Assembly (NCBI GenBank): GCA_963844945.1 | Contig: CAWJQZ010000002.1 | Span: 2,123-66,122, forward strand | Length of the DNA: 64,000 nt | Direction: 5' to 3' | From: an uncultured Chloroflexia bacterium | GTDB lineage: Bacteria; Chloroflexota; Limnocylindria; Limnocylindrales; CSP1-4 | In this document: positions 1 to 64,000 of the stretch, piece by piece | Layout: each line of letters begins with the position of its first letter | Position numbering within the stretch: position 1 is the stretch's first letter | Program-made: the position numbers and the translations under genes | The notes under the pieces: model-generated | Told to the model about the DNA's origin: nothing | Databases searched by the model: none | Seen by the model: the letters and a program-made list of their open reading frames with translations, nothing else

Positions 1-1
1 C

Positions 2-622
2 GCGGACGCCTACCAGTCGGTCGTGGGACCCACCGGGCGCGGCATCGCCGGCGACATCGTCACGTACAGCCACCCGGACGATGCGCCGCTCCCGCGGAGC
101 AGGGGGGCGCAACCGCGGACGGCGAACGACGGCGCGACCGCGATCCCCACCAGCCTGGAGGGCGCCTTCACCCTCGACGGGCCCGGCGAGTACGAGGTGA
201 GGCACGTCCTCATCACGGGCGTGCGCACGGCGCGCGACGAGAAGCGCGGGGCGGAGCGGGGACGGAACGTCGCGTTCGTCTACGAGATCGACGGGCTCCA
301 CACGGTCCACCTCGGCGACATCGGGCACACGCTGTCCGACGACAAGGTCGGCGAGATCGGCGACGTGGACATCGCGTGCGTCCCGGTGGGCGGCGCGCTC
401 TCGCCCTCGAAGGCGGCCGAGCTCATCGCCCAGCTGGACGTGAAGATCGCGATCCCGATGCCCGTCTGCGACGACGGCGTCTGCACGGATGCGATCGCGA
501 AGTTCTTCCACGAGATGGGTGCGGCGGCGCCCACCGAGCCCCAGTCGAAGCTCTCGCTCACGATCTCGGGGCTGCCGGACGAGGTGACGACCGTCCTGCT
601 GGACTCGCGCGGGAAGGCCTGA
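2..622 (+). CDS. MBL-fold metallo-hydrolase (COG2220-like), N-terminus outside window
   Basis: Frame is open from the window edge to TGA 620-622. Translation ...VFVYEIDGLHTVHLGDIGHTL...DIACVPVGGALSP... resembles beta-lactamase-fold hydrolases. Family call from motif memory only. Confidence 0.5.
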   Translation, partial: ADAYQSVVGPTGRGIAGDIVTYSHPDDAPLPRSRGAQPRTANDGATAIPTSLEGAFTLDGPGEYEVRHVLITGVRTARDEKRGAERGRNVAFVYEIDGLHTVHLGDIGHTLSDDKVGEIGDVDIACVPVGGALSPSKAAELIAQLDVKIAIPMPVCDDGVCTDAIAKFFHEMGAAAPTEPQSKLSLTISGLPDEVTTVLLDSRGKA

Positions 623-637
623 CGGCCTCGGGCCCCA

Positions 638-667
638 CGCGCCCGGGCAGTGCGCGCGCCGGGCGTG
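638..667. terminator. GC-rich hairpin between convergent genes
   Basis: Arms CGCGCCCGG (638-646) and CCGGGCGTG (659-667) pair, with one G-U, around a 12-nt loop. No clear U-tract. Confidence 0.3.
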
Positions 668-683
668 CCCGGACGGGATCGCG

Positions 684-2051
684 CTACGCGCGCTCGAGGA
701 TCGGCAGGCCGCGCTTGATGACGGCGCGCACGAGGTTGGCTCCCGGGTAGTACGGGATCTGCAGGTGCGTGGGGACGCGCCAGATCACGAGGTCCGCCTG
801 GCGCTCGACCTCGATCGACCCCACCTCGTCGCCCAGCCCCAGGGCGTGCGCGGCGTTGACGGTCGTGGCCGCGAGGGCCTCCGAGGGCGTCAGGCCGAGC
901 TCCAGGCACGCGACCGTCATGACGAGCGCGAGGTTCGGCGTGGGCGAGGTGCCCGGGTTGAAGTCGCTCGCGAGCGCCACCGGCACGCCCCGCTCGATGA
1001 GCCGGCGTGCGGGAGCGTAGTGGTGCGCCATGAGGAACCACGTCGTCGCCGGCAGCAGCGTGGCGACGACGGGCCGCCCGGATCGCGCCGCCATCGCGAG
1101 CGCCTCGATCCCCTCCTCGCTCGGGGCCGCGAGGTGGTCGGCGGAGTACGCACCGATCTCCGCGGCGAGCTCCGCCCCACCCGACGGCGCGATCTCGTCC
1201 GCGTGGAGGCGCGGCTCCAGCCCCACGGTCATGGCGGCCTCGAGGACTGCGCGCGACTGGTCGGCGCTGAAGACGCCCTCCTCGCAGAAGACGTCGCAGA
1301 AGCGCGCGATCCCCTGCGCGGCGATCAGCGGCAGCTGGTCGTGGATGATCGACCGCACGTACGCGTCCGTCGCGTCGGGCTGGGACCGGAACTCGGGCGG
1401 GACCGCGTGCGCCCCGAGATACGTGGGCACGACGTCGATCGGGCCCTCCTCGGCGAGGATGCCCGCGACGTGGAGGAGGCGCAGCTCGGTCGCCGGGTCC
1501 AGGCCGTAGCCGCTCTTGACCTCGACGGTGGTCGCGCCGTGCGCGAGCATCTCGTCGAGCCAGCGGCGTCCGTGCGCGAGCAGCTCGTCCTCGGTGGCGG
1601 CACGGGTCGCGGCGACCGTCGAGAGGATCCCGCCGCCCGACGCGAGGATCTCGAGGTACCCGGCGCCGCGCTGGCGGAGCCGCAGCTCGCCCTCGCGCGT
1701 CCCGGCGAACAGCAGGTGGGTGTGCGGGTCGACCAGGCCGGGCGTCACGGTGCCGCCGTCGGCGTCGAAGCGGGCGAAGCGGCTCGCGGGGAGACCCTCG
1801 GCCGCAAGGGACGCGACGACCGCGTCGCGCGGGCCCACGCCCACCACGCGCCCCTCCCAGCAGGCGACCACCGGCGCCTCGGGCGAGTCGGGACCACCGA
1901 CGTCCGAGGCCCGGAGCACGGCGGGATCGTCCTGGTCGACGCCCATGCGGAGGCCGCCGGCCATGGTGACGACCTCGCTCGCCCCGGTGACGAGGAGCCC
2001 GGGCATCAGGTCCGCCGAGCCGCGGCCGCCGTGGATGACGCGGAGGGTCAT
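684..2051 (-). CDS. hutI: imidazolonepropionase
   Basis: 455-aa ORF with amidohydrolase metal motif GLVDPHTHLLFAG and end-to-end HutI-like sequence. Adjacent to ftcD. Confidence 0.9.
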   Translation of the reverse strand: MTLRVIHGGRGSADLMPGLLVTGASEVVTMAGGLRMGVDQDDPAVLRASDVGGPDSPEAPVVACWEGRVVGVGPRDAVVASLAAEGLPASRFARFDADGGTVTPGLVDPHTHLLFAGTREGELRLRQRGAGYLEILASGGGILSTVAATRAATEDELLAHGRRWLDEMLAHGATTVEVKSGYGLDPATELRLLHVAGILAEEGPIDVVPTYLGAHAVPPEFRSQPDATDAYVRSIIHDQLPLIAAQGIARFCDVFCEEGVFSADQSRAVLEAAMTVGLEPRLHADEIAPSGGAELAAEIGAYSADHLAAPSEEGIEALAMAARSGRPVVATLLPATTWFLMAHHYAPARRLIERGVPVALASDFNPGTSPTPNLALVMTVACLELGLTPSEALAATTVNAAHALGLGDEVGSIEVERQADLVIWRVPTHLQIPYYPGANLVRAVIKRGLPILERA

Positions 2052-2057
2052 CGCGGA

Positions 2058-3093
2058 TCACCGGGGCCCGCCGCGGGCCCGCCATCGCCGGCCGGGCCGC
2101 CGGAGCCGGCGGGCGCCATCACCGGCCTCCGCGGCCATCGCGGCCGCCACCCGCAGCTCGAGGGCCATCGACGGGTCCGCGCCCCGCAGCCGCATCCACG
2201 CGCCGGCGGCGCGCAGCCGCTCCTCGGCCGGAAGGTCCGCGGGGACGCCCGCGTGGTCCGCGACGTCCGTGAACGCGCGGAGGGGCGCGAGGCCGATGAG
2301 CTCGGACTCGAGGACGTCCACGCCGGCGGCCGCGGCCTCGTCGCGCACCGCCTCGTAGACGCGCCACATGGGCGTGACGCCCACGTCGAGGAGGTTCATG
2401 GAGACCTGGGCGCAGTCGGGGTCCTCCAGGCGGAACCCGCGCGCCTGGACCTTCGGCAGGCCGCCGCTCGACTCGCGGACATGCGCCGCGATCGACTTCG
2501 CGAGATCGAGGTCGTCCGTGGCGAGGTTCACGTTCCACGCGACGAGGAAGGGGCGCGCGCCGACCGCGACGGCCCCGCGCGGTGGGGTGGAGCCGCGACG
2601 GCCCGAAGTCCGGGGCGCGATCCGGGTCCGTGAGGATCGCGTCTCGCAGCCCCTCGTACTCGCCCCGGCGCACGTCGGCGAGGCGGACGCGGTCCGGCCG
2701 CGTCGCCGCCTCTGCGTAGAGATAGACGGGGAGGTCGAACCGGGCGGCGATGCGGGCGCCGAACCCGCGCGCGAGCGCGACCGCTTCCGCCATCGTGGTG
2801 GTCCCGAGCGGGACGAAGGGGACGACGTCCACGGCGCCGATCCGCGGGTGCTCCCCGTGCTGGACGTTCATGTCGATCCGGTCGATCGCCACGGCGATGG
2901 CGGCCTCGAGCGCGTCCGCGACGGCGTCCGCGTCGCCAGCGAGCGTGAGAACGCTGCGGTCGTGGCTGGCGTCGCTCGTCCGGTCGAAGAGGTGCGCGCC
3001 CGGGGTCGCCTCGACCGCCGCGGCGATCGCGTCGACGACCTCGAGGCGGGTCCCCTCGCTGAAGTTCGGGACGGATTCGATGAGATGGGGCAC
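2058..3093 (-). pseudogene. ftcD: glutamate formiminotransferase, interrupted by a 1-nt frameshift
   Basis: GTG start 3091-3093 gives VPHLIESVPNFSEGTRLEVVD... for about 170 aa. The C-terminal part (...GARPFLVAWNVNLATDDLDLAKSIA...) is in another frame. The halves join if 1 nt is removed within CCCCGCGC at 2573-2580. Confidence 0.8.
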
Positions 3094-3187
3094 GCGGGGA
3101 TGATGGCACGCCGCGGCCGTCGCGGACGCGGTCCGCGTGTAGACTCGGCCGGGGGTCCGTCCCACCCCCGACCGCCCCGGAGGCCCC

Positions 3188-4615
3188 ATGGCCGAGACGC
3201 GCCGGAGCCTCTGGCGCCACCCCGACTTCCTCAAGCTGTGGACCGGCGAGACCATCAGCCAGGTCGGCACGCAGGTCACGCAGCTCGCGCTCCCGCTCGT
3301 CGCGATCGTGGTCCTCGTCGCGACACCCTTCGAGGTCGCCCTCCTCGGGACGGTCGAATTCCTCCCGTTCATCCTCCTGGGCCTGCCGGCGGGCGTCTGG
3401 GTCGACCGTCTCCGGCGACGCCCGATCCTCATCGCTGGCGACCTCGGCCGGGCGTTCCTCCTGGCCTCGATCCCGCTCGCGTACGTCGCCGGCGTCCTCA
3501 CGATCTGGCAGCTGTTCGCCGTGGCGTTCCTCGTCGGCAGCCTCACCGTCTTCTTCGACGTCTCCTACCAGAGCTACCTCCCGTCGCTCGTGGACCGCGA
3601 GGACCTGGTGGAGGGCAACGCGAAGCTCGAGATCAGCCGGTCGGGGGCGGCGCTGGTGGGACCGTCGCTCGGCGGGATCCTCGTGGAGTGGCTCACCGCC
3701 CCCGTCGCGATCCTCGTCGACGCGGTCAGCTACCTCGGATCCGCCCTGTTCATCTTCCTCATCCGGCGGCCGGAGCCGGAGCCCGTCCATCCCGACGTCG
3801 CCGCGGGCGGCGAGCGGCCGAGCATGCGCCGGGACATCGCGCAGGGGCTCCGCTACGTCGGTGGCCAGCGGCAGCTGCGGCTCATCGCGGCGTCCACGGG
3901 CATCTCGAACTTCTTCAACCAGTTCGTCTTCGCCCTGCTCCTCGTGTACGCCGTCCGCGACCTGGGCATGAGCGCCGGCGTCATCGGTGTCGTCTTCGCG
4001 ATCGGGAACATCGGGTGGCTCGCCGCGGCGGTGACGGCCACGAGGATCCAGCAGTGGATCGGCCTTGGGCCGGCCATCGTGCTCGGCGGGGCGGCCGCGA
4101 CGGCCGCCGTCTTCTTCGTGCCGCTCGCGACGCCCGCCACCGCGGTGCCCTTCCTGATCGTCTCCGGGCTCATCGCCGGCTTCGGCAACGTCGTCTACAA
4201 CGTGAACCAGGTGAGCTTCCGGCAGGCGATCACGCCCGAGCGCATGCAGGGCCGGATGAACGCGACGATGCGCTTCATCGTGTGGGGGACGATCCCGATC
4301 GGGTCGATCCTCGCCGGGGTGCTCGGGACGGTCATCGGGATCCTGCCGACCATCTGGATCGGCGTGCTCGGCGGGGCCCTGGGGATGATCCCCCTCCTGC
4401 TCGCGCCCGTGCGCGGCCTGCGGGCCCTCCCGGCGAGCCCCGAGGCGTGGGCGGAAGCCGAGGCGGCGCGGGTGGCCGGCGGGATCGGCCCGATCGTCCC
4501 CGGCGAGGCGTCCGTCGAGATCGAGGAGCGCATGGAGATCGCCGAGCGCGATGGCGCGGACGCGGGCGCGGAGCGGCGCGACGCGACGGCGGTCCCGCGG
4601 CCGGCACATGACCCC
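3188..4615 (+). CDS. MFS transporter (MFS_3/EntS-like), copy 1; no in-frame stop before copy 2
   Basis: N-terminus LWRHPDFLKLWTGETISQVGTQ..., about 12 hydrophobic segments and VWVDRLRRRP loop motif. The frame runs on into copy 2 without a stop. Confidence 0.7.
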
Positions 4616-6038
4616 GTGAGCGACGCCGCCGGCCGCGGGGACGGCAGCCTCTTCCGCCATCCGGACTTCGTGAAGTTCTGGACCGCGCAGACCGTCAGCC
4701 AGTTCGGCAGCCAGGTCAGCCTCCTCGCGATCCCGCTCGTCGCGATCAGCTTCCTCGACTCGTCGCCGGCGGAGGTCGCCCTCCTCTCGACGATGGAGTT
4801 CCTGCCGTTCGTCTTCTTCACGCTGCCGGTCGGCGTCTGGCTCGACCGGCTGCGGCGGCGGCCGATCATGATCGCCGCCGACGTCGCGCGCGCGCTGCTC
4901 CTCGCGACGATCCCGCGTCGCGTGGGTCGCCGGCGTGCTGACGATCTGGCAGCTCTACGTCGTCGCGTTCGTCACGGGGATCTTCACCGTCTTCTTCGAC
5001 GTGGCGTACCAGGCGTACCTGCCGTCGCTCGTCGAGCGAGAGCGGATCCTGGACGGCAACGGCAAGCTCGAGACGACGCGGTCGATCGCCCAGACGGCGG
5101 GGCCCGCGATCGCCGGGTGGCTCATCGGCGTCCTGACGGCGCCGGTCGCGGTGATCACGAACTCGCTCTCGTTCATCGTCTCCGGCATCGCGCTCGTCGC
5201 GATCCGCCGGCCGGAGCCGGCGCCCGGGCGCGGAGCGCCGCCGGCCGCGTCGGTCGAGGGTGAGGCGGGTGCCGCCGCCGGCGCCGAGGCGGCAGCGACA
5301 TCCGAGCGGGCCGGCCTGCGCCATGAGGTCGCCGCCGGCCTGCGCTACGTGTTCGCGAACCCGTACCTCCGCGCGATCGCGCTCACGATGTCGCTGACCA
5401 ACTTCTTCGGCCAGGTCGTCTTCTCGCTGTTCTTCGTGTACGCCGTGCGGGAGCTCGGGCTCGACGCAGGACCCCTCGGGCTGATCCTCGGGATCGGGAA
5501 CATCGGGCTCATCGTGGGGGCCGTCACCGCCTCGTCCGTCGCGCGCAGGATCGGGTTCGGCCCCGCGATCATCGTGTCGATCTTCGTCGCCGGCTCGGCG
5601 ACGGTCCTCATCCCCCTGGCGCCCGCGTCGGCGCCGGCGCCGTTCCTCATCGCGCAGGGACTGCTCTTCGGGTGGTCGGTCCTCGTCTTCAACGTCAACC
5701 AGGTGAGCTACCGGCAGTCGATCACGCCCGTGCATCTGCAGGGCCGGATGAACGCCACGATGAAGTTCATCGCGGTGCTCATGATCCCGGCGGGGTCGCT
5801 CGCGGGCGGCCTGCTCGCGACCGCGTTCGACATGCACACGGCGATCTGGATCGGCTCGATCGGGGCGGTCTTCTCGTTCCTGCCCGCGCTCCTCTCGCCG
5901 CTCCGCGGGCTGCGCGTGATCCCCGCCATGACGCCGGCGGAGGCGACGGCCGGCGCGCAGGCGGGCGCCGCGCCGGCGCCCCACTCACCCCTGATCGAGC
6001 CCAGCCCCGAGCCGATGCTCGGTGAGATCGACGAGTGA
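4616..6038 (+). pseudogene. MFS transporter (MFS_3/EntS-like), copy 2, frameshifted
   Basis: Candidate GTG start at 4616, then LFRHPDFVKFWTAQTVSQFGSQ... parallels copy 1. The frame breaks at ~4914-4922 (ATIP|..AWVAGVLTIWQLYVV continues in the frame of ORF 4935..6038). Stop at 6036-6038. Confidence 0.65.
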
Positions 6039-6087
6039 CGCGCGCGCGGTCGCATCGACCGGCAGCGACGGACGTGGACGGAGGCCG

Positions 6088-6672
6088 ATGATGGAGCTGC
6101 GGACGGACCGCGTGGGCGTGCTGCTCGACCAGCTGCGCGGAGTCGCGCGACCTCTACGTCCCCGCCTGGAGGGGATGACGGCCGCCGAGTACCTCTGGGA
6201 GCCGTTCGAGGGGATGCACTCCCTCCGGCGGCGCGGGACGGCGCCCACGCCGAACGCCTTCGGGCCGGGCGAGTGGCATGATGGACTTCGACGATTGGCT
6301 CGACCCCTTCGCGCCGGGGCCGGTCGCGACGATCGCGTGGCGGATCGCGCACGTGGCGAACGGGATCGCCGGCCGGTGGGAGTGGTCGTTCGGCACGCGG
6401 TCGATCGACCCGAACGACGTGGTGGCCTTCTCCGCGGACCCGGCGGTGGCGGTGGCCGGGCTGTCGGCGCTGGTGGACCGCTGGGCGGCCTCGTGCGAGA
6501 CGCTGACGGACGCGCAGCTCGACGTGCCCGGCTTCAGCGCCTACCCGTACGGGATGGACCCGACATCCCGTTCATCGGGGTCATGTGGTGGACGAACCGC
6601 GAGTTCATCAACCACATGGCGGAGGTCGCGCTGCTGCGGGACCTCTACCCGCGGATGGTCGACCGGGGCTGA
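6088..6672 (+). pseudogene. DinB-family (YfiT/DinB_2-like) protein with two frameshifts
   Basis: GGAGG RBS then ATGATG at 6088. MELRTDRVGVLLDQL...AEYLWEP... is in frame 1, MDFDDWLDPFAPGPVATIAWRIAHV... is in frame 2 (6278-6560), and the tail DIPFIGVMWWTNREFINHMAEVALLRDL is back in frame 1. Confidence 0.6.
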
Positions 6673-6787
6673 ACTGCGGGCCGGGGACACGGTCCGGCAG
6701 TCCCTTCCCACCGTCCGGGAGGTCGGCGGGGCTGCGATCCCGCTCGTCGGACGAAGCGGAGCGGCACGGCGACACGCCGTCGCCGGA

Positions 6788-7916
6788 TCAGCGGCCGAAC
6801 CAGCGCGCGACCCGGGTGGTGCCGAACGCCTCCTTCTCGAGGCCGCGCTCGTCGGTCGGCTTCGAGAACGACCCGAACGGCGGCTGGCCATGCGGGAACG
6901 TCACGTCGATCCCGGCGACCTGGCCGTGGCCGAACTCCATGTAGCACGTGCCGCGGCCGTCGTACGTCGCATCGGAGGACCGACTCCGGACCTGCGCCAC
7001 GATGCGCTCGGCCACGATCCTCGCCTGGCCCTCCGAGAACACGCCGGCCTTCGGCGTGCCGACGCTCGTGACGTCGCCGACGGCGTACACGTCCGGGAAG
7101 CGCGTCTGGAGCGTGTCGAAGTCGACCGGGATCCATCCGCCCTCGGCCAGCCCGGACTCGGCGACGACCGCCGGCACCCGGTGGGGCGGGATCCCGAGGA
7201 ACAGGTCGTACGGCATCTCGGCGCCGCCGGAGAGATGCGCGACGCGCCGGTCCGGATCGAGGGACCGCACGAGGTTGTCGGGCACGAACGAGATCCCGCG
7301 CTCGGCGAAGGCGGCGAGGATCGCCGCCGAGCCGTCGGGCGACGGCGGGATGGGGACGCCGAACGGCATGACCTGGGTGATCGTGCTGCGCTCGCGGATC
7401 CCGCGGCGCGCGAGGAGGTCGTGCATGAGGAGCGACGTCTCGCTCGGCGCGGGCGGGCACTTGAAGGGCGTCGAGGTGACGCCGACGACCACGTTCCCGC
7501 CCTCGAACCGCTCGAGGATGTCGCGCAGCGCCGTGGCCCCGGCGACCGAGTAGAACTCGTGGCCTCCCTCGACGAGCCCGGGGATCGCGGCGGGGTCGTA
7601 CTCCGCACCGAGGGCGACGACGAGGACGTCCGCGCCGAACGTCCCGGCGTCGGTCACGACGGTCTTCTCGACAGGATCGATCGACAGGACCTCGCCCCTG
7701 ACGAACCGGACGCCCGGGTGCACGAGGTCGGCGTACCGGTGGAGCGCCGAGGCGGGGGCGAGCCGCCCGAACATGATGTCGAGCTTCGAGAAGCCGAAGA
7801 CGAAGCCCTCCGCACGGTCGATCAGGACCGTGTCGGCCTGCATCGCCGAGCTCCTGCGAGAGGATGGACGTGAGCTCGAGCCCGCCGAAGCCGGCTCCAA
7901 GGACGACGGTGCGCAT
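6788..7916 (-). pseudogene. FAD/NAD(P)-dependent oxidoreductase, sulfide:quinone reductase-like, frameshifted
   Basis: Rossmann start MRTVVLGAGFGGLEL (from 7916) is in one frame. The rest (ADTVLIDRAEGF...TSTPFKCPPAPSE...VYAVGDV...) is in the frame of ORF 6788..9478. The junction needs 1 nt removed at ~7838-7846. Confidence 0.7.
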
Positions 7917-7986
7917 GGGCGGAAGATACGGGCGGCGTCAAGGGACGGCGGGGACGGGCCGAGCCCCGGCGCCCCCGCCCCTGCCC

Positions 7987-9705
7987 CTACTCGTCGAGCA
8001 TCGGGATCCGGACGCCGCGCTCCCTCGCCACCTCGATCGCCCGCGCGTAGCCGGCGTCCGCGTGCCGGATGACGCCCATCCCGGGGTCGGTCGTCAGGAC
8101 GCGCGACAGCTTCTCCGCCGCGAGGTCGGTGCCATCGGCGACGACGACCATCCCCGCATGCTGGCTGTACCCGATCCCCGTGCCGCCGCCGTGGTGGATC
8201 GAGATCCAGCTCGCGCCCGCCGACGTGTTCACGAGGGCGTTGAGGAGCGGCCAGTCCGCGACCGCGTCGGTGCCGTCCGCCATCGCCTCGGTCTCGCGGT
8301 TGGGCGAGGCGACGGAGCCCGAATCGAGGTGGTCGCGCCCGATGACGATCGGCGCCTTCACCTGCCCGGTCCGGACCAGCTCGTTGAAGACGAGCCCCGC
8401 CTTCGACCGCTCGCCGTACCCGAGCCAGCAGATGCGCGACGGGAGCCCCTGGAACGGGACCTTCTCCTCGGCCATCCGAAGCCACCGGTGGAGGTGCTCC
8501 TTCTCGGGGAAGAGCTCGATGAGCGCGTCGTCGGTCCGCTTGATGTCGGCGGGGTCGCCGGAGAGCGCCACCCATCGGAACGGGCCGGAGCCCTCGCAGA
8601 AGAGCGGGCGGATGAACGCGGGGACGAAGCCGGGGAAGTCGAAGGCGTTCTCCACCCCCGCCTCCTTCGCCTGCGCCCGGATGTTGTTCCCGTAGTCGAA
8701 GACGACCGATCCGGCGGCCTGCATGGCGAGCATGGCGCGGACCTGGTCGGCCATCGACTGCATGGCCCGGCGGATGTAGACGTCCGGGCGGCTGGCCCGG
8801 AGGGCGACGGCATCGTGCAGCGACATCTCCGACGGGACGTAGCCGTTGAGGGCGTCGTGCGCGGAGGTCTGGTCGGTGACGACGTCGAAGCGCTCGCCCT
8901 TCGCCGCCCAGGCCGGCTCGATCTCCGCGGCGTTCCCGATGAGCGCGATGGACATGGCCTCGCCGCGGGCGGCCGCGAGGCGCGCGAGCGCGAGGGCGGC
9001 GTCCGGCGAGTCGGTCACCTGGTCCACGTAGCCGATCTCGTGGCGGCGGCGCGCCCGGGCCTCGTCCACCTCGATGCAGATCGCGACGCCCTCGTTCATC
9101 GTCACGGAGAGGGGCTGGGCGCCGCCCATCCCGCCGAGGCCGGCGGTGAGGACGACACGCCCTTTCAGCGTCCCGCCGAAGTGCTGCCGCGCGCACTCCC
9201 CGAACGTCTCGTACGTCCCCTGGAGGATCCCCTGGGTCCCGATGTAGATCCAGGAGCCCGCGGTCATCTGGCCGTACATCATCAGGCCCGCACGCTCGAG
9301 CTCGCGGAAGTGCTCCCAGTTCGCCCACTTCCCCACGAGGTTCGAGTTGGCGATGAGGACGCGCGGTGCCCAGACGTTGGTCCGGAAGACGCCGACCGGC
9401 TTGCCCGACTGGACGAGGAGCGTCTCGTCGTCGTCGAGGCGGCGGAGCTCGCGGACGATCGCGTCGAACGCCTCCCACGAGCGCGCCGCGCGGCCGGTCC
9501 CGCCGTAGACCACGAGGCGGTCCGGGTCCTCGGCGACCTCGGGGTCCAGGTTGTTCATGAGCATCCGCAGGACCGCTTCCTGCTGCCAGCCGCGGCAGGA
9601 GATCTCCGTGCCGCGCGGCGCGCGGACGGGGCGGGCGCCGGGGAGGGGCGCGGGACGGTCGGGGGCGGGCTCACCGGAGGAGGTGGCGCGAGGGTCGGAG
9701 GTCAT
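7987..9705 (-). CDS. hutU: urocanate hydratase
   Basis: 572-aa ORF with [22 protein letters not shown] and the [18 protein letters not shown] site. Full-length urocanase-like. Confidence 0.95.
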
Positions 9706-9813
9706 CGGGGGTCCTCCAGGGCCGTGGCCGCAGGGGCCGTGGGCGCGTCGTGGCGTGGGGTCCTCGCCATCGTATCGGCGCGCGACGACGTCGGCGAGCC
9801 GGCCGCGCCCCGC

Positions 9814-10665
9814 CTACTCCGTGTACCAGTTCCTGCGCGCGTACCCCAGGCGGAAGCCGGTCCTGACCATGTTCCGGTACGAGTGGTTGACGGGCTCGCG
9901 CTCGGTCTCCTCCCCCGTCTCCGTGACGGCGAGGCGGCAGCCCGCGTCGCGGGCGTCGAGGAGTCGCCGGAGGAGCAACGCCGTCTGCCACCCGCGCCCC
10001 CGGGCCTGCTCGAGCGTCGCGCCGTATCCCATCCAGGCCACGCCGTCCTCGATGTGCATCGCCGCGGTGGCGACCGGCGTTCCGCCGTCGTATCCGAGGT
10101 AGTGCGACCAGCCGGGCCGGCCGATCTGCGTCGTCGCGATCGGCCCGACCTGCGGCGGCATCTGGAACCCGGCGAGGCAGACGTCGCCCCACGTCCCGGC
10201 GAGCGACGGATCGACCAGCTCGATGCGGAGCGCGGCCGGCGGCTCGTCGATCGCGACGAGGTCGTGCCACATCTTCACCCAGCGGCTGCCGAGGCGATAC
10301 CCCTCGGCGGAGACCCAGCCGGGCAGGTCCGACGGCCGCGCGCCATGCGCCACGTGGATCGCGGTAGAGGTCAGACCGAGGGCGCGATAGAAGCCGACCG
10401 TCTCGGCGACGTCGTCGAAGGTCGCCTCCTCGACGATCCCGAGGCCCACGGTCCGGTTGAAGAAGCTGAAGTCGAGCGCGGTGAGCCCGAATGCCACGGC
10501 GCCGCCGATCAGGCGCACGTGCGCGCCCGCAGGGTTCCCCGGGAGCTCGGCCGCCGCGCTGTACGCATCGTGGTACGCGCGGGCCTCCGCCATCTCCAGC
10601 GCGCGCGCCACCTCCGGGTCGAGGTCGAGGGGAAGCGGCTGGACTGGCTCGAACTCCTCGGTCAT
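9814..10665 (-). CDS. GNAT-family N-acetyltransferase
   Basis: Start ATG 10663-10665 follows GGAGGG. 283 aa with a C-terminal acetyl-CoA motif-like LEQARGRGWQTALLLRRL. The longer track ORF (to 11055) is rejected as upstream read-through. Confidence 0.65.
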   Translation of the reverse strand: MTEEFEPVQPLPLDLDPEVARALEMAEARAYHDAYSAAAELPGNPAGAHVRLIGGAVAFGLTALDFSFFNRTVGLGIVEEATFDDVAETVGFYRALGLTSTAIHVAHGARPSDLPGWVSAEGYRLGSRWVKMWHDLVAIDEPPAALRIELVDPSLAGTWGDVCLAGFQMPPQVGPIATTQIGRPGWSHYLGYDGGTPVATAAMHIEDGVAWMGYGATLEQARGRGWQTALLLRRLLDARDAGCRLAVTETGEETEREPVNHSYRNMVRTGFRLGYARRNWYTE

Positions 10666-10852
10666 CGGGGGCCCTCCACGGACGCTGTGACCGCACCCGG
10701 GTCGCGCGGACGTCCGTCGGATGCTGACACAGTGCCCGAGCCGCGCACACCCCCCGATGGCGCCTCCGCTGCGGCTCCCTCCCGCTACGATGAGGGCGGC
10801 TCGGCGTCGCCACGGACGTCGATGTGCCCTCGTCCCGAGGCAGGAACCTCCC

Positions 10853-12376
10853 ATGACCATCGTCCTCGACGGCACGTCGCTCACCCTCGAGAAGCTCGCC
10901 GCGGTCGCGCGCGACGGGGAGCGCGTGGAGCTGGATCCGGGCGCGCTCTCCCGCATCGCCGCCAACCGCGCGATGCTCGAGGAGAAGATCGCCGCCCACG
11001 AGATCATGTACGGCATCAACACGGGGATCGGCGAGTTCTCCGAGGTGGTGCTCACCGACGAGCAGGTCGCGCAGTTCCAGCGCTACCTCATCTACAACCA
11101 CGCGGCGGGCATCGGCGACCCCGCGCCCATCCCCACGGTCCGTGCCGCCATGACCGGCCGGATCAACGTCCAGGCGCACGGCAACTCGGGCTGCCGGCCG
11201 GTCATCACGCAGACGCTCGTCGAGATGCTCAACCGGGGCGTCACGCCGGTGGTCTGCCAGCGCGGGTCGGTCGGCGCGTCCGGCGACCTCGCGCCGATGG
11301 CGCAGGTCGCACTCCTCCTCATGGGCGAGGGCGAGGCCTGGTACCAGGGCGAGCGCCTGCACGGCGCCGAGGCGCTCCGGCGCGCGGGCATCACGCCCCC
11401 CGGCCTGGAGGCGCGCGACGGACTCTCGACGATCAACGGGTCCAACGTCCTCACCGCCATGAGCGCGCTCTCGCTCTGGGACATCGAGCGCCTGCTCAAG
11501 CAGGCCGAGATCGCCGCGGCGATGACGCTGGAGGCCCTCCTCGCGAACCTCAAGCCGTACGACACCCGGCTCCACCAGATGCGCGGCTTCCCGGGCGCGG
11601 TCCGCTCGGCGAAGGCGATCATGCAGATGCTCGAGGGCTCCGACCTGCGGACCGGGAAGATCCACACGAAGGTCCAGGACGCCTACTCGATGCGCTCCAC
11701 CCCGCAGGTGATCGGGGCCGCGCACGACGCGGTCGCGTGGGCGCGCAAGCAGGTCGAGACGGAGCTCAACGGGGTCGGGGACAACCCGATCTTCCTGACC
11801 GAGGAGAAGCTCACGCTCACCGGCGCGAACTTCCAGGGGACGCCGGTCGCGCTCCCGATGGACATGGTCGGCGCCGCCGTGACGACCGTCTGCGTCCTCT
11901 CCGAGCGCCGGCTCAACCGCCTGACGAACCCCGCCCTCTCGGTCGGCCTCCCCGCGTTCCTCACGAAGGGCGCCGGGATGTTCTCCGGGATGATGCTCAG
12001 CCAGTACACCGCCGACACGCTCATCGTGGAGCAGAAGCTCCTCTCCGCCCCGGCGTCGATCCAGTCGATCCCGGCCGCCGCGGACCAGGAGGACTTCGTC
12101 TCGATGGGGATGAACACGGCGATCAAGACCGAGCAGATCGTGGCGAACGGGTACGGCGTGATCGGCATCGAGATGATGGCGGCCGCCCAGGCGCTCGACT
12201 TCCGCGAGATGACCAGGGGCAAGGGCACGGACGCCGCGCACGCGGTGATCCGGCGCCACGTGGAGCACCTCGACACCGACCGGCCGCTCCACGTCGACCA
12301 CACCCGGATGCAGGAGCTCGTGAAGTCGCGCGAGGTCCTCGACGCGGTGGAGGCGGCGGTCGGGTCGCTCGGATAG
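10853..12376 (+). CDS. hutH: histidine ammonia-lyase
   Basis: MTIVLDGTSLTLEKLAAV..., MIO-forming triad in GSVGASGDLAPMA, 507 aa, in the hut neighbourhood. Confidence 0.9.
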   Translation: MTIVLDGTSLTLEKLAAVARDGERVELDPGALSRIAANRAMLEEKIAAHEIMYGINTGIGEFSEVVLTDEQVAQFQRYLIYNHAAGIGDPAPIPTVRAAMTGRINVQAHGNSGCRPVITQTLVEMLNRGVTPVVCQRGSVGASGDLAPMAQVALLLMGEGEAWYQGERLHGAEALRRAGITPPGLEARDGLSTINGSNVLTAMSALSLWDIERLLKQAEIAAAMTLEALLANLKPYDTRLHQMRGFPGAVRSAKAIMQMLEGSDLRTGKIHTKVQDAYSMRSTPQVIGAAHDAVAWARKQVETELNGVGDNPIFLTEEKLTLTGANFQGTPVALPMDMVGAAVTTVCVLSERRLNRLTNPALSVGLPAFLTKGAGMFSGMMLSQYTADTLIVEQKLLSAPASIQSIPAAADQEDFVSMGMNTAIKTEQIVANGYGVIGIEMMAAAQALDFREMTRGKGTDAAHAVIRRHVEHLDTDRPLHVDHTRMQELVKSREVLDAVEAAVGSLG

Positions 12377-12380
12377 CGAG

Positions 12381-12890
12381 ATGAGGACGGGGGTGCGGCG
12401 GATGACGGGCGGAGCGCGACCGGGTCGACCCGGGGATGGTCGCCGGCCCCCGGCAGGCCGGCGGTCGTCATCCCTCGAGCGGTGGGCCGGGTGGCTGACC
12501 GCCGTCGCGGTCGGCCTGGCCGTCTTCGGCGTCTTCATGTCGCTCTTCGGCGGGACGCCGCTCTTCGGCCCGATCGACTTCTTCTACGACCCGATCTTCT
12601 GGCCCGGCAGCGCGCCGGCGAACGTCACCGACTACCAGGGCTGGGTCTACGGCGTCTGGGGCGCGACGCTCGCGGGCTGGGGGATCGTCCTCGTCTTCGT
12701 CGCCCGCGGGCCCTTCGCGGCAGGCGAGGCGTGGGCGTGGCGGGCGATCGCGCTCGGCACGGCCGCCTGGTTCGTCCTCGACACCCTCGCCACCGTCATG
12801 CACGGCGTCCTGCCGAACCTCGTGGTGAACGTGGTCGTCGTCGTGCTCGTGGCGATCCCGCTCTGGGCGTCGCGGCGCGAGTTCCGGTAG
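12381..12890 (+). CDS. hypothetical membrane protein (about 4 TM)
   Basis: ORF begins 5 nt after the hutH stop. Hydrophobic segments WLTAVAVGLAVFGVF, GWGIVLVFVA, AIALGTAAWFVL, VVNVVVVVLVAI. No recognisable motif. Confidence 0.5.
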   Translation: MRTGVRRMTGGARPGRPGDGRRPPAGRRSSSLERWAGWLTAVAVGLAVFGVFMSLFGGTPLFGPIDFFYDPIFWPGSAPANVTDYQGWVYGVWGATLAGWGIVLVFVARGPFAAGEAWAWRAIALGTAAWFVLDTLATVMHGVLPNLVVNVVVVVLVAIPLWASRREFR

Positions 12891-12927
12891 GGAGGGGCGC
12901 CGGCCGTCGCCGCCGGCCGTGCGTGGG

Positions 12928-12960
12928 GACGCCCGAAGGACCGCCGGCCCTTCGGGCGTC
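12928..12960. terminator. bidirectional hairpin terminator candidate
   Basis: Perfect 12-bp arms GACGCCCGAAGG / CCTTCGGGCGTC with a 9-nt loop, between convergent genes. Confidence 0.5.
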
Positions 12961-12999
12961 GTTGCGTGCGCGACCGCCGCGGTCACGCGATCCGCGCGC

Positions 13000-13681
13000 T
13001 CAGTTGAGGCCGCCGACCTGGATCGCGATGAGGCTGTTGTCGTCGAGGACGGGGCCGTTGCTCGTGAACGCCGTCGAGCAGGCCACGGAGACGGTCGTGG
13101 TGCCCGAGAGCGTCGTCGTGGCCACCAGCGCATAGGGCGACCGCTGCGCGGCGTAGTTCGACGCGTCGATGTCCTGCGTGGCGCTCGCCCCGGGGGCGTT
13201 GATGGTGCACGTGGCGGAGTTGTTGATACCGAAGCGGTACTTCATCTGCCCGGCGGCCTGGAGGACGTAGGTCCCGGCCGGCAGCGTCAGGCTCGTGACG
13301 GTCGTCGGGAAGACGCTCACGCCGGCGACCACGGTGACGCTGGTGCTCGTCGTGGACCACGCGTGGGCCGCGCCCGCCGCTCCGGTGGGTCCGATCGGGC
13401 CGGTGTCGCCGGTGGGGCCGGCCGGCCCCTGGATCCCCTGCGCGGCCGGTCGGTCCGGCGGGCCCGGTCGGGCCGGACGTGTTGAACCCGACGAGCTGGC
13501 CGCCGCCGGCGAGCTTGCACTGCGGGATCGTCGCCATCGCGACGGCGCCGCTCGTGTTGAAGCATGCGTAGAGCGTGGGCGGGTTGCTCCCGGCGACGAC
13601 CGAGCCGGCCGCGACGGCGACGAGCACGAACGCCGCGGCGCCGACGATGGGAGCCCGGATGCGCAGGTGGGACGCAGACAT
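13000..13681 (-). pseudogene. secreted collagen-like protein, paralog 1 (head class C), 1-nt frameshift
   Basis: AAGGAG RBS. MSASHLRIRAPIVGAAAFVLVAVAAG signal, NPPTLYACFNTSGAVAMATIPQCKLAGGGQLV module, then Gly-X-Y repeats broken by one extra nt at ~13444-13447. Removing it gives 12 perfect triplets. The C-terminal head ends NSLIAIQVGGLN. Confidence 0.7.
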
Positions 13682-13702
13682 CGGAGACGCTCCTTGTGCG
13701 GG

Positions 13703-13767
13703 GCGTCCCGCATCCACCGGCGGGACGCGATCCGCTGACTGTCGTCCCGTCGCGGGGGACGCGTCAA
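13703..13767 (-). promoter_or_regulatory. paralog-1 leader: TTGACG -35-like hexamer plus CGTCCCGC/GCGGGACG palindrome
   Basis: Minus-sense TTGACG (13762-13767), then 32 nt, then a 9-bp-arm inverted repeat (13703-13728). The repeat ends 21 nt before the ATG codon (13679-13681). Confidence 0.45.
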
Positions 13768-13832
13768 CGACCCGGTGGGGTAGGCGAGGGGCCCGCCACG
13801 GACCGCCGCGCACAGGCCGGGGCCGGGAGTGC

Positions 13833-13862
13833 CATGCATCTTCATGCACCCTATTCATGCAT
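13833..13862. repeat. three CATGCA repeats (two are ATGCAT palindromes) in an AT-richer patch
   Basis: CATGCA at 13833, 13843 and 13856, 75-105 nt upstream of the ABC operon start. Operator-like. Confidence 0.35.
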
Positions 13863-13879
13863 GGACTCGCGCATCCCAC

Positions 13880-13920
13880 GCTCCTCGGGTACCCTGTGCG
13901 GACCCCGAGCCCCGAGGAGC
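13880..13920 (+). promoter_or_regulatory. leader stem-loop upstream of the ABC operon
   Basis: Perfect 10-bp stem GCTCCTCGGG / CCCGAGGAGC with a 21-nt loop. The loop holds an alternative CCCGAG partner. The stem ends 6 nt before the GAGGAGGAG RBS. Confidence 0.4.
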
Positions 13921-13938
13921 GTCCTGAGGAGGAGCCCC

Positions 13939-15000
13939 ATGTCCACGACCACCCGGCCGGCCGGACGCCGGCTCGCAGCGATCGCCGCGTTCGCCGGCTC
14001 GATCGCCATCCTCGCCGCCGCCTGCTCGAGCAGCGCGACGCCCGCCCCGTCCGCCGCGGCCACCACCGCCCCGGCCGAGAGCGCTGCGGCAGCCGCCTGC
14101 ACCCCCGAGGCCGGCACCTTCCGGATGGGCACCGAGCCCTGGCTCGGCTACGGCCCCTGGTGGGTCGCCGACGCGAAGGGGATGTTCAAGGACAACGGCC
14201 TCGACGTGAAGGTCAGCTCCTTCACGACCGACGATGAGATCAACGCGGCGCTCACCGCCGGCCAGATCGACGGCGCGAACGTCGCGACGCACACCGCCCT
14301 CCGGCTGCTCCAGCAGGGGACCCCGCTCGTGGCGGTCCTCGTGCTCGACCAGTCGAACACCGCCGACGCCGTCCTCGCCGCCGCGCCGGTCACCTCGGTG
14401 AAGGACCTCAAGGGCAAGAAGGTCGCGTACGAGGAGGGGACGACCTCCGACATCCTCCTGCGGTACGCCCTCTCGCAGAACGGCATGACGATCGACGACA
14501 TCGTCAAGGTCCCCACGTCCGCCGCCGACGCCGGCACCACCGCCATCGCCAAGCGCGTGGACGCGGCCGTCACATACGAGCCGTACCTCACCGCCGCGAT
14601 GCAGCAGGACCCGTCCTTCAAGCTCATCTACACGGCCGATCAGAAGCCGGGCCTCATCTCGGACGTCTTCGTGGTCCGCAAGGACGCCGTGGACAAGGTC
14701 CCGTGCCAGATCCAGACGCTCATCAAGACCTGGGGCGACGCGACCGCGTACTACAACAGCAACGGCGACGACGCGAAGACGATCATCGCGAAGGCCGTCG
14801 GCGCAACGCCCGAGGACCTCAAGACCGCGTTCGACGGCGTGAAGATCTACACCGTCGCCGAGGCGAAGGACCTGATGACCGGCGCGTTCCCGCAGACGGT
14901 CAAGGACATCCAGCAGATCGCCGTGGACGCCGGGATCATGAAGGCCCCGATCGACACGACCACGCTCCTCGACCTCCAGTTCATCCAGAAGGCCCAGTAG
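13939..15000 (+). CDS. ABC transporter substrate-binding lipoprotein (NMT1/THI5-like, NitT/TauT family)
   Basis: ATG 13939 follows GAGGAGGAG. Lipobox AILAAAC. SsuA/NMT1-like body. Confidence 0.75.
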   Translation: MSTTTRPAGRRLAAIAAFAGSIAILAAACSSSATPAPSAAATTAPAESAAAAACTPEAGTFRMGTEPWLGYGPWWVADAKGMFKDNGLDVKVSSFTTDDEINAALTAGQIDGANVATHTALRLLQQGTPLVAVLVLDQSNTADAVLAAAPVTSVKDLKGKKVAYEEGTTSDILLRYALSQNGMTIDDIVKVPTSAADAGTTAIAKRVDAAVTYEPYLTAAMQQDPSFKLIYTADQKPGLISDVFVVRKDAVDKVPCQIQTLIKTWGDATAYYNSNGDDAKTIIAKAVGATPEDLKTAFDGVKIYTVAEAKDLMTGAFPQTVKDIQQIAVDAGIMKAPIDTTTLLDLQFIQKAQ

Positions 15001-15061
15001 GGCCCAGGCCCCCGAAGGCGTCGTCGGGCCGCGCCCCGCGCGACGACGCCGGGGAGACCCC

Positions 15062-15949
15062 ATGACCGCGACGGCGCAGGACCGACCGACCGGCGGCGGA
15101 GGGAGCCTTCCGGCCTCCTCCGCGCCCGGCCCTGCTCCCGCCCAGGCCCCCAGGCGCCGGCGCCGCCACGAATCGCTGCGCATCGGCGGCGGCATCTCGC
15201 CGCGCGTCTACATCGGGGTCGCGGCCTTCTCGTTCCTCCTCCTGTTCGTCGTCTGGGTCGTCATCACCGCGTCCGGCCTCGTCTCGCACCTCTTCCTCCC
15301 GTCGCCCGCGGAGGTGGTCGACCGTCTCTGGCAGCTCGCGACCGACGGGACCCTCTGGTCGGACATCGCCGTCTCGGTCTCGCGGATCGCCGTCGGCTTC
15401 ATCCTCGCGACCGTCATCGCGATCCCGCTCGGCATCCTCATCGGGACGTACTCGTTCTGGGAGGCGGCGATCGAGCCGATGGTGGACTTCGTCCGCTACA
15501 TGCCGGTCGTCGGCTTCATCCCGCTCACGATCATCTGGATCGGGATCGACGACAGCCAGAAGTGGGCGATCATCTTCATCGGGACCTTCTTCCAGGAGGT
15601 CCTGCTCGTGATGGACAACGTCAAGCGCGTCCCGCGCGATCTCGTGGAGATCGGCTACACGCTCGGCGAGCGCGACCGGTCGATCCTGCGGCGGATCATC
15701 CTGCCGTCCGCGTCGCCCGGGATCTGGGACACGCTCCGGATCAGCCTCGGCTGGGCGTGGACGTGGATCGTGCTCGCGGAGCTCGTCGCGGCCGGCTCCG
15801 GGCTGGGCTACCGGATCACCACCGCGCAGCGGTACTTCCAGACCGAGACGATCATCGGCTACCTGATCGTGCTCGGGATCCTGGGCCTCGTGACCGACCA
15901 GGTGATGAAGTTCGCCGGGCGGCGGATGTTCCCGTGGGCGGAACGATGA
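15062..15949 (+). CDS. ABC transporter permease (NitT/TauT family)
   Basis: 295 aa, 6 TM-like segments, and an EAA-like loop ...LGERDRSILRRIILPSASPGIWD... Confidence 0.8.
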   Translation: MTATAQDRPTGGGGSLPASSAPGPAPAQAPRRRRRHESLRIGGGISPRVYIGVAAFSFLLLFVVWVVITASGLVSHLFLPSPAEVVDRLWQLATDGTLWSDIAVSVSRIAVGFILATVIAIPLGILIGTYSFWEAAIEPMVDFVRYMPVVGFIPLTIIWIGIDDSQKWAIIFIGTFFQEVLLVMDNVKRVPRDLVEIGYTLGERDRSILRRIILPSASPGIWDTLRISLGWAWTWIVLAELVAAGSGLGYRITTAQRYFQTETIIGYLIVLGILGLVTDQVMKFAGRRMFPWAER

Positions 15950-16788
15950 GCGGGACGCCCGACGGCGCCGGCCCGACGGAGCGCCTTACCGCCGCCTCGC
16001 GCCTCGACATCCGCGACGTCCGCAAGACGTTCGAGGGGAAGAAGCCGGTCGAGGCTCTCGGCGGCGTCTCGATGGCGCTCGCGGCGAACGAGTTCGTCTC
16101 GCTCGTCGGCACGTCGGGCTGCGGCAAGTCCACCCTCCTCTCGATCGTCGCCGGCCTCGCGGACCCCACCGCCGGCGACGTCCTGGTGGACGGCGCCTCG
16201 ATCGACGGCCCGGGTCGCGACCGCGGCGTGGTCTTCCAGACCTACACGCTCTTCCCGTGGCTCACCGCGCGCGAGAACGTGGCGTTCGCCCTGCGCGGCG
16301 AGAAGATGAGCGCGAAGGAACGCCGCGAGGTCGCGGACGAGCACCTCTCGCTCGTCGGCCTGGAGTCCTTCGCCGACGCCTACCCGCGCCAGCTCTCGGG
16401 CGGGATGAAACAGCGCGTCGCGATCGCGCGCGCCCTCTCGTACAAGCCCTCGATCCTCCTCATGGACGAGCCGTTCGGCGCCCTCGACGCACAGACGCGC
16501 CTCCTCATGCAGGAGCTGCTCACGCGGGTCTGGGAGTCGCACCGCCTCACCGTCCTCTTCGTCACGCACGACGTGGAGGAGGCCGTCTACCTCTCCGATC
16601 GGGTCTTCGTCATGACGAACCGGCCGGGCCGGCTCAAGGACGAGGTCCGGATCGACCTCCCGCGACCCCGGACGATCGAGCTGCAGGAGACATCCGAGTT
16701 CCTCGAGCTCCGCCGGAGCATCCTCGCGTCGATCCGCGAGGAGTCGCTGCGCGCCGAGCCGGGGATCGAGGAAGAGCTCCGGGCGTGA
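15946..16788 (+). CDS. ABC transporter ATP-binding protein
   Basis: ATGA overlap with the permease stop. Walker [13 protein letters not shown], signature [15 protein letters not shown], Walker B ILLMDEP. Confidence 0.9.
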
Positions 16789-16852
16789 GCGGCACGGCCG
16801 CCGCGGCCGGGACGACGTCGCGGGTCGGCGTCGCCCGCGCCGCCCGCGTCCG

Positions 16853-18022
16853 ATGACGCGCCCCTTCCTCGAGACCGTCCTGGGCCCCGTGGCGGCCGAC
16901 GAGCTCGGCTACACCCTCGTCCACGAGCACCTGCGGATCGACCTCTGGCCGTGGTTCGACGCGCCCGGGGCGGATGCGTCGGCCGCCGAGCGTGCGCTGG
17001 CCGACCTTGTCGTGACGGACGACCCCGTCACGATGGAGGCCGTCCGCGCGAACCCGTTCGCCGTCCGCGACAACCTCGTCCTCGACGACGCGCGCCTCGC
17101 CGCGGGCGAGCTCGCGCGGTTCGCGGAGGCGGGCGGCCGCACCGTCGTGGACCTGACGATCGACGAGATCGGCCGGGACCCGGGCTTCCTCCGGGACGTC
17201 GCGCTCCGCACCGGCCTGAACATCGTCATGGGGTGCGGGCACTACGTGGGTCGCGCGCACCCGGCGGCCGTCGCGGACGCGCCCGAGGAGGCGCTGCGCG
17301 ACGAGATGATCCGCGACCTCACGGAGGGGGTGCCCGTGGGGCCGGCGATGGAGGGCCGCGTGGCTGCCACGGCACCGGGCGCAGGCACGGCCGCCGGCGC
17401 GGCCGCAGGCGCGGGGACGGCCTCGGGCGCCACCACGGCCCCCGCCCCGCCCGCCGAGCTCGTCCGTGCCGGGGTCATCGGCGAGATCGGCACCTCCGAC
17501 CCGATCACGCCGCGCGAGGAGAAGGTCCTCCGCGCCGCCTGCGCCGCCCAGCGCGCGACCGGCCGCACCATGTTCGTCCACCTCGACCCGTGGGGCCGTG
17601 CCGGCCACGCCGTCCTCGACCTCTGCGAGTCGGCCGGCGTGGACCTGCGGCGCGTCGTCCTCGCGCACCTCGACCCGAGCCTCCCGGACGGCGCGTACCA
17701 CCGGTCCCTCGCCCGGCGCGGCGCCTGGGTGAGCTACGACATCTGGGGCGACGAGGACGCCTACGGCGTGCGCGGGATGCCCACGGACGACATGCGGATC
17801 GCCGGCGTGCTCATGGCGCACCTCGACGGCTGGGAGGACCGGCTCCTCCTCGCCCAGGACGTCTGCCTGAAGAGCCAGCTCCGCGCGTTCGGCGGGGGCG
17901 GATACGACCATCTCCTCACCGACATCCCGCCCCGCCTCGAGGCCGCCGGGCTCGACCCACTGGAGGTCGAGGCCCTGCTCGTGGACAATCCGAGGCGCGC
18001 CCTCACCGGCACCGACCTCTGA
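16853..18022 (+). CDS. phosphotriesterase-family (PTE/PHP-like) amidohydrolase
   Basis: GYTLVHEHLRIDL metal motif and a TIM-barrel PTE-like body. Contains an Ala/Gly-rich low-complexity insert of about 40 aa (VAATAPGAGTAAGAAAGAGTASGATTAPAPP). Confidence 0.7.
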   Translation: MTRPFLETVLGPVAADELGYTLVHEHLRIDLWPWFDAPGADASAAERALADLVVTDDPVTMEAVRANPFAVRDNLVLDDARLAAGELARFAEAGGRTVVDLTIDEIGRDPGFLRDVALRTGLNIVMGCGHYVGRAHPAAVADAPEEALRDEMIRDLTEGVPVGPAMEGRVAATAPGAGTAAGAAAGAGTASGATTAPAPPAELVRAGVIGEIGTSDPITPREEKVLRAACAAQRATGRTMFVHLDPWGRAGHAVLDLCESAGVDLRRVVLAHLDPSLPDGAYHRSLARRGAWVSYDIWGDEDAYGVRGMPTDDMRIAGVLMAHLDGWEDRLLLAQDVCLKSQLRAFGGGGYDHLLTDIPPRLEAAGLDPLEVEALLVDNPRRALTGTDL

Positions 18023-18122
18023 CGCAGCGCCCGACGGCAGCGGCAGGCGCGACCGCGCCGCCGCCGGGCACGCACGACGCCCAGGCACGCGCCCGACCCG
18101 CCATCAGCCCGAAGGAGCCCCG

Positions 18123-18776
18123 ATGAAGGACCCGATGAACGAGTACCGCGGGATGCGGGTCACCGTCGCGGACGGCGTCGCCGAGGTCGCGCGGGTCACG
18201 CGCGAGGCCGAGGTGAAGGTGTCGATCTCGCGCGGCGCGCGGCGGGAGCCGGACCTCGCCACCGGCCTCGCGTTCTTCGATCACATGCTCGAGATGATCG
18301 CGTGGCACGCCGGCCTCAACCTCGACGTGACCTTCGCGAAGAAGACCTACGCGCTCCGGCACGTCGTCACCGAGGACATCGGGATGGCGTTCGGCCTGGG
18401 GATCAACGCGCTCCTGCGCGAGGCGATGGCGGCGGGCGTGGAGGGGGCGGCGGCGGCGTCGATGGCGATGGACGAGGCGTTCGCGACCGCGGCGCTCTCG
18501 TTCGAGGGGCGCTCCATGCACTTCATCGACCGCGACTCGCCCGGCTCGCAGCTCGAGTGGGTCGAGGACATGCTCGGCGCGGACATGGTCGCCTTCTACG
18601 AGGGCTTCGCCCAGGGTGCGCGCTGCACGCTCCGCCTCCGGGTGAGCGAGGGGAAGGACCCGCACCACAGCTGGGAGGCCGCCGCGCGGGCGTTCGCCGT
18701 GGCGCTGCGGCACTGCTTCGACCCGATGCCGTTCCGCGCCGGACTCACGGCAGGCGTGAAGGGGACGCTCGACTGA
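18123..18776 (+). CDS. imidazoleglycerol-phosphate dehydratase family protein (divergent)
   Basis: IGPD motifs are recognisable: LAFFDHMLEMIAWHAG, HVVTEDIGMAFG, DPHHSWEAAARAFAVAL. The first DxHH-type motif reads LRHVV here. Confidence 0.65.
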   Translation: MKDPMNEYRGMRVTVADGVAEVARVTREAEVKVSISRGARREPDLATGLAFFDHMLEMIAWHAGLNLDVTFAKKTYALRHVVTEDIGMAFGLGINALLREAMAAGVEGAAAASMAMDEAFATAALSFEGRSMHFIDRDSPGSQLEWVEDMLGADMVAFYEGFAQGARCTLRLRVSEGKDPHHSWEAAARAFAVALRHCFDPMPFRAGLTAGVKGTLD

Positions 18777-19675
18777 TGTCGGACTGGGACGAGCTTCGGG
18801 AGGACGGCCCGGGGACGGGCGCAGGCTCCAGGGCGGGAGAGGACGCCGGCGCGCCGGGATGGCCGGCCGGCCGCGGAGCGGCCGCCGGGGCGCGGTTCGT
18901 CGGGAAGACGGCGCTGATCACCGGCGGGTCGTCGGGGATCGGCCTCGCGACGGCCACGCGGCTCGTCGCCGAGGGCGCGTCGGTCGTCATCCTCGCGCGC
19001 GACCAGGGGCGGATCGGCGAGGCCGTGCTCGCGCTGCGAGAGGTCGCGGCCGTCACCGGCGAGCTGCTCGGCATCGACCCGCCGCGCGTCGAGGGCGCGT
19101 CCGTGGACGTCATGGACGAGGACGGCGTCCGCCTGGCCGCCGACGCGGCCGCGAAGCTCGGCGACCGACTGGACATCTGCATCGCCTCGGCGGGGATGGA
19201 CGGCGCCGCGGACGACGCGCTCGAGATCCCGGTCGAGGAGTTCCGCAAGGTCCTCGAGGTGAACGTGCTGGGGCTCTTCATCGCGGCACGGGCCGCCGCC
19301 GAGCGGATGGCGCTCGACCGGCTGGGCGGCGCGATCGTCCTCGTCGCGAGCGTCAACGGCCTGATCGCCGAGCCCGAGTTCGCCGACTACAACACGAGCA
19401 AGGGCGGCGCGGTGATGCTCGCGAAGTCGCTCGCGAAGGACTGGGCGGGCAGGGGGATCCGCGTCAACGCGATCTGCCCGGGCTACGTGGACACGCCGAT
19501 GACCGCGGCATACCTCGCCGACCCGCCGACCGCGGCGACCATCGTGGGGCGGATCCCGATGGGCCGCGTGGCGGACCCTTCGGAGATCGCCGCGGCGATC
19601 GCCTTCCTCGCCTCGGACGACGCGAGCTACGTCACCGGGACGGCGATGATCGTGGACGGGGGCTGGACGGCGTAG
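18776..19675 (+). CDS. short-chain dehydrogenase/reductase
   Basis: TGATG overlap with the previous stop. TGGSSGIG cofactor motif and YNTSK catalytic motif. The N-terminal 40 aa are low complexity, so the start is uncertain. Confidence 0.8.
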   Translation: MSDWDELREDGPGTGAGSRAGEDAGAPGWPAGRGAAAGARFVGKTALITGGSSGIGLATATRLVAEGASVVILARDQGRIGEAVLALREVAAVTGELLGIDPPRVEGASVDVMDEDGVRLAADAAAKLGDRLDICIASAGMDGAADDALEIPVEEFRKVLEVNVLGLFIAARAAAERMALDRLGGAIVLVASVNGLIAEPEFADYNTSKGGAVMLAKSLAKDWAGRGIRVNAICPGYVDTPMTAAYLADPPTAATIVGRIPMGRVADPSEIAAAIAFLASDDASYVTGTAMIVDGGWTA

Positions 19676-19681
19676 AGACGA

Positions 19682-19708
19682 GGGGGCCGCGCCCGCGGCG
19701 CGGCCCCC
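19682..19708. terminator. bidirectional hairpin terminator candidate
   Basis: Perfect 11-bp arms GGGGGCCGCGC / GCGCGGCCCCC with a 5-nt loop, 7 nt after the SDR stop. Confidence 0.55.
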
Positions 19709-19711
19709 TGC

Positions 19712-20351
19712 TGTGTCGGCTGGCACGTACGGCCGCCGTACGGCGCGGCTCGAGTCGCGCAGGCGGCCGCGGACCTCGACCCGTTCGACGGGAAGTGCCG
19801 CGGTCGTCCACGCTGCTGTGGTCCACGACCGACGGAGCCGCTGCCGTCGAGCGTCGGCGCGGAGGCCGTAGATGCCGCTCCCTCGGACAGCAGCCGGTTG
19901 CCCGTGTCCACGTGACGACCGCGCCTCCGCCGATGCGCCTGTGGTGCCGTCGGGCAGTTCGGACGCCGCCGTCGCACTGGATCCCGGACGTCGTGTGGGT
20001 CGAACCAGACCTCGCGATGATGTCTGGCCGACGGTGTAGCACGTTCACGATGTTCGTCGCCGAACCGGGCCGGCCGGTCCCGTCGACCCCGGTCGCGCCG
20101 GTGGCCGTGCCCTGTGGCGCCGGTGGGCCCGGGGACGCCCTGCGTGCTCCAGTAGGCGAGCTGGCCGCCGCCGGCGAGCTTGCACTGCGGGACGGTCGCC
20201 ATCGCGACCTGGCCCGCTCGTGTTGAAGCAGGCGTAGAGCGGTGGGCGGGTCCGTGGACGCGGCGAGCGTGCCGCCCGCGGCGACGGCGACGAGGGCGAA
20301 GGCGGCGATGCCGACGGCGAGCGCGCGGGGACGGGGATGGGACGCGGGCAT
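19712..20351 (-). pseudogene. secreted collagen-like protein, paralog 2 (head class A), multiply frameshifted
   Basis: MPASHPRPRALAVGIAAFALVAVAAGGTLAAS is in one frame, LYACFNTSG in a second, and QVAMATVPQCKLAGGGQLAYWSTQGVPGPTGATG in a third. Head fragments (SATNIVNV, IQCDGGV...IGGGAVVT, LDGSGSV) are scattered over frames. No clean stop before the terminator, so the 3' end is approximate. Confidence 0.6.
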
Positions 20352-20373
20352 CGGATGCCTCCCCTCGATGCGG

Positions 20374-20436
20374 GCGTCCCGCCGCAGGGGCGGGACGCGA
20401 TGCGCGCGAGGATGCGCGGCAGACCGGGTACGTCAA
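20374..20436 (-). promoter_or_regulatory. paralog-2 leader: TTGACG plus perfect 10-bp palindrome
   Basis: Minus-sense TTGACG (20431-20436), then 31 nt, then GCGTCCCGCC-CCTGC-GGCGGGACGC (20374-20398). The palindrome ends 22 nt before the ATG codon (20349-20351). Confidence 0.45.
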
Positions 20437-20486
20437 TGGAGAACGTGCGGTCCGGCTGTGCCCGCCAGCGCTCGTGCGGTCGGCCG

Positions 20487-21062
20487 TCAGGGCGTGACGC
20501 TCGCGCACACCGCCCACCCGCTGACCGACAGGTTCTCCCCGGCGACCAGCCCGCTGCCGTCCGCCTTCCCGGCGACCAGGTTCCAGTGGCCCGAGCTCGG
20601 GTAGCTGGAGAGCACCGCGCCATCGGCCGCGGACCCGAAGATCGTCACGTGCGCGCCGCCGCCGAGAGGCTGCTTCCCGCTCGGACATGCGACGGCCATG
20701 GCGTACGAGCGAGTGCCGACGATGTTGGTGCCGCCGTTCCCGTTCACCTGCTCGTACCCTGCGACCGACCCGCTCACCCCGGTCGGGCCCTGGGGGCCGG
20801 TCGGACCGACGGATCCGGTGGCGCCGGTGGGTCCGGTCGGGCCTGGGACGGGTGCCGTCCCCCAGTAGACCAGGCGCCCGCCGCCCGCGAGCTTGCAGGT
20901 GTTCAGGTCGCTCATCGCCACCTGTCCGCTCGTGTTGAAGCAGGCGTAGAGCGTCGGCGGGTTCGTCGAAGCGGCGAGCGTGCCGCCGGCCGCGACGGAG
21001 ACCAGGGCGAACGCGCCGATGCCGATCGCGATGGCGCGTGCGCGCGGACGGACGTTGACCAT
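20487..21062 (-). CDS. secreted collagen-like protein, paralog 3 (head class A)
   Basis: Intact 191 aa: signal MVNVRPRARAIAIGIGAFALVSVAAGGTLAAS, module NPPTLYACFNTSGQVAMSDLNTCKLAGGGRLV, 9 Gly-X-Y triplets, and a head with CPSGKQPLGGG...GHWNLVAGKADGSG...SGWAVC. Confidence 0.75.
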   Translation of the reverse strand: MVNVRPRARAIAIGIGAFALVSVAAGGTLAASTNPPTLYACFNTSGQVAMSDLNTCKLAGGGRLVYWGTAPVPGPTGPTGATGSVGPTGPQGPTGVSGSVAGYEQVNGNGGTNIVGTRSYAMAVACPSGKQPLGGGAHVTIFGSAADGAVLSSYPSSGHWNLVAGKADGSGLVAGENLSVSGWAVCASVTP

Positions 21063-21085
21063 GGCGTTCCCACCCGATGCGTCGA

Positions 21086-21162
21086 TCCCGCGTCACGGGC
21101 GGGACGATGCCGAGGACCGTAGCCTGCGGCTGCCGACGCCGGCATCGGGTGATTCCCTCGAT
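21086..21162 (-). promoter_or_regulatory. paralog-3 leader: palindrome plus 26-nt box shared with paralog 5
   Basis: TCCCGC/GCGGGA 6-bp arms at 21086-21104. Box CGCCGGCATCGGGTGATTCCCTCGAT at 21137-21162, identical to 22746-22771. Confidence 0.45.
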
Positions 21163-21250
21163 GTCATCGGACGGGGCCCGGACGGCCGGGCGGGAAGCGA
21201 CGAGGCCGCGCATCGCGGCGCGGCCCCGTCGGAGTGGACACGTCGGCGGA

Positions 21251-21937
21251 TCAGGGGATGACGACCGCCGGGTACTCGACCTGCAGGATCACCTTGCCCG
21301 TGACGCTCGGCTTCGGGACGGAGGCGGTGCCGCACAGGGTGTCGAACGCCCGCAGCGACGAGTCGGCCGTGAGCGTCCTGGTGGACTTGGCGCCGATCGA
21401 GATGGGGACGGAGCCGGCGGGGTTGAACTGCTGGTCGAACAGGTAGTTCGAGTCGCCGGTGTCCACCTTGATGGTCGAGGACAGGCAGGTGAGGACGCCC
21501 GACCCGGAGATCGAGAGGATCTCGCCCGAGATCGGTGTCAGGCGCGTCCCCGCAGGGAAGGTCGTCGTGCTCGTGACCGGGCACGGGGTGACTCCCGCGG
21601 CGCACTCGGGGACGGTGAAGTCCCACTCGACGAGCGTCGGGGCGTACGGCGCCCCGGTCGGCCCGACCGGACCCGTCGGCCCTGCCACGCCCGTCGCGCC
21701 CTGAGGCCCGGTGGGCCCGGGGACGGGGGCGGTCCCCCAGCTCACGAGCCGGCCGCCCCCGGCGAGCTTGCAGGTGTTGACGTCGCTCAAGGCGACCTGC
21801 CCGTAGGTGTTGTAGCAGGCGTAGAGCGTCGGCGGGTTCGTGGAGGCGGCAAGGGTGCCGCCGGCGGCGACGACGACGAGCGCGAAGGCGCCCACCCCCA
21901 CGGCGAGCGCGCGGAGGCGTGAGCGGGATCTGTGCAT
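21251..21937 (-). CDS. secreted collagen-like protein, paralog 4 (head class B)
   Basis: Start taken at MHRSRSRLRALAVGVGAFALVVVAAGG (GGGAG RBS) by analogy with its paralogs. Module PPTLYACYNTYGQVALSDVNTCKLAGGGRLV, 8 Gly-X-Y triplets, and an unrelated Cys-containing head (TVPECAAGVTPCP...). Confidence 0.7.
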   Translation of the reverse strand: MHRSRSRLRALAVGVGAFALVVVAAGGTLAASTNPPTLYACYNTYGQVALSDVNTCKLAGGGRLVSWGTAPVPGPTGPQGATGVAGPTGPVGPTGAPYAPTLVEWDFTVPECAAGVTPCPVTSTTTFPAGTRLTPISGEILSISGSGVLTCLSSTIKVDTGDSNYLFDQQFNPAGSVPISIGAKSTRTLTADSSLRAFDTLCGTASVPKPSVTGKVILQVEYPAVVIP

Positions 21938-21957
21938 GAGATCTCCCGGGGACGCTG

Positions 21958-22019
21958 GATCCCACAACAGGGGCGGGACGCGGTGGGCGGACTCTGCGCG
22001 CGCGGGGGGTCGTCGTCAA
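21958..22019 (-). promoter_or_regulatory. paralog-4 leader: TTGACG plus degenerate palindrome
   Basis: Minus-sense TTGACG (22014-22019), then 31 nt, then CGCGTCCCGCC left arm. The right arm has degenerated to TGGGAT. Confidence 0.35.
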
Positions 22020-22064
22020 TGGCGGCGCCGAGCAGTGTCGCGCGCGACGGCGGCTCGGGGTCGG

Positions 22065-22670
22065 TCAGCGCGTCTTCATGCAGGAGACGCTCATGCCCCA
22101 GTGGATCGACTCGTTCGTGTTGAACGCCTGGCCGTCGAGCTTCGCGAACGTCACCCGCCATCCGCCCTCCAGCGTGTTGTCGCTGCCGACGAGGGCGGCG
22201 GCGCGGACCGGGCTGCCATTCACGTAGAGGACGGCACTTCCGCCGCCACCCGTCGGATAGGCGTTGGGGACGGACGGACAGTCGAGCGTGTGCGTGTACG
22301 TGTAGACGGTCCCTGCCTGCGCGGGAGGGCCATCCACGCCGCCGACGGTCGTGTACTCGAACGAGGCGGATCCCGCGGCACCCGTCGGACCGGTGGGACC
22401 CGTGGCGCCCGCGGAGCCCGCGGAGCCGGCCGCGCCCGTGGGCCCGGCGGGACCCGTCGGACCGACCGTGTTGAACCCGACCAGCTGGCCGCCGCCGGTG
22501 AGCTTGCACTGGGCCGTGGTGCCCATCGCCACCTGGCCATACGCGTTGAAGCACGCGTACAGCGTGGTCGGCGTGGAGGCGGCGAGCGCTCCGCCGGCGG
22601 CGACCGCGACGAGCACGAAGGCGGAGACCCCCACCGCGAGGGCGCGCAGACGGGACCACGAGACAGGCAT
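22065..22670 (-). CDS. secreted collagen-like protein, paralog 5 (head class A)
   Basis: Start at MPVSWSRLRALAVGVSAFVLVAVAAGG. Module TTLYACFNAYGQVAMGTTAQCKLTGGGQLV, 11 Gly-X-Y triplets, and a head DCPSVPNAYPTGGGG...GGWRVTFAKLDGQA...HWGMSVSC that aligns with paralog 3. Confidence 0.7.
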   Translation of the reverse strand: MPVSWSRLRALAVGVSAFVLVAVAAGGALAASTPTTLYACFNAYGQVAMGTTAQCKLTGGGQLVGFNTVGPTGPAGPTGAAGSAGSAGATGPTGPTGAAGSASFEYTTVGGVDGPPAQAGTVYTYTHTLDCPSVPNAYPTGGGGSAVLYVNGSPVRAAALVGSDNTLEGGWRVTFAKLDGQAFNTNESIHWGMSVSCMKTR

Positions 22671-22693
22671 CGAACCATCCCCTCGATGCGGTT

Positions 22694-22771
22694 GTCCCGC
22701 ATCACGGGCGGGACGACACGCAGGACGGTAGCCGGTGGATGTGCGCGCCGGCATCGGGTGATTCCCTCGAT
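22694..22771 (-). promoter_or_regulatory. paralog-5 leader: palindrome plus 26-nt box shared with paralog 3
   Basis: GTCCCGC/GCGGGAC 7-bp arms at 22694-22714. Identical 26-nt box at 22746-22771. About 100 nt aligns with the paralog-3 leader. Confidence 0.45.
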
Positions 22772-22858
22772 ATCGCCCGGCGCGGCCGGGCGGGCACCGC
22801 GCGTCGACGGGCCGGACGCCCGGCCAGGCGCCCGACCGGCGTGCTACCGTCGCCGTCG

Positions 22859-23074
22859 ATGTCCGACCCGCGACCCCGCCTTCGCACCGTCGTCGCCGCG
22901 CTCTCCCTCGCCCTTCTCGCGGCGGCCGCGCTCGCGCCCGCAGCCTTCGCCGACGTGGTGACCGGCGGAGACACGGAGGGCGGCACGCTCCTCTTCTGGC
23001 TCACCGTCATCGCGTGCGTCGGGGTCGCCGCGGGGACCGCGATCTTCTACGTCTACCGCCGGCGGCACCGCTAA
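22859..23074 (+). CDS. small signal-peptide plus C-terminal TM-anchor protein (71 aa)
   Basis: MSDPRPRLRTVVAALSLALLAAAALAPAAFA signal, a 12-aa exposed segment, the TM LLFWLTVIACVGVAAGTAIFYVY, and a basic tail RRRHR. Confidence 0.4.
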   Translation: MSDPRPRLRTVVAALSLALLAAAALAPAAFADVVTGGDTEGGTLLFWLTVIACVGVAAGTAIFYVYRRRHR

Positions 23075-23192
23075 AATCGGGGCCCCGTGCGGAGCCCGCC
23101 ATGGAGCCACCCGCGCGGCCACGCCATCGTCCCCCGAGGCCACCGCCCCGGCCCGTCGCCACATCGCTCCCGCGCCCACCCGGAGACCCGCC

Positions 23193-24521
23193 ATGCAGCT
23201 CCTCGCACTCCGCCGCTGGTCCGAGCTCGACGACGACGAGCGGCGCCGGATCCTCGCCCGTTCCAACGAGCGCGTCTTCGACCCGGCCCTGCGCGCGAGC
23301 ATCCAGGCGATCTACGACGACGTCGCGGCGCGCGGGGACATCGCCGTCAGCGAGGCGACCGCCCGCTTCGACAAGGCCGACATCCCGCCGGATCGGCTCG
23401 CCGTCACCCCCGAGGAGCTGGCCGCCGCCCACGCGTCGATCGACCCGGGGCTGCTCGACGCGATCCGCGTCGCCATCGCCAACGTCCGCGCCTTCAGCGA
23501 GGCCCAGCTCGCGGCCACCGCGTCGGGCTGGCGGGCGGAGATCGCCCCCGGCGTGGAGGTGGGCGAGAAGTTCTCGCCCATCCCGTCGGTCGGACTGTTC
23601 ATCCCGTGCGGGAAGGCGTCCTACCCGTCCGTCCTCTGCCAGATCGGCACCCCGGCGGTCACCGCGGGCGTGCCGGACATCGCGGTGGTCGTTCCGCCGG
23701 TCCCCGGTACCAGCGACGTGGACGTCGCGACCCTTGCCACCGCCCATGAGCTCGGCATCACGCGCGTCTATCGCGCGAACGGCCCTGCCGGCATCGCCGC
23801 GATCGCGCTCGGCACGGAGTCCATCCGGCGCGTGCGCAAGATCGTCGGCCCGGGCAGCCCCGCCGTGACGATGGCGCAGATCATCGCGCAGGGCTACGGC
23901 GTGCTCACGAGCATGATCTCGGGGCCGTCGGAGAGCGTGGTGGTCGCCGACGGGACCGCCGACCCGCACCGCGCCGCCCTGGACCTGCTGAACGAGGCGG
24001 AGCACGGCGAGGACTCGGCGGCGCTCCTGCTCACCGACTCGCTCGCGATCGCCGAGGCCGTGGACGCGGAGCTGGTGGGGATGGTGGAGCTGCTCCCGGA
24101 GCCCCGCGCGAAGGCGGCCCGGAGCGCGCTCGGCGTCTGGGGCGGCGCCTTCATCTTCGACTCGATGGCCGACGCCATCGACTTCGCGAACCTCTACGCG
24201 GTCGAGCACATCCAGCTCGCGACCGCCGACCCCGAGGCGACCCTCGACGGGCTCGAGTACGCGGGCGAGGCGCTCCTGGGCCAGCACACGACGATCAGCG
24301 AGACGAACTTCGTCATCGGCGTCCCGGCCACCCTCCCGACCGGCGGGTTCGCGCAGGTGAACGGCGGCGTGACCGCCCGGACCTTCACCGTCCCGATCGC
24401 GATCTCCAAGCTCGACGAGGCCGCCCTCCGTCGCCTCGCCGCGCCGACCCTGCGGCTCGCGGACCACGAGGGCTTCCCGGCGCACGCCAACGCGCTGCGG
24501 CTCCGGGGGCTGGGGGAGTGA
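23193..24521 (+). CDS. hisD: histidinol dehydrogenase family protein (HisD-like)
   Basis: 442 aa, full-length HisD-like: ...GPGSPAVTMAQ..., DLLNEAEHGEDS, YAVEHIQL. The region where I recall GDY..NHVLPT in canonical HisD reads SETNFVIGVPATLPT here, so it may be a paralog. Confidence 0.7.
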   Translation: MQLLALRRWSELDDDERRRILARSNERVFDPALRASIQAIYDDVAARGDIAVSEATARFDKADIPPDRLAVTPEELAAAHASIDPGLLDAIRVAIANVRAFSEAQLAATASGWRAEIAPGVEVGEKFSPIPSVGLFIPCGKASYPSVLCQIGTPAVTAGVPDIAVVVPPVPGTSDVDVATLATAHELGITRVYRANGPAGIAAIALGTESIRRVRKIVGPGSPAVTMAQIIAQGYGVLTSMISGPSESVVVADGTADPHRAALDLLNEAEHGEDSAALLLTDSLAIAEAVDAELVGMVELLPEPRAKAARSALGVWGGAFIFDSMADAIDFANLYAVEHIQLATADPEATLDGLEYAGEALLGQHTTISETNFVIGVPATLPTGGFAQVNGGVTARTFTVPIAISKLDEAALRRLAAPTLRLADHEGFPAHANALRLRGLGE

Positions 24522-25771
24522 CCTCCGGCGGCCCCGGCCGCGGATCGGACCCGAGCGCAGCCGGCGAGCAGGAGGACCTCGGCCTCGACGCGCTTCCGCC
24601 CGGTGACTCCGGCCGCGAGGCGCGCGACGACGACTCGATCCTGGGACTGGGCCCGGCGGACGCGCTCCACGGCGGCGAGGTCGTCCTCAACGTCCACGAC
24701 GTGGAGCGGATCGCCGCGCGCGTCCTCAGCCCCGGCGCTGCCGCCTACTACGACGGCGGCTCGTGGGACGAGTCCACCCTCCGCGACAACGTCGCCGCGT
24801 TCGAGCGCTGGCGGTTCCGGCCGCGCGTCCTCGTGGACGTCGCCGAGCGCGACCTGTCGGTCGAGGTCCTCGGCCGGCGCTGGTCCACGCCGTTCGGCAT
24901 CGCCCCGATGGCGCTCCAGCGGCTCGCGTGCCCCGACGGCGAGGTCGCGGCGGCGCGCGCCTGCGCCGCGCGGGACATCACGTTCACGCTGTCGACCGTC
25001 GCGAGCGCCACGATCGAGGAGGTCGCCGCCGTGGGCGGCCCGCGCTGGTTCCAGCTCTACGTGACGCCCGACACCGCGTGGACGATGTCGCTCGTCCGGC
25101 GCGCCGAGGCCGCCGGGTACGAGGCGCTCGTCATGACCGTGGACGCGGCCCCTCTCGGCCGGCGCGAGCGGGACCACCGCGTGGGCCTGGAGCTGCCGCC
25201 CGGGATCCGTTACATGAACCTGCTCGCCCGGCCCGGCGAGGACGCCACCGACGCGGACGGCCCGCGGATGTACGCGAAGGAGTTCCTCAAGGAGGCGCTC
25301 ACGCCGGCCGACCTCGCGCATCTCGTCCGCGAGTCCCGCATCCCCGTGGTCGTGAAGGGCGTCCTCCGGGGCGACGACGCGGACGCGGTGGTCGAGGCGG
25401 GCGCCGCGGCCGTCTGGGTCTCGAACCACGGCGGCCGGCAGATGGACCGGGCGGTCGCCACGATCGACGCGCTCCCGGACGTGGTGGCGGCCGTGCGCGG
25501 TCGCGTCCCCGTCCTGTTCGACAGCGGGATCCGCCGCGGGATGGACGCGCTCACGGCGCTCGCCCTCGGCGCGACCGCCGTCTTCATCGGCCGGCCGCTC
25601 CTCTGGGGCCTGGCGTGGGACGGCGAGCGAGGGGCCGGCGCGGTGCTCGACATGCTCCGCGAGGAGCTCGACCTCGCGATGGGGATCACCGGGAACACCC
25701 GGGCGTCGGCGATCGACCCATCCGTGGTCGTCCATGCCGACCGCGCACACCTGACATGGAGCGGCCGATGA
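24518..25771 (+). CDS. FMN-dependent alpha-hydroxy-acid oxidase/dehydrogenase (LldD/glycolate oxidase family)
   Basis: GTGA overlap with the hisD stop. AAYYDGGSWDESTLRDNVAAFERWRFRPRVLVDV and VSNHGGRQMD motifs. No alternative start codon before the conserved core. Confidence 0.8.
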   Translation: MTSGGPGRGSDPSAAGEQEDLGLDALPPGDSGREARDDDSILGLGPADALHGGEVVLNVHDVERIAARVLSPGAAAYYDGGSWDESTLRDNVAAFERWRFRPRVLVDVAERDLSVEVLGRRWSTPFGIAPMALQRLACPDGEVAAARACAARDITFTLSTVASATIEEVAAVGGPRWFQLYVTPDTAWTMSLVRRAEAAGYEALVMTVDAAPLGRRERDHRVGLELPPGIRYMNLLARPGEDATDADGPRMYAKEFLKEALTPADLAHLVRESRIPVVVKGVLRGDDADAVVEAGAAAVWVSNHGGRQMDRAVATIDALPDVVAAVRGRVPVLFDSGIRRGMDALTALALGATAVFIGRPLLWGLAWDGERGAGAVLDMLREELDLAMGITGNTRASAIDPSVVVHADRAHLTWSGR

Positions 25772-26883
25772 GCGACGTCGATCCCCGCCCGGCCGGCGAC
25801 GGCGGTCATGAACCGGACGCCCCGCGTCCCGTCCCGCAGCTCGCGGCGGTCGCCCCGTACGTCATGGGCAAGCCCCCCGCGAAGGAGGAGGCGCGAGGCG
25901 CGAAGCTCAGCTCCAACGAGAACCCGTTCGGCCCGTCGCCCCTCGGGATCGCCGCGGCGGTGGCCGTGCTCTCGAGCGTGAACCGCTACCCGGTCGACCA
26001 GGGCGAGCTGCGCGCGAAGATCGCCGACCACCACGCGGAGCACGCCATCACGCCGGCGAACGTCATCCCCGGGGCCGGCAGCGACGAGATCATCCACCTC
26101 GTCTGCTCGGTCTACCTCGAGCCCGGCCGGAGGCTCATCCTCGGGAGCCCGCCGTACGGGATCCACCGGATCGCGGGCCAGCTCTCCGGCGCCGAGCTGG
26201 TCCGGGTCCCGCTCGTCGACTGGGTCCACGACCTGCCCGGCATGGCCGCGGCCGCGCGCCCGGGCGACGTCATCGCGGTGACGAACCCGCACAACCCCAC
26301 CGGGACCGCCGTCCGGCCCGAGGACCTCCGCGTGCTGCTCGCGACGGTCCCTCGGTCCTGCATCGTCCTCGTGGACGAGGCGTACCACGAGTTCGTCCGC
26401 GACGACCTGCGGGTCACGGCCATCTCGATGCTCGACCTCCACCCCGGGCTCATCGTCAGCCGGACCTTCAGCAAGGCGTACGGCCTCGCGGGCCTCCGCG
26501 CCGGCTACGGCGTGGGGACACCGGCGACGCTCGAGCCGCTCGACCGGGTCCGCACGCCCGCGAACGTCAACTCGATCGCGATGGCCGCGGCGACGGCAGC
26601 GCTCGACGACCGCGACCACGTGGCGCGGACGGTGGCACTGACGCTCGAGGGGCGGCAGCGGCTGGAGGACGCGTGCGCACGGCTCGGGCTCACCTTCGTG
26701 CCCTCCCACGCGAACTTCGTCCTGATCGAGGACCGCGACGGCTGGCCCGAGGCGCTCGCGCGGGACGGCATCGCGATCCGGCCGGGGGCCAACCTGGGCG
26801 TCCCCGGGTGGCATCGGGTCACGATCGGGACGCCGGCGGAGATGGACCGCGTCATCGGGATCCTCGAGCTGCTCTTCGGCTGA
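25768..26883 (+). CDS. hisC: histidinol-phosphate aminotransferase family (class II PLP aminotransferase)
   Basis: ATGA overlap with the previous stop. LSSNENPFGPSP, NPHNPTG and SRTFSKAYGLAGLRAGYG (PLP lysine) motifs. Confidence 0.8.
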   Translation: MSDVDPRPAGDGGHEPDAPRPVPQLAAVAPYVMGKPPAKEEARGAKLSSNENPFGPSPLGIAAAVAVLSSVNRYPVDQGELRAKIADHHAEHAITPANVIPGAGSDEIIHLVCSVYLEPGRRLILGSPPYGIHRIAGQLSGAELVRVPLVDWVHDLPGMAAAARPGDVIAVTNPHNPTGTAVRPEDLRVLLATVPRSCIVLVDEAYHEFVRDDLRVTAISMLDLHPGLIVSRTFSKAYGLAGLRAGYGVGTPATLEPLDRVRTPANVNSIAMAAATAALDDRDHVARTVALTLEGRQRLEDACARLGLTFVPSHANFVLIEDRDGWPEALARDGIAIRPGANLGVPGWHRVTIGTPAEMDRVIGILELLFG

Positions 26884-27317
26884 GAAGGCCGCGCGACGAC
26901 GTGGCCGTCGAACACTGCCGCCCGGCCATGAGGCGTTCGGGCGACACAACGGATCACGGCCATCGGGCGACGCCTGACCCGGCACAGCTGGTACGCAGGA
27001 CGAGCCAGTCGGCCGCACCCATGCGCGGACGCCTCGAGACGATCTGGAAGGAGCACTCCGGCATGACGAGGCGACTCCCGCCCGCGCCGGCACGTCGAGC
27101 ACCGCCGGTTCGCCCATGAGCCATGCGTCGCGGTCGTCACGGTCGCGCTCGTCGAGCTGGCCGTCTGGCTCGGGTCCGCGGCGTATCGCGACGCAGGCTC
27201 ATCGGAGGCGACCGCGGTGATCGTCGTCGATCGTCGCGGTAGCGCCTCGGGCGACGACCGAGCGGGCTCAGTTCCACGAGGCGCGCCGCCTGCACCGCTA
27301 GACGCCGCGGCCTCGCG

Positions 27318-28088
27318 TCAGCCCGTGAGGCCCTCGATCAGCGCGCGCCCGTACCCCTTCGTGCCCACCTCGAGCACGCTGATGATCACGGTCCCATCGT
27401 CGCGAAGGACGTAGTAGACGGTCGCGCCCTCCTTGCAGGCCGTCGTCTGGACCGACCTGCCCGCGATCGTCTCGACATCCCGGGACGCGACTCCGCCGGC
27501 GGGCGCACACCCTGCCTCGTCGAACCCCGGGCGCCAGTCGCCGGCGAAGAACGCCGCCGCGTCCGTACCCGCCTTCACGTGGAGGACCGAGGCGATCGCG
27601 AGGTCGGAGACGTCCGGCGTGGAGACCTCGACCGCGGCGAACCCGTCGGCCTGGCGGCCGAGGGTCTGCGACGACCGAGCCGCCTCCTCCGTCGCGGTCG
27701 CGCGCTGCACGTCGTGGCCGTCCACCGTCGCCGGGAAGATGGCCGCGAGGGCGTCGTCGATGCGGACGGGCGGCGCCGGCGATCCGAGTGGGGGAGCGGA
27801 CGGCTCGAGGCCCGTGGGCGGCGCGTCCGACACTGCCGGGGAGCCCGGAACGGCCGAGGCGCGGAGGGCTGCCGTCGCGAGCGGCGTCGGTGCCGCGGCC
27901 AGGGTGGCGGCAGGCGACGCGACCGCGGTCGGTGTCGCCGGGGCCACGGTCATCGACGGGCCTGACGTATTCGATGCGCAGGCGGCGACCGCGATCGCGA
28001 GGGGGATGGCGAACGACGCGATGCGGGAGACGAGGCACGGGCCGGGCGCGCCGACCGCGCAGCTGCCGGGCAGACGGAGAGGGGGCAT
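27318..28088 (-). CDS. hypothetical lipoprotein
   Basis: Lipobox IAVAAC follows a hydrophobic stretch, then a Pro/Ala/Thr-rich linker and a C-terminal domain of about 150 aa. The start could be 28088 or 28136. Confidence 0.5.
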   Translation of the reverse strand: MPPLRLPGSCAVGAPGPCLVSRIASFAIPLAIAVAACASNTSGPSMTVAPATPTAVASPAATLAAAPTPLATAALRASAVPGSPAVSDAPPTGLEPSAPPLGSPAPPVRIDDALAAIFPATVDGHDVQRATATEEAARSSQTLGRQADGFAAVEVSTPDVSDLAIASVLHVKAGTDAAAFFAGDWRPGFDEAGCAPAGGVASRDVETIAGRSVQTTACKEGATVYYVLRDDGTVIISVLEVGTKGYGRALIEGLTG

Positions 28089-28190
28089 CGCCGGGACGGT
28101 AGCACGAAGCGGGCGAGAGGCCCGCCGGCGGGGCAAGGGACGGGCGAGCGGCCGTCGGCGTTCCGTGGCCGCGCCGTCCGCCGGGTCCCG

Positions 28191-29054
28191 CTACAGCTCC
28201 CGGCGGACCACCGGGAAGTGGGCGTCGTCCACCGCGACGGTGAAGCCCGCGCGGACCCAGAATGCCGCGTCGGCGGAGCTGGTCGCGTCGGGCGCCGCCC
28301 CGGCCTCGGGATACGCCTCGACCGCGGCGAACCCACGGCCGGCGAGCTCGGCGCAGACGTCCTCCACGAGCCGGAGCGCAAGGCCCTGCCCGCGCGCCTC
28401 GGCGGTCGTCGCGATGCACGTGATCACCGCGGGGAGCGGGGCGTCCGGCAGCTGCGGGTAGAGCTCACGCAGCCGCTGCGCGCGCGGGTACGCGGTCAGC
28501 GGGCCGAACTGCGCGTACGCCGCGGGCCGCTCGTCGACGAGCAGGACGCGCGCGTACGTGCCGAAGACGCGCAGGCCACGCGAGAGGAGCGCCAGCTTGC
28601 GCGGGAGGTCGGGGTCGAGAGCTGGGCTCGCGCCCGGGCGGCTCGACGCGCCGCGCGCTCCGCCGCCGGACGCCCCGCCGCCGGGCGCGAATGGGTTCGG
28701 GGATCCCGCCCCGCCGAGCGCGAACGGGTTGTCGGCGAGCGGATCGTCGTCGGGGTCGAGGGCGAACGGGTTGGCCTGGCGCGCGGGCGGCGCCGACGGC
28801 GTCACCCAGTCGGCCGGGATGGTCGCCGCGTCGAAGGTCGCGTCCTCCCCGTCGACCGCGAAGGGGTTCGCGCGCGGCCGTGGCGCCGCGGGGGCGGCGG
28901 ACGGCGGCTGCAGCCAGGACGCGCGGTGGGCACGCGAGCCGTTCGCGTTCTCCCAGTGATCGCAGGTCCGGTGGTCGAACGCCGGGTCCGCGCACGGCGG
29001 CACGAGGGCGAACGACGGAGCGTCGAGGACGTCGACGATGCGGATCGCGCTCAT
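28191..29054 (-). CDS. GNAT-family acetyltransferase with N-terminal Cys/His cluster and NPF-repeat insert
   Basis: PPCADPAFDHRTCDHWE, then four NPF motifs (ANPFAVD, ANPFALD, DNPFALG, PNPFAPG) in a disordered stretch of about 120 aa. The GNAT core follows: ATTAEARGQGLALRLVEDVCAELAGRGFAAVEAY. Confidence 0.65.
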   Translation of the reverse strand: MSAIRIVDVLDAPSFALVPPCADPAFDHRTCDHWENANGSRAHRASWLQPPSAAPAAPRPRANPFAVDGEDATFDAATIPADWVTPSAPPARQANPFALDPDDDPLADNPFALGGAGSPNPFAPGGGASGGGARGASSRPGASPALDPDLPRKLALLSRGLRVFGTYARVLLVDERPAAYAQFGPLTAYPRAQRLRELYPQLPDAPLPAVITCIATTAEARGQGLALRLVEDVCAELAGRGFAAVEAYPEAGAAPDATSSADAAFWVRAGFTVAVDDAHFPVVRREL

Positions 29055-29133
29055 GCGCCGAGTCTAGCGCGCGACATCCGGCACTGGCCGGCCGCCGCAC
29101 GTGCGCCAGAGTCGGCCCTGACGGAGGCTGAAG

Positions 29134-29328
29134 ATGCATGCTCGCGCGGCATCGCGTTGGATGGTCGGCAGCGTGGCGGTGGCGGTCGTCCTTGCGGTCG
29201 TGTTCGCGATCGCCTGGGGTGCCACGACGGAAGCCGAGCGCGGGGTCATCCTGCTCGTCGGCGCGATCGCCTCCGCGGCGGTCACCGTCGCCGGCTACTG
29301 GTGGGTGCGACGGCTCCACTGGAGCTGA
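29134..29328 (+). CDS. small 2-TM membrane protein (64 aa)
   Basis: Two hydrophobic helices (VGSVAVAVVLAVVFAIAW, VILLVGAIASAAVTVAGYWWV). Weak coding evidence only. Confidence 0.35.
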   Translation: MHARAASRWMVGSVAVAVVLAVVFAIAWGATTEAERGVILLVGAIASAAVTVAGYWWVRRLHWS

Positions 29329-29345
29329 GCGCGGATCGTCTCGCG

Positions 29346-29828
29346 CTACGACGTGGCCTTCGCCTCCTCCCGCGTCCCGCGGAACTGGCCGTCGTGCAGC
29401 GTCCGGTGGAGGCCGCCCATCGCCAGGAGCTCCTCGTGCGTCCCGCGCTCCACGATCCGCCCGCCGTCGATGACGAGGATCTGGGCGGATTCGCGGATCG
29501 TCGAGAGCCGGTGCGCGATGACGAAGCTCGTCCGCCCCTCCTGGAGCTTCGCGAGCGCTCCCTGGATGAGCTTCTCCGTTCGCGTGTCCACGCTCGAGGT
29601 CGCCTCGTCGAGGATGAGGATCCGCGGGTCGGCGACCATCGCGCGGGCGATCGTGAGCATCTGCCGCTGGCCGGCCGAGAGGTTGGCGCCTCGGTCGGTC
29701 AGGACCGTCTGGTACCCCTGCGGGAGGGCCGAGATGAAGTCGTGCGCGTTCGCCTGCTTGGCCGCCGCGATGCAGTCGTCGTCCGTCGCGCCTTCACGCG
29801 CGTACCGGAGGTTGTTCATCACGGCGCG
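29346..29828 (-). pseudogene. 5'-truncated ABC exporter ATPase remnant
   Basis: Only the distal NBD is present: signature LSAGQRQMLTIARA, Walker B ILILDEATS, H-loop FVIAHRLSTI. No Walker A or TMD. Homology stops at ~29828. Confidence 0.7.
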
Positions 29829-29976
29829 CCGACACCCCCGGCGGCACCCGGAGCGCTTCGCGGTGAGCGTAGGAAGCGTGCATCGGGCAGCGGAAGGTCC
29901 GTCCGGCAGGGTCGGAGGGCATCGATGTGCCCCGCCTCCTGCGGAGAACGGATGAGGACGGCTATCCTGCCCGGAC

Positions 29977-30711
29977 ATGCTCGCCTTCATCGACCAGATC
30001 GCCATCCCGTTCCTCGAGAACCTGTACGGCGCCCTCGGGTACCTCGGCGTCCTCATCGCGATGACGATCGAATCGGCGATGATCCCGCTCCCGTCGGAGC
30101 TGATCCTCCCCTTCGCCGGCTTCCTCGTCTCGGATCCGTCGCAGATCGAGCCGATCACCGGCCAGCCCTGGAACTACTGGATCGCGGTCATCGTGGCGAC
30201 GATCGGGAACACGCTGGGGTCGCTCATCGGGTACGCGATCGGCGCGTGGGGCGGACGCCCCTTCCTGGAGCGGTACGGGAAGTACATGCTCATCCGGCAC
30301 CACGAGATCGAGCTCGCCGAGCAGTGGTTCGCGCGATGGGGCTCGCCCACCGTCTTCTTCAGCCGGATGCTGCCGATCGTCCGGACGTTCATCAGCTTCC
30401 CCGCCGGCGTCGCCCGGATGCCGCTCGGGAAGTTCGTCCTCTTCTCCACGCTCGGCGCGCTGCCGTGGTCGATGGCGCTCGTCTGGGCGGGCGTCCAGCT
30501 CGGCGCGAACTGGGAGGAGATCCGGCACGCGCTGCAGCCGTTCGACCTGCTGATCGCCGTCGGCGTCGTGGGCCTGGCTGCCGTCTTCCTCATGTGGCGG
30601 CTCGGCTGGCCCGGGCTCGGGCGGGTCCGCAAGGGTGACAAGGGCGATGCGGCCGAGTCGGCGATGACGACGCCGGACGACCCGACCGGCGGGAGCGAGC
30701 TCGCGGACTGA
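29977..30711 (+). CDS. DedA/VTT-family membrane protein
   Basis: GYLGVLIAMTIESAMIPLPSELILPFAGFL and RMLPIVRTFISFPAG motifs typical of DedA. Confidence 0.8.
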   Translation: MLAFIDQIAIPFLENLYGALGYLGVLIAMTIESAMIPLPSELILPFAGFLVSDPSQIEPITGQPWNYWIAVIVATIGNTLGSLIGYAIGAWGGRPFLERYGKYMLIRHHEIELAEQWFARWGSPTVFFSRMLPIVRTFISFPAGVARMPLGKFVLFSTLGALPWSMALVWAGVQLGANWEEIRHALQPFDLLIAVGVVGLAAVFLMWRLGWPGLGRVRKGDKGDAAESAMTTPDDPTGGSELAD

Positions 30712-31401
30712 CTAGCCCCAGGGGACCTCGCCGCGCCGGCGAAGGTGCGCGGTCTCGTTGAGGAGGAGCAGCTCGGCGCCGTCCGGGTCCGCGCCGTCCG
30801 GCCACTGGAGGACCGTGAGGCTGCACGGGTCGAGCCGGAAACGGCGGCGGAACTCCCGGGTCGGCTCGCCGAGCGCGACCGCGCAGAGGATGCGCCCGAC
30901 GGAGCTGTGCGAGACGACGAGGATCCGGCGGCCGTCGTCCCCGCCCACCGGACCGGACGCCTGCTGGGGCCGGCCGAGCGGCGACCCCGCGTCGAGGACG
31001 TCGCGGAGGAACGCGCGGAGACGGCGGGCCACGTCGTCGCCCGACTCCCCGCCCGGGCACCGGAGCGAGCCCGGGTCGTGCTCCCACTTGGTCCGGAAGC
31101 CCGGATGGATCGCGCGGACCTCCTCGTACGTGTGGCCCTCCCACTCGCCGTAGTCCATCTCGGTCAGGCGCGCGTCGCCGACGACCTGGCGGCCGGCGGC
31201 CACGATCTCGGCGGTCTCGCGCGCGCGGACCAGCGGGCTCGTGTAGATGCGGTCGAAGGCGATCCCGTCCAGGCGGCGCGTGAGCGCGTGGGCCTGGCGC
31301 AGCCCCTGCGTGGAGAGCGGGACATCGATCCTCTGGCCGATGTGCTGCTCCGGCACCGAGCGGGTGGTGAGGCCGTGTCTCGTGACGACGAGGGTGAGCA
31401 C
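30712..31401 (-). CDS. histidine phosphatase family (phosphoglycerate mutase-like)
   Basis: GTG 31399-31401 gives MLTLVVTRHG (RHG motif). TAGACT lies 7 nt upstream, so the mRNA may be leaderless. SPLVRARETA motif also present. Confidence 0.7.
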   Translation of the reverse strand: MLTLVVTRHGLTTRSVPEQHIGQRIDVPLSTQGLRQAHALTRRLDGIAFDRIYTSPLVRARETAEIVAAGRQVVGDARLTEMDYGEWEGHTYEEVRAIHPGFRTKWEHDPGSLRCPGGESGDDVARRLRAFLRDVLDAGSPLGRPQQASGPVGGDDGRRILVVSHSSVGRILCAVALGEPTREFRRRFRLDPCSLTVLQWPDGADPDGAELLLLNETAHLRRRGEVPWG

Positions 31402-31453
31402 GACGTGGAGTCTAGCGTGCGAGAATGCCCGGGAGACGCACTGGAGGCCACAC

Positions 31454-31867
31454 ATGTCCGAGGAGCCCACCGGACGGGTCCCGGGTCCCGACGCTGAGTC
31501 GAACGGCGCCGAGGGGTTCGCCGTCGCCGAGGAGATCGCGCGCAGCGAGGCCCTCGCCCAGGCGAGCGCGCCGCCCGCACCGGACGCTCACGCCGAGCAC
31601 GCCGCGGAGCACGCGGCCGCGGTCGCGGACCACAGCACCGACCCGAACCCCGACGACGACGTGGAGGGCCTCCCCCACGCCACCGACGGCCACGATGCGC
31701 ACGACGCGCACGGCGCCGACGCGGGCCACGGGGATGGGCACGGCCACGGCGGGCCGGCGCTCGGACCCATCGACTGGAAGGCGTACGGCGCCGGCCTTGC
31801 GGGCGCGGCCCTGGGCCTGGTCGTCGCGGCGGTCCTCGCGGTCACCACCGGATACATCGTCCTGTGA
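31454..31867 (+). CDS. His/Asp-rich tail-anchored membrane protein
   Basis: GGAGG RBS. About 14 His in 55 aa (HAEHAAEHAA...DGHDAHDAHGADAGHGDGHGHGG), then one C-terminal TM (GLAGAALGLVVAAVLAVTTGYIVL). Confidence 0.5.
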   Translation: MSEEPTGRVPGPDAESNGAEGFAVAEEIARSEALAQASAPPAPDAHAEHAAEHAAAVADHSTDPNPDDDVEGLPHATDGHDAHDAHGADAGHGDGHGHGGPALGPIDWKAYGAGLAGAALGLVVAAVLAVTTGYIVL

Positions 31868-32394
31868 CCGGCGACGGGGTCCGCACGGGCGCGGACGGGA
31901 CCCCGGCCGGTGCCGACGACACCCCGACGGGCGCGGAGATCCTCGACGACCTCCTCGACGAGCTCCCGCACCTGACGGACGGCGACATCATGGCGCTCGC
32001 CGCGTTCCGGTCCGGCGAGGATGCGGCCGCCCTGTCGGCCGCGCGCGAGCGCGCCGAGGCCGCGGTCTCGGCCGCAGGGCGCGACGCCGACCTCGGGAAG
32101 GCACGCGACAAGGTCGCCCGGTGGGCGGAGAAGGTCGGCGGCGGCGAGGTCTCCGGCTTCCTCGGCGGGACGGACGGCATGCGGCGGCTCGACCAGCGGA
32201 TGGACGCGATCCCGACCGTGCTCGACGCGGCGCTCGCCTTCGTGGGCGCGGGCGTCGTGGACGATGCGGACGTCGCGACGCTCACCGCGGCGTGGAACGA
32301 GCTGGAGGCCGGCGACGAGGACGAGCAGGACCTCGATGCGCTCGCCGAGGGGGCGTCGGCCGACCCGGACGACCCGAGCGGCGCGCGCCTCTAG
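31864..32394 (+). CDS. hypothetical acidic protein
   Basis: GTGA-coupled to the previous gene. 176 aa, Asp/Glu/Ala-rich, no recognisable motif. Confidence 0.4.
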   Translation: MTGDGVRTGADGTPAGADDTPTGAEILDDLLDELPHLTDGDIMALAAFRSGEDAAALSAARERAEAAVSAAGRDADLGKARDKVARWAEKVGGGEVSGFLGGTDGMRRLDQRMDAIPTVLDAALAFVGAGVVDDADVATLTAAWNELEAGDEDEQDLDALAEGASADPDDPSGARL

Positions 32395-32420
32395 CCGCGG
32401 CCGGCGCGGCGCGCCGCGGC
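32394..32420. terminator. hairpin between convergent genes
   Basis: GCCGCGG / CCGCGGC 7-bp arms with a 13-nt GC loop. Confidence 0.3.
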
Positions 32421-32437
32421 GCGCGCATCCTCCGCGG

Positions 32438-33373
32438 TCAGCCGGCCTTCTCCGGCCGGGCGTCGTGTCGCAGGTAGATGAGCCAGTAGATCCCGGCGAC
32501 GAGCACGGCTCCGCCCACGATGTTCCCGAGTGTCACCGGAACGAGGTTCGAGACGAAACCGGGCCAGTCGAGGGCCGGATAGTCGGCGGGCACGTGGTCG
32601 ATCGACGTCCAGAAGGCGTCGGGCGCGAGCTGCTTGATCGCGATCCCCATCGGGATGAAGTACATGTTCGCGATGCTGTGCTCGAACCCGATCGCGACGA
32701 ACGCGGCGATGGGCGGGACGATGGCCAGGATCCGGTCCGTCGTGGTATGGGCGGAGTAGGTGAGCCAGACGGCGAGGCAGACGAGCGCGTTGCAGAGGAT
32801 CCCGAGGGCGAACGCCTCGACGAACCCGTAGCCCGCCTTGGCGTTGGCGGTCGAGAGCGCCGCCGCCCCCACCGCGCCTCCGGCGAACCGGTACTGGCCG
32901 GCGACGAAGACGAGCGCGACCGTCCCGATCGCCCCGACGAAGTTCCCGACGTAGACGATCGACCAGTTCCGGAGCATCCGCAGCGTGCTGACGCGGCGTG
33001 ACGCCCAGGCCATGACGATCAGGTTGTTGCCGGTGAAGAGCTCGGCCCCGGCGACGATCACGAGGATCAGGCCGACGGAGAACGCGAGCCCGGCGAGCAG
33101 GCGGGTGATCCCGTAGGGGATCGCGCCAGAGAGCGAGCTCCCGGTCACCGAGTCGGTGAGGCTGACGGCTCCGGCGCCGGTGGTCGTCGCGAAACAGGCG
33201 CCGATCCCGATGAACGCGCCTGCCAGGACGGAGAGCGCGAAGGTCGAGAGCAGGTCGAGGCCGGCCTTCTTCACGCCGATGTCGCTGGCCTGGTGGGCCA
33301 TCTCGGCGGGGATGAGGGCGTCGATCTTCACGGTCGGCGCCCCCGGCGCGGACGCGCTCCCCTGGGTGGGCAT
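32438..33373 (-). CDS. formate/nitrite transporter family protein (FocA-like)
   Basis: 311 aa, 6 TM, FNT-like throughout (ALSVLAGAFIGIGA..., FEHSIANMYFIP). First gene upstream is fhs. Confidence 0.8.
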   Translation of the reverse strand: MPTQGSASAPGAPTVKIDALIPAEMAHQASDIGVKKAGLDLLSTFALSVLAGAFIGIGACFATTTGAGAVSLTDSVTGSSLSGAIPYGITRLLAGLAFSVGLILVIVAGAELFTGNNLIVMAWASRRVSTLRMLRNWSIVYVGNFVGAIGTVALVFVAGQYRFAGGAVGAAALSTANAKAGYGFVEAFALGILCNALVCLAVWLTYSAHTTTDRILAIVPPIAAFVAIGFEHSIANMYFIPMGIAIKQLAPDAFWTSIDHVPADYPALDWPGFVSNLVPVTLGNIVGGAVLVAGIYWLIYLRHDARPEKAG

Positions 33374-33385
33374 GGTGGTCCCTCC

Positions 33386-35092
33386 CTAGAACAGCCCGAC
33401 GATCTCCCCGTCCGCGTCGATGTCGATCGATTCCCCGGCGGGCTTCGACGGGAGCCCGGGCATCGTCCGCATGTCGCCGGCGAGCGGGTAGATGAAGCCG
33501 GCGCCGGCGGACAGCCGGACGTCGCGGACCGGGAAGCGGAACCCGGTCGGACGCCCCTTCAGCGACGCGTCATGGGAGAGCGAGAGATGGGTCTTGGCCA
33601 TGCACACCGGGAGGTGTCCGTAGCCGAGCGACTCGTAGTCGGCGAGCCGCTTGGACGCCCCCGGGGTGAAGTCCACGCCCGCCGCGCCGTAGATCTCACG
33701 GGCGATCGTCTCGACCTTCTCGCGGAGCGGCATCTCGTCCGGGTAGAGGAAGCGGAAGTCCGGCGCACCCTCCTCCGCAGCGGCCCAGACCGCGCGGGCG
33801 AGGTCCTCGGCACCGGCTCCGCCCTCGGCGAAGTTCCGGGTCACGACGGCATCACGGGCGCCGGCGGCGACCGACACCTCGCGGATCGCCGCGTACTCGG
33901 CGTCCGTGTCCGTCGGGAACGCGTTCATCGCGACGACGACCGGGACGTTGTACTTGCGGACGATCTCGATGTGCGCCGCGAGGTTCTCGGCGCCCTTGCG
34001 GACCGCCTCGACGTTCTCCTGGGTGAGCGCAGGGTCGAGCGGCTTCCCTGCGACGATCCTTCCGACACCCCCGTGCATCTTCAGCGCACGGACCGTGGCG
34101 ACGATGACCGCGGCGTCGGGCCGGAGGCCCGATGCGCGGCACTTGATGTCGAAGAACTTCTCGGCGCCCATGTCCGCGCCGAAGCCGGCCTCGGTGCACA
34201 CGACGTCGCTCGTGGCGAGCGCGACGCGGTCGGCGAGGATGCTGTTGTTCCCGTGGGCGATGTTCGCGAACGGACCGCAGTGGACGAAGGCCGGCCCGCC
34301 CTCGAGGGTCTGGAGCAGGTTCGGCTCGATCGCATCCTTCAGGAGGACCGCCATCGCGCCGGCGACCTTCAGGTCCTCGGCCGTGACGGGCCTGCCGTCA
34401 TGCGTGCGGGCGAGGACGACGCGCCCGAGCCGGTCGCGCAGGTCGCGGAGGTCGCTGGCGAGCGCGAGGATCGCCATCACCTCGGAGGCGACGGTGATGA
34501 ACCACTCCGTCTCGCGCGGGATCCCATCCTCCTTGCCGCCGAGCCCGATCACGGCATGGCGGAGGGCACGGTCGCTGATGTCCACGACGTGCGGCCAGAG
34601 GATCTGGTGGACGTCGATGCCGTGCGGGTTCCCGTGGTGGAGGCTGTTGTCGATGAAGGCCGCCGCCAGGTTGTGCGCCGCGCTGATCGCGTGGACGTCG
34701 CCGGTCAGGTGGAGGTTGAAGTCCTCCATCGGGATGATCTGGCTGTAGCCGCCGCCGGCGGCCCCGCCCTTGATCCCGAAGACCGGACCGAGCGAAGGCT
34801 GGCGGATGGCCACCGTCGCCCGCTTCCCGATCCGGTTGAGGCCCTGGGCGAGCCCGACCGTCGTCGTGGTCTTCCCCTCGCCGAGCGGCGTGGGGGTGAT
34901 GGCCGTCACGAGCACGTACTTGCCGCGGCGCCCCTCCGCCTCCACCCGCTTGAGGCCCTCGAGCGTCACCTTCGCCTTCTTCGAGCCGTACAGCTCGATC
35001 TCGTCGTCGCGGAGGCCCAGGTCACGGGCGACATCGACGATGGGGCGGGGCGTGACGGACCGGGCGATCTCGAGGTCGGACGGGAAGCTCAT
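33386..35092 (-). CDS. fhs: formate--tetrahydrofolate ligase
   Basis: 568 aa. PTPLGEGKTTTTVGLAQGL P-loop and full-length FTHFS similarity. Confidence 0.95.
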   Translation of the reverse strand: MSFPSDLEIARSVTPRPIVDVARDLGLRDDEIELYGSKKAKVTLEGLKRVEAEGRRGKYVLVTAITPTPLGEGKTTTTVGLAQGLNRIGKRATVAIRQPSLGPVFGIKGGAAGGGYSQIIPMEDFNLHLTGDVHAISAAHNLAAAFIDNSLHHGNPHGIDVHQILWPHVVDISDRALRHAVIGLGGKEDGIPRETEWFITVASEVMAILALASDLRDLRDRLGRVVLARTHDGRPVTAEDLKVAGAMAVLLKDAIEPNLLQTLEGGPAFVHCGPFANIAHGNNSILADRVALATSDVVCTEAGFGADMGAEKFFDIKCRASGLRPDAAVIVATVRALKMHGGVGRIVAGKPLDPALTQENVEAVRKGAENLAAHIEIVRKYNVPVVVAMNAFPTDTDAEYAAIREVSVAAGARDAVVTRNFAEGGAGAEDLARAVWAAAEEGAPDFRFLYPDEMPLREKVETIAREIYGAAGVDFTPGASKRLADYESLGYGHLPVCMAKTHLSLSHDASLKGRPTGFRFPVRDVRLSAGAGFIYPLAGDMRTMPGLPSKPAGESIDIDADGEIVGLF

Positions 35093-35192
35093 CAGGTGCC
35101 TCCAGGGCGGTTGGCGGCCGGCCGGTGCCGGGCGCTGGGGTGTGGGGCGCGGGCCACGTCTCCCCGTGTGCCCGGGCTCCGGTCGCGGTACG

Positions 35193-36110
35193 TCAGAGGA
35201 ACGAGCGGGTGGTCGCCACGCGCCGCCCGTGGCGGCCGCGCGGCTCGGAGGCGGCCTGACGTTCGGCCGCCGCGATCAGCTGGGTGAGGAGGATCGCGTT
35301 GGTGACCGGGCCCACCCCGCCCGGGACGGGCGTGATCGCCGAGACGACCTCGCGGGCCGACGCCTGGTCCACGTCGCCGACGAGCTCGCCGTCCACGACG
35401 TTGATGCCGACGTCCACGACGACGGCCCCTCGCTTGAGCATGGACCCGGTGATGAAGTTCGGCCGGCCGATGGCGGCGACCACGACGTCGGCCGTGCGCA
35501 GCACGCCGCGGAGGTCCGCCGTCCGCGAGTGCGTGACGGTGACGGTGGCATCGTGGCGCAGCAGGAGGAGGGCCGCCGGCTTCCCGACGACGTTGGACCG
35601 ACCGACGACGACCGCCCGCTTCCCCCGCAGCTCGATGCCGGAGCGGACGAGGAGCTCCACGGCGGCCCGAGCCGTCGCCGGCTGGAAGCCCTCCTTCCCG
35701 AGGGAGAGGAGCCCCGCGTTGCGCGGAGTGATCCCGTCGATGTCCTTGCCGGGGTCGAGGGTCTGCACCACCGTCTCGAGGTCGAGGTGCCGGGGAAGCG
35801 GCATCTGGACGATGACGCCGTTGATGAGCGGATCGTCGTTGAGGTCCTGGAGGACCCCGCGGAGCCGGGCGTTCGAACAGCGCCCGGAGACCTCGACGAG
35901 CCTGCCCTGCACGCCGACGTTCCGGCAGCTGCGGAGGATCTGCTGGAGGTAGACCGCCGACGGCGCGTCCTTCCCCACGAGGACGACGGCGAGCGACGGG
36001 CGGTATCCCTGCCGCCGCGTGTACGCGGCGACGGCGTCCTTGACGCCCGCGCGGATCTCCGCCGCGATCGGTGCGCCCGTCAGCAGCCTCGGCCCCCCTC
36101 GCGGGCTCAT
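35193..36110 (-). CDS. folD: bifunctional methylenetetrahydrofolate dehydrogenase/methenyl-THF cyclohydrolase
   Basis: 305 aa, FolD-like (VVLVGKDAPSAVYL, GRSNVVGKPAALLL, TPVPGGVGPVT). Confidence 0.9.
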   Translation of the reverse strand: MSPRGGPRLLTGAPIAAEIRAGVKDAVAAYTRRQGYRPSLAVVLVGKDAPSAVYLQQILRSCRNVGVQGRLVEVSGRCSNARLRGVLQDLNDDPLINGVIVQMPLPRHLDLETVVQTLDPGKDIDGITPRNAGLLSLGKEGFQPATARAAVELLVRSGIELRGKRAVVVGRSNVVGKPAALLLLRHDATVTVTHSRTADLRGVLRTADVVVAAIGRPNFITGSMLKRGAVVVDVGINVVDGELVGDVDQASAREVVSAITPVPGGVGPVTNAILLTQLIAAAERQAASEPRGRHGRRVATTRSFL

Positions 36111-36769
36111 CCGGCGATCGGCTCCCGCAGGGCTCCGGCGACGACGACGGACCGCACGGCGCGGGCGATGCGCTCGACGTCCGCGAGCGCCTCCGACGTG
36201 CGGAACTCGAGGTCCTCGGCGAGCGCGCGATCAGGCACGGACGGCAGGTTGACGCGGACGTTCTCGGCCGCCGAGTGCGCGGCGGCGACGGAGAAGTGCG
36301 CGGAGACCCCGAGGTCGCTCGCGGCGTTGCGGTTGCTCCGGCCGGCGAGCTCCTCCGCCGCCGCGACGATCTGCCGGCACGCCAGCACGACCTCGAGCGG
36401 GACCTGCGCGGCGAGCGTCGCGGCCTCGCCGAGGGCGGCGGTCCGCGCGGCCTTCTGCTCGTCCGTGTCGCGCGGCATCTTCATCACCGCGGCGAACCGG
36501 CCGTACGCCGAGGCGTCCTCGTCCGCGAGCTCGAGGCAGCGAGCGGCGAGCCGCCTCCCCTCCGCCTCGCAGCGGTCGATGGAGGCGATGTACTGGGCAT
36601 ACGTCGGTCGGTCGCGCGAGAGCGAGGCGACCATCGCGACGAGGGCCGCCGCGAGGGAGGCGCCGACCGCCGCGGCGCTGCCGCCGCCGGGGATGGGCTC
36701 GGCCGAGGAGAGATGTGCGACGAAGCCCTTGAGCGTCTCGTCGCCGAACGCACGGCGCGGATCGGACAT
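36107..36769 (-). CDS. cyclodeaminase/cyclohydrolase family protein (FTCD_C domain)
   Basis: ATG 36767-36769. SAEPIPGGGSAAAVGASLAAALVAMV is typical of formimino-THF cyclodeaminase. ATGA-coupled to folD. Confidence 0.75.
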   Translation of the reverse strand: MSDPRRAFGDETLKGFVAHLSSAEPIPGGGSAAAVGASLAAALVAMVASLSRDRPTYAQYIASIDRCEAEGRRLAARCLELADEDASAYGRFAAVMKMPRDTDEQKAARTAALGEAATLAAQVPLEVVLACRQIVAAAEELAGRSNRNAASDLGVSAHFSVAAAHSAAENVRVNLPSVPDRALAEDLEFRTSEALADVERIARAVRSVVVAGALREPIAG

Positions 36770-37093
36770 GCGCCGATCGTAGCCCCACGGATGCGGCGCG
36801 ACACGGCCGACGGGCAGGGGGCGCGGGGGCCGGTTCGGCCCGGAAGTGGCAGGGCGACGGCCGTCGTCCGGAGGTGGTGAGGCGGGTCCCGTGGTGACGG
36901 CGGCCGTACCGGCGCGTCGGGGCGATCGGTCCCGGACGTGGCGATCCCGGGCGGACGGGTACCGGACTCGTCCTCCCGGGATCATGGGGCGGCCGCGCTG
37001 GGTCGCGACCACGGAGGTGCTTGGGGCGGCGCTCGAGTCGCTCGGCGTCTCGGGCGGCTCGCCGCGGCCGGTCTCCGGAGGCGGTGCGGCCGC

Positions 37094-37369
37094 TCAGGCG
37101 GCGCGCACGCCCTGGATGCTCTCGAAGGCCTCGATCTCCCACTTGCGGGAGCGGTGACGGAACGAGAGCGAGACCCGCGCCTCGCGGGTGACGACCTCGA
37201 AGACGGTGCGCGGCCCGGTGGTCACCGAGAACGCGGAGACCTCGCGGCGGATCGCCGCGACCTGGACGACGGGGACCTTGAGGCCGTCGACGACGATCTC
37301 GCGCGGCGTCCCGGTGAACCAGTCGGTGCGCACGTCCACGCGGATCGGCTGCACGCGGACCATCGCCAT
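37094..37369 (-). CDS. hypothetical 91-aa protein, predicted SOS-regulated
   Basis: AAGGAG RBS, MAMVRVQPIRVDVRTDWFTGTPREIVVDGLKVPVV... No motif recognised. Sits behind a promoter with two LexA boxes. Confidence 0.55.
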   Translation of the reverse strand: MAMVRVQPIRVDVRTDWFTGTPREIVVDGLKVPVVQVAAIRREVSAFSVTTGPRTVFEVVTREARVSLSFRHRSRKWEIEAFESIQGVRAA

Positions 37370-37423
37370 GGCTCGGGCTCCTTTCGGGGCTTCTGCAGCG
37401 TCGCGCGGGGCACTCGTGCGACA

Positions 37424-37478
37424 GAACAACCGTTCGATTACGGGACGAAATGTAGAACGAACGTATGTTCTATGTCAA
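37424..37478 (-). promoter_or_regulatory. promoter with two LexA (Cheo-type) boxes
   Basis: Minus-sense TTGACA (37473-37478), N18, TACATT (37449-37454). GAAC-N4-GTTC boxes lie at 37459-37470 (inside the spacer) and 37424-37435 (just downstream of the -10). Confidence 0.7.
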
Positions 37479-37710
37479 GGGGTGATCCGCGCTCCGCCAT
37501 CTTGACGAGCCGGCGTGCTCAGGAACATAGTGGCAGCGTCGGCCGTCGCCCCTGGCACGCGATCCTTGCGACGACCGCGACTCTTCTCGCGGACGGAGTG
37601 TGACGAGCCCTGGCAGAGCAGGGCATCCGACCTCCCGCCGGGGCCTCAGCGCCCACATCCGCCTACGAGACCGCTTCAGGGACCGCGGCATCGTGGGAAG
37701 TGAGCTTCTC

Positions 37711-38295
37711 GTGAGCGGACCGCGTTCGTACCTCAAGGTCGCCGCGGCTGCGGTCGCGGTGATCGCCCTCTGCGGAGGCGCCTACGCGGCCACGTCGGGT
37801 CCGACCGAGGCGGCCGATGCCCCGCGCGACACCGACATGGCGCAGGCACCTGTGACCACCGTGATCGCCGGGTCACCCGACCTGGCCGACCTGTCCTCGC
37901 CATGGCTCGGGTACACGGTGTCGCTCCCCATCACCTGGGCCTTCACCGGACACGTCGCCCCGGGGGACTCCGCGACGCCCCACGACTCGTTCCTCGGCCC
38001 GGTACCGGGTTCGGATGGGACGATGATGCTCGTGGTCGGGCGCTCGGACGACGCGCCCCGGCGGGTCGTCGACCACCGCATCGCGGCGGACGGCGGGACC
38101 TTCGCGGTGACGCCTGCCGCCGACATGGGCGACGGAGCCATCGCGCTGATCGCCGAGGCCACCATGGACGGCGCGAACTGGTACGTCATGGCGCACGCGC
38201 CCGACACCGCTGCGTCGCGGGCGCTCTTCGACCAGCTCGTCGCGTCGTTCCGGTTCCCGGACGCCGGGTTCGGGAAGGTGCCGCAGAGCGAGTAG
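37711..38295 (+). CDS. hypothetical secreted/lipoprotein-like protein
   Basis: GTG 37711. N-terminal YLKVAAAAVAVIALCGGAYA. No recognisable domain. The start is uncertain (track ORF starts at 37600). Confidence 0.45.
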   Translation: MSGPRSYLKVAAAAVAVIALCGGAYAATSGPTEAADAPRDTDMAQAPVTTVIAGSPDLADLSSPWLGYTVSLPITWAFTGHVAPGDSATPHDSFLGPVPGSDGTMMLVVGRSDDAPRRVVDHRIAADGGTFAVTPAADMGDGAIALIAEATMDGANWYVMAHAPDTAASRALFDQLVASFRFPDAGFGKVPQSE

Positions 38296-38426
38296 AGCCT
38301 CGACGCCTCGCGGGCAGACCGGACGGACGCGACGTCGGGAGGGGTCGCGCGGCCCGCAGATCGACATGCGGCCCGGCATCGCCACGCTGTCCCGGCTCCG
38401 CTCCCGGGCCTGAGCTCGGTCGCGGG

Positions 38427-39731
38427 TCAGTCCCCGGCCTCCGGCATCCCTCCGTCCGGGTCGGGCTCGAAGGTCACCGGCTCCGGCTCGTCGAGCGTCT
38501 CGTCGACGCCGCGCTTGGCGAGCGGCGACATCGGGTCGCGCTCGAACGGCGCCGGCATCCCCTTGTCGAGGAGCCGCGCCCGCACCACCGCACGGTCGCC
38601 GTACTTGCGCTTCAGCAGGTCCGCCGCCGCGGCCGCGCGGTGGCGGCGTTGGTCGTCGTCGGTGAAGAGGCCCATCTGGTCGGGCTCGTCGAGATGCGTC
38701 GCGGTGACGCCGAGAAGGCGGATCCGCTTCCCGCGCATCTCCGGTCGGGCGAGGGCGAGGGCCGCCTGGTAGATCGGCTCCGCGAGGTCGGTCGGCTCGG
38801 GGAGGGGCGCCTGGCGGGTGACCGTACGGAACGCGGAGTCGCGGACCTTCACGACGACCGTCCCAGCGCGGATCCCCATCCCTCGCAGCCGCCACGCGAC
38901 CCCGTCCGCGAGCCCGAGGAGCGTGCGCTCGAGCGTCTCCGGGTCGCTCGTGTCCCGGTCGAACGTGTGCTCGTGCCCCACCGACTTCGCCGCCTCCGGC
39001 TCGTGGACGGGGTCGCCGTCGATCCCGTGCGCCCGGTCGATCAGCTCCGTGCCGTGCTTCCCGAAGCGGCGGAGGAGGACGTCGGGCGGCAGGGCCGCGA
39101 GGTCCCCGATCGTCCGGACCCCCAGCTCGCCGAGGGCCGACGTGGTCGCGGGCCCCACCCCCCACAGGCGCGAGACCGGGAGCGGCGCGAGGAAGGCGGC
39201 CTCCTCGCCGGCAGGGACCACCACGAGGCCGTCGGGCTTGCGCAGGTCCGAGCCGATCTTCGCGACGAGCTTGGACGAGCCCACGCCCACGCTCGCCGTG
39301 AGACCCGTCTCGGCGTGGATCGCATCCTTGATCCGCCGGGCGATCTCCTCCGGCGACCCGAACAGCGCCTCGGAGCCCGCGACGTCGAGGAACGCCTCGT
39401 CGATCGAGACCTGCTCCACGCGCGGCGTGAACCTGCGGAGGATCGTCATGACGCGGCGGCTCTCCGCCTGGTACTTCGCCCCGTCCACGGGGACGAAGAT
39501 CCCGTCCGGGCAGAGCCGCCCCGCGGTCCGGAGCGGCATCGCCGACCGGACGCCGAACCTGCGGGCCTCGTAGCTCGCGGTGCTGACGACCCCGCGGTCG
39601 TCCGGCCCGCCGCCACCCACGATGACCGGCTTCCCCCGGAGCTCGGGCCGATCCCGCTGCTCGACGGCGGCGAAGAAGGCGTCGAGGTCCACGTGGAGGA
39701 TCGCGGCGCCCGCCCCGGGGCGCGTGCTCAT
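38427..39731 (-). CDS. dinB: DNA polymerase IV (Y-family)
   Basis: 434 aa. ILHVDLDAFFAAVEQRD and SIDEAFLDV catalytic motifs. Its ATG overlaps the stop of the upstream membrane gene (ATGA). Confidence 0.9.
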   Translation of the reverse strand: MSTRPGAGAAILHVDLDAFFAAVEQRDRPELRGKPVIVGGGGPDDRGVVSTASYEARRFGVRSAMPLRTAGRLCPDGIFVPVDGAKYQAESRRVMTILRRFTPRVEQVSIDEAFLDVAGSEALFGSPEEIARRIKDAIHAETGLTASVGVGSSKLVAKIGSDLRKPDGLVVVPAGEEAAFLAPLPVSRLWGVGPATTSALGELGVRTIGDLAALPPDVLLRRFGKHGTELIDRAHGIDGDPVHEPEAAKSVGHEHTFDRDTSDPETLERTLLGLADGVAWRLRGMGIRAGTVVVKVRDSAFRTVTRQAPLPEPTDLAEPIYQAALALARPEMRGKRIRLLGVTATHLDEPDQMGLFTDDDQRRHRAAAAADLLKRKYGDRAVVRARLLDKGMPAPFERDPMSPLAKRGVDETLDEPEPVTFEPDPDGGMPEAGD

Positions 39732-41002
39732 GCGATGAAGTCGCCGCGGACGAAGGCCACCGCGGCGAGGCCGAGGAGGAGTGCGGAGCAGACGGTCCAC
39801 ACCAGGTCGAACCGACGGTTCCGCCCGGCGATCCCCAGGGCGGCGAAGACCGGGAAGATCACGAGGAGGAGGCGCGTCGTGGAGGTGAGCGGCGTCGGCT
39901 GGAGGCGCACGGCGATCAGCAGGATGGACGCGATCGCGTAGAGCGTGTACGAGAGCGGCAGCCGGCGGACCGCGAGGATGGCGACGACGGCGAACAGCAC
40001 GAGGGCCGCCGCGTTCAGCAGCTCGATCCCCGGGTTGAACTTCCCGGCCAGCGCCCAGTCGATGGCGGCGATGACCGTCTCCCATGGCGCGTGGAAGTCG
40101 CGCCCGCCCCAGGCGTCCTGCGCGTCGAAGAGCCCGAGCCCCACGACGGAGGACGTGTACCACGCGAACGCCGCGAAGCCGGCGACCGGCGCGACCACGG
40201 CGAGGAGCGACGCGATCCTGTCTTCCAGCAGCGACCGGCCCTCGGGATCCGACCCGGCCGGCGTCAGCTCGCCCGCCCGCCAGGCGCGGACGGCCTCCCA
40301 CGCGAGCGGGAGCACGAGGAGGACCCCCTGCGTCCGCGTGAGCCCGGCGACGAGCGCGGCCGCGGCCGCGAGCCACCAGCGCCGCTCGCGCGCGCCGACG
40401 AACGCCCAGACGGTCGCTGCCAGGAAGAGCGCCTCCGAGAACGGGGCATACAGGAAGAGCGCAGCCGGGAAGATCGACAGGTAGAGGACCGTCCGGTCGG
40501 CGATCCGGACGCCGAGGTCGCGGGAGACCAGGCGATGGAGGCCGGCGAGCCCGACCACCGACGCGACGAGGTTGACGAGCATCCCGGAGAGCGCGACATC
40601 GCCGCTGAAGAGCCCGGCGAAGCCGCGCGCGAGGAGCGGGAAGCCAGGGAAGAACGCGGTCGCGTCCGTGCCCTGCTCGTAGCCGAACGTCGCGATCTTC
40701 GCGTACCAGCAGGCGTCCCACCGCTCCCAGATCCCGACGAGCGGGAACCTCCATCCCTCCGCGTCGAGCGGCGGGACGGTGGTCCAGCCGTTGAGTGCGA
40801 CCTCGAAATGGCACGGCTGCGGCGGCGCCCACTGCACGACCGCCACGATGCCGATGAGGATGAGCCCGAGGCGGACCGCGAGCGTGACCCAGAGGGCCTC
40901 GCGCCAGGAGCGAGGGATGCGCGCTGCGAGCGCGCGGGACGGCGGCACCCCCCGGCCGGGGCGCGTCGCTGGCGTCGCGGGAGTGGAAGGTGTGTCCTGC
41001 AT
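39728..41002 (-). CDS. GT-C-fold integral membrane glycosyltransferase (PIG-V/mannosyltransferase-like)
   Basis: 424 aa, at least 10 TM. Motifs RWDACWYAKIATFGY and AFFPGFPLL are shared with the 42388..43500 paralog. Confidence 0.55.
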   Translation of the reverse strand: MQDTPSTPATPATRPGRGVPPSRALAARIPRSWREALWVTLAVRLGLILIGIVAVVQWAPPQPCHFEVALNGWTTVPPLDAEGWRFPLVGIWERWDACWYAKIATFGYEQGTDATAFFPGFPLLARGFAGLFSGDVALSGMLVNLVASVVGLAGLHRLVSRDLGVRIADRTVLYLSIFPAALFLYAPFSEALFLAATVWAFVGARERRWWLAAAAALVAGLTRTQGVLLVLPLAWEAVRAWRAGELTPAGSDPEGRSLLEDRIASLLAVVAPVAGFAAFAWYTSSVVGLGLFDAQDAWGGRDFHAPWETVIAAIDWALAGKFNPGIELLNAAALVLFAVVAILAVRRLPLSYTLYAIASILLIAVRLQPTPLTSTTRLLLVIFPVFAALGIAGRNRRFDLVWTVCSALLLGLAAVAFVRGDFIA

Positions 41003-41064
41003 GCGCGTCGCGAGTGTATCGTCGGGCGCGCACGCAGCGAGACGGTGGAGGGGTCGGTGACGTG

Positions 41065-42351
41065 ACGGGCGGCAAGGGGTCCGATCAGAGCGCTGCGCGC
41101 TCCGTCCTGTCCGAGACGGCGCTCGGCGGGGCGGCAGCGAGCGCGGGCGGGGTGCTGCGCCGGGTGCGGGTGACGCGGAACGCGTGGGTCGCCGTCGGGC
41201 TCGCCGTGCTGGCGACGGCCGTCTACCTGTTCACGTCGTCGCGCGACCGCGAGAACCTCGACTACTTCATCCGCCTCGCGGACGCGATGATGCACGGCCG
41301 CGTCTACCTGACCGAGGCGCCGTCGTGGCTCACGGAGCTGATCCCGCGCGGCGGGGTCTGGTACGTCGCGTACCCACCCATGCCCGCGGTCCTGCTGATC
41401 CCGTTCGTCGCCGTCTTCGGGACGGACATGCACCAGCAGGTCGTCAGCTCGCTCTTCGCGGGCATCTCGGTCGGGCTGACATACCTCGTCCTCTGCCGGT
41501 TCTCGCTCTCCGAGCGCGTCCGGGTGGCCCTTGCGCTCGTGTTCGCCTTCGGGACGTGCCTCTTCTACGTCGCCGAGGCGGGCAACACGTGGTACTTCGC
41601 GCAGGTCTGCGCGGTCATGTTCTCGACCGCCGCGATCCTGCTCACCCTCCACCGTCGGTGGCCGCTCCTCGTCGGGCTCCTCCTCGGGCTCGCGGTCCTC
41701 TCGCGCCTGCCGGTCGTCCTCTCCGCGCCGTTCTTCGCCGCGATGCTCGCCGGCCTCGGGTGGCCGCTGCGGATCCCCGAGGACCGGGCGCGCGCGATCC
41801 GGTCGGTCGTCCTCTTCGGCGCCGGGCTCGCGATCCCGCTGGCGGCGTTCGCCCTCTACAACGTCGCGCGGTTCGGGAGCCCGTTCGAGTTCGGCTACGC
41901 GCTCATCCCCGGCGTCCTCGAGGAGCGCTACTACACCGAGGGGATCTTCTCGATCACCTACATCCCGCGGCACATCTACGCGATCTTCTTCCGGAGCTGG
42001 ATCTGGAACGACGACTTCCCCTACCTCTGGGCCTCGTGGTGGGGGCTCGCGATCACCTTCACGACCCCGCTCTTCTTCTGGGTCCTCAAGGCGCGCCTGC
42101 AGGATCCGCGCGTGCTGTGGGCGGCGGTCGGCATCGGGCTGACGCTCATCCCCATCGTCACCCACGGCAATGTCGGCTTCACGCAGTTCGGCTACCGCTT
42201 CAGCCTCGACATCCAGCCGCTCCTCTTCGTCGTCCTCGCCACGGTCTACGAGCGCGGGATGTCGCGGCTGGCATGGGTCGCGGCGATCCTCTCCGTGGCC
42301 TTCTGCACGTACGGGGTCTGGGCGATCGGCGCCGGCTTCGTGGACTGGTGA
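41065..42351 (+). CDS. GT-C-fold integral membrane glycosyltransferase (ArnT/PMT-like)
   Basis: Polytopic membrane protein with ...YFIRLADAMMHGRVYL...YPPMPAVLLIPF... Start chosen at GTG 41065 after GGAGGGG; the track ORF from 40990 would overlap the divergent gene. Confidence 0.5.
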   Translation, partial: TGGKGSDQSAARSVLSETALGGAAASAGGVLRRVRVTRNAWVAVGLAVLATAVYLFTSSRDRENLDYFIRLADAMMHGRVYLTEAPSWLTELIPRGGVWYVAYPPMPAVLLIPFVAVFGTDMHQQVVSSLFAGISVGLTYLVLCRFSLSERVRVALALVFAFGTCLFYVAEAGNTWYFAQVCAVMFSTAAILLTLHRRWPLLVGLLLGLAVLSRLPVVLSAPFFAAMLAGLGWPLRIPEDRARAIRSVVLFGAGLAIPLAAFALYNVARFGSPFEFGYALIPGVLEERYYTEGIFSITYIPRHIYAIFFRSWIWNDDFPYLWASWWGLAITFTTPLFFWVLKARLQDPRVLWAAVGIGLTLIPIVTHGNVGFTQFGYRFSLDIQPLLFVVLATVYERGMSRLAWVAAILSVAFCTYGVWAIGAGFVDW

Positions 42352-42387
42352 GGCGAGCGATCGGACGGCGGCCGGCGGCCCGACGAC

Positions 42388-43500
42388 TCAGGGGGCCCAC
42401 CCGCCGGTGAGGAAGACCGTGGTCAGGACGACCATGCAGGCGGCGGAGACGAGCGCGACGGCGGCCGCGACGGCCGGCCACCGCGCGAGCCCGCCGAGCA
42501 TGAGGAAGACCGGGACCACGCCGATCACGTAGCGGGGGACGCTGATCGGCCAGGTGAGCGTCGCGAGGCTCAGCGTGGTGAGCACCACGTACGCCGCGTA
42601 CGACGGCCGGGAGCGGCGCGAGAGCACGGACCAGACGGATGCGACCGCGAGCAGCACGAAGGCGAGCAGGGGCGCGAGGGTCACCGTCACCCACTGCCAG
42701 TCCTTCGGGCCGGCGAGGACGCCGTCAACGAGCGGTCCGATCACCTCCCAGGGCAGCGCGTTCTCGTGGAACCAGTACTGCTTCTGCATCGGCAGGAACG
42801 CGAGCGGGTCGCCGAAGACGACCAGGTTGATGCCGAGGTAGGCGGCGACCGCGAGGAGCGGCACGAGCGCCCAGACGATCGCGACGACCCGGTGTCGCCT
42901 TGCCCGAAGCGCCTCGAGGAGGAGCGCAGGGACGAGGAAGACGCCCTGGAGCCGGGCGAGCCCGGCGAGGAGCCCCGCAGCGCCCGCGCCCACGCCGACC
43001 CGGCCGCGCGCGAGGACCAGCGCCCAGGTGGCCGACGCGAGGAAGAGCGCCTCCGAGTACGGCGCCCCGAGGCTGTACGACGTGGGGAACGCGAACAGGA
43101 AGAGGACGGCCCAGCGGGCGACGTCACGCGACGCGTCGAAGCGGGCGAGCCGGTACAGGCCGACGGCGGCCACGATCGTCGCGACGACCGAGACGAGGGA
43201 GGCGACGAGGAGCGGCTCGGCGAGCGTCGACCCGAGCCGGATGAGGAGCGGGTAGAGCGGGAAGAAGACGATCCGCTCGGGGCTCGTCGTGGCGCTGTAT
43301 CCGTCGGCGGCGATCCCGAGGTACTGGCCGGCATCCCATCGGAGCCAGACGGTGAGCGCGTCGCGGTCGGCGAGGTCCCCGACGGTCGACACCATCGGGA
43401 GGAGCGCCGCGTAGAGGTGGAGGACGACCTGGAACGTCAGCGCGGGCAGGGCGGCATCGCGCGCCTCGTCGGAGTCGAGCCAGGCGCGAAGCCGCCCCAT
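42388..43500 (-). CDS. GT-C-fold integral membrane glycosyltransferase (PIG-V/mannosyltransferase-like), paralog
   Basis: 370 aa. RWDAGQYLGIAADGY and VFFPLYPLL motifs. Polytopic. Confidence 0.55.
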   Translation of the reverse strand: MGRLRAWLDSDEARDAALPALTFQVVLHLYAALLPMVSTVGDLADRDALTVWLRWDAGQYLGIAADGYSATTSPERIVFFPLYPLLIRLGSTLAEPLLVASLVSVVATIVAAVGLYRLARFDASRDVARWAVLFLFAFPTSYSLGAPYSEALFLASATWALVLARGRVGVGAGAAGLLAGLARLQGVFLVPALLLEALRARRHRVVAIVWALVPLLAVAAYLGINLVVFGDPLAFLPMQKQYWFHENALPWEVIGPLVDGVLAGPKDWQWVTVTLAPLLAFVLLAVASVWSVLSRRSRPSYAAYVVLTTLSLATLTWPISVPRYVIGVVPVFLMLGGLARWPAVAAAVALVSAACMVVLTTVFLTGGWAP

Positions 43501-43543
43501 GGGTCCGCGAACGATGACCCTGGGTCACGCGTCCGCGGTCGCG

Positions 43544-43990
43544 TCAGCCCTTGGGCTCGACGACGACCGTGACCTCCGGCGTCATGCCGGCGTGGACCTT
43601 CACCGGCACCTTGTACGTGCCGAGGGTCTTGAGGGGCTGATCGAGGTCGATCTTGTGCTTGTCCACCGTGATGCCGCGGCGGCCGAGCGCGTCCGCGATG
43701 TCCTGGGCGGTGATCGAGCCGTAGAGCTTGCCGCCCTCGCCGACCTTCACGCCCATCGTGAGCGTCGTGCTCGAGATCCGGTTCGCAGCGATCTCGGCCT
43801 CCTCGCGCTCGCGCTTGCGCTTCTCCTCGCGGCTGGCGATGTCGTGCTGCCAGGCGCGATACGCGCCGCCCGACGCGGGCACGGCGAGCTTCTGGGCGAT
43901 GAGGTAGTTGCGGGCGTAGCCGTCGGCGACGTCCTTCATCTCGCCCGACTTGCCGAGCTTCGCCACGTCGGCGGTCAGGATGACCTTCAC
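43544..43990 (-). CDS. rplI: 50S ribosomal protein L9
   Basis: GTG start after GGAGGA. MKVILTADVAKLGKSGEMKDVADGYARNYL..., 148 aa. Confidence 0.9.
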   Translation of the reverse strand: MKVILTADVAKLGKSGEMKDVADGYARNYLIAQKLAVPASGGAYRAWQHDIASREEKRKREREEAEIAANRISSTTLTMGVKVGEGGKLYGSITAQDIADALGRRGITVDKHKIDLDQPLKTLGTYKVPVKVHAGMTPEVTVVVEPKG

Positions 43991-44154
43991 GCGAGAGGAT
44001 CCTCCATGCTGTGATATCGGAGCGCACGGTCATGCACCGGCGACGCGCCCCGGGGAAGCGGAGTGTACCAGCCGCGGCGCCACCGCCCCCTGCGCGCTGC
44101 GCGCGGGCCCGCGAGGAGGCCCGCGTCCGCCCGGCGTCCCGCCGCGAACGGCCC

Positions 44155-44183
44155 TTGACAATCGAACACCCGTTCGGTAGTCT
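44155..44183 (+). promoter_or_regulatory. lexA promoter with embedded LexA box
   Basis: TTGACA (44155-44160), N17, TAGTCT (44178-44183). CGAACACCCGTTCG (44163-44176) sits in the spacer. AAGGAGG RBS at 44191-44197. Confidence 0.75.
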
Positions 44184-44202
44184 CGCGGCGAAGGAGGTCC
44201 CG

Positions 44203-44883
44203 GTGACCAAGCACGACGCAGAGCGCAAGCGGCGGATCCTGGAGTACATCGCGGCCACGACCCGCGAGACCGGCTTCCCTCCGTCGATCCGCGACATCGC
44301 GCGCGCGGTGGACCTGGCGTCCACCTCGGCGGTCCACCACCACCTCCAGGCTCTCGAGCGCGACGGCTACCTCGAGCGGGTCTATCTGGACGGCGCGGAC
44401 CCGAGCCACCGGTCCGCCCAGCCGCGCGCCCTCCGGCTCACCCCTCAGGCCATGATCATGCTCGGCCTCGCGGCCGACGTCGTCCCGTCCGCGGCCGGCT
44501 CCGCGTCGTACGTCCTCCCGGTCGTCGGCGAGATCGCAGCCGGCGGGCCGATCGAGGCATATCAGGACGTCGCGGAGACGATGCCGGTCCCGCAGCTCCT
44601 CGCGCCGGACGGCGACGCGTACCTCCTCCGCGTCCGTGGCGACTCGATGATCGAGGCGCACATCACGGACGGCGACTACGTGGTCATCCGCCCGCAGCAG
44701 ACCGCGCACAACGGGGACATCGTCGTCGCCCAGGTGGAGGAGAACGCGGTCACGCTCAAGCGGTTCTTCCGCGAGCAGGGCCGCATCCGCCTGCAGCCGG
44801 CGAACCCGGACTACCCGCCGCAGTTCTACGACGAGGTGCGGATCCAGGGCAAGCTCATCGGGGTCATCCGCCGCCTCGACTGA
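44203..44883 (+). CDS. lexA: LexA repressor
   Basis: GTG 44203. N-terminal wHTH (PSIRDIARAVDLASTSAVHHHLQALERDGYL) and C-terminal S24 peptidase (GDSMIEAHI...TLKRF). Confidence 0.9.
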   Translation: MTKHDAERKRRILEYIAATTRETGFPPSIRDIARAVDLASTSAVHHHLQALERDGYLERVYLDGADPSHRSAQPRALRLTPQAMIMLGLAADVVPSAAGSASYVLPVVGEIAAGGPIEAYQDVAETMPVPQLLAPDGDAYLLRVRGDSMIEAHITDGDYVVIRPQQTAHNGDIVVAQVEENAVTLKRFFREQGRIRLQPANPDYPPQFYDEVRIQGKLIGVIRRLD

Positions 44884-44908
44884 CCCGCCGGGCGTCGCCG
44901 GGCAGATC

Positions 44909-44928
44909 TTCCACAGGCCGTCCACAGG
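44909..44928 (+). repeat. direct repeat TCCACAGG x2 (DnaA-box-like) upstream of dnaB
   Basis: TTCCACAGG (44909-44917) and GTCCACAGG (44920-44928), 11 nt apart, 120-140 nt upstream of the dnaB start. Confidence 0.35.
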
Positions 44929-45048
44929 GAACCCACGGGCGGAGCAGGTGCCGGCGATCTTCGTGGACGAGGTCGTGGGTAAACCCGTCGCGGCCGCCCG
45001 GCTTCGGCGTCAGGATGGGCGACGCGGAACCTGAGCCCGGAGTCACGC

Positions 45049-46398
45049 GTGATCGATCGTCTGCCGCCCCAGAGCGTCGAGGCCGAGGAGTCCGTCCTCG
45101 GCGCCATCCTCATCGACCGCGACGCCATCGTCGAGATCGCGGAGTTCCTGCGCCCGGAGGACTTCTACCGCCAGGCGAACGGCACCGTCTACGGCGCGAT
45201 GTTCGAGCTGTTCGAGCGCCGGGAGCCCGTCGACATCGTGACCGTCGCCGAGACGCTCGAGCGCGCCGGTCTGCTCGAGTCGATCGGCGGACGCGCGTAC
45301 CTCTCCACCCTGTCGAACCGGACCCCCACCGCGGTCCACGCGATGCATTACGCCCGCATCGTCGAGCGCAAGGCGGTCCTCCGGAACCTCATCGCCGCCG
45401 CCGGCAAGGTGGCCGCCATCGGGTACGAGGACGGGGCGGACGTCCAGGCCGCCATCGACCGCGCCGAGTCGGAGCTCTTCGCGGTGAGCCAGCGCCGGGT
45501 GGACGCGGGCTTCTCGCCCCTGAAGCTCCTGCTCCACGACGCGTACGACCGCCTCGACTACCTCCACGCCCACCGGGGCGAGGTCAGCGGGGTGCGGACG
45601 GGGTTCGCCGACCTCGACGCCCTCACGACGGGCCTGCAGAAGAGCGACCTCATCGTCCTCGCCGCCCGCCCCAGCGTCGGGAAGACGAGCTTCGCCCTGA
45701 ACATCGCCGAGCACGCGGCGGTGCGCGACGGGAAGTCGGTCGGCATCTTCAGCCTCGAGATGAGCAAGGAGCAGCTCGTGCTCCGCCTGCTCTCGAGCGT
45801 CGCGAACATCGATTCGCAGCGGCTGCGGAGCGGGTTCCTCGAGGAGATGGACTTCGCCCGGATCGCGCCGGCGATGAACGCGCTGTCGGAGGCGCCCATC
45901 TACATCGACGACACGCCGAACATCAGCACCATGGAGCTCAGGACCAAGGCGCGCCGGCTCCAGGCGGAGTCGGGGCTCGACATGATCGTCGTGGACTACC
46001 TGCAGCTCATGCAGTCCACCGTCCAGAGCCGCGACGCCAACCGTGTGCAGGAGGTCTCCGAGATCTCGCGTGGCCTGAAGGCGCTCGCGCGCGAGCTCAG
46101 CGTGCCCGTCATCGCGCTGTCGCAGCTGTCGCGCCAGGCCGAGATGCGGGAGTCGAGGGAGCCGCGGCTCTCCGACCTGCGAGAGTCGGGTGCGATCGAG
46201 CAGGACGCGGACCTCGTGGTCTTCCTCTGGCGCGACAAGGACAAGCCGGACGACCAGGACGCGGACGGCGAGGTCGTCCACCTCCGTCTCGCGAAGCACC
46301 GCAACGGCCCCACGGGCGAGCTCGACCTCTGGTTCAAGAAGCGGCAGACCCGCTTCGTCGGGTACACCGGCGACCGGGCGACCGTCGGCGCCGCCTAG
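45049..46398 (+). CDS. dnaB: replicative DNA helicase
   Basis: 449 aa. PPQSVEAEESVLGAILID N-terminus, Walker A ARPSVGKTSFALN. No intein-sized insertion. Confidence 0.95.
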   Translation: MIDRLPPQSVEAEESVLGAILIDRDAIVEIAEFLRPEDFYRQANGTVYGAMFELFERREPVDIVTVAETLERAGLLESIGGRAYLSTLSNRTPTAVHAMHYARIVERKAVLRNLIAAAGKVAAIGYEDGADVQAAIDRAESELFAVSQRRVDAGFSPLKLLLHDAYDRLDYLHAHRGEVSGVRTGFADLDALTTGLQKSDLIVLAARPSVGKTSFALNIAEHAAVRDGKSVGIFSLEMSKEQLVLRLLSSVANIDSQRLRSGFLEEMDFARIAPAMNALSEAPIYIDDTPNISTMELRTKARRLQAESGLDMIVVDYLQLMQSTVQSRDANRVQEVSEISRGLKALARELSVPVIALSQLSRQAEMRESREPRLSDLRESGAIEQDADLVVFLWRDKDKPDDQDADGEVVHLRLAKHRNGPTGELDLWFKKRQTRFVGYTGDRATVGAA

Positions 46399-46443
46399 AC
46401 TGGGGTGGGCGCCATCCGCCGGCGCCGGCGCATGGAGTGACCG

Positions 46444-46647
46444 ATGGGAGTGCTCATCATCCGGGAGATGGTCGGGACCAGCCCGAACTCGTGGAGCGAC
46501 GCCGCGAAGCAGGCGGTCTCGCGGGCATCCAGGACCGTCCGCAACATCCGGCAGATCGACGTGGTGAAGCAGACGGCGCGGGTCGAGGACGGCGAGATCG
46601 TCGAGTACCTCGTGGAGATCAAGATCTCGTTCGAGTACGACAGCTGA
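46444..46647 (+). CDS. dodecin-family flavin-binding protein
   Basis: 67 aa. ...EMVGTSPNSWSDAAKQAVSRASRTVRNIRQIDVV...IVEYLVEIKISFEY matches the dodecin pattern as I recall it. Confidence 0.6.
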   Translation: MGVLIIREMVGTSPNSWSDAAKQAVSRASRTVRNIRQIDVVKQTARVEDGEIVEYLVEIKISFEYDS

Positions 46648-46712
46648 CGCGACGCGGGCCGCGCCGGGGGGCCCCGCGGTAGACCGCCGGTGCGGCGCGA
46701 GGTGATCCGCAG

Positions 46713-49700
46713 GTGATCCGTGCCGGGCACCATCGCCCGGCCATGTCGCCCTCTGACGCCCCCTCGCTCGCCTCCACGGGTATCGACCCGGACGCCTCGG
46801 CGCGCGCGGCCGTTCCGGCGCCTGTACAGTCGGGACGCGGCACACCCGAGGCTGACGGGTCCGCACCGCGAGTGCCGGTCGGACCGGGGCCCACGGTGCG
46901 CCAGGCTCGGGCGACCGTCCAGTACCCGGTGACGGATCCCCCGATGCGGGTCAGCAAGGTCCAGCCGCCGCGACTCCGCGAGGAGGTCCTCTCGCGCGCG
47001 CGCCTCCTCGACTGGCTGGACATCAAGATCCACCGGCGGGTCGTGACGATCGTCGCCGAGGCGGGCTACGGCAAGACCACCCTTCTCGCCGACTGGACCT
47101 GGCGCACCCGGATGCGCGTCGTGTGGCACCAGCTGGACGAGGACGACCGCGACATCGTCGTGTTCATCCGGTACCTGCTGGCCGCGTGCAGGCGCGTCGC
47201 TCCCGAGATGGGCGAGACCACGGCCGGCCTGCTCCGTGACATCGGCACCCTCGCGACGTCCGCGGAGACGCTCGCGGACACGCTCATCCGCGAGCTCGGA
47301 GCCATGGCGGACCAGCCCACGGTCCTCATCTTCGACGACGTCCACTCCATCGAGCGGGCACCCGAGGTCCAGCGAGCTCTGCGCGAGATCATCGCCCGAG
47401 CGCCGGACCGCATGACGATCGTGCTGTCCGGCCGGCGCAAGCCGCCGGTCCCGCTCGCCCGGCTGCGCACCCATGGTGAGATCGCGGAGCTCGCCGCGGA
47501 CGACCTTCGGTTCGACCACGAGGAGACCGAGACCCTCTTCCGCGACGCGTACAACCACCCGCTGGACCGGGAATCGCTGGCGACGCTCGAGCGTCGCACG
47601 CAGGGATGGGCCGCGTCTCTCGACCTGGTGCGAGCCGCCATCCGCGACCGTTCGGACGCCGACACGCGCCGGTTCATCCGCGGCCTCTCGGCCGCCGAGG
47701 GTCCGCTCTACGACTACCTGGCCGAGGAGGTCGTGAGCGACCTCACTCCCGACCTCCAGAGCTTCCTCATGCGCACCGCCCTGCTCGTCGACGTGGACAT
47801 CGAGCCCGCGATGATCGCGGCGGACGTGGACCGGGCCACCGCCCAGGAACGGATCACGGAGGCGGAGCGGCTGGGGCTGCTGTCGATCGGTCGTGGACGC
47901 GCGGGGCGTTCCGGCGCTCAGTACCACCCGCTCGTGCGGGAGTTCCTGGCCGCACGACTCGTGCGGGAGATCGGCGAGGAGGAGACCCGGGCCATCCATC
48001 GACGCATCGCGGCCGCCTCCGAGGAGACCGACTGGCGGCGTGCCGTGCACCACTACGCGGAGGCGGACGACGTCGAGGACCTCCAGCGCGTCCTGGTGAG
48101 CGCCACCCGGTCGATCATGGCGTCGGGCGACTACTCGTACGCGGAGAGCTACATCTCACGGTCCGCGACGACCGAGGAGACCCCCTGGTTCGACATCATC
48201 CTGTCGCGCCGCGAGCTGCGCGCGGGCCGGGTGACCGAGGCGATCGACCGGGCAGAGCGCGCCGTGGCCTCCCTGCAAGAGGCCGGCCCAGACCGGCACC
48301 TGGCACTGGCGAACTTGATCTCCATGCGCCTGAACCAAGGTGATGTCGTGGCCGCGCACATGGTTGCCGACGAGCTAGAGAGCACTGGGTCCGACGGCGA
48401 ACTCAACTCGATGGCAGCCGCGACACGAGCGATCATCGAGACGTCTCAGTCGGGGCGAATTGCCGACGCAATCAGACACTTCGAGAGGCTGTCGGCGTCT
48501 CACTCCGAGGAGGACACGGCACGGTTCCGCGGAGTGACGCTGCTGAATCTCGCGTATGCGCTCGTGTTCTACGGCGATCTCGACCGAGCGCTTGAGACCG
48601 CGACCCTCGCCGTCGACACTTTGGACGCCGACAGCCCAACCGAGATTGCCAACGGACGGCTGGTACGCGCGACCGTGCTTGCCCACTGCGGTCGGGAGGC
48701 TGAAGCGTCCGCTGAGCTTGACCTCGCCATCGAAGTGGTACCTGAGGCGAGCGTCGCAGAAGTCCTCATCGAGACAGCGGATGTGCTCGGGGCTTACGGC
48801 GACGTGGACCGCGCTCTTGAACTCATGTCCTCTGCACTCAACAGCACCGACGCCATGCCGGCGGGGTTCAAACGAGCCGTCCAGGTGATTGGGGCGCACA
48901 CGCTGGCGCGCGCAGGGAAGTACCAAGAAGCCAAGTTGGCGCTTGATTCGATCGGGCCGGACCAACTAATGCCGATGCCGGGAGCGCGAGGCCGCATAGC
49001 GGCAATCCGAGCACACGTTGCTGCGGGTCTTGGGTCCACTGACGCGCGCGAACTCGCGATCGAGGCGGGCAAGGTCGCGGAGTCCGTCGACGCACATTAC
49101 TGGGCTCGATACGCCGGACTGATTGGAGACGTGTGCTTAGAGGACCAGTCGCTTGAGCGAGTGCTAATGCGTCGGGCTGAGGCAGATCCTGGTCTGTTGT
49201 GCCTCTGCGCCGACCTGGTGACTCGCCAACTCGGTCGCCTGTCCCCGGTTGCGCGGCTCGCCGTGGAGCGATCGGCCGATGGCCACAAGGCACGGTGGCG
49301 CCATGCGCTGCGTACGGTGATTGACGAGCGGAGTTCTGGCGGCGCGGCCCTTCCTGCTGCGGAGTGGCTGGATCGCATCGGCGAGCCTGAGGACGTCCTT
49401 CGGCTCCGACGCGTCGTACGCCGACTGGGCGCCCGCGCTCAGGGACTGGAACTGGGCCGCAGTCTCGCCCGAAGGATCGCGCCACGGGTCTACGTGGAGG
49501 ACCTAGGCCGCGTCGAGCTGCTCATCGATGGGAAGCCGGTGCCGGGGGCGCGGCTCCGGCGGAAGGTCCTCGCGCTCCTGTGTTTCCTTCTAAGCCGGCC
49601 GGACTTCGCCGCGACACGAGACCAGACTCTGGATGCGCTCTGGCCGGAGATGGATCCCGAGCTCGGTTCCAACTCGTTGAATCAGACGGTCTACTTCCTG

Positions 49701-50195
49701 CGACGAGTCTTCGAGCCCGGATACTCCGACGACGTGTCGGCGGGGTATGTGGAAAGCAACTCCGAGATGGTGTGGCTCGACCGGGAACTCACGACGAGTC
49801 GAAGCACGACGTGCGCCGAACTCGTGCGGCGCGGGCGCGGCGGAGATCGGGAGGCGGTGAACCTCCTAGCGCGCACGTACCGCGGCCGATTTGCCCTCGA
49901 CTTCGCCTACGAGGACTGGGCCGTCGCACACCGGGATTCGCTGCATGCCGGCTACCTCGAAACCATGGAGCGGGCCATTGCGGAGCGTACTCAGGCGGGC
50001 GACTTCGCTGGTGCGGTGGAGCTGGCCCAATCGGTTGTCGAGGTCGACCTGGATGCAGACGCAGTGCAGCTCGCCCTCATTCGTCTGTACCGGTTCACGG
50101 GGGCATACGCTGCAGCAGGGGAGTTGTATGCCCACTACGCAGCCGCCCAGAAGAGCGAGTTCGGTGTTGACGTGCCCCCGCTCGCGGATATCTAG
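46713..50195 (+). CDS. large MalT-like (STAND) NTPase regulator with TPR-like middle and C-terminal SARP module (wHTH + BTAD)
   Basis: Walker A AEAGYGKTTLLADW, Walker B VLIFDDVH, MalT-like arm (TQGWAASLDLV). Helical repeats span ~48.0-49.3 kb. The C-terminus has OmpR-type wHTH (GRVELLIDGKPVPGARLRRKVLALLCFLL...LWPE) plus BTAD (YRGRFALDFAYEDW...ALIRLYRFTGAYAAAGELYAHY). The exact start is uncertain. Confidence 0.7.
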   Translation: MIRAGHHRPAMSPSDAPSLASTGIDPDASARAAVPAPVQSGRGTPEADGSAPRVPVGPGPTVRQARATVQYPVTDPPMRVSKVQPPRLREEVLSRARLLDWLDIKIHRRVVTIVAEAGYGKTTLLADWTWRTRMRVVWHQLDEDDRDIVVFIRYLLAACRRVAPEMGETTAGLLRDIGTLATSAETLADTLIRELGAMADQPTVLIFDDVHSIERAPEVQRALREIIARAPDRMTIVLSGRRKPPVPLARLRTHGEIAELAADDLRFDHEETETLFRDAYNHPLDRESLATLERRTQGWAASLDLVRAAIRDRSDADTRRFIRGLSAAEGPLYDYLAEEVVSDLTPDLQSFLMRTALLVDVDIEPAMIAADVDRATAQERITEAERLGLLSIGRGRAGRSGAQYHPLVREFLAARLVREIGEEETRAIHRRIAAASEETDWRRAVHHYAEADDVEDLQRVLVSATRSIMASGDYSYAESYISRSATTEETPWFDIILSRRELRAGRVTEAIDRAERAVASLQEAGPDRHLALANLISMRLNQGDVVAAHMVADELESTGSDGELNSMAAATRAIIETSQSGRIADAIRHFERLSASHSEEDTARFRGVTLLNLAYALVFYGDLDRALETATLAVDTLDADSPTEIANGRLVRATVLAHCGREAEASAELDLAIEVVPEASVAEVLIETADVLGAYGDVDRALELMSSALNSTDAMPAGFKRAVQVIGAHTLARAGKYQEAKLALDSIGPDQLMPMPGARGRIAAIRAHVAAGLGSTDARELAIEAGKVAESVDAHYWARYAGLIGDVCLEDQSLERVLMRRAEADPGLLCLCADLVTRQLGRLSPVARLAVERSADGHKARWRHALRTVIDERSSGGAALPAAEWLDRIGEPEDVLRLRRVVRRLGARAQGLELGRSLARRIAPRVYVEDLGRVELLIDGKPVPGARLRRKVLALLCFLLSRPDFAATRDQTLDALWPEMDPELGSNSLNQTVYFLRRVFEPGYSDDVSAGYVESNSEMVWLDRELTTSRSTTCAELVRRGRGGDREAVNLLARTYRGRFALDFAYEDWAVAHRDSLHAGYLETMERAIAERTQAGDFAGAVELAQSVVEVDLDADAVQLALIRLYRFTGAYAAAGELYAHYAAAQKSEFGVDVPPLADI

Positions 50196-50404
50196 GGCGA
50201 GAACGAACCGAGCGCCGCGTCCCAGTGGGCGCCTGTGTAGGGCGGCATAGGCACCGATACGTATTGACCCTGCCTCAACGCCAACCATATAGTCCTGCCA
50301 TCGACTGGTACCTCAGTACTAGTCAGGTAATGGAAACGCTCGGACGCTTCGAAGCCTCTCCTGAACTGGGCACTTAGGGAGGGGTAGAGCGACTAGTGCA
50401 ACCG

Positions 50405-50446
50405 ACCGACCCTCGAGTCAGGTCGGTTTCCTGTTCTTCGGACAGG
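50405..50446 (+). other. two adjacent stem-loops in the AT-rich spacer
   Basis: ACCGACC-N9-GGTCGGT (50405-50427) and CCTGTTC-TTC-GGACAGG (50430-50446). The second pairs part of an AGGAGG (50444-50449). Confidence 0.4.
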
Positions 50447-50469
50447 AGGCCGCAGGAGGTACGAGCGTG

Positions 50470-50499
50470 ATGGTCGAGTCCTACGCCAAGGGCTGGTAG
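50470..50499 (+). CDS. candidate mini-ORF (9 aa, MVESYAKGW)
   Basis: AGGAGG at 50454-50459 precedes GTGATG. Stop TAG at 50497-50499. Leader-peptide-like and speculative. Confidence 0.2.
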   Translation: MVESYAKGW

Positions 50500-50522
50500 G
50501 AAGCGAGAGCGGCAAGGATCAC

Positions 50523-50615
50523 ATGATGAGATTCAAGATCCTGCGCCTCATCGCGGCATTGGGAACGGTCGCTGCGGCCGCTCTCGCGGGTGGGGCCTCA
50601 CTGAAGGCTTTCTAG
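50523..50615 (+). CDS. candidate small hydrophobic peptide (30 aa)
   Basis: AAGGA lies 5 nt before the ATG at 50523. MMRFKILRLIAALGTVAAAALAGGASLKAF looks like a signal peptide or single TM. Below the ORF-track size cutoff. Confidence 0.3.
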   Translation: MMRFKILRLIAALGTVAAAALAGGASLKAF

Positions 50616-50669
50616 TCCGTGTCGGGCACTCCGGCAGAAGGGCAGGCGAGTTAATCTCTCGGCTGCGCC

Positions 50670-52086
50670 ATGTCTGAGTCGAAGTCGGCAGAAGTCTCGG
50701 TCCCGCTCAAGTTCTACGTCACGGGACTCGTGACCGTGAGCGCTGTTGCGCTCGGGGTCACGAGTCTCTTCGTTCCTGTGAACCCGCGGATCGCGCCGGT
50801 CACGCTGGATACCGCGCCGGAAGTCGGGATTCTGCTGGGTGTCGCGCTCTGGACAGCGATAACGCTGGTGTTGGGCGCCCTTCCGGTTCAGTTGCCCACA
50901 GGCACTGTAATCACGGTGGCGAGCGCTCCCGTCGTCGTCGCGATGATCCTCGGTGGGCCGACGGCTGCCGGCTGGGTCGCGCTCATCGGGGTCACCGAGG
51001 TTCGCGAGCTTCGCGGCGACGTCCCGTGGTACGGGACGCTCTTCAACCATGCCGGCGGTCGTCCTGCCGGCAATCATCGGCGGGAGCGTCATAGCCCTCG
51101 CGACACGAATCTTCGGCGGCGGCCCGGGCAGCCCAGTCGAGGATTTCGCGGGCGCGGTTCTCGGCGCCTCCCTCTACCTGATTCTCAACCTGCTGCTGGC
51201 GAGCATCGCCGTTGCGCTGCGGACGGGAAGTCGCGTGCGGAGCGTCGTTCGCATGAACTCGGCTCTGTATGCCGACATGCTCACGCTTTCGCCGCTCGCC
51301 TGGCTGATGGCGCAGATGTATCTGGTTGCGTGGTGGGCTTCGCTCCTGTTCGTTATCCCCCTGTACACGACCCGCGTTGCCTACAACCGGTTCGTCGAGA
51401 TGCGCGAGATGTTCACGCAGACGATCGGTGCTCTCGCCGAGGCGGTCGACAAGCGCGACCCCTTCACGTCTCAGCACAGTCAGAACGTGAAGGAGATCGC
51501 GGTCGCGATCGGCCGTGTCCGGAAGGTCCCGTCGGCAGACCTGGATGCCCTGGAATGGGGCGGTCTGCTGCACGACATCGGGAAGATCGGCGTGCCCGAC
51601 TCCATCCTCCTGAAGCCGGGCCGGCTGACGAAGGAGGAGCGCGTCCTGATGAACGCGCACCCGGAGAAGGGCGCGGAGATCATCGAACAGGTGAAGAGGC
51701 TCGCCCCGGTGGTCCCGCTGATCCGCCACCACCACGAGTGGTTCAACGGGTCCGGCTATCCGCAGCGGCTCGTCGGCATGGAGATCCCGGAGCTCGCGCG
51801 GATCGTCGGCGTCGCCGACGCGTTCGAGGCGATGACGTCGGCGCGACCGTATCGGATGACGCCGCTCACCCACGCCGAGGCTCTCGCCGAGCTCCGGCGC
51901 TTCGCGGGGATCCAGTTCGACCCGCAGATGGTCGAGGCGTTCGCCAGGACGGAGTTCGCGCGCGACATCCCCGACCCCGCCCGCCCCAACGAGCCGCGCC
52001 AGATCCCGACGATCCAGGAGGTCGCGGAGCGACTCGCCACCGCCTCCGCGGCCGAGCCCGGGGCCGCCGCTGCCGAGAACGGCTAG
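50670..52086 (+). pseudogene. membrane-anchored HD-GYP domain protein (c-di-GMP phosphodiesterase family), frameshifted
   Basis: The N-terminal TM region (from ATG 50670) is in one frame up to ...WYGTLFNHA. The continuation AVVLPAIIGGSVIA... is in the frame of ORF 50953..52086, with one extra nt at ~51051-51056. HD-GYP motifs HDIGKIGVPD and HHEWFNGSGYPQRL. Confidence 0.75.
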
Positions 52087-52089
52087 AGG

Positions 52090-54087
52090 GTGCTCGCCGG
52101 CGCGATCGTCCTCGGGCTCATCGCCGGCCTCGCCGCGGGCGGGTCGATCGGCAATCTCGCATCTCTCCGCCTGCGGAGCGTGTGGCTCATCTTCTTCGCG
52201 CTGGCGCTCCGGGCGGTCGTCGAGCTGGGGGTCGGGGCCGGTGCGGAGATCCCTCAGCCGGTGCGCACCGCGCTCCTCACGACGGCGTACGGCTTCCTCG
52301 TCGTCGGCCTCGCGGCGAACCGCCGGTACCCGGGCTTCCTCCTCGCGCTCGTCGGCGTCCTGAGCAACGGCATCGCGATCCTCTGGAACGCGGGTCGGAT
52401 GCCGATCTGGGAGCCGAGCCTGACCGCGGCCGGCTTCACGTCCGCGGACGTGACGCCGGCGCTCCACGTGCTGCTGCCGGGGACTCTCGACGCCGCGTTC
52501 CTCCTCCGCCTGGGGCCGCTCACGGACATCATCCCGATCGCCGTCCCGTTCGTGCGCAACGTCGCGTCGGTCGGCGACGTCTTCATCGCGGCCGGCCTGG
52601 GCACGTTCCTGTTCGCAGCGGTCGTCGGGAGGCCGGAGTGGCTCGAGTCGACCGGGGTCGTGCGGACGGGCCCGGGCGACGCGGTGGCGGCCGGGTCCTC
52701 GCGCCTGGCGCCGGTCGCCGCCGGGATCGCCGAGATGGGCGAGGTCGCGTCGCTCCAGCGGGCCTCGCTTCTCGGTGGCGCCGGGGGCGGGGTGGCCGTC
52801 TCGGTGCCGCCGGCGACGGGGGCTCCCGCGTTCGGCCGCCGCGTCCTGGGCCATCCATATGTGCGGCTCGCGCTCAACGCGGACTTCTCCGCCCTCTGGG
52901 TCGGCCAGCTGGTGAGCTTCTTCGGCGACCGGATCAACCAGGTCGCGATCGCCTTCCTCGTGCTCGGCGTCACGGGTTCGCCGGTCGCGGTGAGCGGGGT
53001 GTTCGTCGCCGCCTTCCTGCCCAACCTCCTGCTCGGCCCGATCGCGGGCACCTTCGTGGACCGGTGGGACCACAAGGACGTCATGGTGGTGAGCGACCTT
53101 CTCCGGGCCGCCGCGGTCCTGATGATCCCGGCAGCGGCCGCGATCGACATCATCCTCGTGTACCCGCTCGTCTTCGCGGTCACGAGCGTGACGATCTTCT
53201 TCCGGCCGGCCCGGACGGCCGTGATCCCGCGGATCGTGCGCGAGGACGAGCTCGTGACCGCGAACTCGGCCTCCTGGGTGGGCGAGACGCTCGCGGACGT
53301 CATCGGGTATCCGATCGCCGGGGTCTTCGTGGCATTCCTCGGGTCGGCGCTGGCGCTCGCCTTCTGGCTCGACGCGCTCACATACGTGGCGTCCGCGATC
53401 CTCGTCCTCACGATGGCCATCCCCCCGGTGGTGCGCGCGGCGGGCGAGGCCGCCGACGCGGCACGCTCGGGCATCCGGGGCGTCGTGGCGGACCTCGCGG
53501 AGGGATGGCGATTCCTCCGCGGCGAGCGGGTGCTGCTCGCCAACACGGTGCAGGGCGCGCTCGCCCAGGTCACGGTCGGCACGACGATCGCCCTCACGCC
53601 GATCTACGCGGCGGAGGTCCTTTCGCGCGGGAGCCTCGAAGGGTCGGCGGTCTACGCGTTCCTCGAGACGGCGATCGGGGTGGGGAGCCTCGTCGGCGGC
53701 TTCGCCGTGGGACTCGTGGGGATGCGCTTCGCGCGCGGCCGGATGGTCATCGCGGGGTTCGCGCTCTACGGGGCGTGCGTCATCGGCCTGAGCGTGACCG
53801 GCAACGTCGCACTCGCGATCGGGCTGATGGCCGGCTGCGGCGTGGCGAACATGATCTACGTCATCCCCAGCCAGACGCTCTTCCAGGAGCGGACGCCGGT
53901 GGAGCTGATCGGCCGGGTCGTGAGCTTCCGGTTCGCGCTGGTCACGGCGTCGATGAGCGCTGCGATGGCCGCGGCCGGCCTCCTCGCTGCCGGGATCGGG
54001 GTCCCCGCGGTCCTGGCGATCTCGGGCGCGATCACGGTCGTCACGGGCCTCGCGGGCCTTCTGACGCCGGCCGTGCGGGACGCCTGA
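52090..54087 (+). CDS. DUF5317-like membrane domain fused to MFS_3 transporter
   Basis: GTG lies 4 nt after the HD-GYP stop. The N-terminal ~190 aa (AIVLGLIAGLAAGGSIGNLASLRLRSVWLIFFALAL...) resemble DUF5317. From ~aa 255, LALNADFSALWVGQLVSFFGDR... is a 12-TM MFS_3. No stop between them. Confidence 0.6.
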   Translation: MLAGAIVLGLIAGLAAGGSIGNLASLRLRSVWLIFFALALRAVVELGVGAGAEIPQPVRTALLTTAYGFLVVGLAANRRYPGFLLALVGVLSNGIAILWNAGRMPIWEPSLTAAGFTSADVTPALHVLLPGTLDAAFLLRLGPLTDIIPIAVPFVRNVASVGDVFIAAGLGTFLFAAVVGRPEWLESTGVVRTGPGDAVAAGSSRLAPVAAGIAEMGEVASLQRASLLGGAGGGVAVSVPPATGAPAFGRRVLGHPYVRLALNADFSALWVGQLVSFFGDRINQVAIAFLVLGVTGSPVAVSGVFVAAFLPNLLLGPIAGTFVDRWDHKDVMVVSDLLRAAAVLMIPAAAAIDIILVYPLVFAVTSVTIFFRPARTAVIPRIVREDELVTANSASWVGETLADVIGYPIAGVFVAFLGSALALAFWLDALTYVASAILVLTMAIPPVVRAAGEAADAARSGIRGVVADLAEGWRFLRGERVLLANTVQGALAQVTVGTTIALTPIYAAEVLSRGSLEGSAVYAFLETAIGVGSLVGGFAVGLVGMRFARGRMVIAGFALYGACVIGLSVTGNVALAIGLMAGCGVANMIYVIPSQTLFQERTPVELIGRVVSFRFALVTASMSAAMAAAGLLAAGIGVPAVLAISGAITVVTGLAGLLTPAVRDA

Positions 54088-54241
54088 CGCAGCGCCTCCT
54101 GCCGGGCCGTCGCGCGTTCGCTACACTGGCGCCTGCCGTCGGGCGCAGCCCGTCCATGTCTGCTCATGCCCACGGCCCGCCACTTCACAGCCGACACCGG
54201 CCCGCCGACCGGCCGCGGCCGATACGGAGCACGACGACGGG

Positions 54242-55123
54242 ATGACGGAGAACGAGACGAAGGGCGCACCCGAGCCGAAGCCGCTCGACGCCGCGGCCGA
54301 GGAGGCCGCCGAGGCCGATCAGGGCCGCGATGCGGTCGAGGCTGGGGCCGGGGAGTCCGCCGCCCGGACCGATGCCATCGAGGAGGCCGGGGACGCCGCC
54401 GAGACCGCGGTCGAGGCCGAGGAGGCCACGCTCGCTTCGCGCGCGTCCGCCGCGGACGATCAGGCCGACGACCAGGCCGCCGCCGCTGCCGAGGAGGCCG
54501 GGGACGCCGACCTCGACGCTGCCGCGGACGAGGAAGAGGCCGACGAAGAGCCCGAAGAGCCCGAAGAGGCGGAGGTCGAGGCGGCCGCCGTCGCGACCGC
54601 GGCCGCTGCCGCCCCTGCCGCCGCCGCGGCTGCGAAGGGCAAGGGCGCGAAGAGCCCCGCGAAGGGCGGCGCTCCCGCCGACGGCGCCCACGGCGCCGCG
54701 AAGCCGGGCGAGACCGGGCTCCACGTGGACGACCGGATCTCCAAGGTCTTCGTGGGCGTCTCCGTGGCCATCTTCGTGGTCATCGCCCTGTACGCGGTCT
54801 TCCTGGGGCACGGCGGCATCCTGACGCCGCTTCCGCCGAAGCCGACCCCCGGTCCGAGCGCCACCATCGCGCCCTCGGTCGCGCCGACATTCACGATCGC
54901 GACGCCGGCCCCGGCGACCGCCGCGCCGAGCGCGAGCCCCGCCCCATCCCAGAGCGTCCGCGCCGTCCGCGAGCCCGGCTCCGGCCTCTCCCTCGCCGTC
55001 CTGACGCCCGCCCCACGCCGGGGGCCGGCGGCCGTCGCGGCCGTCCGGCCTTCTCCTGGCGCGGGCCGTCCACACGCGCCCGGGGTGGCCGCCGGGCGGG
55101 TCCACGGCCTCCCGACGGGCTGA
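54242..55123 (+). CDS. hypothetical acidic low-complexity protein with one TM
   Basis: The N-terminal 130 aa are Asp/Glu/Ala-rich (EEADEEPEEPEEAEVE). One TM at VFVGVSVAIFVVIALYAVFL, then a Pro/Ala/Thr-rich tail. The reading of the C-terminal 60 aa is uncertain. Confidence 0.4.
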   Translation: MTENETKGAPEPKPLDAAAEEAAEADQGRDAVEAGAGESAARTDAIEEAGDAAETAVEAEEATLASRASAADDQADDQAAAAAEEAGDADLDAAADEEEADEEPEEPEEAEVEAAAVATAAAAAPAAAAAAKGKGAKSPAKGGAPADGAHGAAKPGETGLHVDDRISKVFVGVSVAIFVVIALYAVFLGHGGILTPLPPKPTPGPSATIAPSVAPTFTIATPAPATAAPSASPAPSQSVRAVREPGSGLSLAVLTPAPRRGPAAVAAVRPSPGAGRPHAPGVAAGRVHGLPTG

Positions 55124-55181
55124 GCGCGCGCCGCGCGTTCCCTTTCTCCGCGCGTTCGAGCGCCGGTATACTCGCCGGGCC

Positions 55182-56252
55182 ATGACCCACGTCTTCGTCG
55201 CACCCCACCCCGACGACGTCGCCCTCTCCTGCGGCGGGCTCATCGCGAGCCTGCGCGAGCTCGGCCAGAACGTCGCGATCCTCACGGTGTACTCCGGGAA
55301 CGGCGACTCCGGCTCGCTCACGGGCTACCAGCGGGAGGCGCTCGGCTTCGGGAACAAGGCCGTCTGGCCGGCCACCGAGACGTTCAACCGCGCGAACGTC
55401 GGCAACGACTACCCGTCGTCCCAGGAGGGCGAGCCGGCACCGTGGCTGGCGGCCGACGATCGGCTCGCCGCGACGCAGTCGGCCGCGGACGCGAGCGCCC
55501 GCCGCTTCTGGCAGCGCGCCTCGTGGTACCGGCGCGCGGACCTCCACGCCGGCGGTCCGGGACCCGGGCCCGAGGAGGTCCCGCAGCAGGGCGCCGTCCT
55601 CACGGACGAGCTCGTCGCGGCCGGGTTCGCGGGCGACATCATGGCCAACCGCCGGCTCGAGGACGAGCGGTTCGCAGGGTTCGCGGAGGCGAGCGTCGTC
55701 TTCCTGGACCTTCCCGACGCGGTCTTCCGCGGGTACGAGGGCGACGAGCAGCTCCTGGGACCCGCGCGCGCGGACGACCCGCCGCCGGTCGAGATCCTGC
55801 GGACCGAGATCGCCCGGCTGGAGCCGCAGAAGGTGTACGTCCCGCTGGGCGTGGGCGGGCACGTGGACCACTGCCTCGTCCGCGACGCGGCGATCGCGCT
55901 CCTCTCGTCGGGCGCCGAGTGGGCGATGCCCGGTCCCGACTGGGCGGGGAAGATCGTCTTCTACGAGGACTTCCCGTACGCCTACTGGTCCGAGTTCGCG
56001 CGCATCGAGGATCTCGACGGCGGCCTCGCGGGTATCCCCTCCGCGGTGGCGCTGACGCCCGAGTACGCGGACGTGACCCAGGACATCGAGCGCAAGATCC
56101 GCGGCATCGCCATCTACGAGAGCCAGATCGACCGGCTCTTCGGCGGGACGGACGCGATGGCGAGCGCGGTCCGCGGGCAGGCTGCCCGCGTCGCGCGCCT
56201 CGGGGCGATCCCCGGCAGCGCGGAGCGGTACTGGGCGACGAGCCGGCTGTAG
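55182..56252 (+). CDS. PIG-L (LmbE-like) family deacetylase
   Basis: VFVAPHPDDVALSCGG motif at the N-terminus. 356 aa. Confidence 0.75.
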   Translation: MTHVFVAPHPDDVALSCGGLIASLRELGQNVAILTVYSGNGDSGSLTGYQREALGFGNKAVWPATETFNRANVGNDYPSSQEGEPAPWLAADDRLAATQSAADASARRFWQRASWYRRADLHAGGPGPGPEEVPQQGAVLTDELVAAGFAGDIMANRRLEDERFAGFAEASVVFLDLPDAVFRGYEGDEQLLGPARADDPPPVEILRTEIARLEPQKVYVPLGVGGHVDHCLVRDAAIALLSSGAEWAMPGPDWAGKIVFYEDFPYAYWSEFARIEDLDGGLAGIPSAVALTPEYADVTQDIERKIRGIAIYESQIDRLFGGTDAMASAVRGQAARVARLGAIPGSAERYWATSRL

Positions 56253-56301
56253 GAGAGCGGGCCGGCGCGCGGCCCGGGCCTCGGATGCGGGCCGACCCTT
56301 C

Positions 56302-57435
56302 TCAGCCTCGGCCGCGGGCTCGCGCCAGGCGCCGGAACAGCGCCTCATAGCTGGTCACCACCGCGTCCCACGAGTACGTCGCCTCGGCCCGCGCCCGGGC
56401 GGCGCGCCGCAGCGAGTCCAGGTCCGACGCGTGTGGATCGCGGACCACGCGAGTCATGAGGGCCCGGAGATCGGCCGTCCCGTCGAAGAGCAGGCCGGTC
56501 CCCGCGAGGACCTCGGCGTTCTCCGGCGTGCGGTAGGCGAGCACGAGGTTCCCCGCGCCCATGGCCTCCACCAGCGCCGGGTGCGTCCCGCCGACGGAGG
56601 TCGCCTGGATGTACGCGAGGGCACCCCGCTGCAGGTCGCGGTAGCCGTCGCCGTAGATGGCGCCGGTCAGGCGGACCCTGGGGTCGGACGCGGCGAGCTC
56701 GCGGACCCGCGCCTTGTACGCGTCGGCATGCGGGGCGTCGCCGACGATCAGCAGAGGCAGGTCGCCGGGCACCGCGCGATACGCCTCGACGACGAGGTGG
56801 GCCTGGTTCTCCGGCTCGAGACGGCTCACGTAGAGGAAGTACCGCCCCGGCTCGACATCGGTCAGTCCGTGGCGGGCCAGGTCCGGTGCCGGCTCGCGCT
56901 CCAGGATCGGCGCCCCGTATGCGATGAGCGTGGAGCGCTTGCCGTAGCGCTCGCGGTAGTAGTCCGCGATGACCCGGGCGTCCGCGACGATGACGTCCGG
57001 GTAGACGAGGGCGAGCCTCTCGCCGACCGCATACCAGGTCCGCCCGACGAGCCCCCACTTGGCGCGCTGGCGCTCGATCCCGTCGACGTTCAGCGCGACG
57101 GGGATCCCCCGCAGGCGCGGGAGGCCCGCGAAGACCGCGTTCGCGGCGTTGAGGAGGAGGATCCCGTCGTACCCGCGGACGAGCGCGTCGAGCGTGCTCA
57201 GGCCCGCATGGCTCACCGTCGCCGGGTACTTGCCCGGGAGGTACGGGAGGAAGCGGCGACGCACCCCGGGCGGGCACGCGAGCGTCTCGTCGGTCCAGCC
57301 GCGCCGGCAGTAGACGGTGACCTCGTGGCCGCGCGCGGCGAGACGTCCGGACAGCTCCCAGGCGAGCGTCTCGAAGCCACCGTATGCGGGCGGGATGCCG
57401 CGGCTGCCGAGGATGGCGATGCGCACGTCGGTCAT
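56302..57435 (-). CDS. glycosyltransferase (DUF1972 N-domain + GT1/GT4 C-domain)
   Basis: MTDVRIAILGSRGIPPAYGGFETLAWEL is the DUF1972 signature as I recall it. The C-terminus is GT4-like (GGTHPALVEAMGAGN). An alternative GTG start is at 57447. Confidence 0.75.
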   Translation of the reverse strand: MTDVRIAILGSRGIPPAYGGFETLAWELSGRLAARGHEVTVYCRRGWTDETLACPPGVRRRFLPYLPGKYPATVSHAGLSTLDALVRGYDGILLLNAANAVFAGLPRLRGIPVALNVDGIERQRAKWGLVGRTWYAVGERLALVYPDVIVADARVIADYYRERYGKRSTLIAYGAPILEREPAPDLARHGLTDVEPGRYFLYVSRLEPENQAHLVVEAYRAVPGDLPLLIVGDAPHADAYKARVRELAASDPRVRLTGAIYGDGYRDLQRGALAYIQATSVGGTHPALVEAMGAGNLVLAYRTPENAEVLAGTGLLFDGTADLRALMTRVVRDPHASDLDSLRRAARARAEATYSWDAVVTSYEALFRRLARARGRG

Positions 57436-57485
57436 CCTCGCACACACCCTGTAGGCTGTTCGCCGATGGGGTCACGGGAGGGCCG

Positions 57486-58561
57486 GTGAGGATCGCGTAT
57501 CTCGCATTCTTCCGGGGCGGTCGCGAGACCGGGATCCACCGGAAGGTGGCCGAACACGCGGTCGAGTGGGCGCGGCGCGGCGAGACCGTGGGGCTGTTCA
57601 TCGGGACGGGGCGGGCGGCGCTCGACGACTGGCGGACGCTGCCGGGCGCCGCGGCCGTCGTGGAGCTCCCACGGCAGCCCGTGGCGACGCTGCGAGCGCG
57701 CGAGACGCTGGCGCGCGACCTCCGTCGGTGGCGCCCGGACGTCGTCTATGCACGGCACGGGCTGGCGTACCCGGGGCTCGTCTGGACCGCGCGGCGGTTC
57801 CCCATGGTGATCGAGGTCAACGCCGACGACGTCGCCGAGTTCGGCGCGACGTCGCGCGCGCGCAGCGCTCTCAGCCGGACCACGCGCGACGCGCTGCTCC
57901 GGTCCGCATCCGGCCTGGTCTTCGTCACCGGAGAGCTCGCTCGCTCCGCCCGGTTCCGGTCCGGTCCCGGGCGTCGGGTCGTGGTCGCGAACGGCATCCG
58001 CCTCGCGGACCACCCGCCCCTCCCGGCCCCGGCGAACGCGCGGCCGCGCCTGGTGTTCATCGGCCATCCGGGGTCGCCGTGGCACGGCGTGGACCACGTC
58101 GCGGAGATCGCCGCCGCGGAGCCCGGATGGGACGTGGACGTCATCGGGCCGGGGGCCGGCGAGCTGCCGGACGCTCCCCCGGACAACCTCCGGGCGCACG
58201 GGACGCTGACGCCGGATGCGTACCTTCCGATCCTCGCGGGCGCGGACGTGGCGATCGGAACGCTCGCCCTGTACCGCAAGGGGATGGAGGAGGCGTCGCC
58301 GCTCAAGGTGCGCGAGTACCTCGCCCGCGGCATCCCGACGATCATCGGCTACCGGGACACCGACTTCCCCGAGCCGAGCCCATTCCTCCTGGGGATCCCC
58401 AACGCGCCCGGCGGCGCGCAGGTCGTCGATGGCGGAGATCCGGGCCTTCGTGGCCGGCTCCGTGGGGACCCGCGTGCCGCCGGCCGCCGTGGCGCACCTC
58501 GACGTCGGCGTCGAAGGAGGCGACACGCCTCCGGTTCCTCCACGAGATCGCCGGCCGATGA
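57486..58561 (+). pseudogene. glycosyltransferase (GT4-like), two frameshifts near the 3' end
   Basis: GGGAGG then GTG 57486 (VRIAYLAFFRGG...). The frame is lost after ...LLGIPNAPGG (~58425-58435), continues as EIRAFVAGSVGTRVPPAAVAHLDVGV in a second frame, and ends KEATRLRFLHEIAGR* in a third (~58510-58520). The stop overlaps the next ATG. Confidence 0.6.
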
Positions 58562-59550
58562 CGGCCGACCGGCCGGCCCTCCCGGTCTCCGTCCTCATGG
58601 TCACCTGGCACTCCGCGCAGGTGCTGCCCGCGAGCCTCGCGGCGCTCGCCGCCTCCGACCCGCCGCCGGCCGAGCTCGTGGTCGTGGACAACGCGTCGGC
58701 GGACGACAGCGCGGGGATCGTCGAGCGCTATGCGGCCGGGGCGCCGTTCCCGGTGCGGCTCATCCGTGCCGGCCGCAACACCGGGTTCGCCGCGGGGATG
58801 AACCGGGCGATCGACGCGGCGTCCGCTCCCTTCGTCTTCCTCCACAACCCCGACCTGCGCGTCCTGCCGAGGACGCTCGACGTCCTGTGCCGTCGCCTCG
58901 CCGAGGCGGATGCCGGCGTCTACGCCGTGGGTCCCAAGCTGTACCGCGCTGCCGGGACGGCGCCCACGACGACGCTCGATTCGACCGGCATCGTGATGAC
59001 CCGCGACGGCCGCCACCTCGACCGGGGCGCGGACGAGCCCGACGACGGCCGATACGACCGCGCGGAGGAGGTGTTCGGGCTGACCGGAGCCGCCGTCCTG
59101 ATGCGGCGTGATGCGCTCGATGCGGCCCGTGTCGAGGGACAGGTGTTCGACGAGGACTTCTTCGCCTATCGCGAGGATGCCGACCTCGCGTGGCGGATGC
59201 GCGGGTTCGGCTATCGGGCCCTGTACGAACCTGCGGCGATCGCCTACCACGAGCGGCGCGTGACCCCGGACAGGCGCCGTCAGCTCCCCGCCCTGGTCAA
59301 CGCCCACTCCGTGAAGAACCGGTTCCTCCTCCGCATCCACCACGCGGACGCCGGCTGGCTGCTGCACTTCGGCGGCCGGAGCGCTGCCCGGGATATCGTG
59401 GTGATCGGCGCATGCCTCACGGTGGAGCGATCCAGCCTCCCGGCCGTCCGATGGGTGCTGCGGAACTCCCGGCGGCACCTCGCGCGCCGGCGGGAGATCC
59501 TCCGGCGGAGGACGGTCTCGAGCGCGGAGCTGCGAGCGTGGTTCCGGTGA
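58558..59550 (+). CDS. glycosyltransferase family 2
   Basis: ATGA-coupled. VSVLMVTWHS...VVVDNASADDS...NTGFAAGMN and FFAYREDADLAWR motifs. Confidence 0.8.
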   Translation: MTADRPALPVSVLMVTWHSAQVLPASLAALAASDPPPAELVVVDNASADDSAGIVERYAAGAPFPVRLIRAGRNTGFAAGMNRAIDAASAPFVFLHNPDLRVLPRTLDVLCRRLAEADAGVYAVGPKLYRAAGTAPTTTLDSTGIVMTRDGRHLDRGADEPDDGRYDRAEEVFGLTGAAVLMRRDALDAARVEGQVFDEDFFAYREDADLAWRMRGFGYRALYEPAAIAYHERRVTPDRRRQLPALVNAHSVKNRFLLRIHHADAGWLLHFGGRSAARDIVVIGACLTVERSSLPAVRWVLRNSRRHLARRREILRRRTVSSAELRAWFR

Positions 59551-59613
59551 GGACGGCCGTGATCCCGGCACGGACCGTGATCCGCGCTGCGTGCTCCGGG
59601 GAGCGGAGCGCGC

Positions 59614-61009
59614 ATGACCGGCTCGGCGACCTCGAGCCCGGACCGGGACGCCGTGGACGAGGTCGGGGGCGGGCTCGACGGGTCGCTCGTACGCAGCGGG
59701 ACCCACACGCTCGCGATCTCCGTCCTCGCGGTCGCCATCGGACTCGCCATGAGCGTGGTGGTGGCACGCGGCGCCGGACCGGAGGGCAAAGGCGGCTACG
59801 ACCTGATGCTCGCGACGACCGGCCTGCTCGTCATCGTCTTCGGGCTGTCGCTGCCGGGCGGGATCACGTACGGCGTCGCGACGACGGGCATCGTCTCGGC
59901 GCGCCTCGTGATCGCCTGCGGCGGCATCGCCCTCGTCCAGGGGATCGCGGCCGCCGCGACGATCGCCGTCATCCTGCGGACCCCGTACGCCAGCGCCTTC
60001 GTCCCGCCGGCCGTCGGAGGGGCGGCCGCCGTGTCCATCGGCATCCTCACCGGGTCGCTGCTGATGGCCGCCTACCTTCGTGCGATCCTCCTCGGGAGGC
60101 GACGGATCGCCGCCGCCAACTGGACCGACCTCGTCTCACGGCTGCTCGCGCTCGGGGCCGTCGTCCTTGGCGCAGCGGCCATCGTGCGCGGTGCCGTCGA
60201 TCCGTCGTCGTCGTCGATCCTGCTCGTGTGGTGTGCGGTGGGGGCCACCGTCGCGACGGTCATCCTGTCGGCCGCGGTGGTGCGTCCTGACGTGGACCGC
60301 CGCGGCCTGATGCACGTCCGGCCGATCGCGGGGTTCGCCGCACCGTCGTACCTGGCGAACCTCGCGCAGTTCCTCAACTACCGCCTCGACCTCTTCTTCG
60401 TCGGCTTCTTCCTTGGCGCTGCGCCCGTCGGCCTGTACGCCCTGTCCTCGACACTCGCGCAGCTCATCTGGCTGCTGGGGACGTCCGCGGCGACCCCCCT
60501 GCTGCCCCACATCGCGACGGCGCCGCACGACACCGCCGCGAACGCCCGCGACGCCGCCCACCTGACGAGGATCGTCGCAGGCGCGAGCGCCGCGGCGGCC
60601 GCGGTGATGGCCCTGACGGCGGGCGTGCTGGTGCCACTGGTGTACGGATCCGACTTCGCGGGCTCGGTCGGGCCGCTCCTGCTGCTGCTGCCGGGGATCG
60701 TCGCGCTGTCGCCCGCGAAGGTGCTGGCCGGCTATCTCGCCGGCGCGGGGCACGCACGACTCAACCTGATCGCCTCGGCTGCAGGCCTTCCGGTCACGAT
60801 CTGCCTCGATCTCGCGCTCATCCCGACCTGGGGGATCGCTGGCGCCGCGATCGCGAGCACGGCCGCCTACATCGCTGAGCGCCGTGCTGACCTTCGTCCT
60901 CTACCGCAGGATCACGGGGGCGGGGCTCACGTCGCTCATCGTGCCGACGCTCGATGACGTGCGCGCGATCCGGACGTCGCTCCGCGCGTCGAGGAACCGA
61001 TCGTCGTGA
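59614..61009 (+). pseudogene. polysaccharide flippase (Wzx/MOP family), frameshift near the 3' end
   Basis: Polytopic, about 12-14 TM. The last helix AAIASTAAYIA|AVLTFVLYRRITG continues in another frame after ~60876-60881. The corrected stop TGA 61007-61009 overlaps the next GTG. Confidence 0.6.
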
Positions 61010-62198
61010 CCAGGCCGCGTGTCCTCCTCGTGACCCTCTGGTACCCGACCGAGCGACGATCCCGTGTCCCGGCACGTTCGTCGAGGCCCAGGCGCGCGCT
61101 CTGTCCCGGGTGTGTGATGTCGCGGTCATCGCACCCGAGATCCGCGGCCCGCGCGACCTCATGCGCCGGGGGCGTGGACCCGACCTTCAAGTGGAGGAGC
61201 GAGGCGGGATCCCGGTGTTCCGCCCTCGCGTGAGCGTGCTGGTCCCGCGTTCGATCCACTGGGCGCAGGCGGCCGCCAGCTTCCGCGCCGCGGTCGCTCA
61301 CGGCTACGGCGCAGCCTCCCGGTCATTGGGCGCGCCGGACCTCATCCATGCGCACGTCGCCTTCCCGGCGGGGTGGGCGGCCGTGCCATTGGCCCGCCGG
61401 GAGCGGATCCCGCTCGTCGTCACGGAGCATTCGTCGAGCGTGGCGATGCCGCTTCGACACGGCTACGAGCGTCGTCGAGTCCGCGAGACCCTCGAGTGCG
61501 CAGACCGCGTGATCGCAGTCGGCCCAGGGCTGCAGGCACGCCTCCACGCGATCGCACCGAGCGTGACGATCGAGGTGGTCGGCAATGTCGTGGACACCGA
61601 GTACTTCACGCCGGACCCGACACCTGCCGGGGACACCCTGGATGCGCCCGTGACCAGACCGTTCCGGATCGCCTCGATCGGCACGGGGAGCGTGAAGGGT
61701 GTCCTGGACCTGATCGCCGCGGTCGACAGGCTCCGCGACCTGCCGATCGAGGTCGTGGTCGGGGGAGCGAGTGCCGAGCTCGACTCGCTCAGGGAGGCGG
61801 CATCGAGTGTCGCGCCGCCGGCGAGCATCCGGTTCCTTGGCCGACTTGACCGAGCCGGGGTCCGGCAGTGGCTGCGATGGTGCGACGTGTATGTCCAGGC
61901 GAGCCGCGAGGAGACCTTCGGCATCGCGATCGCCGAGGCGATGTCGGTCGGCAAGGGCGTCATCGTGACGCGCAGCGGCGGCCCGGAAGCCTTCGTCTCA
62001 CCCTCGACCGGCCTCCTGGTCGAGCCGGGCGACAGGGACGCGCTCGCGGCGGCGATCTCCGAGGTCGCTGGTGGGCGTACCGTCCTCGATGGCGCAGCCG
62101 CTCGCGAGGTCATCGTCGATCGATTCGGCGTTGGTTCGTTCCTGGCCGCGCTCACCCGGATCTACGACGACGTCCTCCGATCGTCCCGGCGAGGGTGA
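61006..62198 (+). pseudogene. glycosyltransferase family 4, frameshift near the 5' end
   Basis: MTRPRVLLVTLWYPTE... (frame of 61006) continues as PGTFVEAQARALSRVCDVAVIAPE... in the frame of ORF 60954..62198. One nt is missing at ~61068-61072. The C-terminus has the EETFGIAIAEAM GT4 motif. Confidence 0.65.
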
Positions 62199-62202
62199 GA
62201 GG

Positions 62203-63153
62203 GTGCGCGAGATCGACCCGGGCCAGGTCGATGGCGAGAGGGAGGGGCGGACGGCCTTGCGATACATCCCGCAGGACTACTGGCGAGCGCTCCACGCCCG
62301 GCATGACATCTCGGCCGTCGGGCAGTCGACGCTCCCTCCAGAGATCAACGGCTGGCTCTACCGGACGCTGGCGCGCAACTACGGGCGTTTCGCACGACAG
62401 CACGGCCTGACCCGCCCGGCTCCGGCCCGCGTGTACGACGTGGGGGCGGGAACCGGCTTCTGGGTCGCCTGGTGGCTGCGCCGTGGCGCTCGGCAGGTGG
62501 ACGGCTGCGACCTGGTGCCTGAGGCGGTCCAGCGGCTCGAGCAGCGCTTCGACGGACGGCCGGTCCGGATCGCGGTCGCGGACGTGAGCGACCCAGCCGG
62601 GCTCGGAACGGCCACGTACGACCTCGTGAGCTGCCAGAACGTGCTGCTTCACGTCACGGATGACCAGGCGTTCGCGCGTGCGCTGTCGAACGTCGCCCGA
62701 CTCGTGGCTCCCGGCGGGCTCCTTCTCCTGACGGAGCCGATCCTCCGTTACCCGGCCTACGAACGGCCGTACACCGCTGACCTGTGGTCGCGCGCCCGAC
62801 CGCTCGACGGCTATGCGGCGCCATTGGCGGCGGCAGGGCTGGAGCTCGTCGCCCTCCGCGCGGCCACGGTCCTCGGGAACAACCCGATCGAATCGAAGTC
62901 CCCGTGGACGTTCCGATCCCTCACGCTGTGGTGGCGGGTCGTCGTCAAGTGCTCTCGCGTCTGGCCGGGCAGCGCAGGGATCCTCGGGCGGCTCATCTAC
63001 GTGCTCGACCCGATCGCGCTTCGGACAGGCGCCATGCCCACCTCGAAGTTCGCGCTGTTCCGGCGTCCGGCGGACGCGAGCCCGGACGGCCGACCCGCGT
63101 CCGACCTCGACGTCAGCGCCCCTCCAGGGCGGCGGGGATCGTCCGGAGCATGA
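62203..63153 (+). CDS. class I SAM-dependent methyltransferase
   Basis: GTG 62203 lies 5 nt after the previous stop. Motif I VYDVGAGTGFW, post-I DGCDLVPEAV. Confidence 0.7.
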   Translation: MREIDPGQVDGEREGRTALRYIPQDYWRALHARHDISAVGQSTLPPEINGWLYRTLARNYGRFARQHGLTRPAPARVYDVGAGTGFWVAWWLRRGARQVDGCDLVPEAVQRLEQRFDGRPVRIAVADVSDPAGLGTATYDLVSCQNVLLHVTDDQAFARALSNVARLVAPGGLLLLTEPILRYPAYERPYTADLWSRARPLDGYAAPLAAAGLELVALRAATVLGNNPIESKSPWTFRSLTLWWRVVVKCSRVWPGSAGILGRLIYVLDPIALRTGAMPTSKFALFRRPADASPDGRPASDLDVSAPPGRRGSSGA

Positions 63154-64000
63154 TCTGCAGGTCGAGCCAGAGCGACCAGCGGTCGATGTACTCCAGGTCC
63201 GCCGCCACCCACCGGTCGAAGTCGGGGTCGCGCCGCGACCGGACCTGCCAGAGCCCGGTGATGCCCGGCTTCATGCTCAGCCGGCGGCGGTGCCACAGGT
63301 CGTAGCCGGCGACCTCGTCCGGGAGGGGCGGCCGGGGGCCCACCAGGCTCATCTCGCCGCGCAGGACGTTCCAGAGCTGCGGCAGCTCGTCCAGGCTGGT
63401 CCGCCGCAGGAAGCGGCCGGAGCGCGTCACGCGCGGATCGTCGGTCACCTTGAACGCCCGCCCCTCGATCTCGTTGCGCGCGGCCAGCTCGGCCCGACGG
63501 GACTCCGCGTCGCGGATCATGGTGCGGAACTTCACCACGTTGAACGACCGGCCCTGCAGCCCGACGCGACGCTGCCGGAACAGGACGGGCGCACCGTCGT
63601 CGGCGCGGATGACGATCGCGATCGCAAGGAAGAGCGGCGCGAGCACGACGAGCCCGACGGCCGACACGACGAGGTCGACCAGTCGCTTGGCGGCGAGGGC
63701 GAGCTCCCGGTCGGGGCCGGACACGAGCGAGAACACCGGCGTGCCGTCGAGGTCCTCCACCCTGCCGGACGCGATCGCGTGGTCGAGCGCGTCGATCGGG
63801 ATCCGGACGATCTTCCCCTCCTCCTCGCAGAGGTGGGCGAGGGCGTCGATGCGCTTCCACTGCGAGAACGGCAGGCAGATCGCGACCTCGTCGACGACGC
63901 GCGAATGGAGGACGTCCGGGAGATCCTCCACGGGCCCGATGAGCGGCCAGCGATCGGGCGGGTCGACCTCGTCAGCGGCATCGAGGAAGCCGATCACGCG
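63113..64000 (-). CDS. exopolysaccharide priming sugar transferase (bacterial sugar transferase family), N-terminus outside window
   Basis: C-terminal catalytic domain: FRQRRVGLQGRSFNVVKFRTM, SLDELPQLWNVLRGEMSLVGPRP, PGITGLWQV. The frame is open to the window end. Confidence 0.85.
   Translation of the reverse strand, partial: RVIGFLDAADEVDPPDRWPLIGPVEDLPDVLHSRVVDEVAICLPFSQWKRIDALAHLCEEEGKIVRIPIDALDHAIASGRVEDLDGTPVFSLVSGPDRELALAAKRLVDLVVSAVGLVVLAPLFLAIAIVIRADDGAPVLFRQRRVGLQGRSFNVVKFRTMIRDAESRRAELAARNEIEGRAFKVTDDPRVTRSGRFLRRTSLDELPQLWNVLRGEMSLVGPRPPLPDEVAGYDLWHRRRLSMKPGITGLWQVRSRRDPDFDRWVAADLEYIDRWSLWLDLQIMLRTIPAALEGR

Follow-up and report, generated by a model that had tools for sequence, protein, structure and literature searches.

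So far, collagen-like proteins with swappable heads have been known chiefly in spore-forming Bacillota, in pathogens and in phages. The Bcl paralogs of Bacillus carry C-terminal domains with different predicted folds (PMC8968730). A lineage-specific expansion of collagen-like genes is found in Pasteuria ramosa (PCL) and Thermoactinomyces, with dozens of paralogs in tandem on the same strand that differ by presence or absence and by duplication between close isolates (PMC13233619, section 17). The window analysed here, the whole stretch of 64,000 nucleotides, originates from an uncultured soil-type Chloroflexota clade, the closest relatives with a name being Ca. Limnocylindrales. It encodes members of a previously undescribed protein family that is best read as being of the Bcl and Pasteuria collagen-like protein kind, with a variation of its own.

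Organization of the gene copies

According to a tblastn search with the N-terminal module, the window contains exactly five copies, each on the minus strand. All five feature a signal peptide followed by a 35-aa module with two cysteines (N-module), 8-12 Gly-X-Y triplets and a C-terminal head. The amino terminus has an Arg-rich n-region and the pattern AFALV.VAAGG..AAS, and the N-module carries the motif (N)PPTLYAC(F/Y)N..GQVA(M/L)....CKL.GGG.LV in every copy. Both the five genes and their common build had been recognized in the preliminary description, and the tblastn coordinates and ORFs agree with it. The genes and their parts are the following:

13000-13681, minus strand: solitary family member with a class C head (TNF/C1q-like jelly roll), +1 frameshift within the collagen run
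19712-20351, minus strand: decayed, class D-like family member with at least five frameshifts and an uncertain 3' end
20487-21062, minus strand: ORF of the intact member P0001, 191 aa, 9 triplets, 91-aa class A head
20967-21062, minus strand: signal peptide of P0001
20844-20966, minus strand: two-Cys N-module of P0001
20763-20843, minus strand: Gly-X-Y run of P0001, 9 triplets
20490-20762, minus strand: class A head of P0001 (head pLDDT 96-98)
21251-21937, minus strand: ORF of the intact member P0003, 228 aa, 8 triplets, 131-aa class B head
21647-21718, minus strand: Gly-X-Y run of P0003, 8 triplets
21254-21646, minus strand: class B head of P0003, with four Cys
22065-22670, minus strand: ORF of an intact member, 201 aa, 11 triplets, 99-aa class A head
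22365-22463, minus strand: Gly-X-Y run of the 22065-22670 gene, 11 triplets
22068-22364, minus strand: class A head of the 22065-22670 gene

The 13000-13681 copy, initially listed without damage, has one surplus C near position 13445 (GGCC instead of GGC in its ortholog) that causes the frameshift. Without this base the gene encodes 227 aa, including 12 triplets and a head of 121 aa. The intact ortholog, P0099, is found in a close relative, and the gene pair is under purifying selection (dN/dS = 0.20). The decayed 19712-20351 copy had been placed in class A; the class of P0028 and P0064, named D, is instead the one matched by its N-module, its collagen run and the beginning of its head (GSATNIVN...IQCDGG). 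The remaining head is too decayed to be assigned. Three head classes, A, B and C, had been reported initially; the window holds four, with two copies of A, one each of B and C, and a decayed D. The 22065-22670 protein has a near-identical homolog in a metagenome, P0047. The GC3 of the family genes is 0.96-0.98, like that of the adjoining genes.

Head classes and their folds

The heads of 120 homologs form 26 BLAST-level clusters, and Pfam has no entry for more than 20 head families. Few links connect the classes. The hhalign probability between heads A, B, C and D is below 20%, in line with the initial remark that the classes cannot be aligned with each other.

The class A head is predicted by AlphaFold as a six-strand sandwich of ~90 aa (pLDDT 96-98). 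Its fold matches are weak but consistent and comprise tips of phage tailspikes and pyocin fibres (E 0.003-0.2), phage minor tail proteins and H-type lectins, none of them at E <= 0.001. The class C head is modelled by AF2 as an eight-strand TNF/C1q-like jelly roll (pLDDT 83-95), as had been guessed from its likeness to BclA/C1q heads. Foldseek matches in the PDB include the Pgp3 C-terminal domain (6e-4), 4-1BBL, C1QL2/3, EDA-A1 and CD40L, and also the ExsF and Ena folds; BclA is absent from the top 50 fold matches. According to these models at least the class A and class C heads really differ in fold, a sandwich versus a jelly roll, and the possibility that all heads share one fold, raised in the preliminary description, does not apply to this pair. 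The class B head has only six known relatives, all of the same build. The phage tail collar domain (Collar, PF07484) is the head of one cluster, whose members P0060, P0074, P0084 and P0088 are the only carriers of a true phage-type domain. C-type lectin, fibrinogen-like and gC1q domains gave no Pfam match among the 24 family proteins scanned.

The N-module is a ~35-aa segment with two Cys and three short predicted strands. The models reach only moderate confidence (pLDDT ~63-83 in one, below 52 in the other), which leaves the fold and the disulfide pairing of the module uncertain.

Head exchange and locus turnover

Heads are shuffled on a common stalk. Identity between N-modules is uncorrelated with identity between heads (r = 0.12): 227 pairs of N-modules are at least 85% identical and in 167 of these the heads are less than 25% identical. 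Heads unrelated to each other follow N-modules that are 100% identical, and differing N-module subtypes carry the same class B head. DNA similarity between the window paralogs begins in the 5' UTR or early in the coding sequence and reaches no further than +190/+287 nt, ending where the N-module or the collagen run ends. A close relative with ~90% identical flanks has different heads at the orthologous site. The interchangeable heads first suspected from the window genes are strongly supported by the head clusters, the missing correlation and this swapped head.

The locus also turns over rapidly. A survey of related genomes, proposed when the locus was first described, revealed 0, 0, 1, 3-4 and 4 copies in the SDR-hisD gap of five genomes, with different heads. 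The related array L021 has two frameshifted copies and one head that is a mere fragment. Since two of the five window copies and most copies of the related array are frameshifted, either decay has set in for part of the family or these regions are prone to assembly errors.

Family size and taxonomic range

A total of 258 proteins were retrieved at E <= 1e-3, about 250 of them full-length homologs. Among 1.84 billion proteins, ~100 clusters at 50% identity (101 representatives) have the N-module, and nearly all representatives share the build of the window copies, being proteins of 150-300 aa with the module at their amino terminus. Outside the window, triplet runs of family members reach 39. 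The N-module is new: Pfam and NCBIfam searches give a sub-threshold collagen signal only and PDB profile matches, with BclA highest, are confined to the collagen run, confirming the early impression that it belongs to no named family. The window copies score 18.6-20.5 bits with Pfam PF01391 (Collagen), below the cut-off of 27.2, because their 8-12 uninterrupted triplets are a short run, whereas homologs with longer runs exceed it (P0060, 34.7; P0117, 40.5). Verified matches in species-representative genomes all belong to Chloroflexota MAGs of one narrow clade. All sources of the family are metagenome assemblies.

Upstream elements and genomic surroundings

Each of the copies is preceded by a separate TTGAC/-10-like site, an inverted repeat conserved in the 5' region and a Shine-Dalgarno sequence. 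The elements located are:

13706-13726, minus strand: inverted repeat GTCCCGC-N7/8-GCGGGA, conserved, lying ~22-26 nt ahead of the 13000-13681 start codon
20377-20396, minus strand: the same repeat upstream of the decayed 19712-20351 copy
20409-20436: promoter-like TTGAC-N17-CATCCT of the decayed 19712-20351 copy
21086-21105, minus strand: the same repeat upstream of the 20487-21062 gene
21960-21979, minus strand: variant repeat GTCCCGC-N7-GTGGGA (G-U pair) upstream of the 21251-21937 gene
21991-22019: promoter-like TTGAC-N18-CAGAGT of the 21251-21937 gene
22695-22714, minus strand: the GTCCCGC-N7/8-GCGGGA repeat upstream of the 22065-22670 gene

The repeat preceding the 13000-13681 copy is likely a 5'-UTR hairpin.

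The surrounding genes have housekeeping roles (hut and his genes, an ABC transporter, L9, LexA, DnaB). No phage, spore, sortase or dedicated secretion genes were found among ~40 scanned of the ~54 gene calls in the window, which agrees with the first inspection of the locus. Further phage genes are also absent from L021-L023, the family has no match among the 2.9 million viral contigs of IMG/VR, and no conserved partner or anchor gene is present in the neighbourhoods examined.

Function and alternative explanations

The family probably consists of secreted, trimeric, collagen-stalked binding proteins, forming a lineage-restricted multigene family whose heads are reshuffled by recombination at the collagen hinge. 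The Sec-type signal peptide would direct export and be cleaved, probably after AAS. The 8-12 Thr/Pro-rich triplets could build a triple helix of ~7-10 nm ending in one globular domain out of a large stock of unrelated domains. Three chains would trimerise, with the helix nucleated by the head, the N-module or both. Runs of 8-12 triplets are short for a stable triple helix, which counts against this proposal; the cysteines of the N-module may staple such a short, marginally stable helix. The N-module might also dock the trimer onto a common partner or envelope layer, so that the head would be presented at the cell surface. The head would bind a ligand in an adhesin or recognition function, possibly carbohydrate or surface structures because the fold matches are to lectins, phage fibre tips and TNF/C1q proteins. 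Copy birth and death would diversify the repertoire, and recombination within the shared 5' block (5' UTR, signal, N-module and collagen run) would supply new heads to the same stalk.

It is doubtful that the N-terminal helix remains uncleaved as a type II membrane anchor that keeps stalk and head on the cytoplasmic membrane, in the manner of ectodysplasin, MARCO/SR-A or collagen XIII. The hydrophobic segment is long (~21-23 residues; a single helix at residues 7-29 in AF2) and unusually well conserved between paralogs, and EDA-A1, whose TNF domain matches the class C head, is a type II collagenous membrane protein. However, a conserved A-A-S or A-x-A stands at the end of the helix, where the signal-peptidase site would be, distant members have the classical sites AYA, ALA or AHA at this position, and a stalk of 7-10 nm would be too short to clear a monoderm-type wall.

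It is rather unlikely that the family serves as a combinatorial repertoire for recognition, equivalent in bacteria to collectins, ficolins and C1q. Here the two-Cys N-module would disulfide-link trimers, possibly with different heads, into multivalent bundles or onto a common envelope anchor. The shared 5' block would be a dedicated recombination hinge, while promoter-less head fragments and frameshifted copies would serve as a store of spare heads comparable to pilS- or vls-type cassette systems. If true, a free-living soil bacterium could quickly re-target its binding specificity.

A phage origin, with the genes coding for tail fibres or receptor-binding proteins in a prophage, tailocin or gene-transfer particle, is to a large degree refuted and has very little probability left. 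Its support comes from actinophage minor tail proteins, in which small C-terminal knobs typically follow collagen repeats, from matches to PHROG tail-fibre families, from the resemblance of the class A fold to fibre tips and minor tail proteins, and from the Collar domain that ends some members. The PHROG matches lie, however, almost wholly within residues 66-120, which correspond to the Gly-X-Y run, and every member has a signal peptide while virion fibres have none. The native GC3, the promoter-like site of each gene and the lack of phage genes and viral-contig matches described above also contradict this origin.

A hair-like nap of spore or exosporium of the BclA type is more improbable still. 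It would agree with BclA being the best PDB sequence match, which is due to the GPT-rich collagen run, with the C1q/TNF-like head of class C and its ExsF and Ena matches, and with the Bacillus Bcl proteins likewise pairing one N-terminal domain with differently folded C-terminal domains (PMC8968730). Yet BclA itself is missing among the best fold matches and the scanned window genes include none for sporulation or exosporium. The family has a Sec signal, whereas BclA proteins lack one and use an N-terminal exosporium-targeting motif. Sporulation is not known in this Chloroflexota group.

Equally hard to sustain is a mostly non-functional family, decaying or mis-assembled from hypervariable DNA in metagenome bins: the frameshifted copies of the window, the damaged L021 array and the purely metagenomic sources favour it, but three window copies and about 250 homologs are full-length, the dN/dS is low, conservation extends to the signal peptide, the Cys positions and the upstream elements, the same assemblies show no interruption in those flanking housekeeping genes that were checked, and the class A head is predicted with confidence.

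The secreted, collagen-stalked binding proteins favoured here would be a clear case of radiation within a free-living lineage of uncultured Chloroflexota. They would offer a natural test of nucleation and stapling in short bacterial triple helices and a catalogue of compact, putatively trimeric binding domains. The fast turnover of the repertoire at the locus level in soil bacteria points to strong biotic or surface-binding selection. For practical purposes their reach is limited, with uncultured hosts and no known ligand.

Comparison with known systems

Phage fibres, actinophage minor tail proteins and the Collar domain of T4 gp12 share with the family a Gly-X-Y run that leads to a small exchanged knob, trimeric and receptor-binding in phages. 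The family differs by its signal peptide and by lacking a virion-attachment amino terminus, a phage context and occurrence in viral contigs; its membership of a phage, prophage or tailocin cluster was rejected on the housekeeping neighbours and the IMG/VR search.

Streptococcal Scl1/Scl2 and Legionella Lcl are collagen-like adhesins, secreted or on the surface, whose trimers are nucleated by a variable globular domain. In Scl this domain is N-terminal and a C-terminal LPXTG anchors the protein, while the variable domain of the family is C-terminal and neither LPXTG nor a transmembrane tail follows. Assignment to Scl1/Scl2 was discarded (NF038329 and NF038330, 12-18 bits versus cut-offs of 325-400), as was assignment to Lcl (NF046116, 10-18 bits versus a cut-off of 500, in the collagen run only).

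The animal defence collagens (collectins, ficolins, C1q/CTRP, adiponectin) have the same order of parts: signal peptide, Cys-containing N-segment, short stalk and C-terminal recognition head. Their heads have lectin-like or C1q/TNF-like folds, as found among the family heads, with weak matches for lectins. The likeness is in build alone, there being no homology in the N-segment or to C-type lectin or fibrinogen domains and no neck coiled coil in the family. The family is bacterial, and nothing points to higher-order bouquets in it.

Bacillus Bcl proteins (BclA-E; BclA structure 1WCK) also have a short N-terminal domain, a GPT-rich collagen-like region and a C-terminal globular domain. The C1q/TNF-like head of BclA has its counterpart in class C, unlike the six-strand sandwich of class A. 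Bcl collagen regions are much longer (27-1158 residues), their hosts are spore-forming Bacillota rather than Chloroflexota, and the two-Cys N-module has no Bcl counterpart, sequence homology being absent beyond the Gly-X-Y run. Bcl proteins are targeted by their N-terminal motif to the exosporium, where they have basal-layer partners (ExsFA/BxpB), whereas the family has a basic n-region and a hydrophobic helix ending in AAS; this Sec-type start in all members and the scanned gene content of the window led to rejection of Bcl exosporium membership.

The radiations of Pasteuria and Thermoactinomyces resemble the family in their lineage-specific expansion, tandem same-strand genes and copy differences between close relatives. 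Pasteuria, from another phylum, keeps a fixed order of triplets, while the family has variable arrays and dispersed copies. Its diversity differs from that of both in that the whole head is replaced by unrelated domains behind one conserved N-module.

Organization of the five gene copies

The two-Cys N-module of the family occurs exactly five times in the window, as found by tblastn searches with the module and by ORF calls. All copies lie on the minus strand, at the positions where the preliminary description had placed the five genes:

13000-13681, minus strand: interrupted family gene with a class C head; extra C near 13445
19712-20351, minus strand: decayed family gene; at least 5 frameshifts needed to read through
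20487-21062, minus strand: intact family gene; 191 aa, 9 Gly-X-Y triplets, 91-aa class A head
21251-21937, minus strand: intact family gene; 228 aa, 8 triplets, 131-aa class B head
22065-22670, minus strand: intact family gene; 201 aa, 11 triplets, 99-aa class A head

The gene at 13000-13681 carries GGCC near position 13445 where its ortholog has GGC, which shifts the frame within the collagen run. This single extra C had escaped the preliminary description. The source data for the family are metagenome assemblies throughout, and the frameshifts may represent either true inactivation or consensus errors in hypervariable regions of such assemblies. The G+C content of the window is ~74% and the GC3 of the family copies (0.96-0.98) is the same as that of the neighbour genes.

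The signal peptide and the N-module

The five products have a common start composed of an R-x-R n-region and a hydrophobic helix of ~22 residues ending in AAGG(T/A)LAAS. A Tat signal was rejected because the n-region motif is R-x-R and not RR, and a type IV pilin signal because the G/F-E motif is missing. The proteins are probably exported by the Sec pathway with cleavage after AAS, a position that fits the -3/-1 rule and is occupied by AYA, ALA or AHA in distant members.

The signal is followed in all five copies by the module (N)PPTLYAC(F/Y)N..GQVA(M/L)....CKL.GGG(R/Q)LV, for which the class A and class C predictions give three short strands at moderate to low confidence. Residues 27-69 of the 20487-21062 product showed weak similarity, over several repeats, to the RCC1 blades of proteins P0178 and P0179 (E values of about 3e-5 to 5e-5), in which 'LYACFNTSGQV' is paired with 'HTCALKTNGQLFCWG'. 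RCC1 homology was rejected since the likeness is limited to a weak hairpin resemblance, which probably reflects a common beta-hairpin pattern.

The module lies outside named families, as had been supposed. Searches of the window proteins against Pfam and NCBIfam gave only a sub-threshold Collagen match, with trivial scores for the NCBIfam models of Scl and Lcl adhesins, while PDB profile searches either matched the Gly-X-Y run alone, with BclA on top, or gave no match at all. When 20 further head classes were searched together with the window proteins against Pfam, NCBIfam and PHROGs, the only additional hit was Collar (phage tail, PF07484), the sole Pfam domain found, in 1 of these 20 classes. 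A full-text literature search for collagen-like proteins in Chloroflexi retrieved nothing relevant.

In MAG MFD00032.bin.2.129 (stretch L018, 6974-7159, plus strand), a gene with collagen repeats that lies 2 kb from a canonical family member codes for another kind of two-Cys N-module (APTIKACVKSSG...GSCASGEKLLTWNVTGPAG). Similar variant modules are present in the distant matches P0115 and P0117-P0120, which hints at a wider superfamily of proteins combining a Cys-hairpin with collagen repeats.

Size and taxonomic range of the family

The family has 258 matches among 5.8 billion proteins, nearly all of them 150-300 aa long, annotated as 'hypothetical' and derived from metagenomes or MAGs. When the signal and N-module alone were used in an exhaustive phmmer search, 101 of 1.84 billion representatives matched. 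About 97 of these are small proteins with the module at the amino terminus, the exceptions being two RCC1-repeat proteins, one junk repeat and one mis-called ORF. A head-only profile search added 3 proteins for class A, and a search with the class B head found only 6, all six of the same build.

The hisD product of the window is 89-92% identical to those of six Chloroflexota MAGs (MFD00032.bin.2.129, WY4.bin17, Prado098, all_maxbin.208, ELA019 and Kiruna_bin-01429), compared to about 61-66% for Ca. Limnocylindrales and other Chloroflexota MAGs. Two codon-level DNA patterns were run over 185,579 species-representative genomes. Among the matches listed, members occur mainly in 4 of the 6 MAGs and in Umea1p4_bin-051 (hisD 65% identical); the remaining ones lack the N-module and are due to chance. 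Prado098 has at least 8 copies and WY4.bin17 at least 5. A 20-kb stretch of a related assembly features five copies dispersed among unrelated genes and, among the matches listed, some metagenome contigs have two neighbouring copies about 700 nt apart.

Genomic neighbourhood

The neighbours scanned, about 40 of the ~54 gene calls in the window, are housekeeping genes. They code for urocanase, histidine ammonia-lyase, formiminotransferase, an amidohydrolase, an NMT1-type ABC transporter, a phosphotriesterase-family protein, IGPD, an SDR, hisD, an FMN dehydrogenase and an aminotransferase, with L9, LexA and DnaB farther off. The regions 684-12376 and 18135-26883 contain genes of histidine utilisation (the first four of these) and biosynthesis (IGPD, hisD, aminotransferase), which flank the family copies. 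No phage, sporulation, sortase or secretion-system genes were seen among these roughly 40 calls, which agrees with the preliminary description, and searches of 2.9 million viral contigs with the DNA pattern and with the protein gave no match. The few neighbourhoods inspected revealed no conserved partner gene.

Two further elements of the window were recorded:

22739-23074, plus strand: 111-aa ORF between the array and hisD
50333-50416, plus strand: c-di-GMP-II riboswitch (RF01786)

The ORF product has a signal-like segment, a short 'DVVTGGDTEGG' stretch, a carboxyl-terminal TM helix and an RRRHR tail, and no Pfam match. It is conserved, at 68% identity, in the array-bearing syntenic relative L021 alone, and not in the related stretches L024, L025 and L028. 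The riboswitch (60.7 bits, gathering score 53.5) is separated by about 630 nt from a downstream HD_5/HD-GYP-type gene (51049-52086, plus strand) coding for a candidate c-di-GMP phosphodiesterase, in a region whose G+C content (0.65-0.67) is below that of the rest of the window.

Head classes and their exchange

The class A heads of the genes at 20487 and 22065 have the motif CP.G...GGG ... W ... C near the carboxyl terminus. The decayed copy at 19712-20351, previously taken as class A, did not fit there: its N-module, collagen run and head start (GSATNIVN...IQCDGG) match proteins P0028 and P0064, which form a fourth class (D), an assignment made on the head start by frameshift-aware alignment, as the remainder is too decayed to place. 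Plain tblastn gave no assignment of this head. Profile-profile probability is below 20% for pairs of A, B, C and D heads. At the DNA level, similarity among the paralogs of the window (70-79% identity) is confined to a segment that starts in the 5' UTR or early coding region and reaches +190/+287 nt, an endpoint which corresponds to the end of the N-module or of the collagen run.

The diversity of heads extends beyond the window. BLASTP distributed 122 heads in 26 clusters, few of which were joined by hhalign (C with cluster 5, 95%; cluster 3 with D, 81%; D with cluster 7, 51%). Identities of N-modules and of heads are uncorrelated (r = 0.12 over 7,381 pairs). Heads are less than 25% identical in 167 of the 227 pairs whose N-modules are at least 85% identical, including some in which the N-modules are 100% identical. 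In the opposite direction, 19 pairs combine heads of at least 55% identity with N-modules of less than 65% identity. The class B head is found on both N-module subtypes, 'FN..GQVA' and 'YD..GNVR'.

Exchange is also visible between syntenic loci. The flanks of L021 are 88-94% identical to the window DNA, and the gene adjoining hisD carries a cluster-3 head in L021 versus a class A head in the window; the two loci align at the DNA level from hisD across the N-module, and the alignment ends inside the collagen run. Frameshifts interrupt both the class B gene and the fourth copy of the L021 array, and the solitary class C gene of L021 is intact. The survey of related genomes showed the gap between the SDR gene and hisD, about 0.9 kb in MFD00032.bin.2.129 and Prado098, to be free of copies in these two genomes and to contain 1 in WY4.bin17, 3 or 4 in L021 and 4 in the window. 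Across relatives this gap acts as a variable insertion site for family genes, as the HAL-ABC gap possibly does too. Turnover of the locus is fast. The family combines a shared architecture with modular shuffling of heads that are interchangeable on a common N-module and stalk. The swapped heads proposed in the preliminary description are upheld by the cluster number, the lack of correlation, the head difference in L021 and the variation of the SDR-hisD gap.

A promoter-less carboxyl-terminal fragment of a cluster-4 (P0032-type) head, lacking N-module and collagen run, is present at 1465-1740 (plus strand) of L021. Either a deletion left it behind or it is a cassette with a spare head.

Predicted folds of the heads

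The class A head (P0001, product of 20487-21062; alignment of 33 sequences) was predicted with pLDDT 96-98 as a six-stranded domain. No Foldseek match reached E <= 0.001, but the leading ones agree with one another. Among PDB entries they are the carboxyl-terminal domains of the phage tailspikes phi297 gp61 and LKA1 gp49, together with the AP22 tailspike, the tips of R-pyocin fibres and two H-type lectins, HPA and SLL-2 (TM 0.55 on target). In BFVD, where the best E is 2.8e-3, they are minor tail proteins of Arthrobacter and Microbacterium phages as well as 'H-type lectin domain' proteins. The class C head was modelled on P0099, an intact ortholog from a close relative with 93% identity to the window copy after repair (10 aligned sequences; pLDDT 83-95). 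This eight-stranded head matches the Chlamydia Pgp3 carboxyl-terminal domain (6e-4), 4-1BB ligand, C1QL2/3, EDA-A1, CD40L, ExsF and Ena2A. The predicted structure is a TNF/C1q-type jelly roll, as the initial guess of a C1q/BclA-type head had it. Trivial divergence from a single fold, which the preliminary description named as refuting its swapped-head reading, does not account for classes A and C, which differ in strand number and in structural matches. In other proteins, folds of the types confidently predicted for these two classes act as trimeric binding domains, and sequence searches add the Collar domain to the head repertoire.

Upstream elements and selection

The inverted repeat GTCCCGC-N7/8-G(C/T)GGGA precedes all five copies and ends about 22-26 nt before the ATG:

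13706-13726, minus strand: inverted repeat of the 13000-13681 gene
20377-20396, minus strand: inverted repeat of the 19712-20351 gene
21086-21105, minus strand: inverted repeat of the 20487-21062 gene
21960-21979, minus strand: inverted repeat of the 21251-21937 gene
22695-22714, minus strand: inverted repeat of the 22065-22670 gene

The pattern has 7 strand matches in the window versus 0.44 expected, and is followed by a GGAG-type Shine-Dalgarno sequence. In other genomes a stem that differs in part of its sequence occupies this position (GGCCCG/CGGGCC, TCCCGT/ACGGGA, CCCAC/GTGGG). The repeat is probably a 5'-UTR hairpin, like the stabilising leaders of abundant surface-protein mRNAs, a reading taken as suggestive only because RNAalifold yields 4 pairs with little covariation and stem length is about 2.4 sd above mononucleotide shuffles. 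Family members elsewhere mostly have TTGAC-N17/18-xAxxxT about 60-85 nt upstream; a strict promoter and terminator scan of the 74% GC window DNA found none. With the TTGAC-type site, the inverted repeat and the Shine-Dalgarno sequence, each family gene looks like its own transcription unit.

After removal of the extra C, the class C ortholog pair has a dN/dS of 0.20 overall (0.23 in the head, 0.16 in signal and N-module), and the neighbouring SDR gene 0.21. This one pair is under purifying selection.

Proposed mechanism and comparison with known systems

Three chains would associate in a triple helix some 7-10 nm long. Having no hydroxyproline and a run of just 8-12 triplets, the helix would need flanking domains to nucleate and staple it; collagen-like proteins are known to require trimerisation domains (PMC8968730). 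The two-Cys N-module, the invariant common element, is a plausible staple and, alone or besides this role, might dock all members to one partner or envelope layer. The variable head would then bind a ligand, and the lectin, fibre-tip and TNF-like predicted folds point to carbohydrates or cell-surface structures. The threonines of BclA are glycosylated (PMC8968730) and, by analogy, the GPT-rich repeats of the family, which resemble those of BclA, could possibly be modified likewise.

Membership in the BclA, Scl, Lcl or phage fibre families was rejected, as the proteins lack at least one of the defining features tested for each. The Bacillus Bcl proteins are closest in build, with an amino-terminal domain, a collagen-like region and carboxyl-terminal domains that differ in predicted fold (PMC8968730). 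The radiations of collagen-like proteins in Pasteuria ramosa and Thermoactinomyces are closest in genome dynamics, with 36-47 genes, same-strand groups in tandem and a gene content that varies by presence or absence between isolates (PMC13233619). Animal collectins, ficolins and C1q have the same order of parts. Compared to these known collagen-like systems, the novelty of the family lies in its N-module, its phylum, its very short stalks and its unusually broad repertoire of heads.

Follow-up and report, generated by a model that had tools for sequence, protein, structure and literature searches.

A family-specific inverted repeat in the leaders of collagen-stalk surface protein genes of an uncultured Chloroflexota bacterium: a candidate RNA stem-loop at the mRNA 5' end

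The gene array and its leader element

The window, that is, the whole 64,000-nucleotide stretch of DNA analyzed here, comes from an uncultured Chloroflexota genome and contains five neighbouring genes of one family, all on the minus strand, which encode small collagen-stalk surface proteins. The encoded architecture comprises a signal anchor, a Cys-containing N-domain, a short collagen repeat and a variable beta-sandwich head. Copy 3 (20487..21062, 191 aa), copy 4 (21251..21937, 228 aa) and copy 5 (22065..22670, 201 aa) are intact; in copy 3 the signal anchor is followed by an LYACxN...CKLxGGG domain, a GPTG collagen repeat and the beta-sandwich head. Copy 1 (13000..13681), whose start is corrected to 13681, differs from its 225-aa ortholog P0099 by one frameshift within the collagen repeat. 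Copy 2 (19700..20351, with an approximate 3' limit) is a remnant split over three reading frames, and its several frameshifts represent either a pseudogene or assembly indels. The family is so far known from Chloroflexota MAGs only and is uncharacterised, and a literature search on it returned nothing relevant; its products are probable trimeric surface fibres with fast-evolving heads.

An inverted repeat precedes each of the five genes, and the sense-strand transcript could fold there into a short hairpin. The coordinates that the preliminary description gave for this palindrome, and for the TTGACG hexamers and the 26-nt box considered below, are all correct in the minus sense. The copy 2 hairpin (20374..20398, minus strand, as are all features below) has the DNA sequence GCGTCCCGCC-CCTGC-GGCGGGACGC, that is, an RNA left arm GCGUCCCGCC and a loop CCUGC. 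With its 10-bp arms it is the strongest of the five, scoring 44.2 bits with a covariance model of the hairpin. Copy 1 (13703..13728) has 9-bp arms and an 8-nt loop (37.6 bits), and copy 5 (22694..22714) has 7 bp plus 2 further pairs past a C.A mismatch (36.9 bits). The individual folds of copies 2, 1 and 5 are better than those of shuffled sequences, with z-scores of -3.1, -2.3 and -2.2, respectively. As a side observation, the best hairpin, that of copy 2, fronts the frameshifted gene.

In the remaining copies the arms described earlier stand, but the pairing had been under-called, since both form 7 pairs on the sense strand once G.U is allowed. In copy 3 (21085..21105, with 6-bp arms at 21086-21104) these are formed by GUCCCGC/GCGGGAU and include a closing G.U pair (34.0 bits). 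In copy 4 (21958..21981) the left arm is perfect and the right arm is GTGGGATC; this hairpin is weak (32.9 bits) because its GUGGGAU right arm pairs only by means of two G.U pairs. Among relatives in L037, the ortholog of copy 1 keeps its pairing despite an A-to-G change (giving U.G) and a 1-nt deletion in the loop, and in a relative of copy 4, L037+1922, only the left arm survives. The position of the element is conserved: 20-23 nt separate the end of the stem from the start codon, and roughly 7-12 nt lie between it and the Shine-Dalgarno sequence (8, 7, 10, 10 and 9 nt in copies 1-5).

A comparison of the motif frequency with random sequence bears out the palindrome: the pattern GTCCCGC-N4-12-GCGGGAC has 3 strict matches against 0.09 expected from shuffles, all 3 in family leaders, and a chance origin is excluded. 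When the covariance model was applied to both strands of 263 kb, 16 matches were obtained at E<0.01, every one of which is on the sense strand directly upstream of a family gene. The regulon beyond the family envisaged earlier is not seen in the sequence searched. Within the family, the CGTCCCGCC-type hairpin is present in 5/5 members in the window and in about 20/50 members elsewhere; the earlier statement that every paralog carries the repeat therefore holds for the window and fails for the family at large. When the five paralogs are aligned, the leader has no invariant run but CGTCCCGCC. Mean pairwise identity among them is 0.93 in the left arm, 0.72 in the right arm, 0.37-0.44 in the immediate flanks and 0.54-0.59 in the first 30 coding bases.

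By eye, most leaders of the family show a GC stem, which suggested the broader claim that a hairpin stands before the Shine-Dalgarno sequence in every member. We narrowed this claim to the CGTCCCGCC-type subset because the folding z-scores of the family over -62 to -8 are not significantly below the genomic background (mean z -0.40 versus -0.12, p=0.064). Rfam covariance models gave no match in the leaders when the whole window was scanned at the gathering threshold, and just a chance cobalamin fragment (E=3) when 20300-22850 was scanned at the permissive E<=5. A scan for intrinsic terminators and attenuators in 19600-23000 and 12900-13900 gave no terminator-like site; the sequence after the stems is G/C-rich, not a U-run.

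One explanation of these data is that the element has no dedicated function and is a chance GC-rich inverted repeat, inherited together with promoter and leader at gene duplication and kept alike by gene conversion between paralogs. The genes are paralogs with a common 5' module whose array turns over fast; only copy 4 aligns (78%) to a relative that is otherwise 91-94% identical. It also fits this explanation that folding over the whole family is not above background, that other family members have unrelated leaders, and that the best copy precedes a broken gene. However, the arms are islands of identity amid near-random flanks and exceed the coding start in conservation, which conversion tracts would not yield. 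Moreover, the element is kept in the leaders of at least five MAGs or metagenomes whose proteins are only ~40-65% identical, and G-to-A changes in the right arm, which would break RNA pairs, are avoided. We therefore consider an absence of function improbable.

Promoters and the predicted transcript start

In copies 1, 2 and 4, TTGACG lies upstream of the left arm at the positions first reported, although its distance to CGTCCCGCC is 33-34 nt, not 31-32 nt. The predicted promoter of copy 2 (20409..20436) consists of TTGACG (20431-20436), a 16-nt spacer and CATCCT (20409-20414), and that of copy 1 (13738..13767) of TTGACG (13762-13767), an 18-nt spacer and GACAGT (13738-13743). In copy 4 (21991..22019), TTGACG (22014-22019) is followed after 17 nt by CAGAGT (21991-21996). 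Over the family, TTGAC occurs at -125 to -66 in 30 of 50 distinct leaders, against ~1 expected, and all 30 TTGACN leaders have nAnnnT after a spacer of 16-18 nt. TTGACN, the 16-18 nt spacing, a -10 hexamer with A2 and T6, and a conserved position are thus all present, and together they characterize a predicted sigma-70-type promoter. A generic promoter scan of 19600-23000 and 12900-13900 returned nothing, because the -10 hexamers agree with TATAAT at just 3/6 positions.

Copies 3 and 5 have a box-type promoter region. In copy 3 (21116..21162) it comprises the 26-nt box ATCGAGGGAATCACCCGATGCCGGCG (21137-21162), a variable spacer and a -10-like TACGGT (21116-21121); in copy 5 (22725..22771) the identical box (22746-22771) is accompanied by a -10-like TACCGT (22725-22730). 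The distance of this TACSGT hexamer to the hairpin equals that of the -10 hexamer in the TTGACG class. No further copy of the 26-nt box was found at <=3 mismatches, and two other MAGs also have its core, GGAAYCAC-N2-3-ATGSC, ahead of family genes. The division into two promoter classes is upheld by these findings, and the box appears to be the mark of a second promoter type.

Other readings of the box were rejected. It resembles a ribosome-binding site followed by ATG (ATCGAGGGAATCACCCGATGCC; compare ATCGAGGGGA...CGATGCC at real starts), as in a leader peptide or upstream ORF; the frame that it opens matches the phase of copy 5 but not that of copy 3, L009 and L026, and the resulting peptides show no relationship to one another. 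As an ECF-sigma promoter (GGAAT/C...CGT), the box would be followed by CGT after 16-18 nt, but any CGT lies 12-13 nt away and the downstream motif is unconserved.

The hairpin begins 9-13 nt past the -10 hexamer, and 10-12 nt separate the -10 hexamer from GTCCC in both promoter classes. The stem would therefore begin at ~+2 to +6 of the predicted transcript. The family-conserved predicted promoter is in line with the earlier proposal of a transcription start that coincides with the palindrome or slightly precedes it.

Pairing and constraint in the two arms

The preliminary description gave equal weight to an operator and to an RNA stem-loop. For the comparison of covariation with conservation in related leaders, we compiled a pairing table of 18 sequences and 162 cells, the counts of which are not independent, since the sequences are paralogs. 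Paired cells make up 87.7%; the unpaired cells (20/162) are mostly at stem positions 2 and 4, and the apical three pairs are unbroken despite 6 variant cells. RNAalifold independently gives an apical stem of 5 bp. Double, compensatory changes affect three pairs in 4 cells. Compensatory changes are seen in L039 (G-C to A-U), L020 (U-A to G-C) and L017 (C-G to U-A). Covariation is thin, and most of the support consists of conservation, the left arm being near-invariant.

The strands and arms also differ. One-sided changes leave the pairing intact in 14 cells, which make up the whole G.U-type class; the A.C-type class has 3 cells (binomial p=0.013, the cells not being independent). The syntenic L042 leader, GCGUCCUGC/GUGGGGCGC, is a triple-wobble ortholog that pairs fully solely as sense RNA. 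The left arm has 10 substitutions versus 32 in the right arm in the 18 sequences (Fisher p=0.0004). The arms are spaced by N5 in most leaders, by N6 in copy 1, ~N3 in L007 and N8 in L020, and L023 has a bulged U. Note that when the leaders are folded together with 36 nt of coding sequence, the hairpin is often displaced by pairings to the coding start.

As DNA, the element could be an operator in which a dimeric transcription factor binds CGTCCCGCC-N5-GGCGGGACG, centred at ~+15, and blocks or modulates the transcription of all family genes. A 9-N5-9 inverted repeat just past the -10 hexamer is indeed the layout of LacI/TetR/ArsR-style operators overlapping +1, and here, too, the element overlaps the predicted start region. 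That sequence is more conserved than structure, with a near-invariant left arm and a YTG core kept in the loop, that covariation is weak, and that N5 prevails in most copies would all be expected of an operator. In addition, an ECF sigma factor is encoded upstream of the family gene in L040 and L041, and in a syntenic relative the ECF sigma factor and a partner gene lie directly upstream of it, which makes dedicated transcriptional control of the family plausible. However, an ECF sigma factor reads -35/-10 motifs and not a palindrome at +15. Unlike those of the known operators, the half-sites are unequally constrained, and the G.U bias, which double-stranded DNA would not perceive, is confined to one strand. 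The spacing is also not strict, since the deviating spacers and the bulge occur in otherwise good copies. Furthermore, a DNA-binding regulator gene was looked for within and next to the array, both in the window and in L037, L039 and L042, and none was found. An operator is thus unlikely, and the equal weight once given to it finds no support. A sense-strand RNA stem-loop is favoured because of the G.U bias, the asymmetry of the arms, the compensatory changes, the variable loop length and the lack of a linked regulator gene.

Possible roles of the stem-loop

The palindrome may well be the DNA image of a short GC-rich stem-loop in the sense-strand RNA, located at the mRNA 5' end and acting in cis after transcription; we hold this reading to be about evenly balanced between right and wrong. 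In this proposal, each family gene would be transcribed as a monocistronic mRNA from a sigma-70-type promoter of the TTGACN-16/18-nAnnnT form or of the box-type form with TACSGT, and the stem-loop would occupy the extreme 5' end of the message, its stem starting ~2-6 nt past the predicted transcription start. The stem would have CCCGC/GCGGG as its core, which most copies lengthen to 7-10 bp, and a loop of ~7 nt. If it forms in vivo, such a 5'-proximal hairpin could shield the message from decay that depends on the 5' end. It could also lock up the C-rich GUCCCGCC and so keep GUCCCGCC off the G-rich ribosome-binding site. The presumed function is accordingly that of a 5' stabiliser or a translation insulator, with an effect on message stability or translation.

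Stabilising stem-loops at the 5' terminus are known from E. coli ompA and papA, the B. subtilis aprE leader and the H. pylori vacA 5' UTR (PMC3997798 and its references 93-95 and 109; PMC4843948). The element resembles them in being a short stable hairpin a few nucleotides from the predicted 5' end, ahead of and apart from a strong ribosome-binding site, in needing no ligand-binding domain, and in fronting genes for secreted or surface proteins. It differs from them in that the 5' end here is predicted from sequence and in that a whole paralogous family has the element in common. It also differs from a pure structural stabiliser, since one arm is conserved in sequence beyond structural need. 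The hairpin would be an element of an ordinary kind, whose class of mechanism is well known, and one not yet catalogued.

Families of variable surface protein genes with a conserved 5' module are familiar from the Mycoplasma vsp/vlp type. As in these, the promoter, leader, signal sequence and N-terminus are conserved here, the C-termini are highly variable, and the arrays contain broken copies and turn over rapidly. In contrast to these, we saw neither phase-variable repeats nor invertible segments nor a recombinase here. Should the hairpin serve as a 5' stabiliser or insulate translation, an uncatalogued cis-element would be gained for a phylum in which hardly any transcripts have been mapped; promoter, hairpin, strong ribosome-binding site and signal anchor together would also provide a compact searchable signature of the family. 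The covariance model could seed an RNA family and aid the annotation of family genes in MAGs. The finding opens no long-standing question.

Pairing alone does not account for copy 4 and L037+1922, in which the right arm has decayed and the left arm is still perfect. The left arm, being invariant even there, probably has a second, sequence-specific role. In a left-arm riboregulator, the invariant (C)GCGUCCCGCC would be an anti-Shine-Dalgarno sequence or the site of a trans-acting protein or sRNA, and the right arm a competing decoy that would govern its availability. Besides the retention of the left arm where the right arm is lost, this explanation draws on copy 3, in which the ribosome-binding region CGGGUGGGA is complementary to UCCCGCCCG, the left arm with the loop of the same leader, a pairing used in the minimum-energy fold. 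In L002, L017, L037+1922 and L042, pairing of the left arm with the Shine-Dalgarno sequence has a probability of 0.35-0.5 when the untranslated region is folded by itself. Shine-Dalgarno-sequestering leaders and RNA thermometers (ROSE, fourU) likewise have a short 5' UTR with a C/U-rich segment that is complementary to a G-rich ribosome-binding site. Unlike in these, the conserved stem here does not contain the Shine-Dalgarno sequence, which is 7-10 nt downstream in the five copies and is predicted to pair in some copies only. The complementarity is also unconserved, being absent in copy 1 and limited to 4-5 bp in copies 2 and 4, and any UCCC fits any ribosome-binding site of the GGGA type.

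The distribution of GCGTCCC has a bearing on the same explanation. It is enriched in leaders of other types, adjacent to the Shine-Dalgarno sequence, and again within the coding sequence at +6 to +13: 17/46 leaders contain it, against ~1.3 occurrences expected over all 46, and so do 12 coding starts, for which 0.5 occurrences are expected. Although this enrichment would suit a left-arm riboregulator, the sequences counted are homologous, and Ala-Ser-Arg codons account for the coding copy. Moreover, no sensor domain or partner was identified, and we regard a riboregulator of this kind as doubtful. It is a longer shot still that a dedicated trans-acting factor, be it a protein or a small RNA, recognizes the invariant C-rich left arm (CGCGUCCCGCC), the hairpin gating access to this arm. 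If this were so, the cell would have one handle with which to co-ordinate hypervariable collagen-stalk fibres or to make their expression mutually exclusive, a family-specific post-transcriptional control without a described counterpart in Chloroflexota.

A further idea, that the left arm derives from a duplicated coding start, was dropped, since the alignment never extends beyond a few bases. Partition-function folds often predict a switch between the right arm and a GCGUCCC copy at codons 3-5, and right-arm variants (GUGGG) occur without matching changes on the coding side in copy 4, L023 and L039.

Paired arms in the leaders of a gene family

Five paralogous minus-strand genes for probable collagen-stalk surface proteins (copies 1-5) carry in their leaders an inverted repeat consisting of a left arm, a loop and a right arm, and the positions assigned to these elements in the preliminary description were all correct on read-back. 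When the five 5' regions are aligned, CGTCCCGCC is the sole invariant run in the leader, and the arms form islands of identity (0.93 and 0.72) among flanks at 0.37-0.44 and a coding start at 0.54-0.59. By itself this 9-mer is not rare (15 observed vs 7 expected), and therefore the pairing of two arms is the special feature. Rather than occurring at chance frequency, a possibility considered in the preliminary description, the strict palindrome GTCCCGC-N4-12-GCGGGAC has three matches against 0.09 expected, all confined to these family leaders.

For comparison, 50 distinct family leaders were collected from 44 loci, and a covariance model (R1) built on 14 hairpins (alignment A5) was searched against both strands of 263 kb. 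The 16 matches with E<0.01 are all on the sense strand, each just upstream of a family gene, and two of them are hairpins absent from model building; the next score, 21.9 bits, belongs to the antisense of copy 2, and no hairpin outside the gene family was seen in this search space. Leaders with the hairpin come from five or more genomes or metagenome sources, but only some 20 of the 50 have it, and the others are unrelated to this type. It matched no Rfam family, and a terminator scan did not classify it as a terminator. The element is real, family-specific and conserved, and of a kind that is already known and not yet catalogued.

RNA stem-loop or DNA operator

The preliminary description offered two readings, the operator of a dimeric regulator at +1 and a 5'-terminal RNA stem-loop, and proposed covariation versus sequence conservation as the means of separating them. 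In 18 aligned hairpins (alignment A7), whose cells are not independent because the sequences are paralogs, 87.7% of cells are paired. Covariation is thin: changes on both sides occur at three pairs (4 cells), one-sided changes with pairing kept account for 14 cells, and the 20 unpaired cells lie chiefly at positions 2 and 4 of the stem. None of the three apical pairs is broken in any hairpin, notwithstanding six variant cells, and the RNAalifold consensus consists of the apical five pairs. Among other loci carrying family genes, G-C is replaced by A-U in L039, U-A by G-C in L020 and C-G by U-A in L017; in the copy 1 ortholog of L037, U.G stands in place of U-A and the loop carries a deletion, and the syntenic slot of L042 has three wobble pairs (GCGUCCUGC/GUGGGGCGC).

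Two asymmetries bear on the choice. Non-Watson-Crick cells are of G.U type in 14 cases and of A.C type in 3 (p=0.013, with cells not independent), while neutral transitions are expected to favour A.C, since G exceeds C in the right arm; substitutions number 10 in the left arm vs 32 in the right (p=0.0004). As sequence patterns, these argue for an RNA read on the sense strand. An operator bound by a symmetric homodimer predicts neither bias, no linked regulator gene was found in or beside the array in the window, L037, L039 or L042, and we regard this reading as unlikely and favour the RNA one.

For a cis-acting, 5'-proximal mRNA stem-loop, we put the chances at about even. Such a hairpin would shield the mRNA 5' end from decay, and would hold a C-rich 5' segment away from the ribosome-binding site; the Shine-Dalgarno sequence lies outside it. 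It would belong to the class of the ompA, papA, aprE and vacA leaders (PMC3997798; PMC4843948), its 5' end here being a predicted one. That the repeat is merely inherited and functionless seems improbable. Across the family, leaders do not fold significantly better than background (mean z -0.40 vs -0.12, p=0.064), and the hairpin is often broken in thermodynamic folds that take in the coding start; single hairpins are strong (z of -3.1 in copy 2, -2.3 in copy 1 and -2.2 in copy 5).

Promoters and the left arm

TTGAC is found at -125 to -66 in 30 of the 50 leaders, where about one is expected, and in all 30 an nAnnnT hexamer (CATCCT, CAGAGT, CACAGT and others) follows 16-18 nt later. These promoters were not detected by a generic promoter scan, because their -10 hexamers fit TATAAT at only three of six positions. 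The distance from the -10 hexamer to the start of GTCCC is 11-12 nt in copies 1, 2 and 4, and in copies 3 and 5 GTCCC starts 10 nt past a TACSGT hexamer; therefore, in both classes the stem should start about 2-6 nt into the predicted transcript. With this similar spacing, the division into a TTGAC type and a type with a 26-nt box, already drawn in the preliminary description, is upheld.

The box occurs exactly twice. Copies 3 and 5 agree at 26/26 positions in the box and at 11/12 in GGCTACSGTCCT, and the spacer between is not conserved, which is a promoter-like pattern. Two other family loci also have the box core, GGAAYCAC-N2-3-ATGSC, L026 at -99 and L009 at -107, with a CAnnnT hexamer 17 nt past each core. 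Judging from this conservation and recurrence, the box represents a second type of promoter, one that combines a poor -35 hexamer with an extended upstream element, and it may depend on an activator.

In copy 4 and its relative L037+1922, the left arm is perfect and the right arm decayed, so that something besides hairpin pairing constrains the left arm. Candidates are base pairing to the G-rich ribosome-binding site, which is clear in copy 3 only, a trans-acting partner, and a DNA-level role beside the start site; a riboregulator centred on the left arm has, in our estimate, a small probability. GCGTCCC is also over-represented at other places in the family leaders and at codons 3-5; much of this excess is accounted for by homology and by Ala-Ser-Arg codons. 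At codons 3-5 (Ala-Ser-Arg/His, +6 to +13) it is present in 12 of 46 genes, with about 0.5 occurrences expected across the 46, and lies at 13668-13675 in copy 1 and 20338-20345 in copy 2. Since the motif is in both the left arm and the coding start, the right arm could in principle pair with either; no covariation backing the pairing with the coding start was found.

The gene family and its surroundings

In this high-GC DNA, the minus-strand genes lie at 13000-13681 (copy 1, with one frameshift, in the collagen repeat), about 19700-20351 (copy 2, spread across three reading frames), 20487-21062 (copy 3), 21251-21937 (copy 4) and 22065-22670 (copy 5). Each protein has a signal anchor, a Cys-containing segment conserved as LYAC(F/Y)N..G.V.M.....CKL.GGG.LV, a short collagen-like GPTG repeat that scores only weakly against Pfam Collagen, and a C-terminal part that varies from copy to copy. 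Homologs come only from metagenomes and MAGs labelled Chloroflexi, Chloroflexota or Chloroflexia; some contain the Pfam phage tail-collar domain PF07484. The variable head of copy 3 (20487-20790, residues 100-189) is confidently predicted by AlphaFold as a beta-sandwich (pLDDT at least 93 in each 10-residue block of 101-190). Its best PDB matches, phage tailspike C-terminal domains, R-pyocin fibre tips and trimeric lectins, are all weak, none reaching E <= 0.001. Because of this modelled head and its matches, the family appears to consist of small, trimeric surface proteins built of a stalk and a head, which serves as context and does not amount to proof.

The L037 locus is syntenic with the window, with flanking housekeeping genes 91-94% identical. 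Its paralog array (493-3591, against window 19700-22840) is almost wholly different, copy 4 being the sole one to align (78%); therefore, array turnover is fast. At L037 1450-1740, a chimeric remnant joins a promoter and half a hairpin to an unrelated 77-aa frame. Apparent frameshifts affect several L037 genes and an HD-GYP gene besides copies 1 and 2, so that assembly indels may be responsible and a pseudogene label is uncertain. In L040 and L041 (3880-5885), from another Chloroflexota genome, the slot between hisD and the single family gene is occupied by a sigma factor of ECF type (Sigma70_r2/r4_2) and a partner of 487 aa that shows faint BNR matches, both directly upstream of the family gene; the syntenic slot in the window (about 22700-23190) contains nothing but a gene for a small membrane protein.

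GC-rich hairpins that lack a T-run (GGGGCCGCGCC...GCGCGGCC, minus sense) are present just past the stop codons in copy 4 (21195-21235) and copy 2 (19690-19720). Hairpins of this type also come after family genes in L037, and they may be terminators of a sort unseen by the consensus scan. Elsewhere in the window, a c-di-GMP-II riboswitch (RF01786, 50333-50416, plus strand, 60.7 bits, E 4.9e-11) precedes a membrane protein gene that extends to about 52086 and, after an apparent frameshift, runs into an HD-GYP domain (HDIGKIG..., HHHEWFNGSGYPQ); this suggests a c-di-GMP phosphodiesterase that is itself controlled by c-di-GMP.
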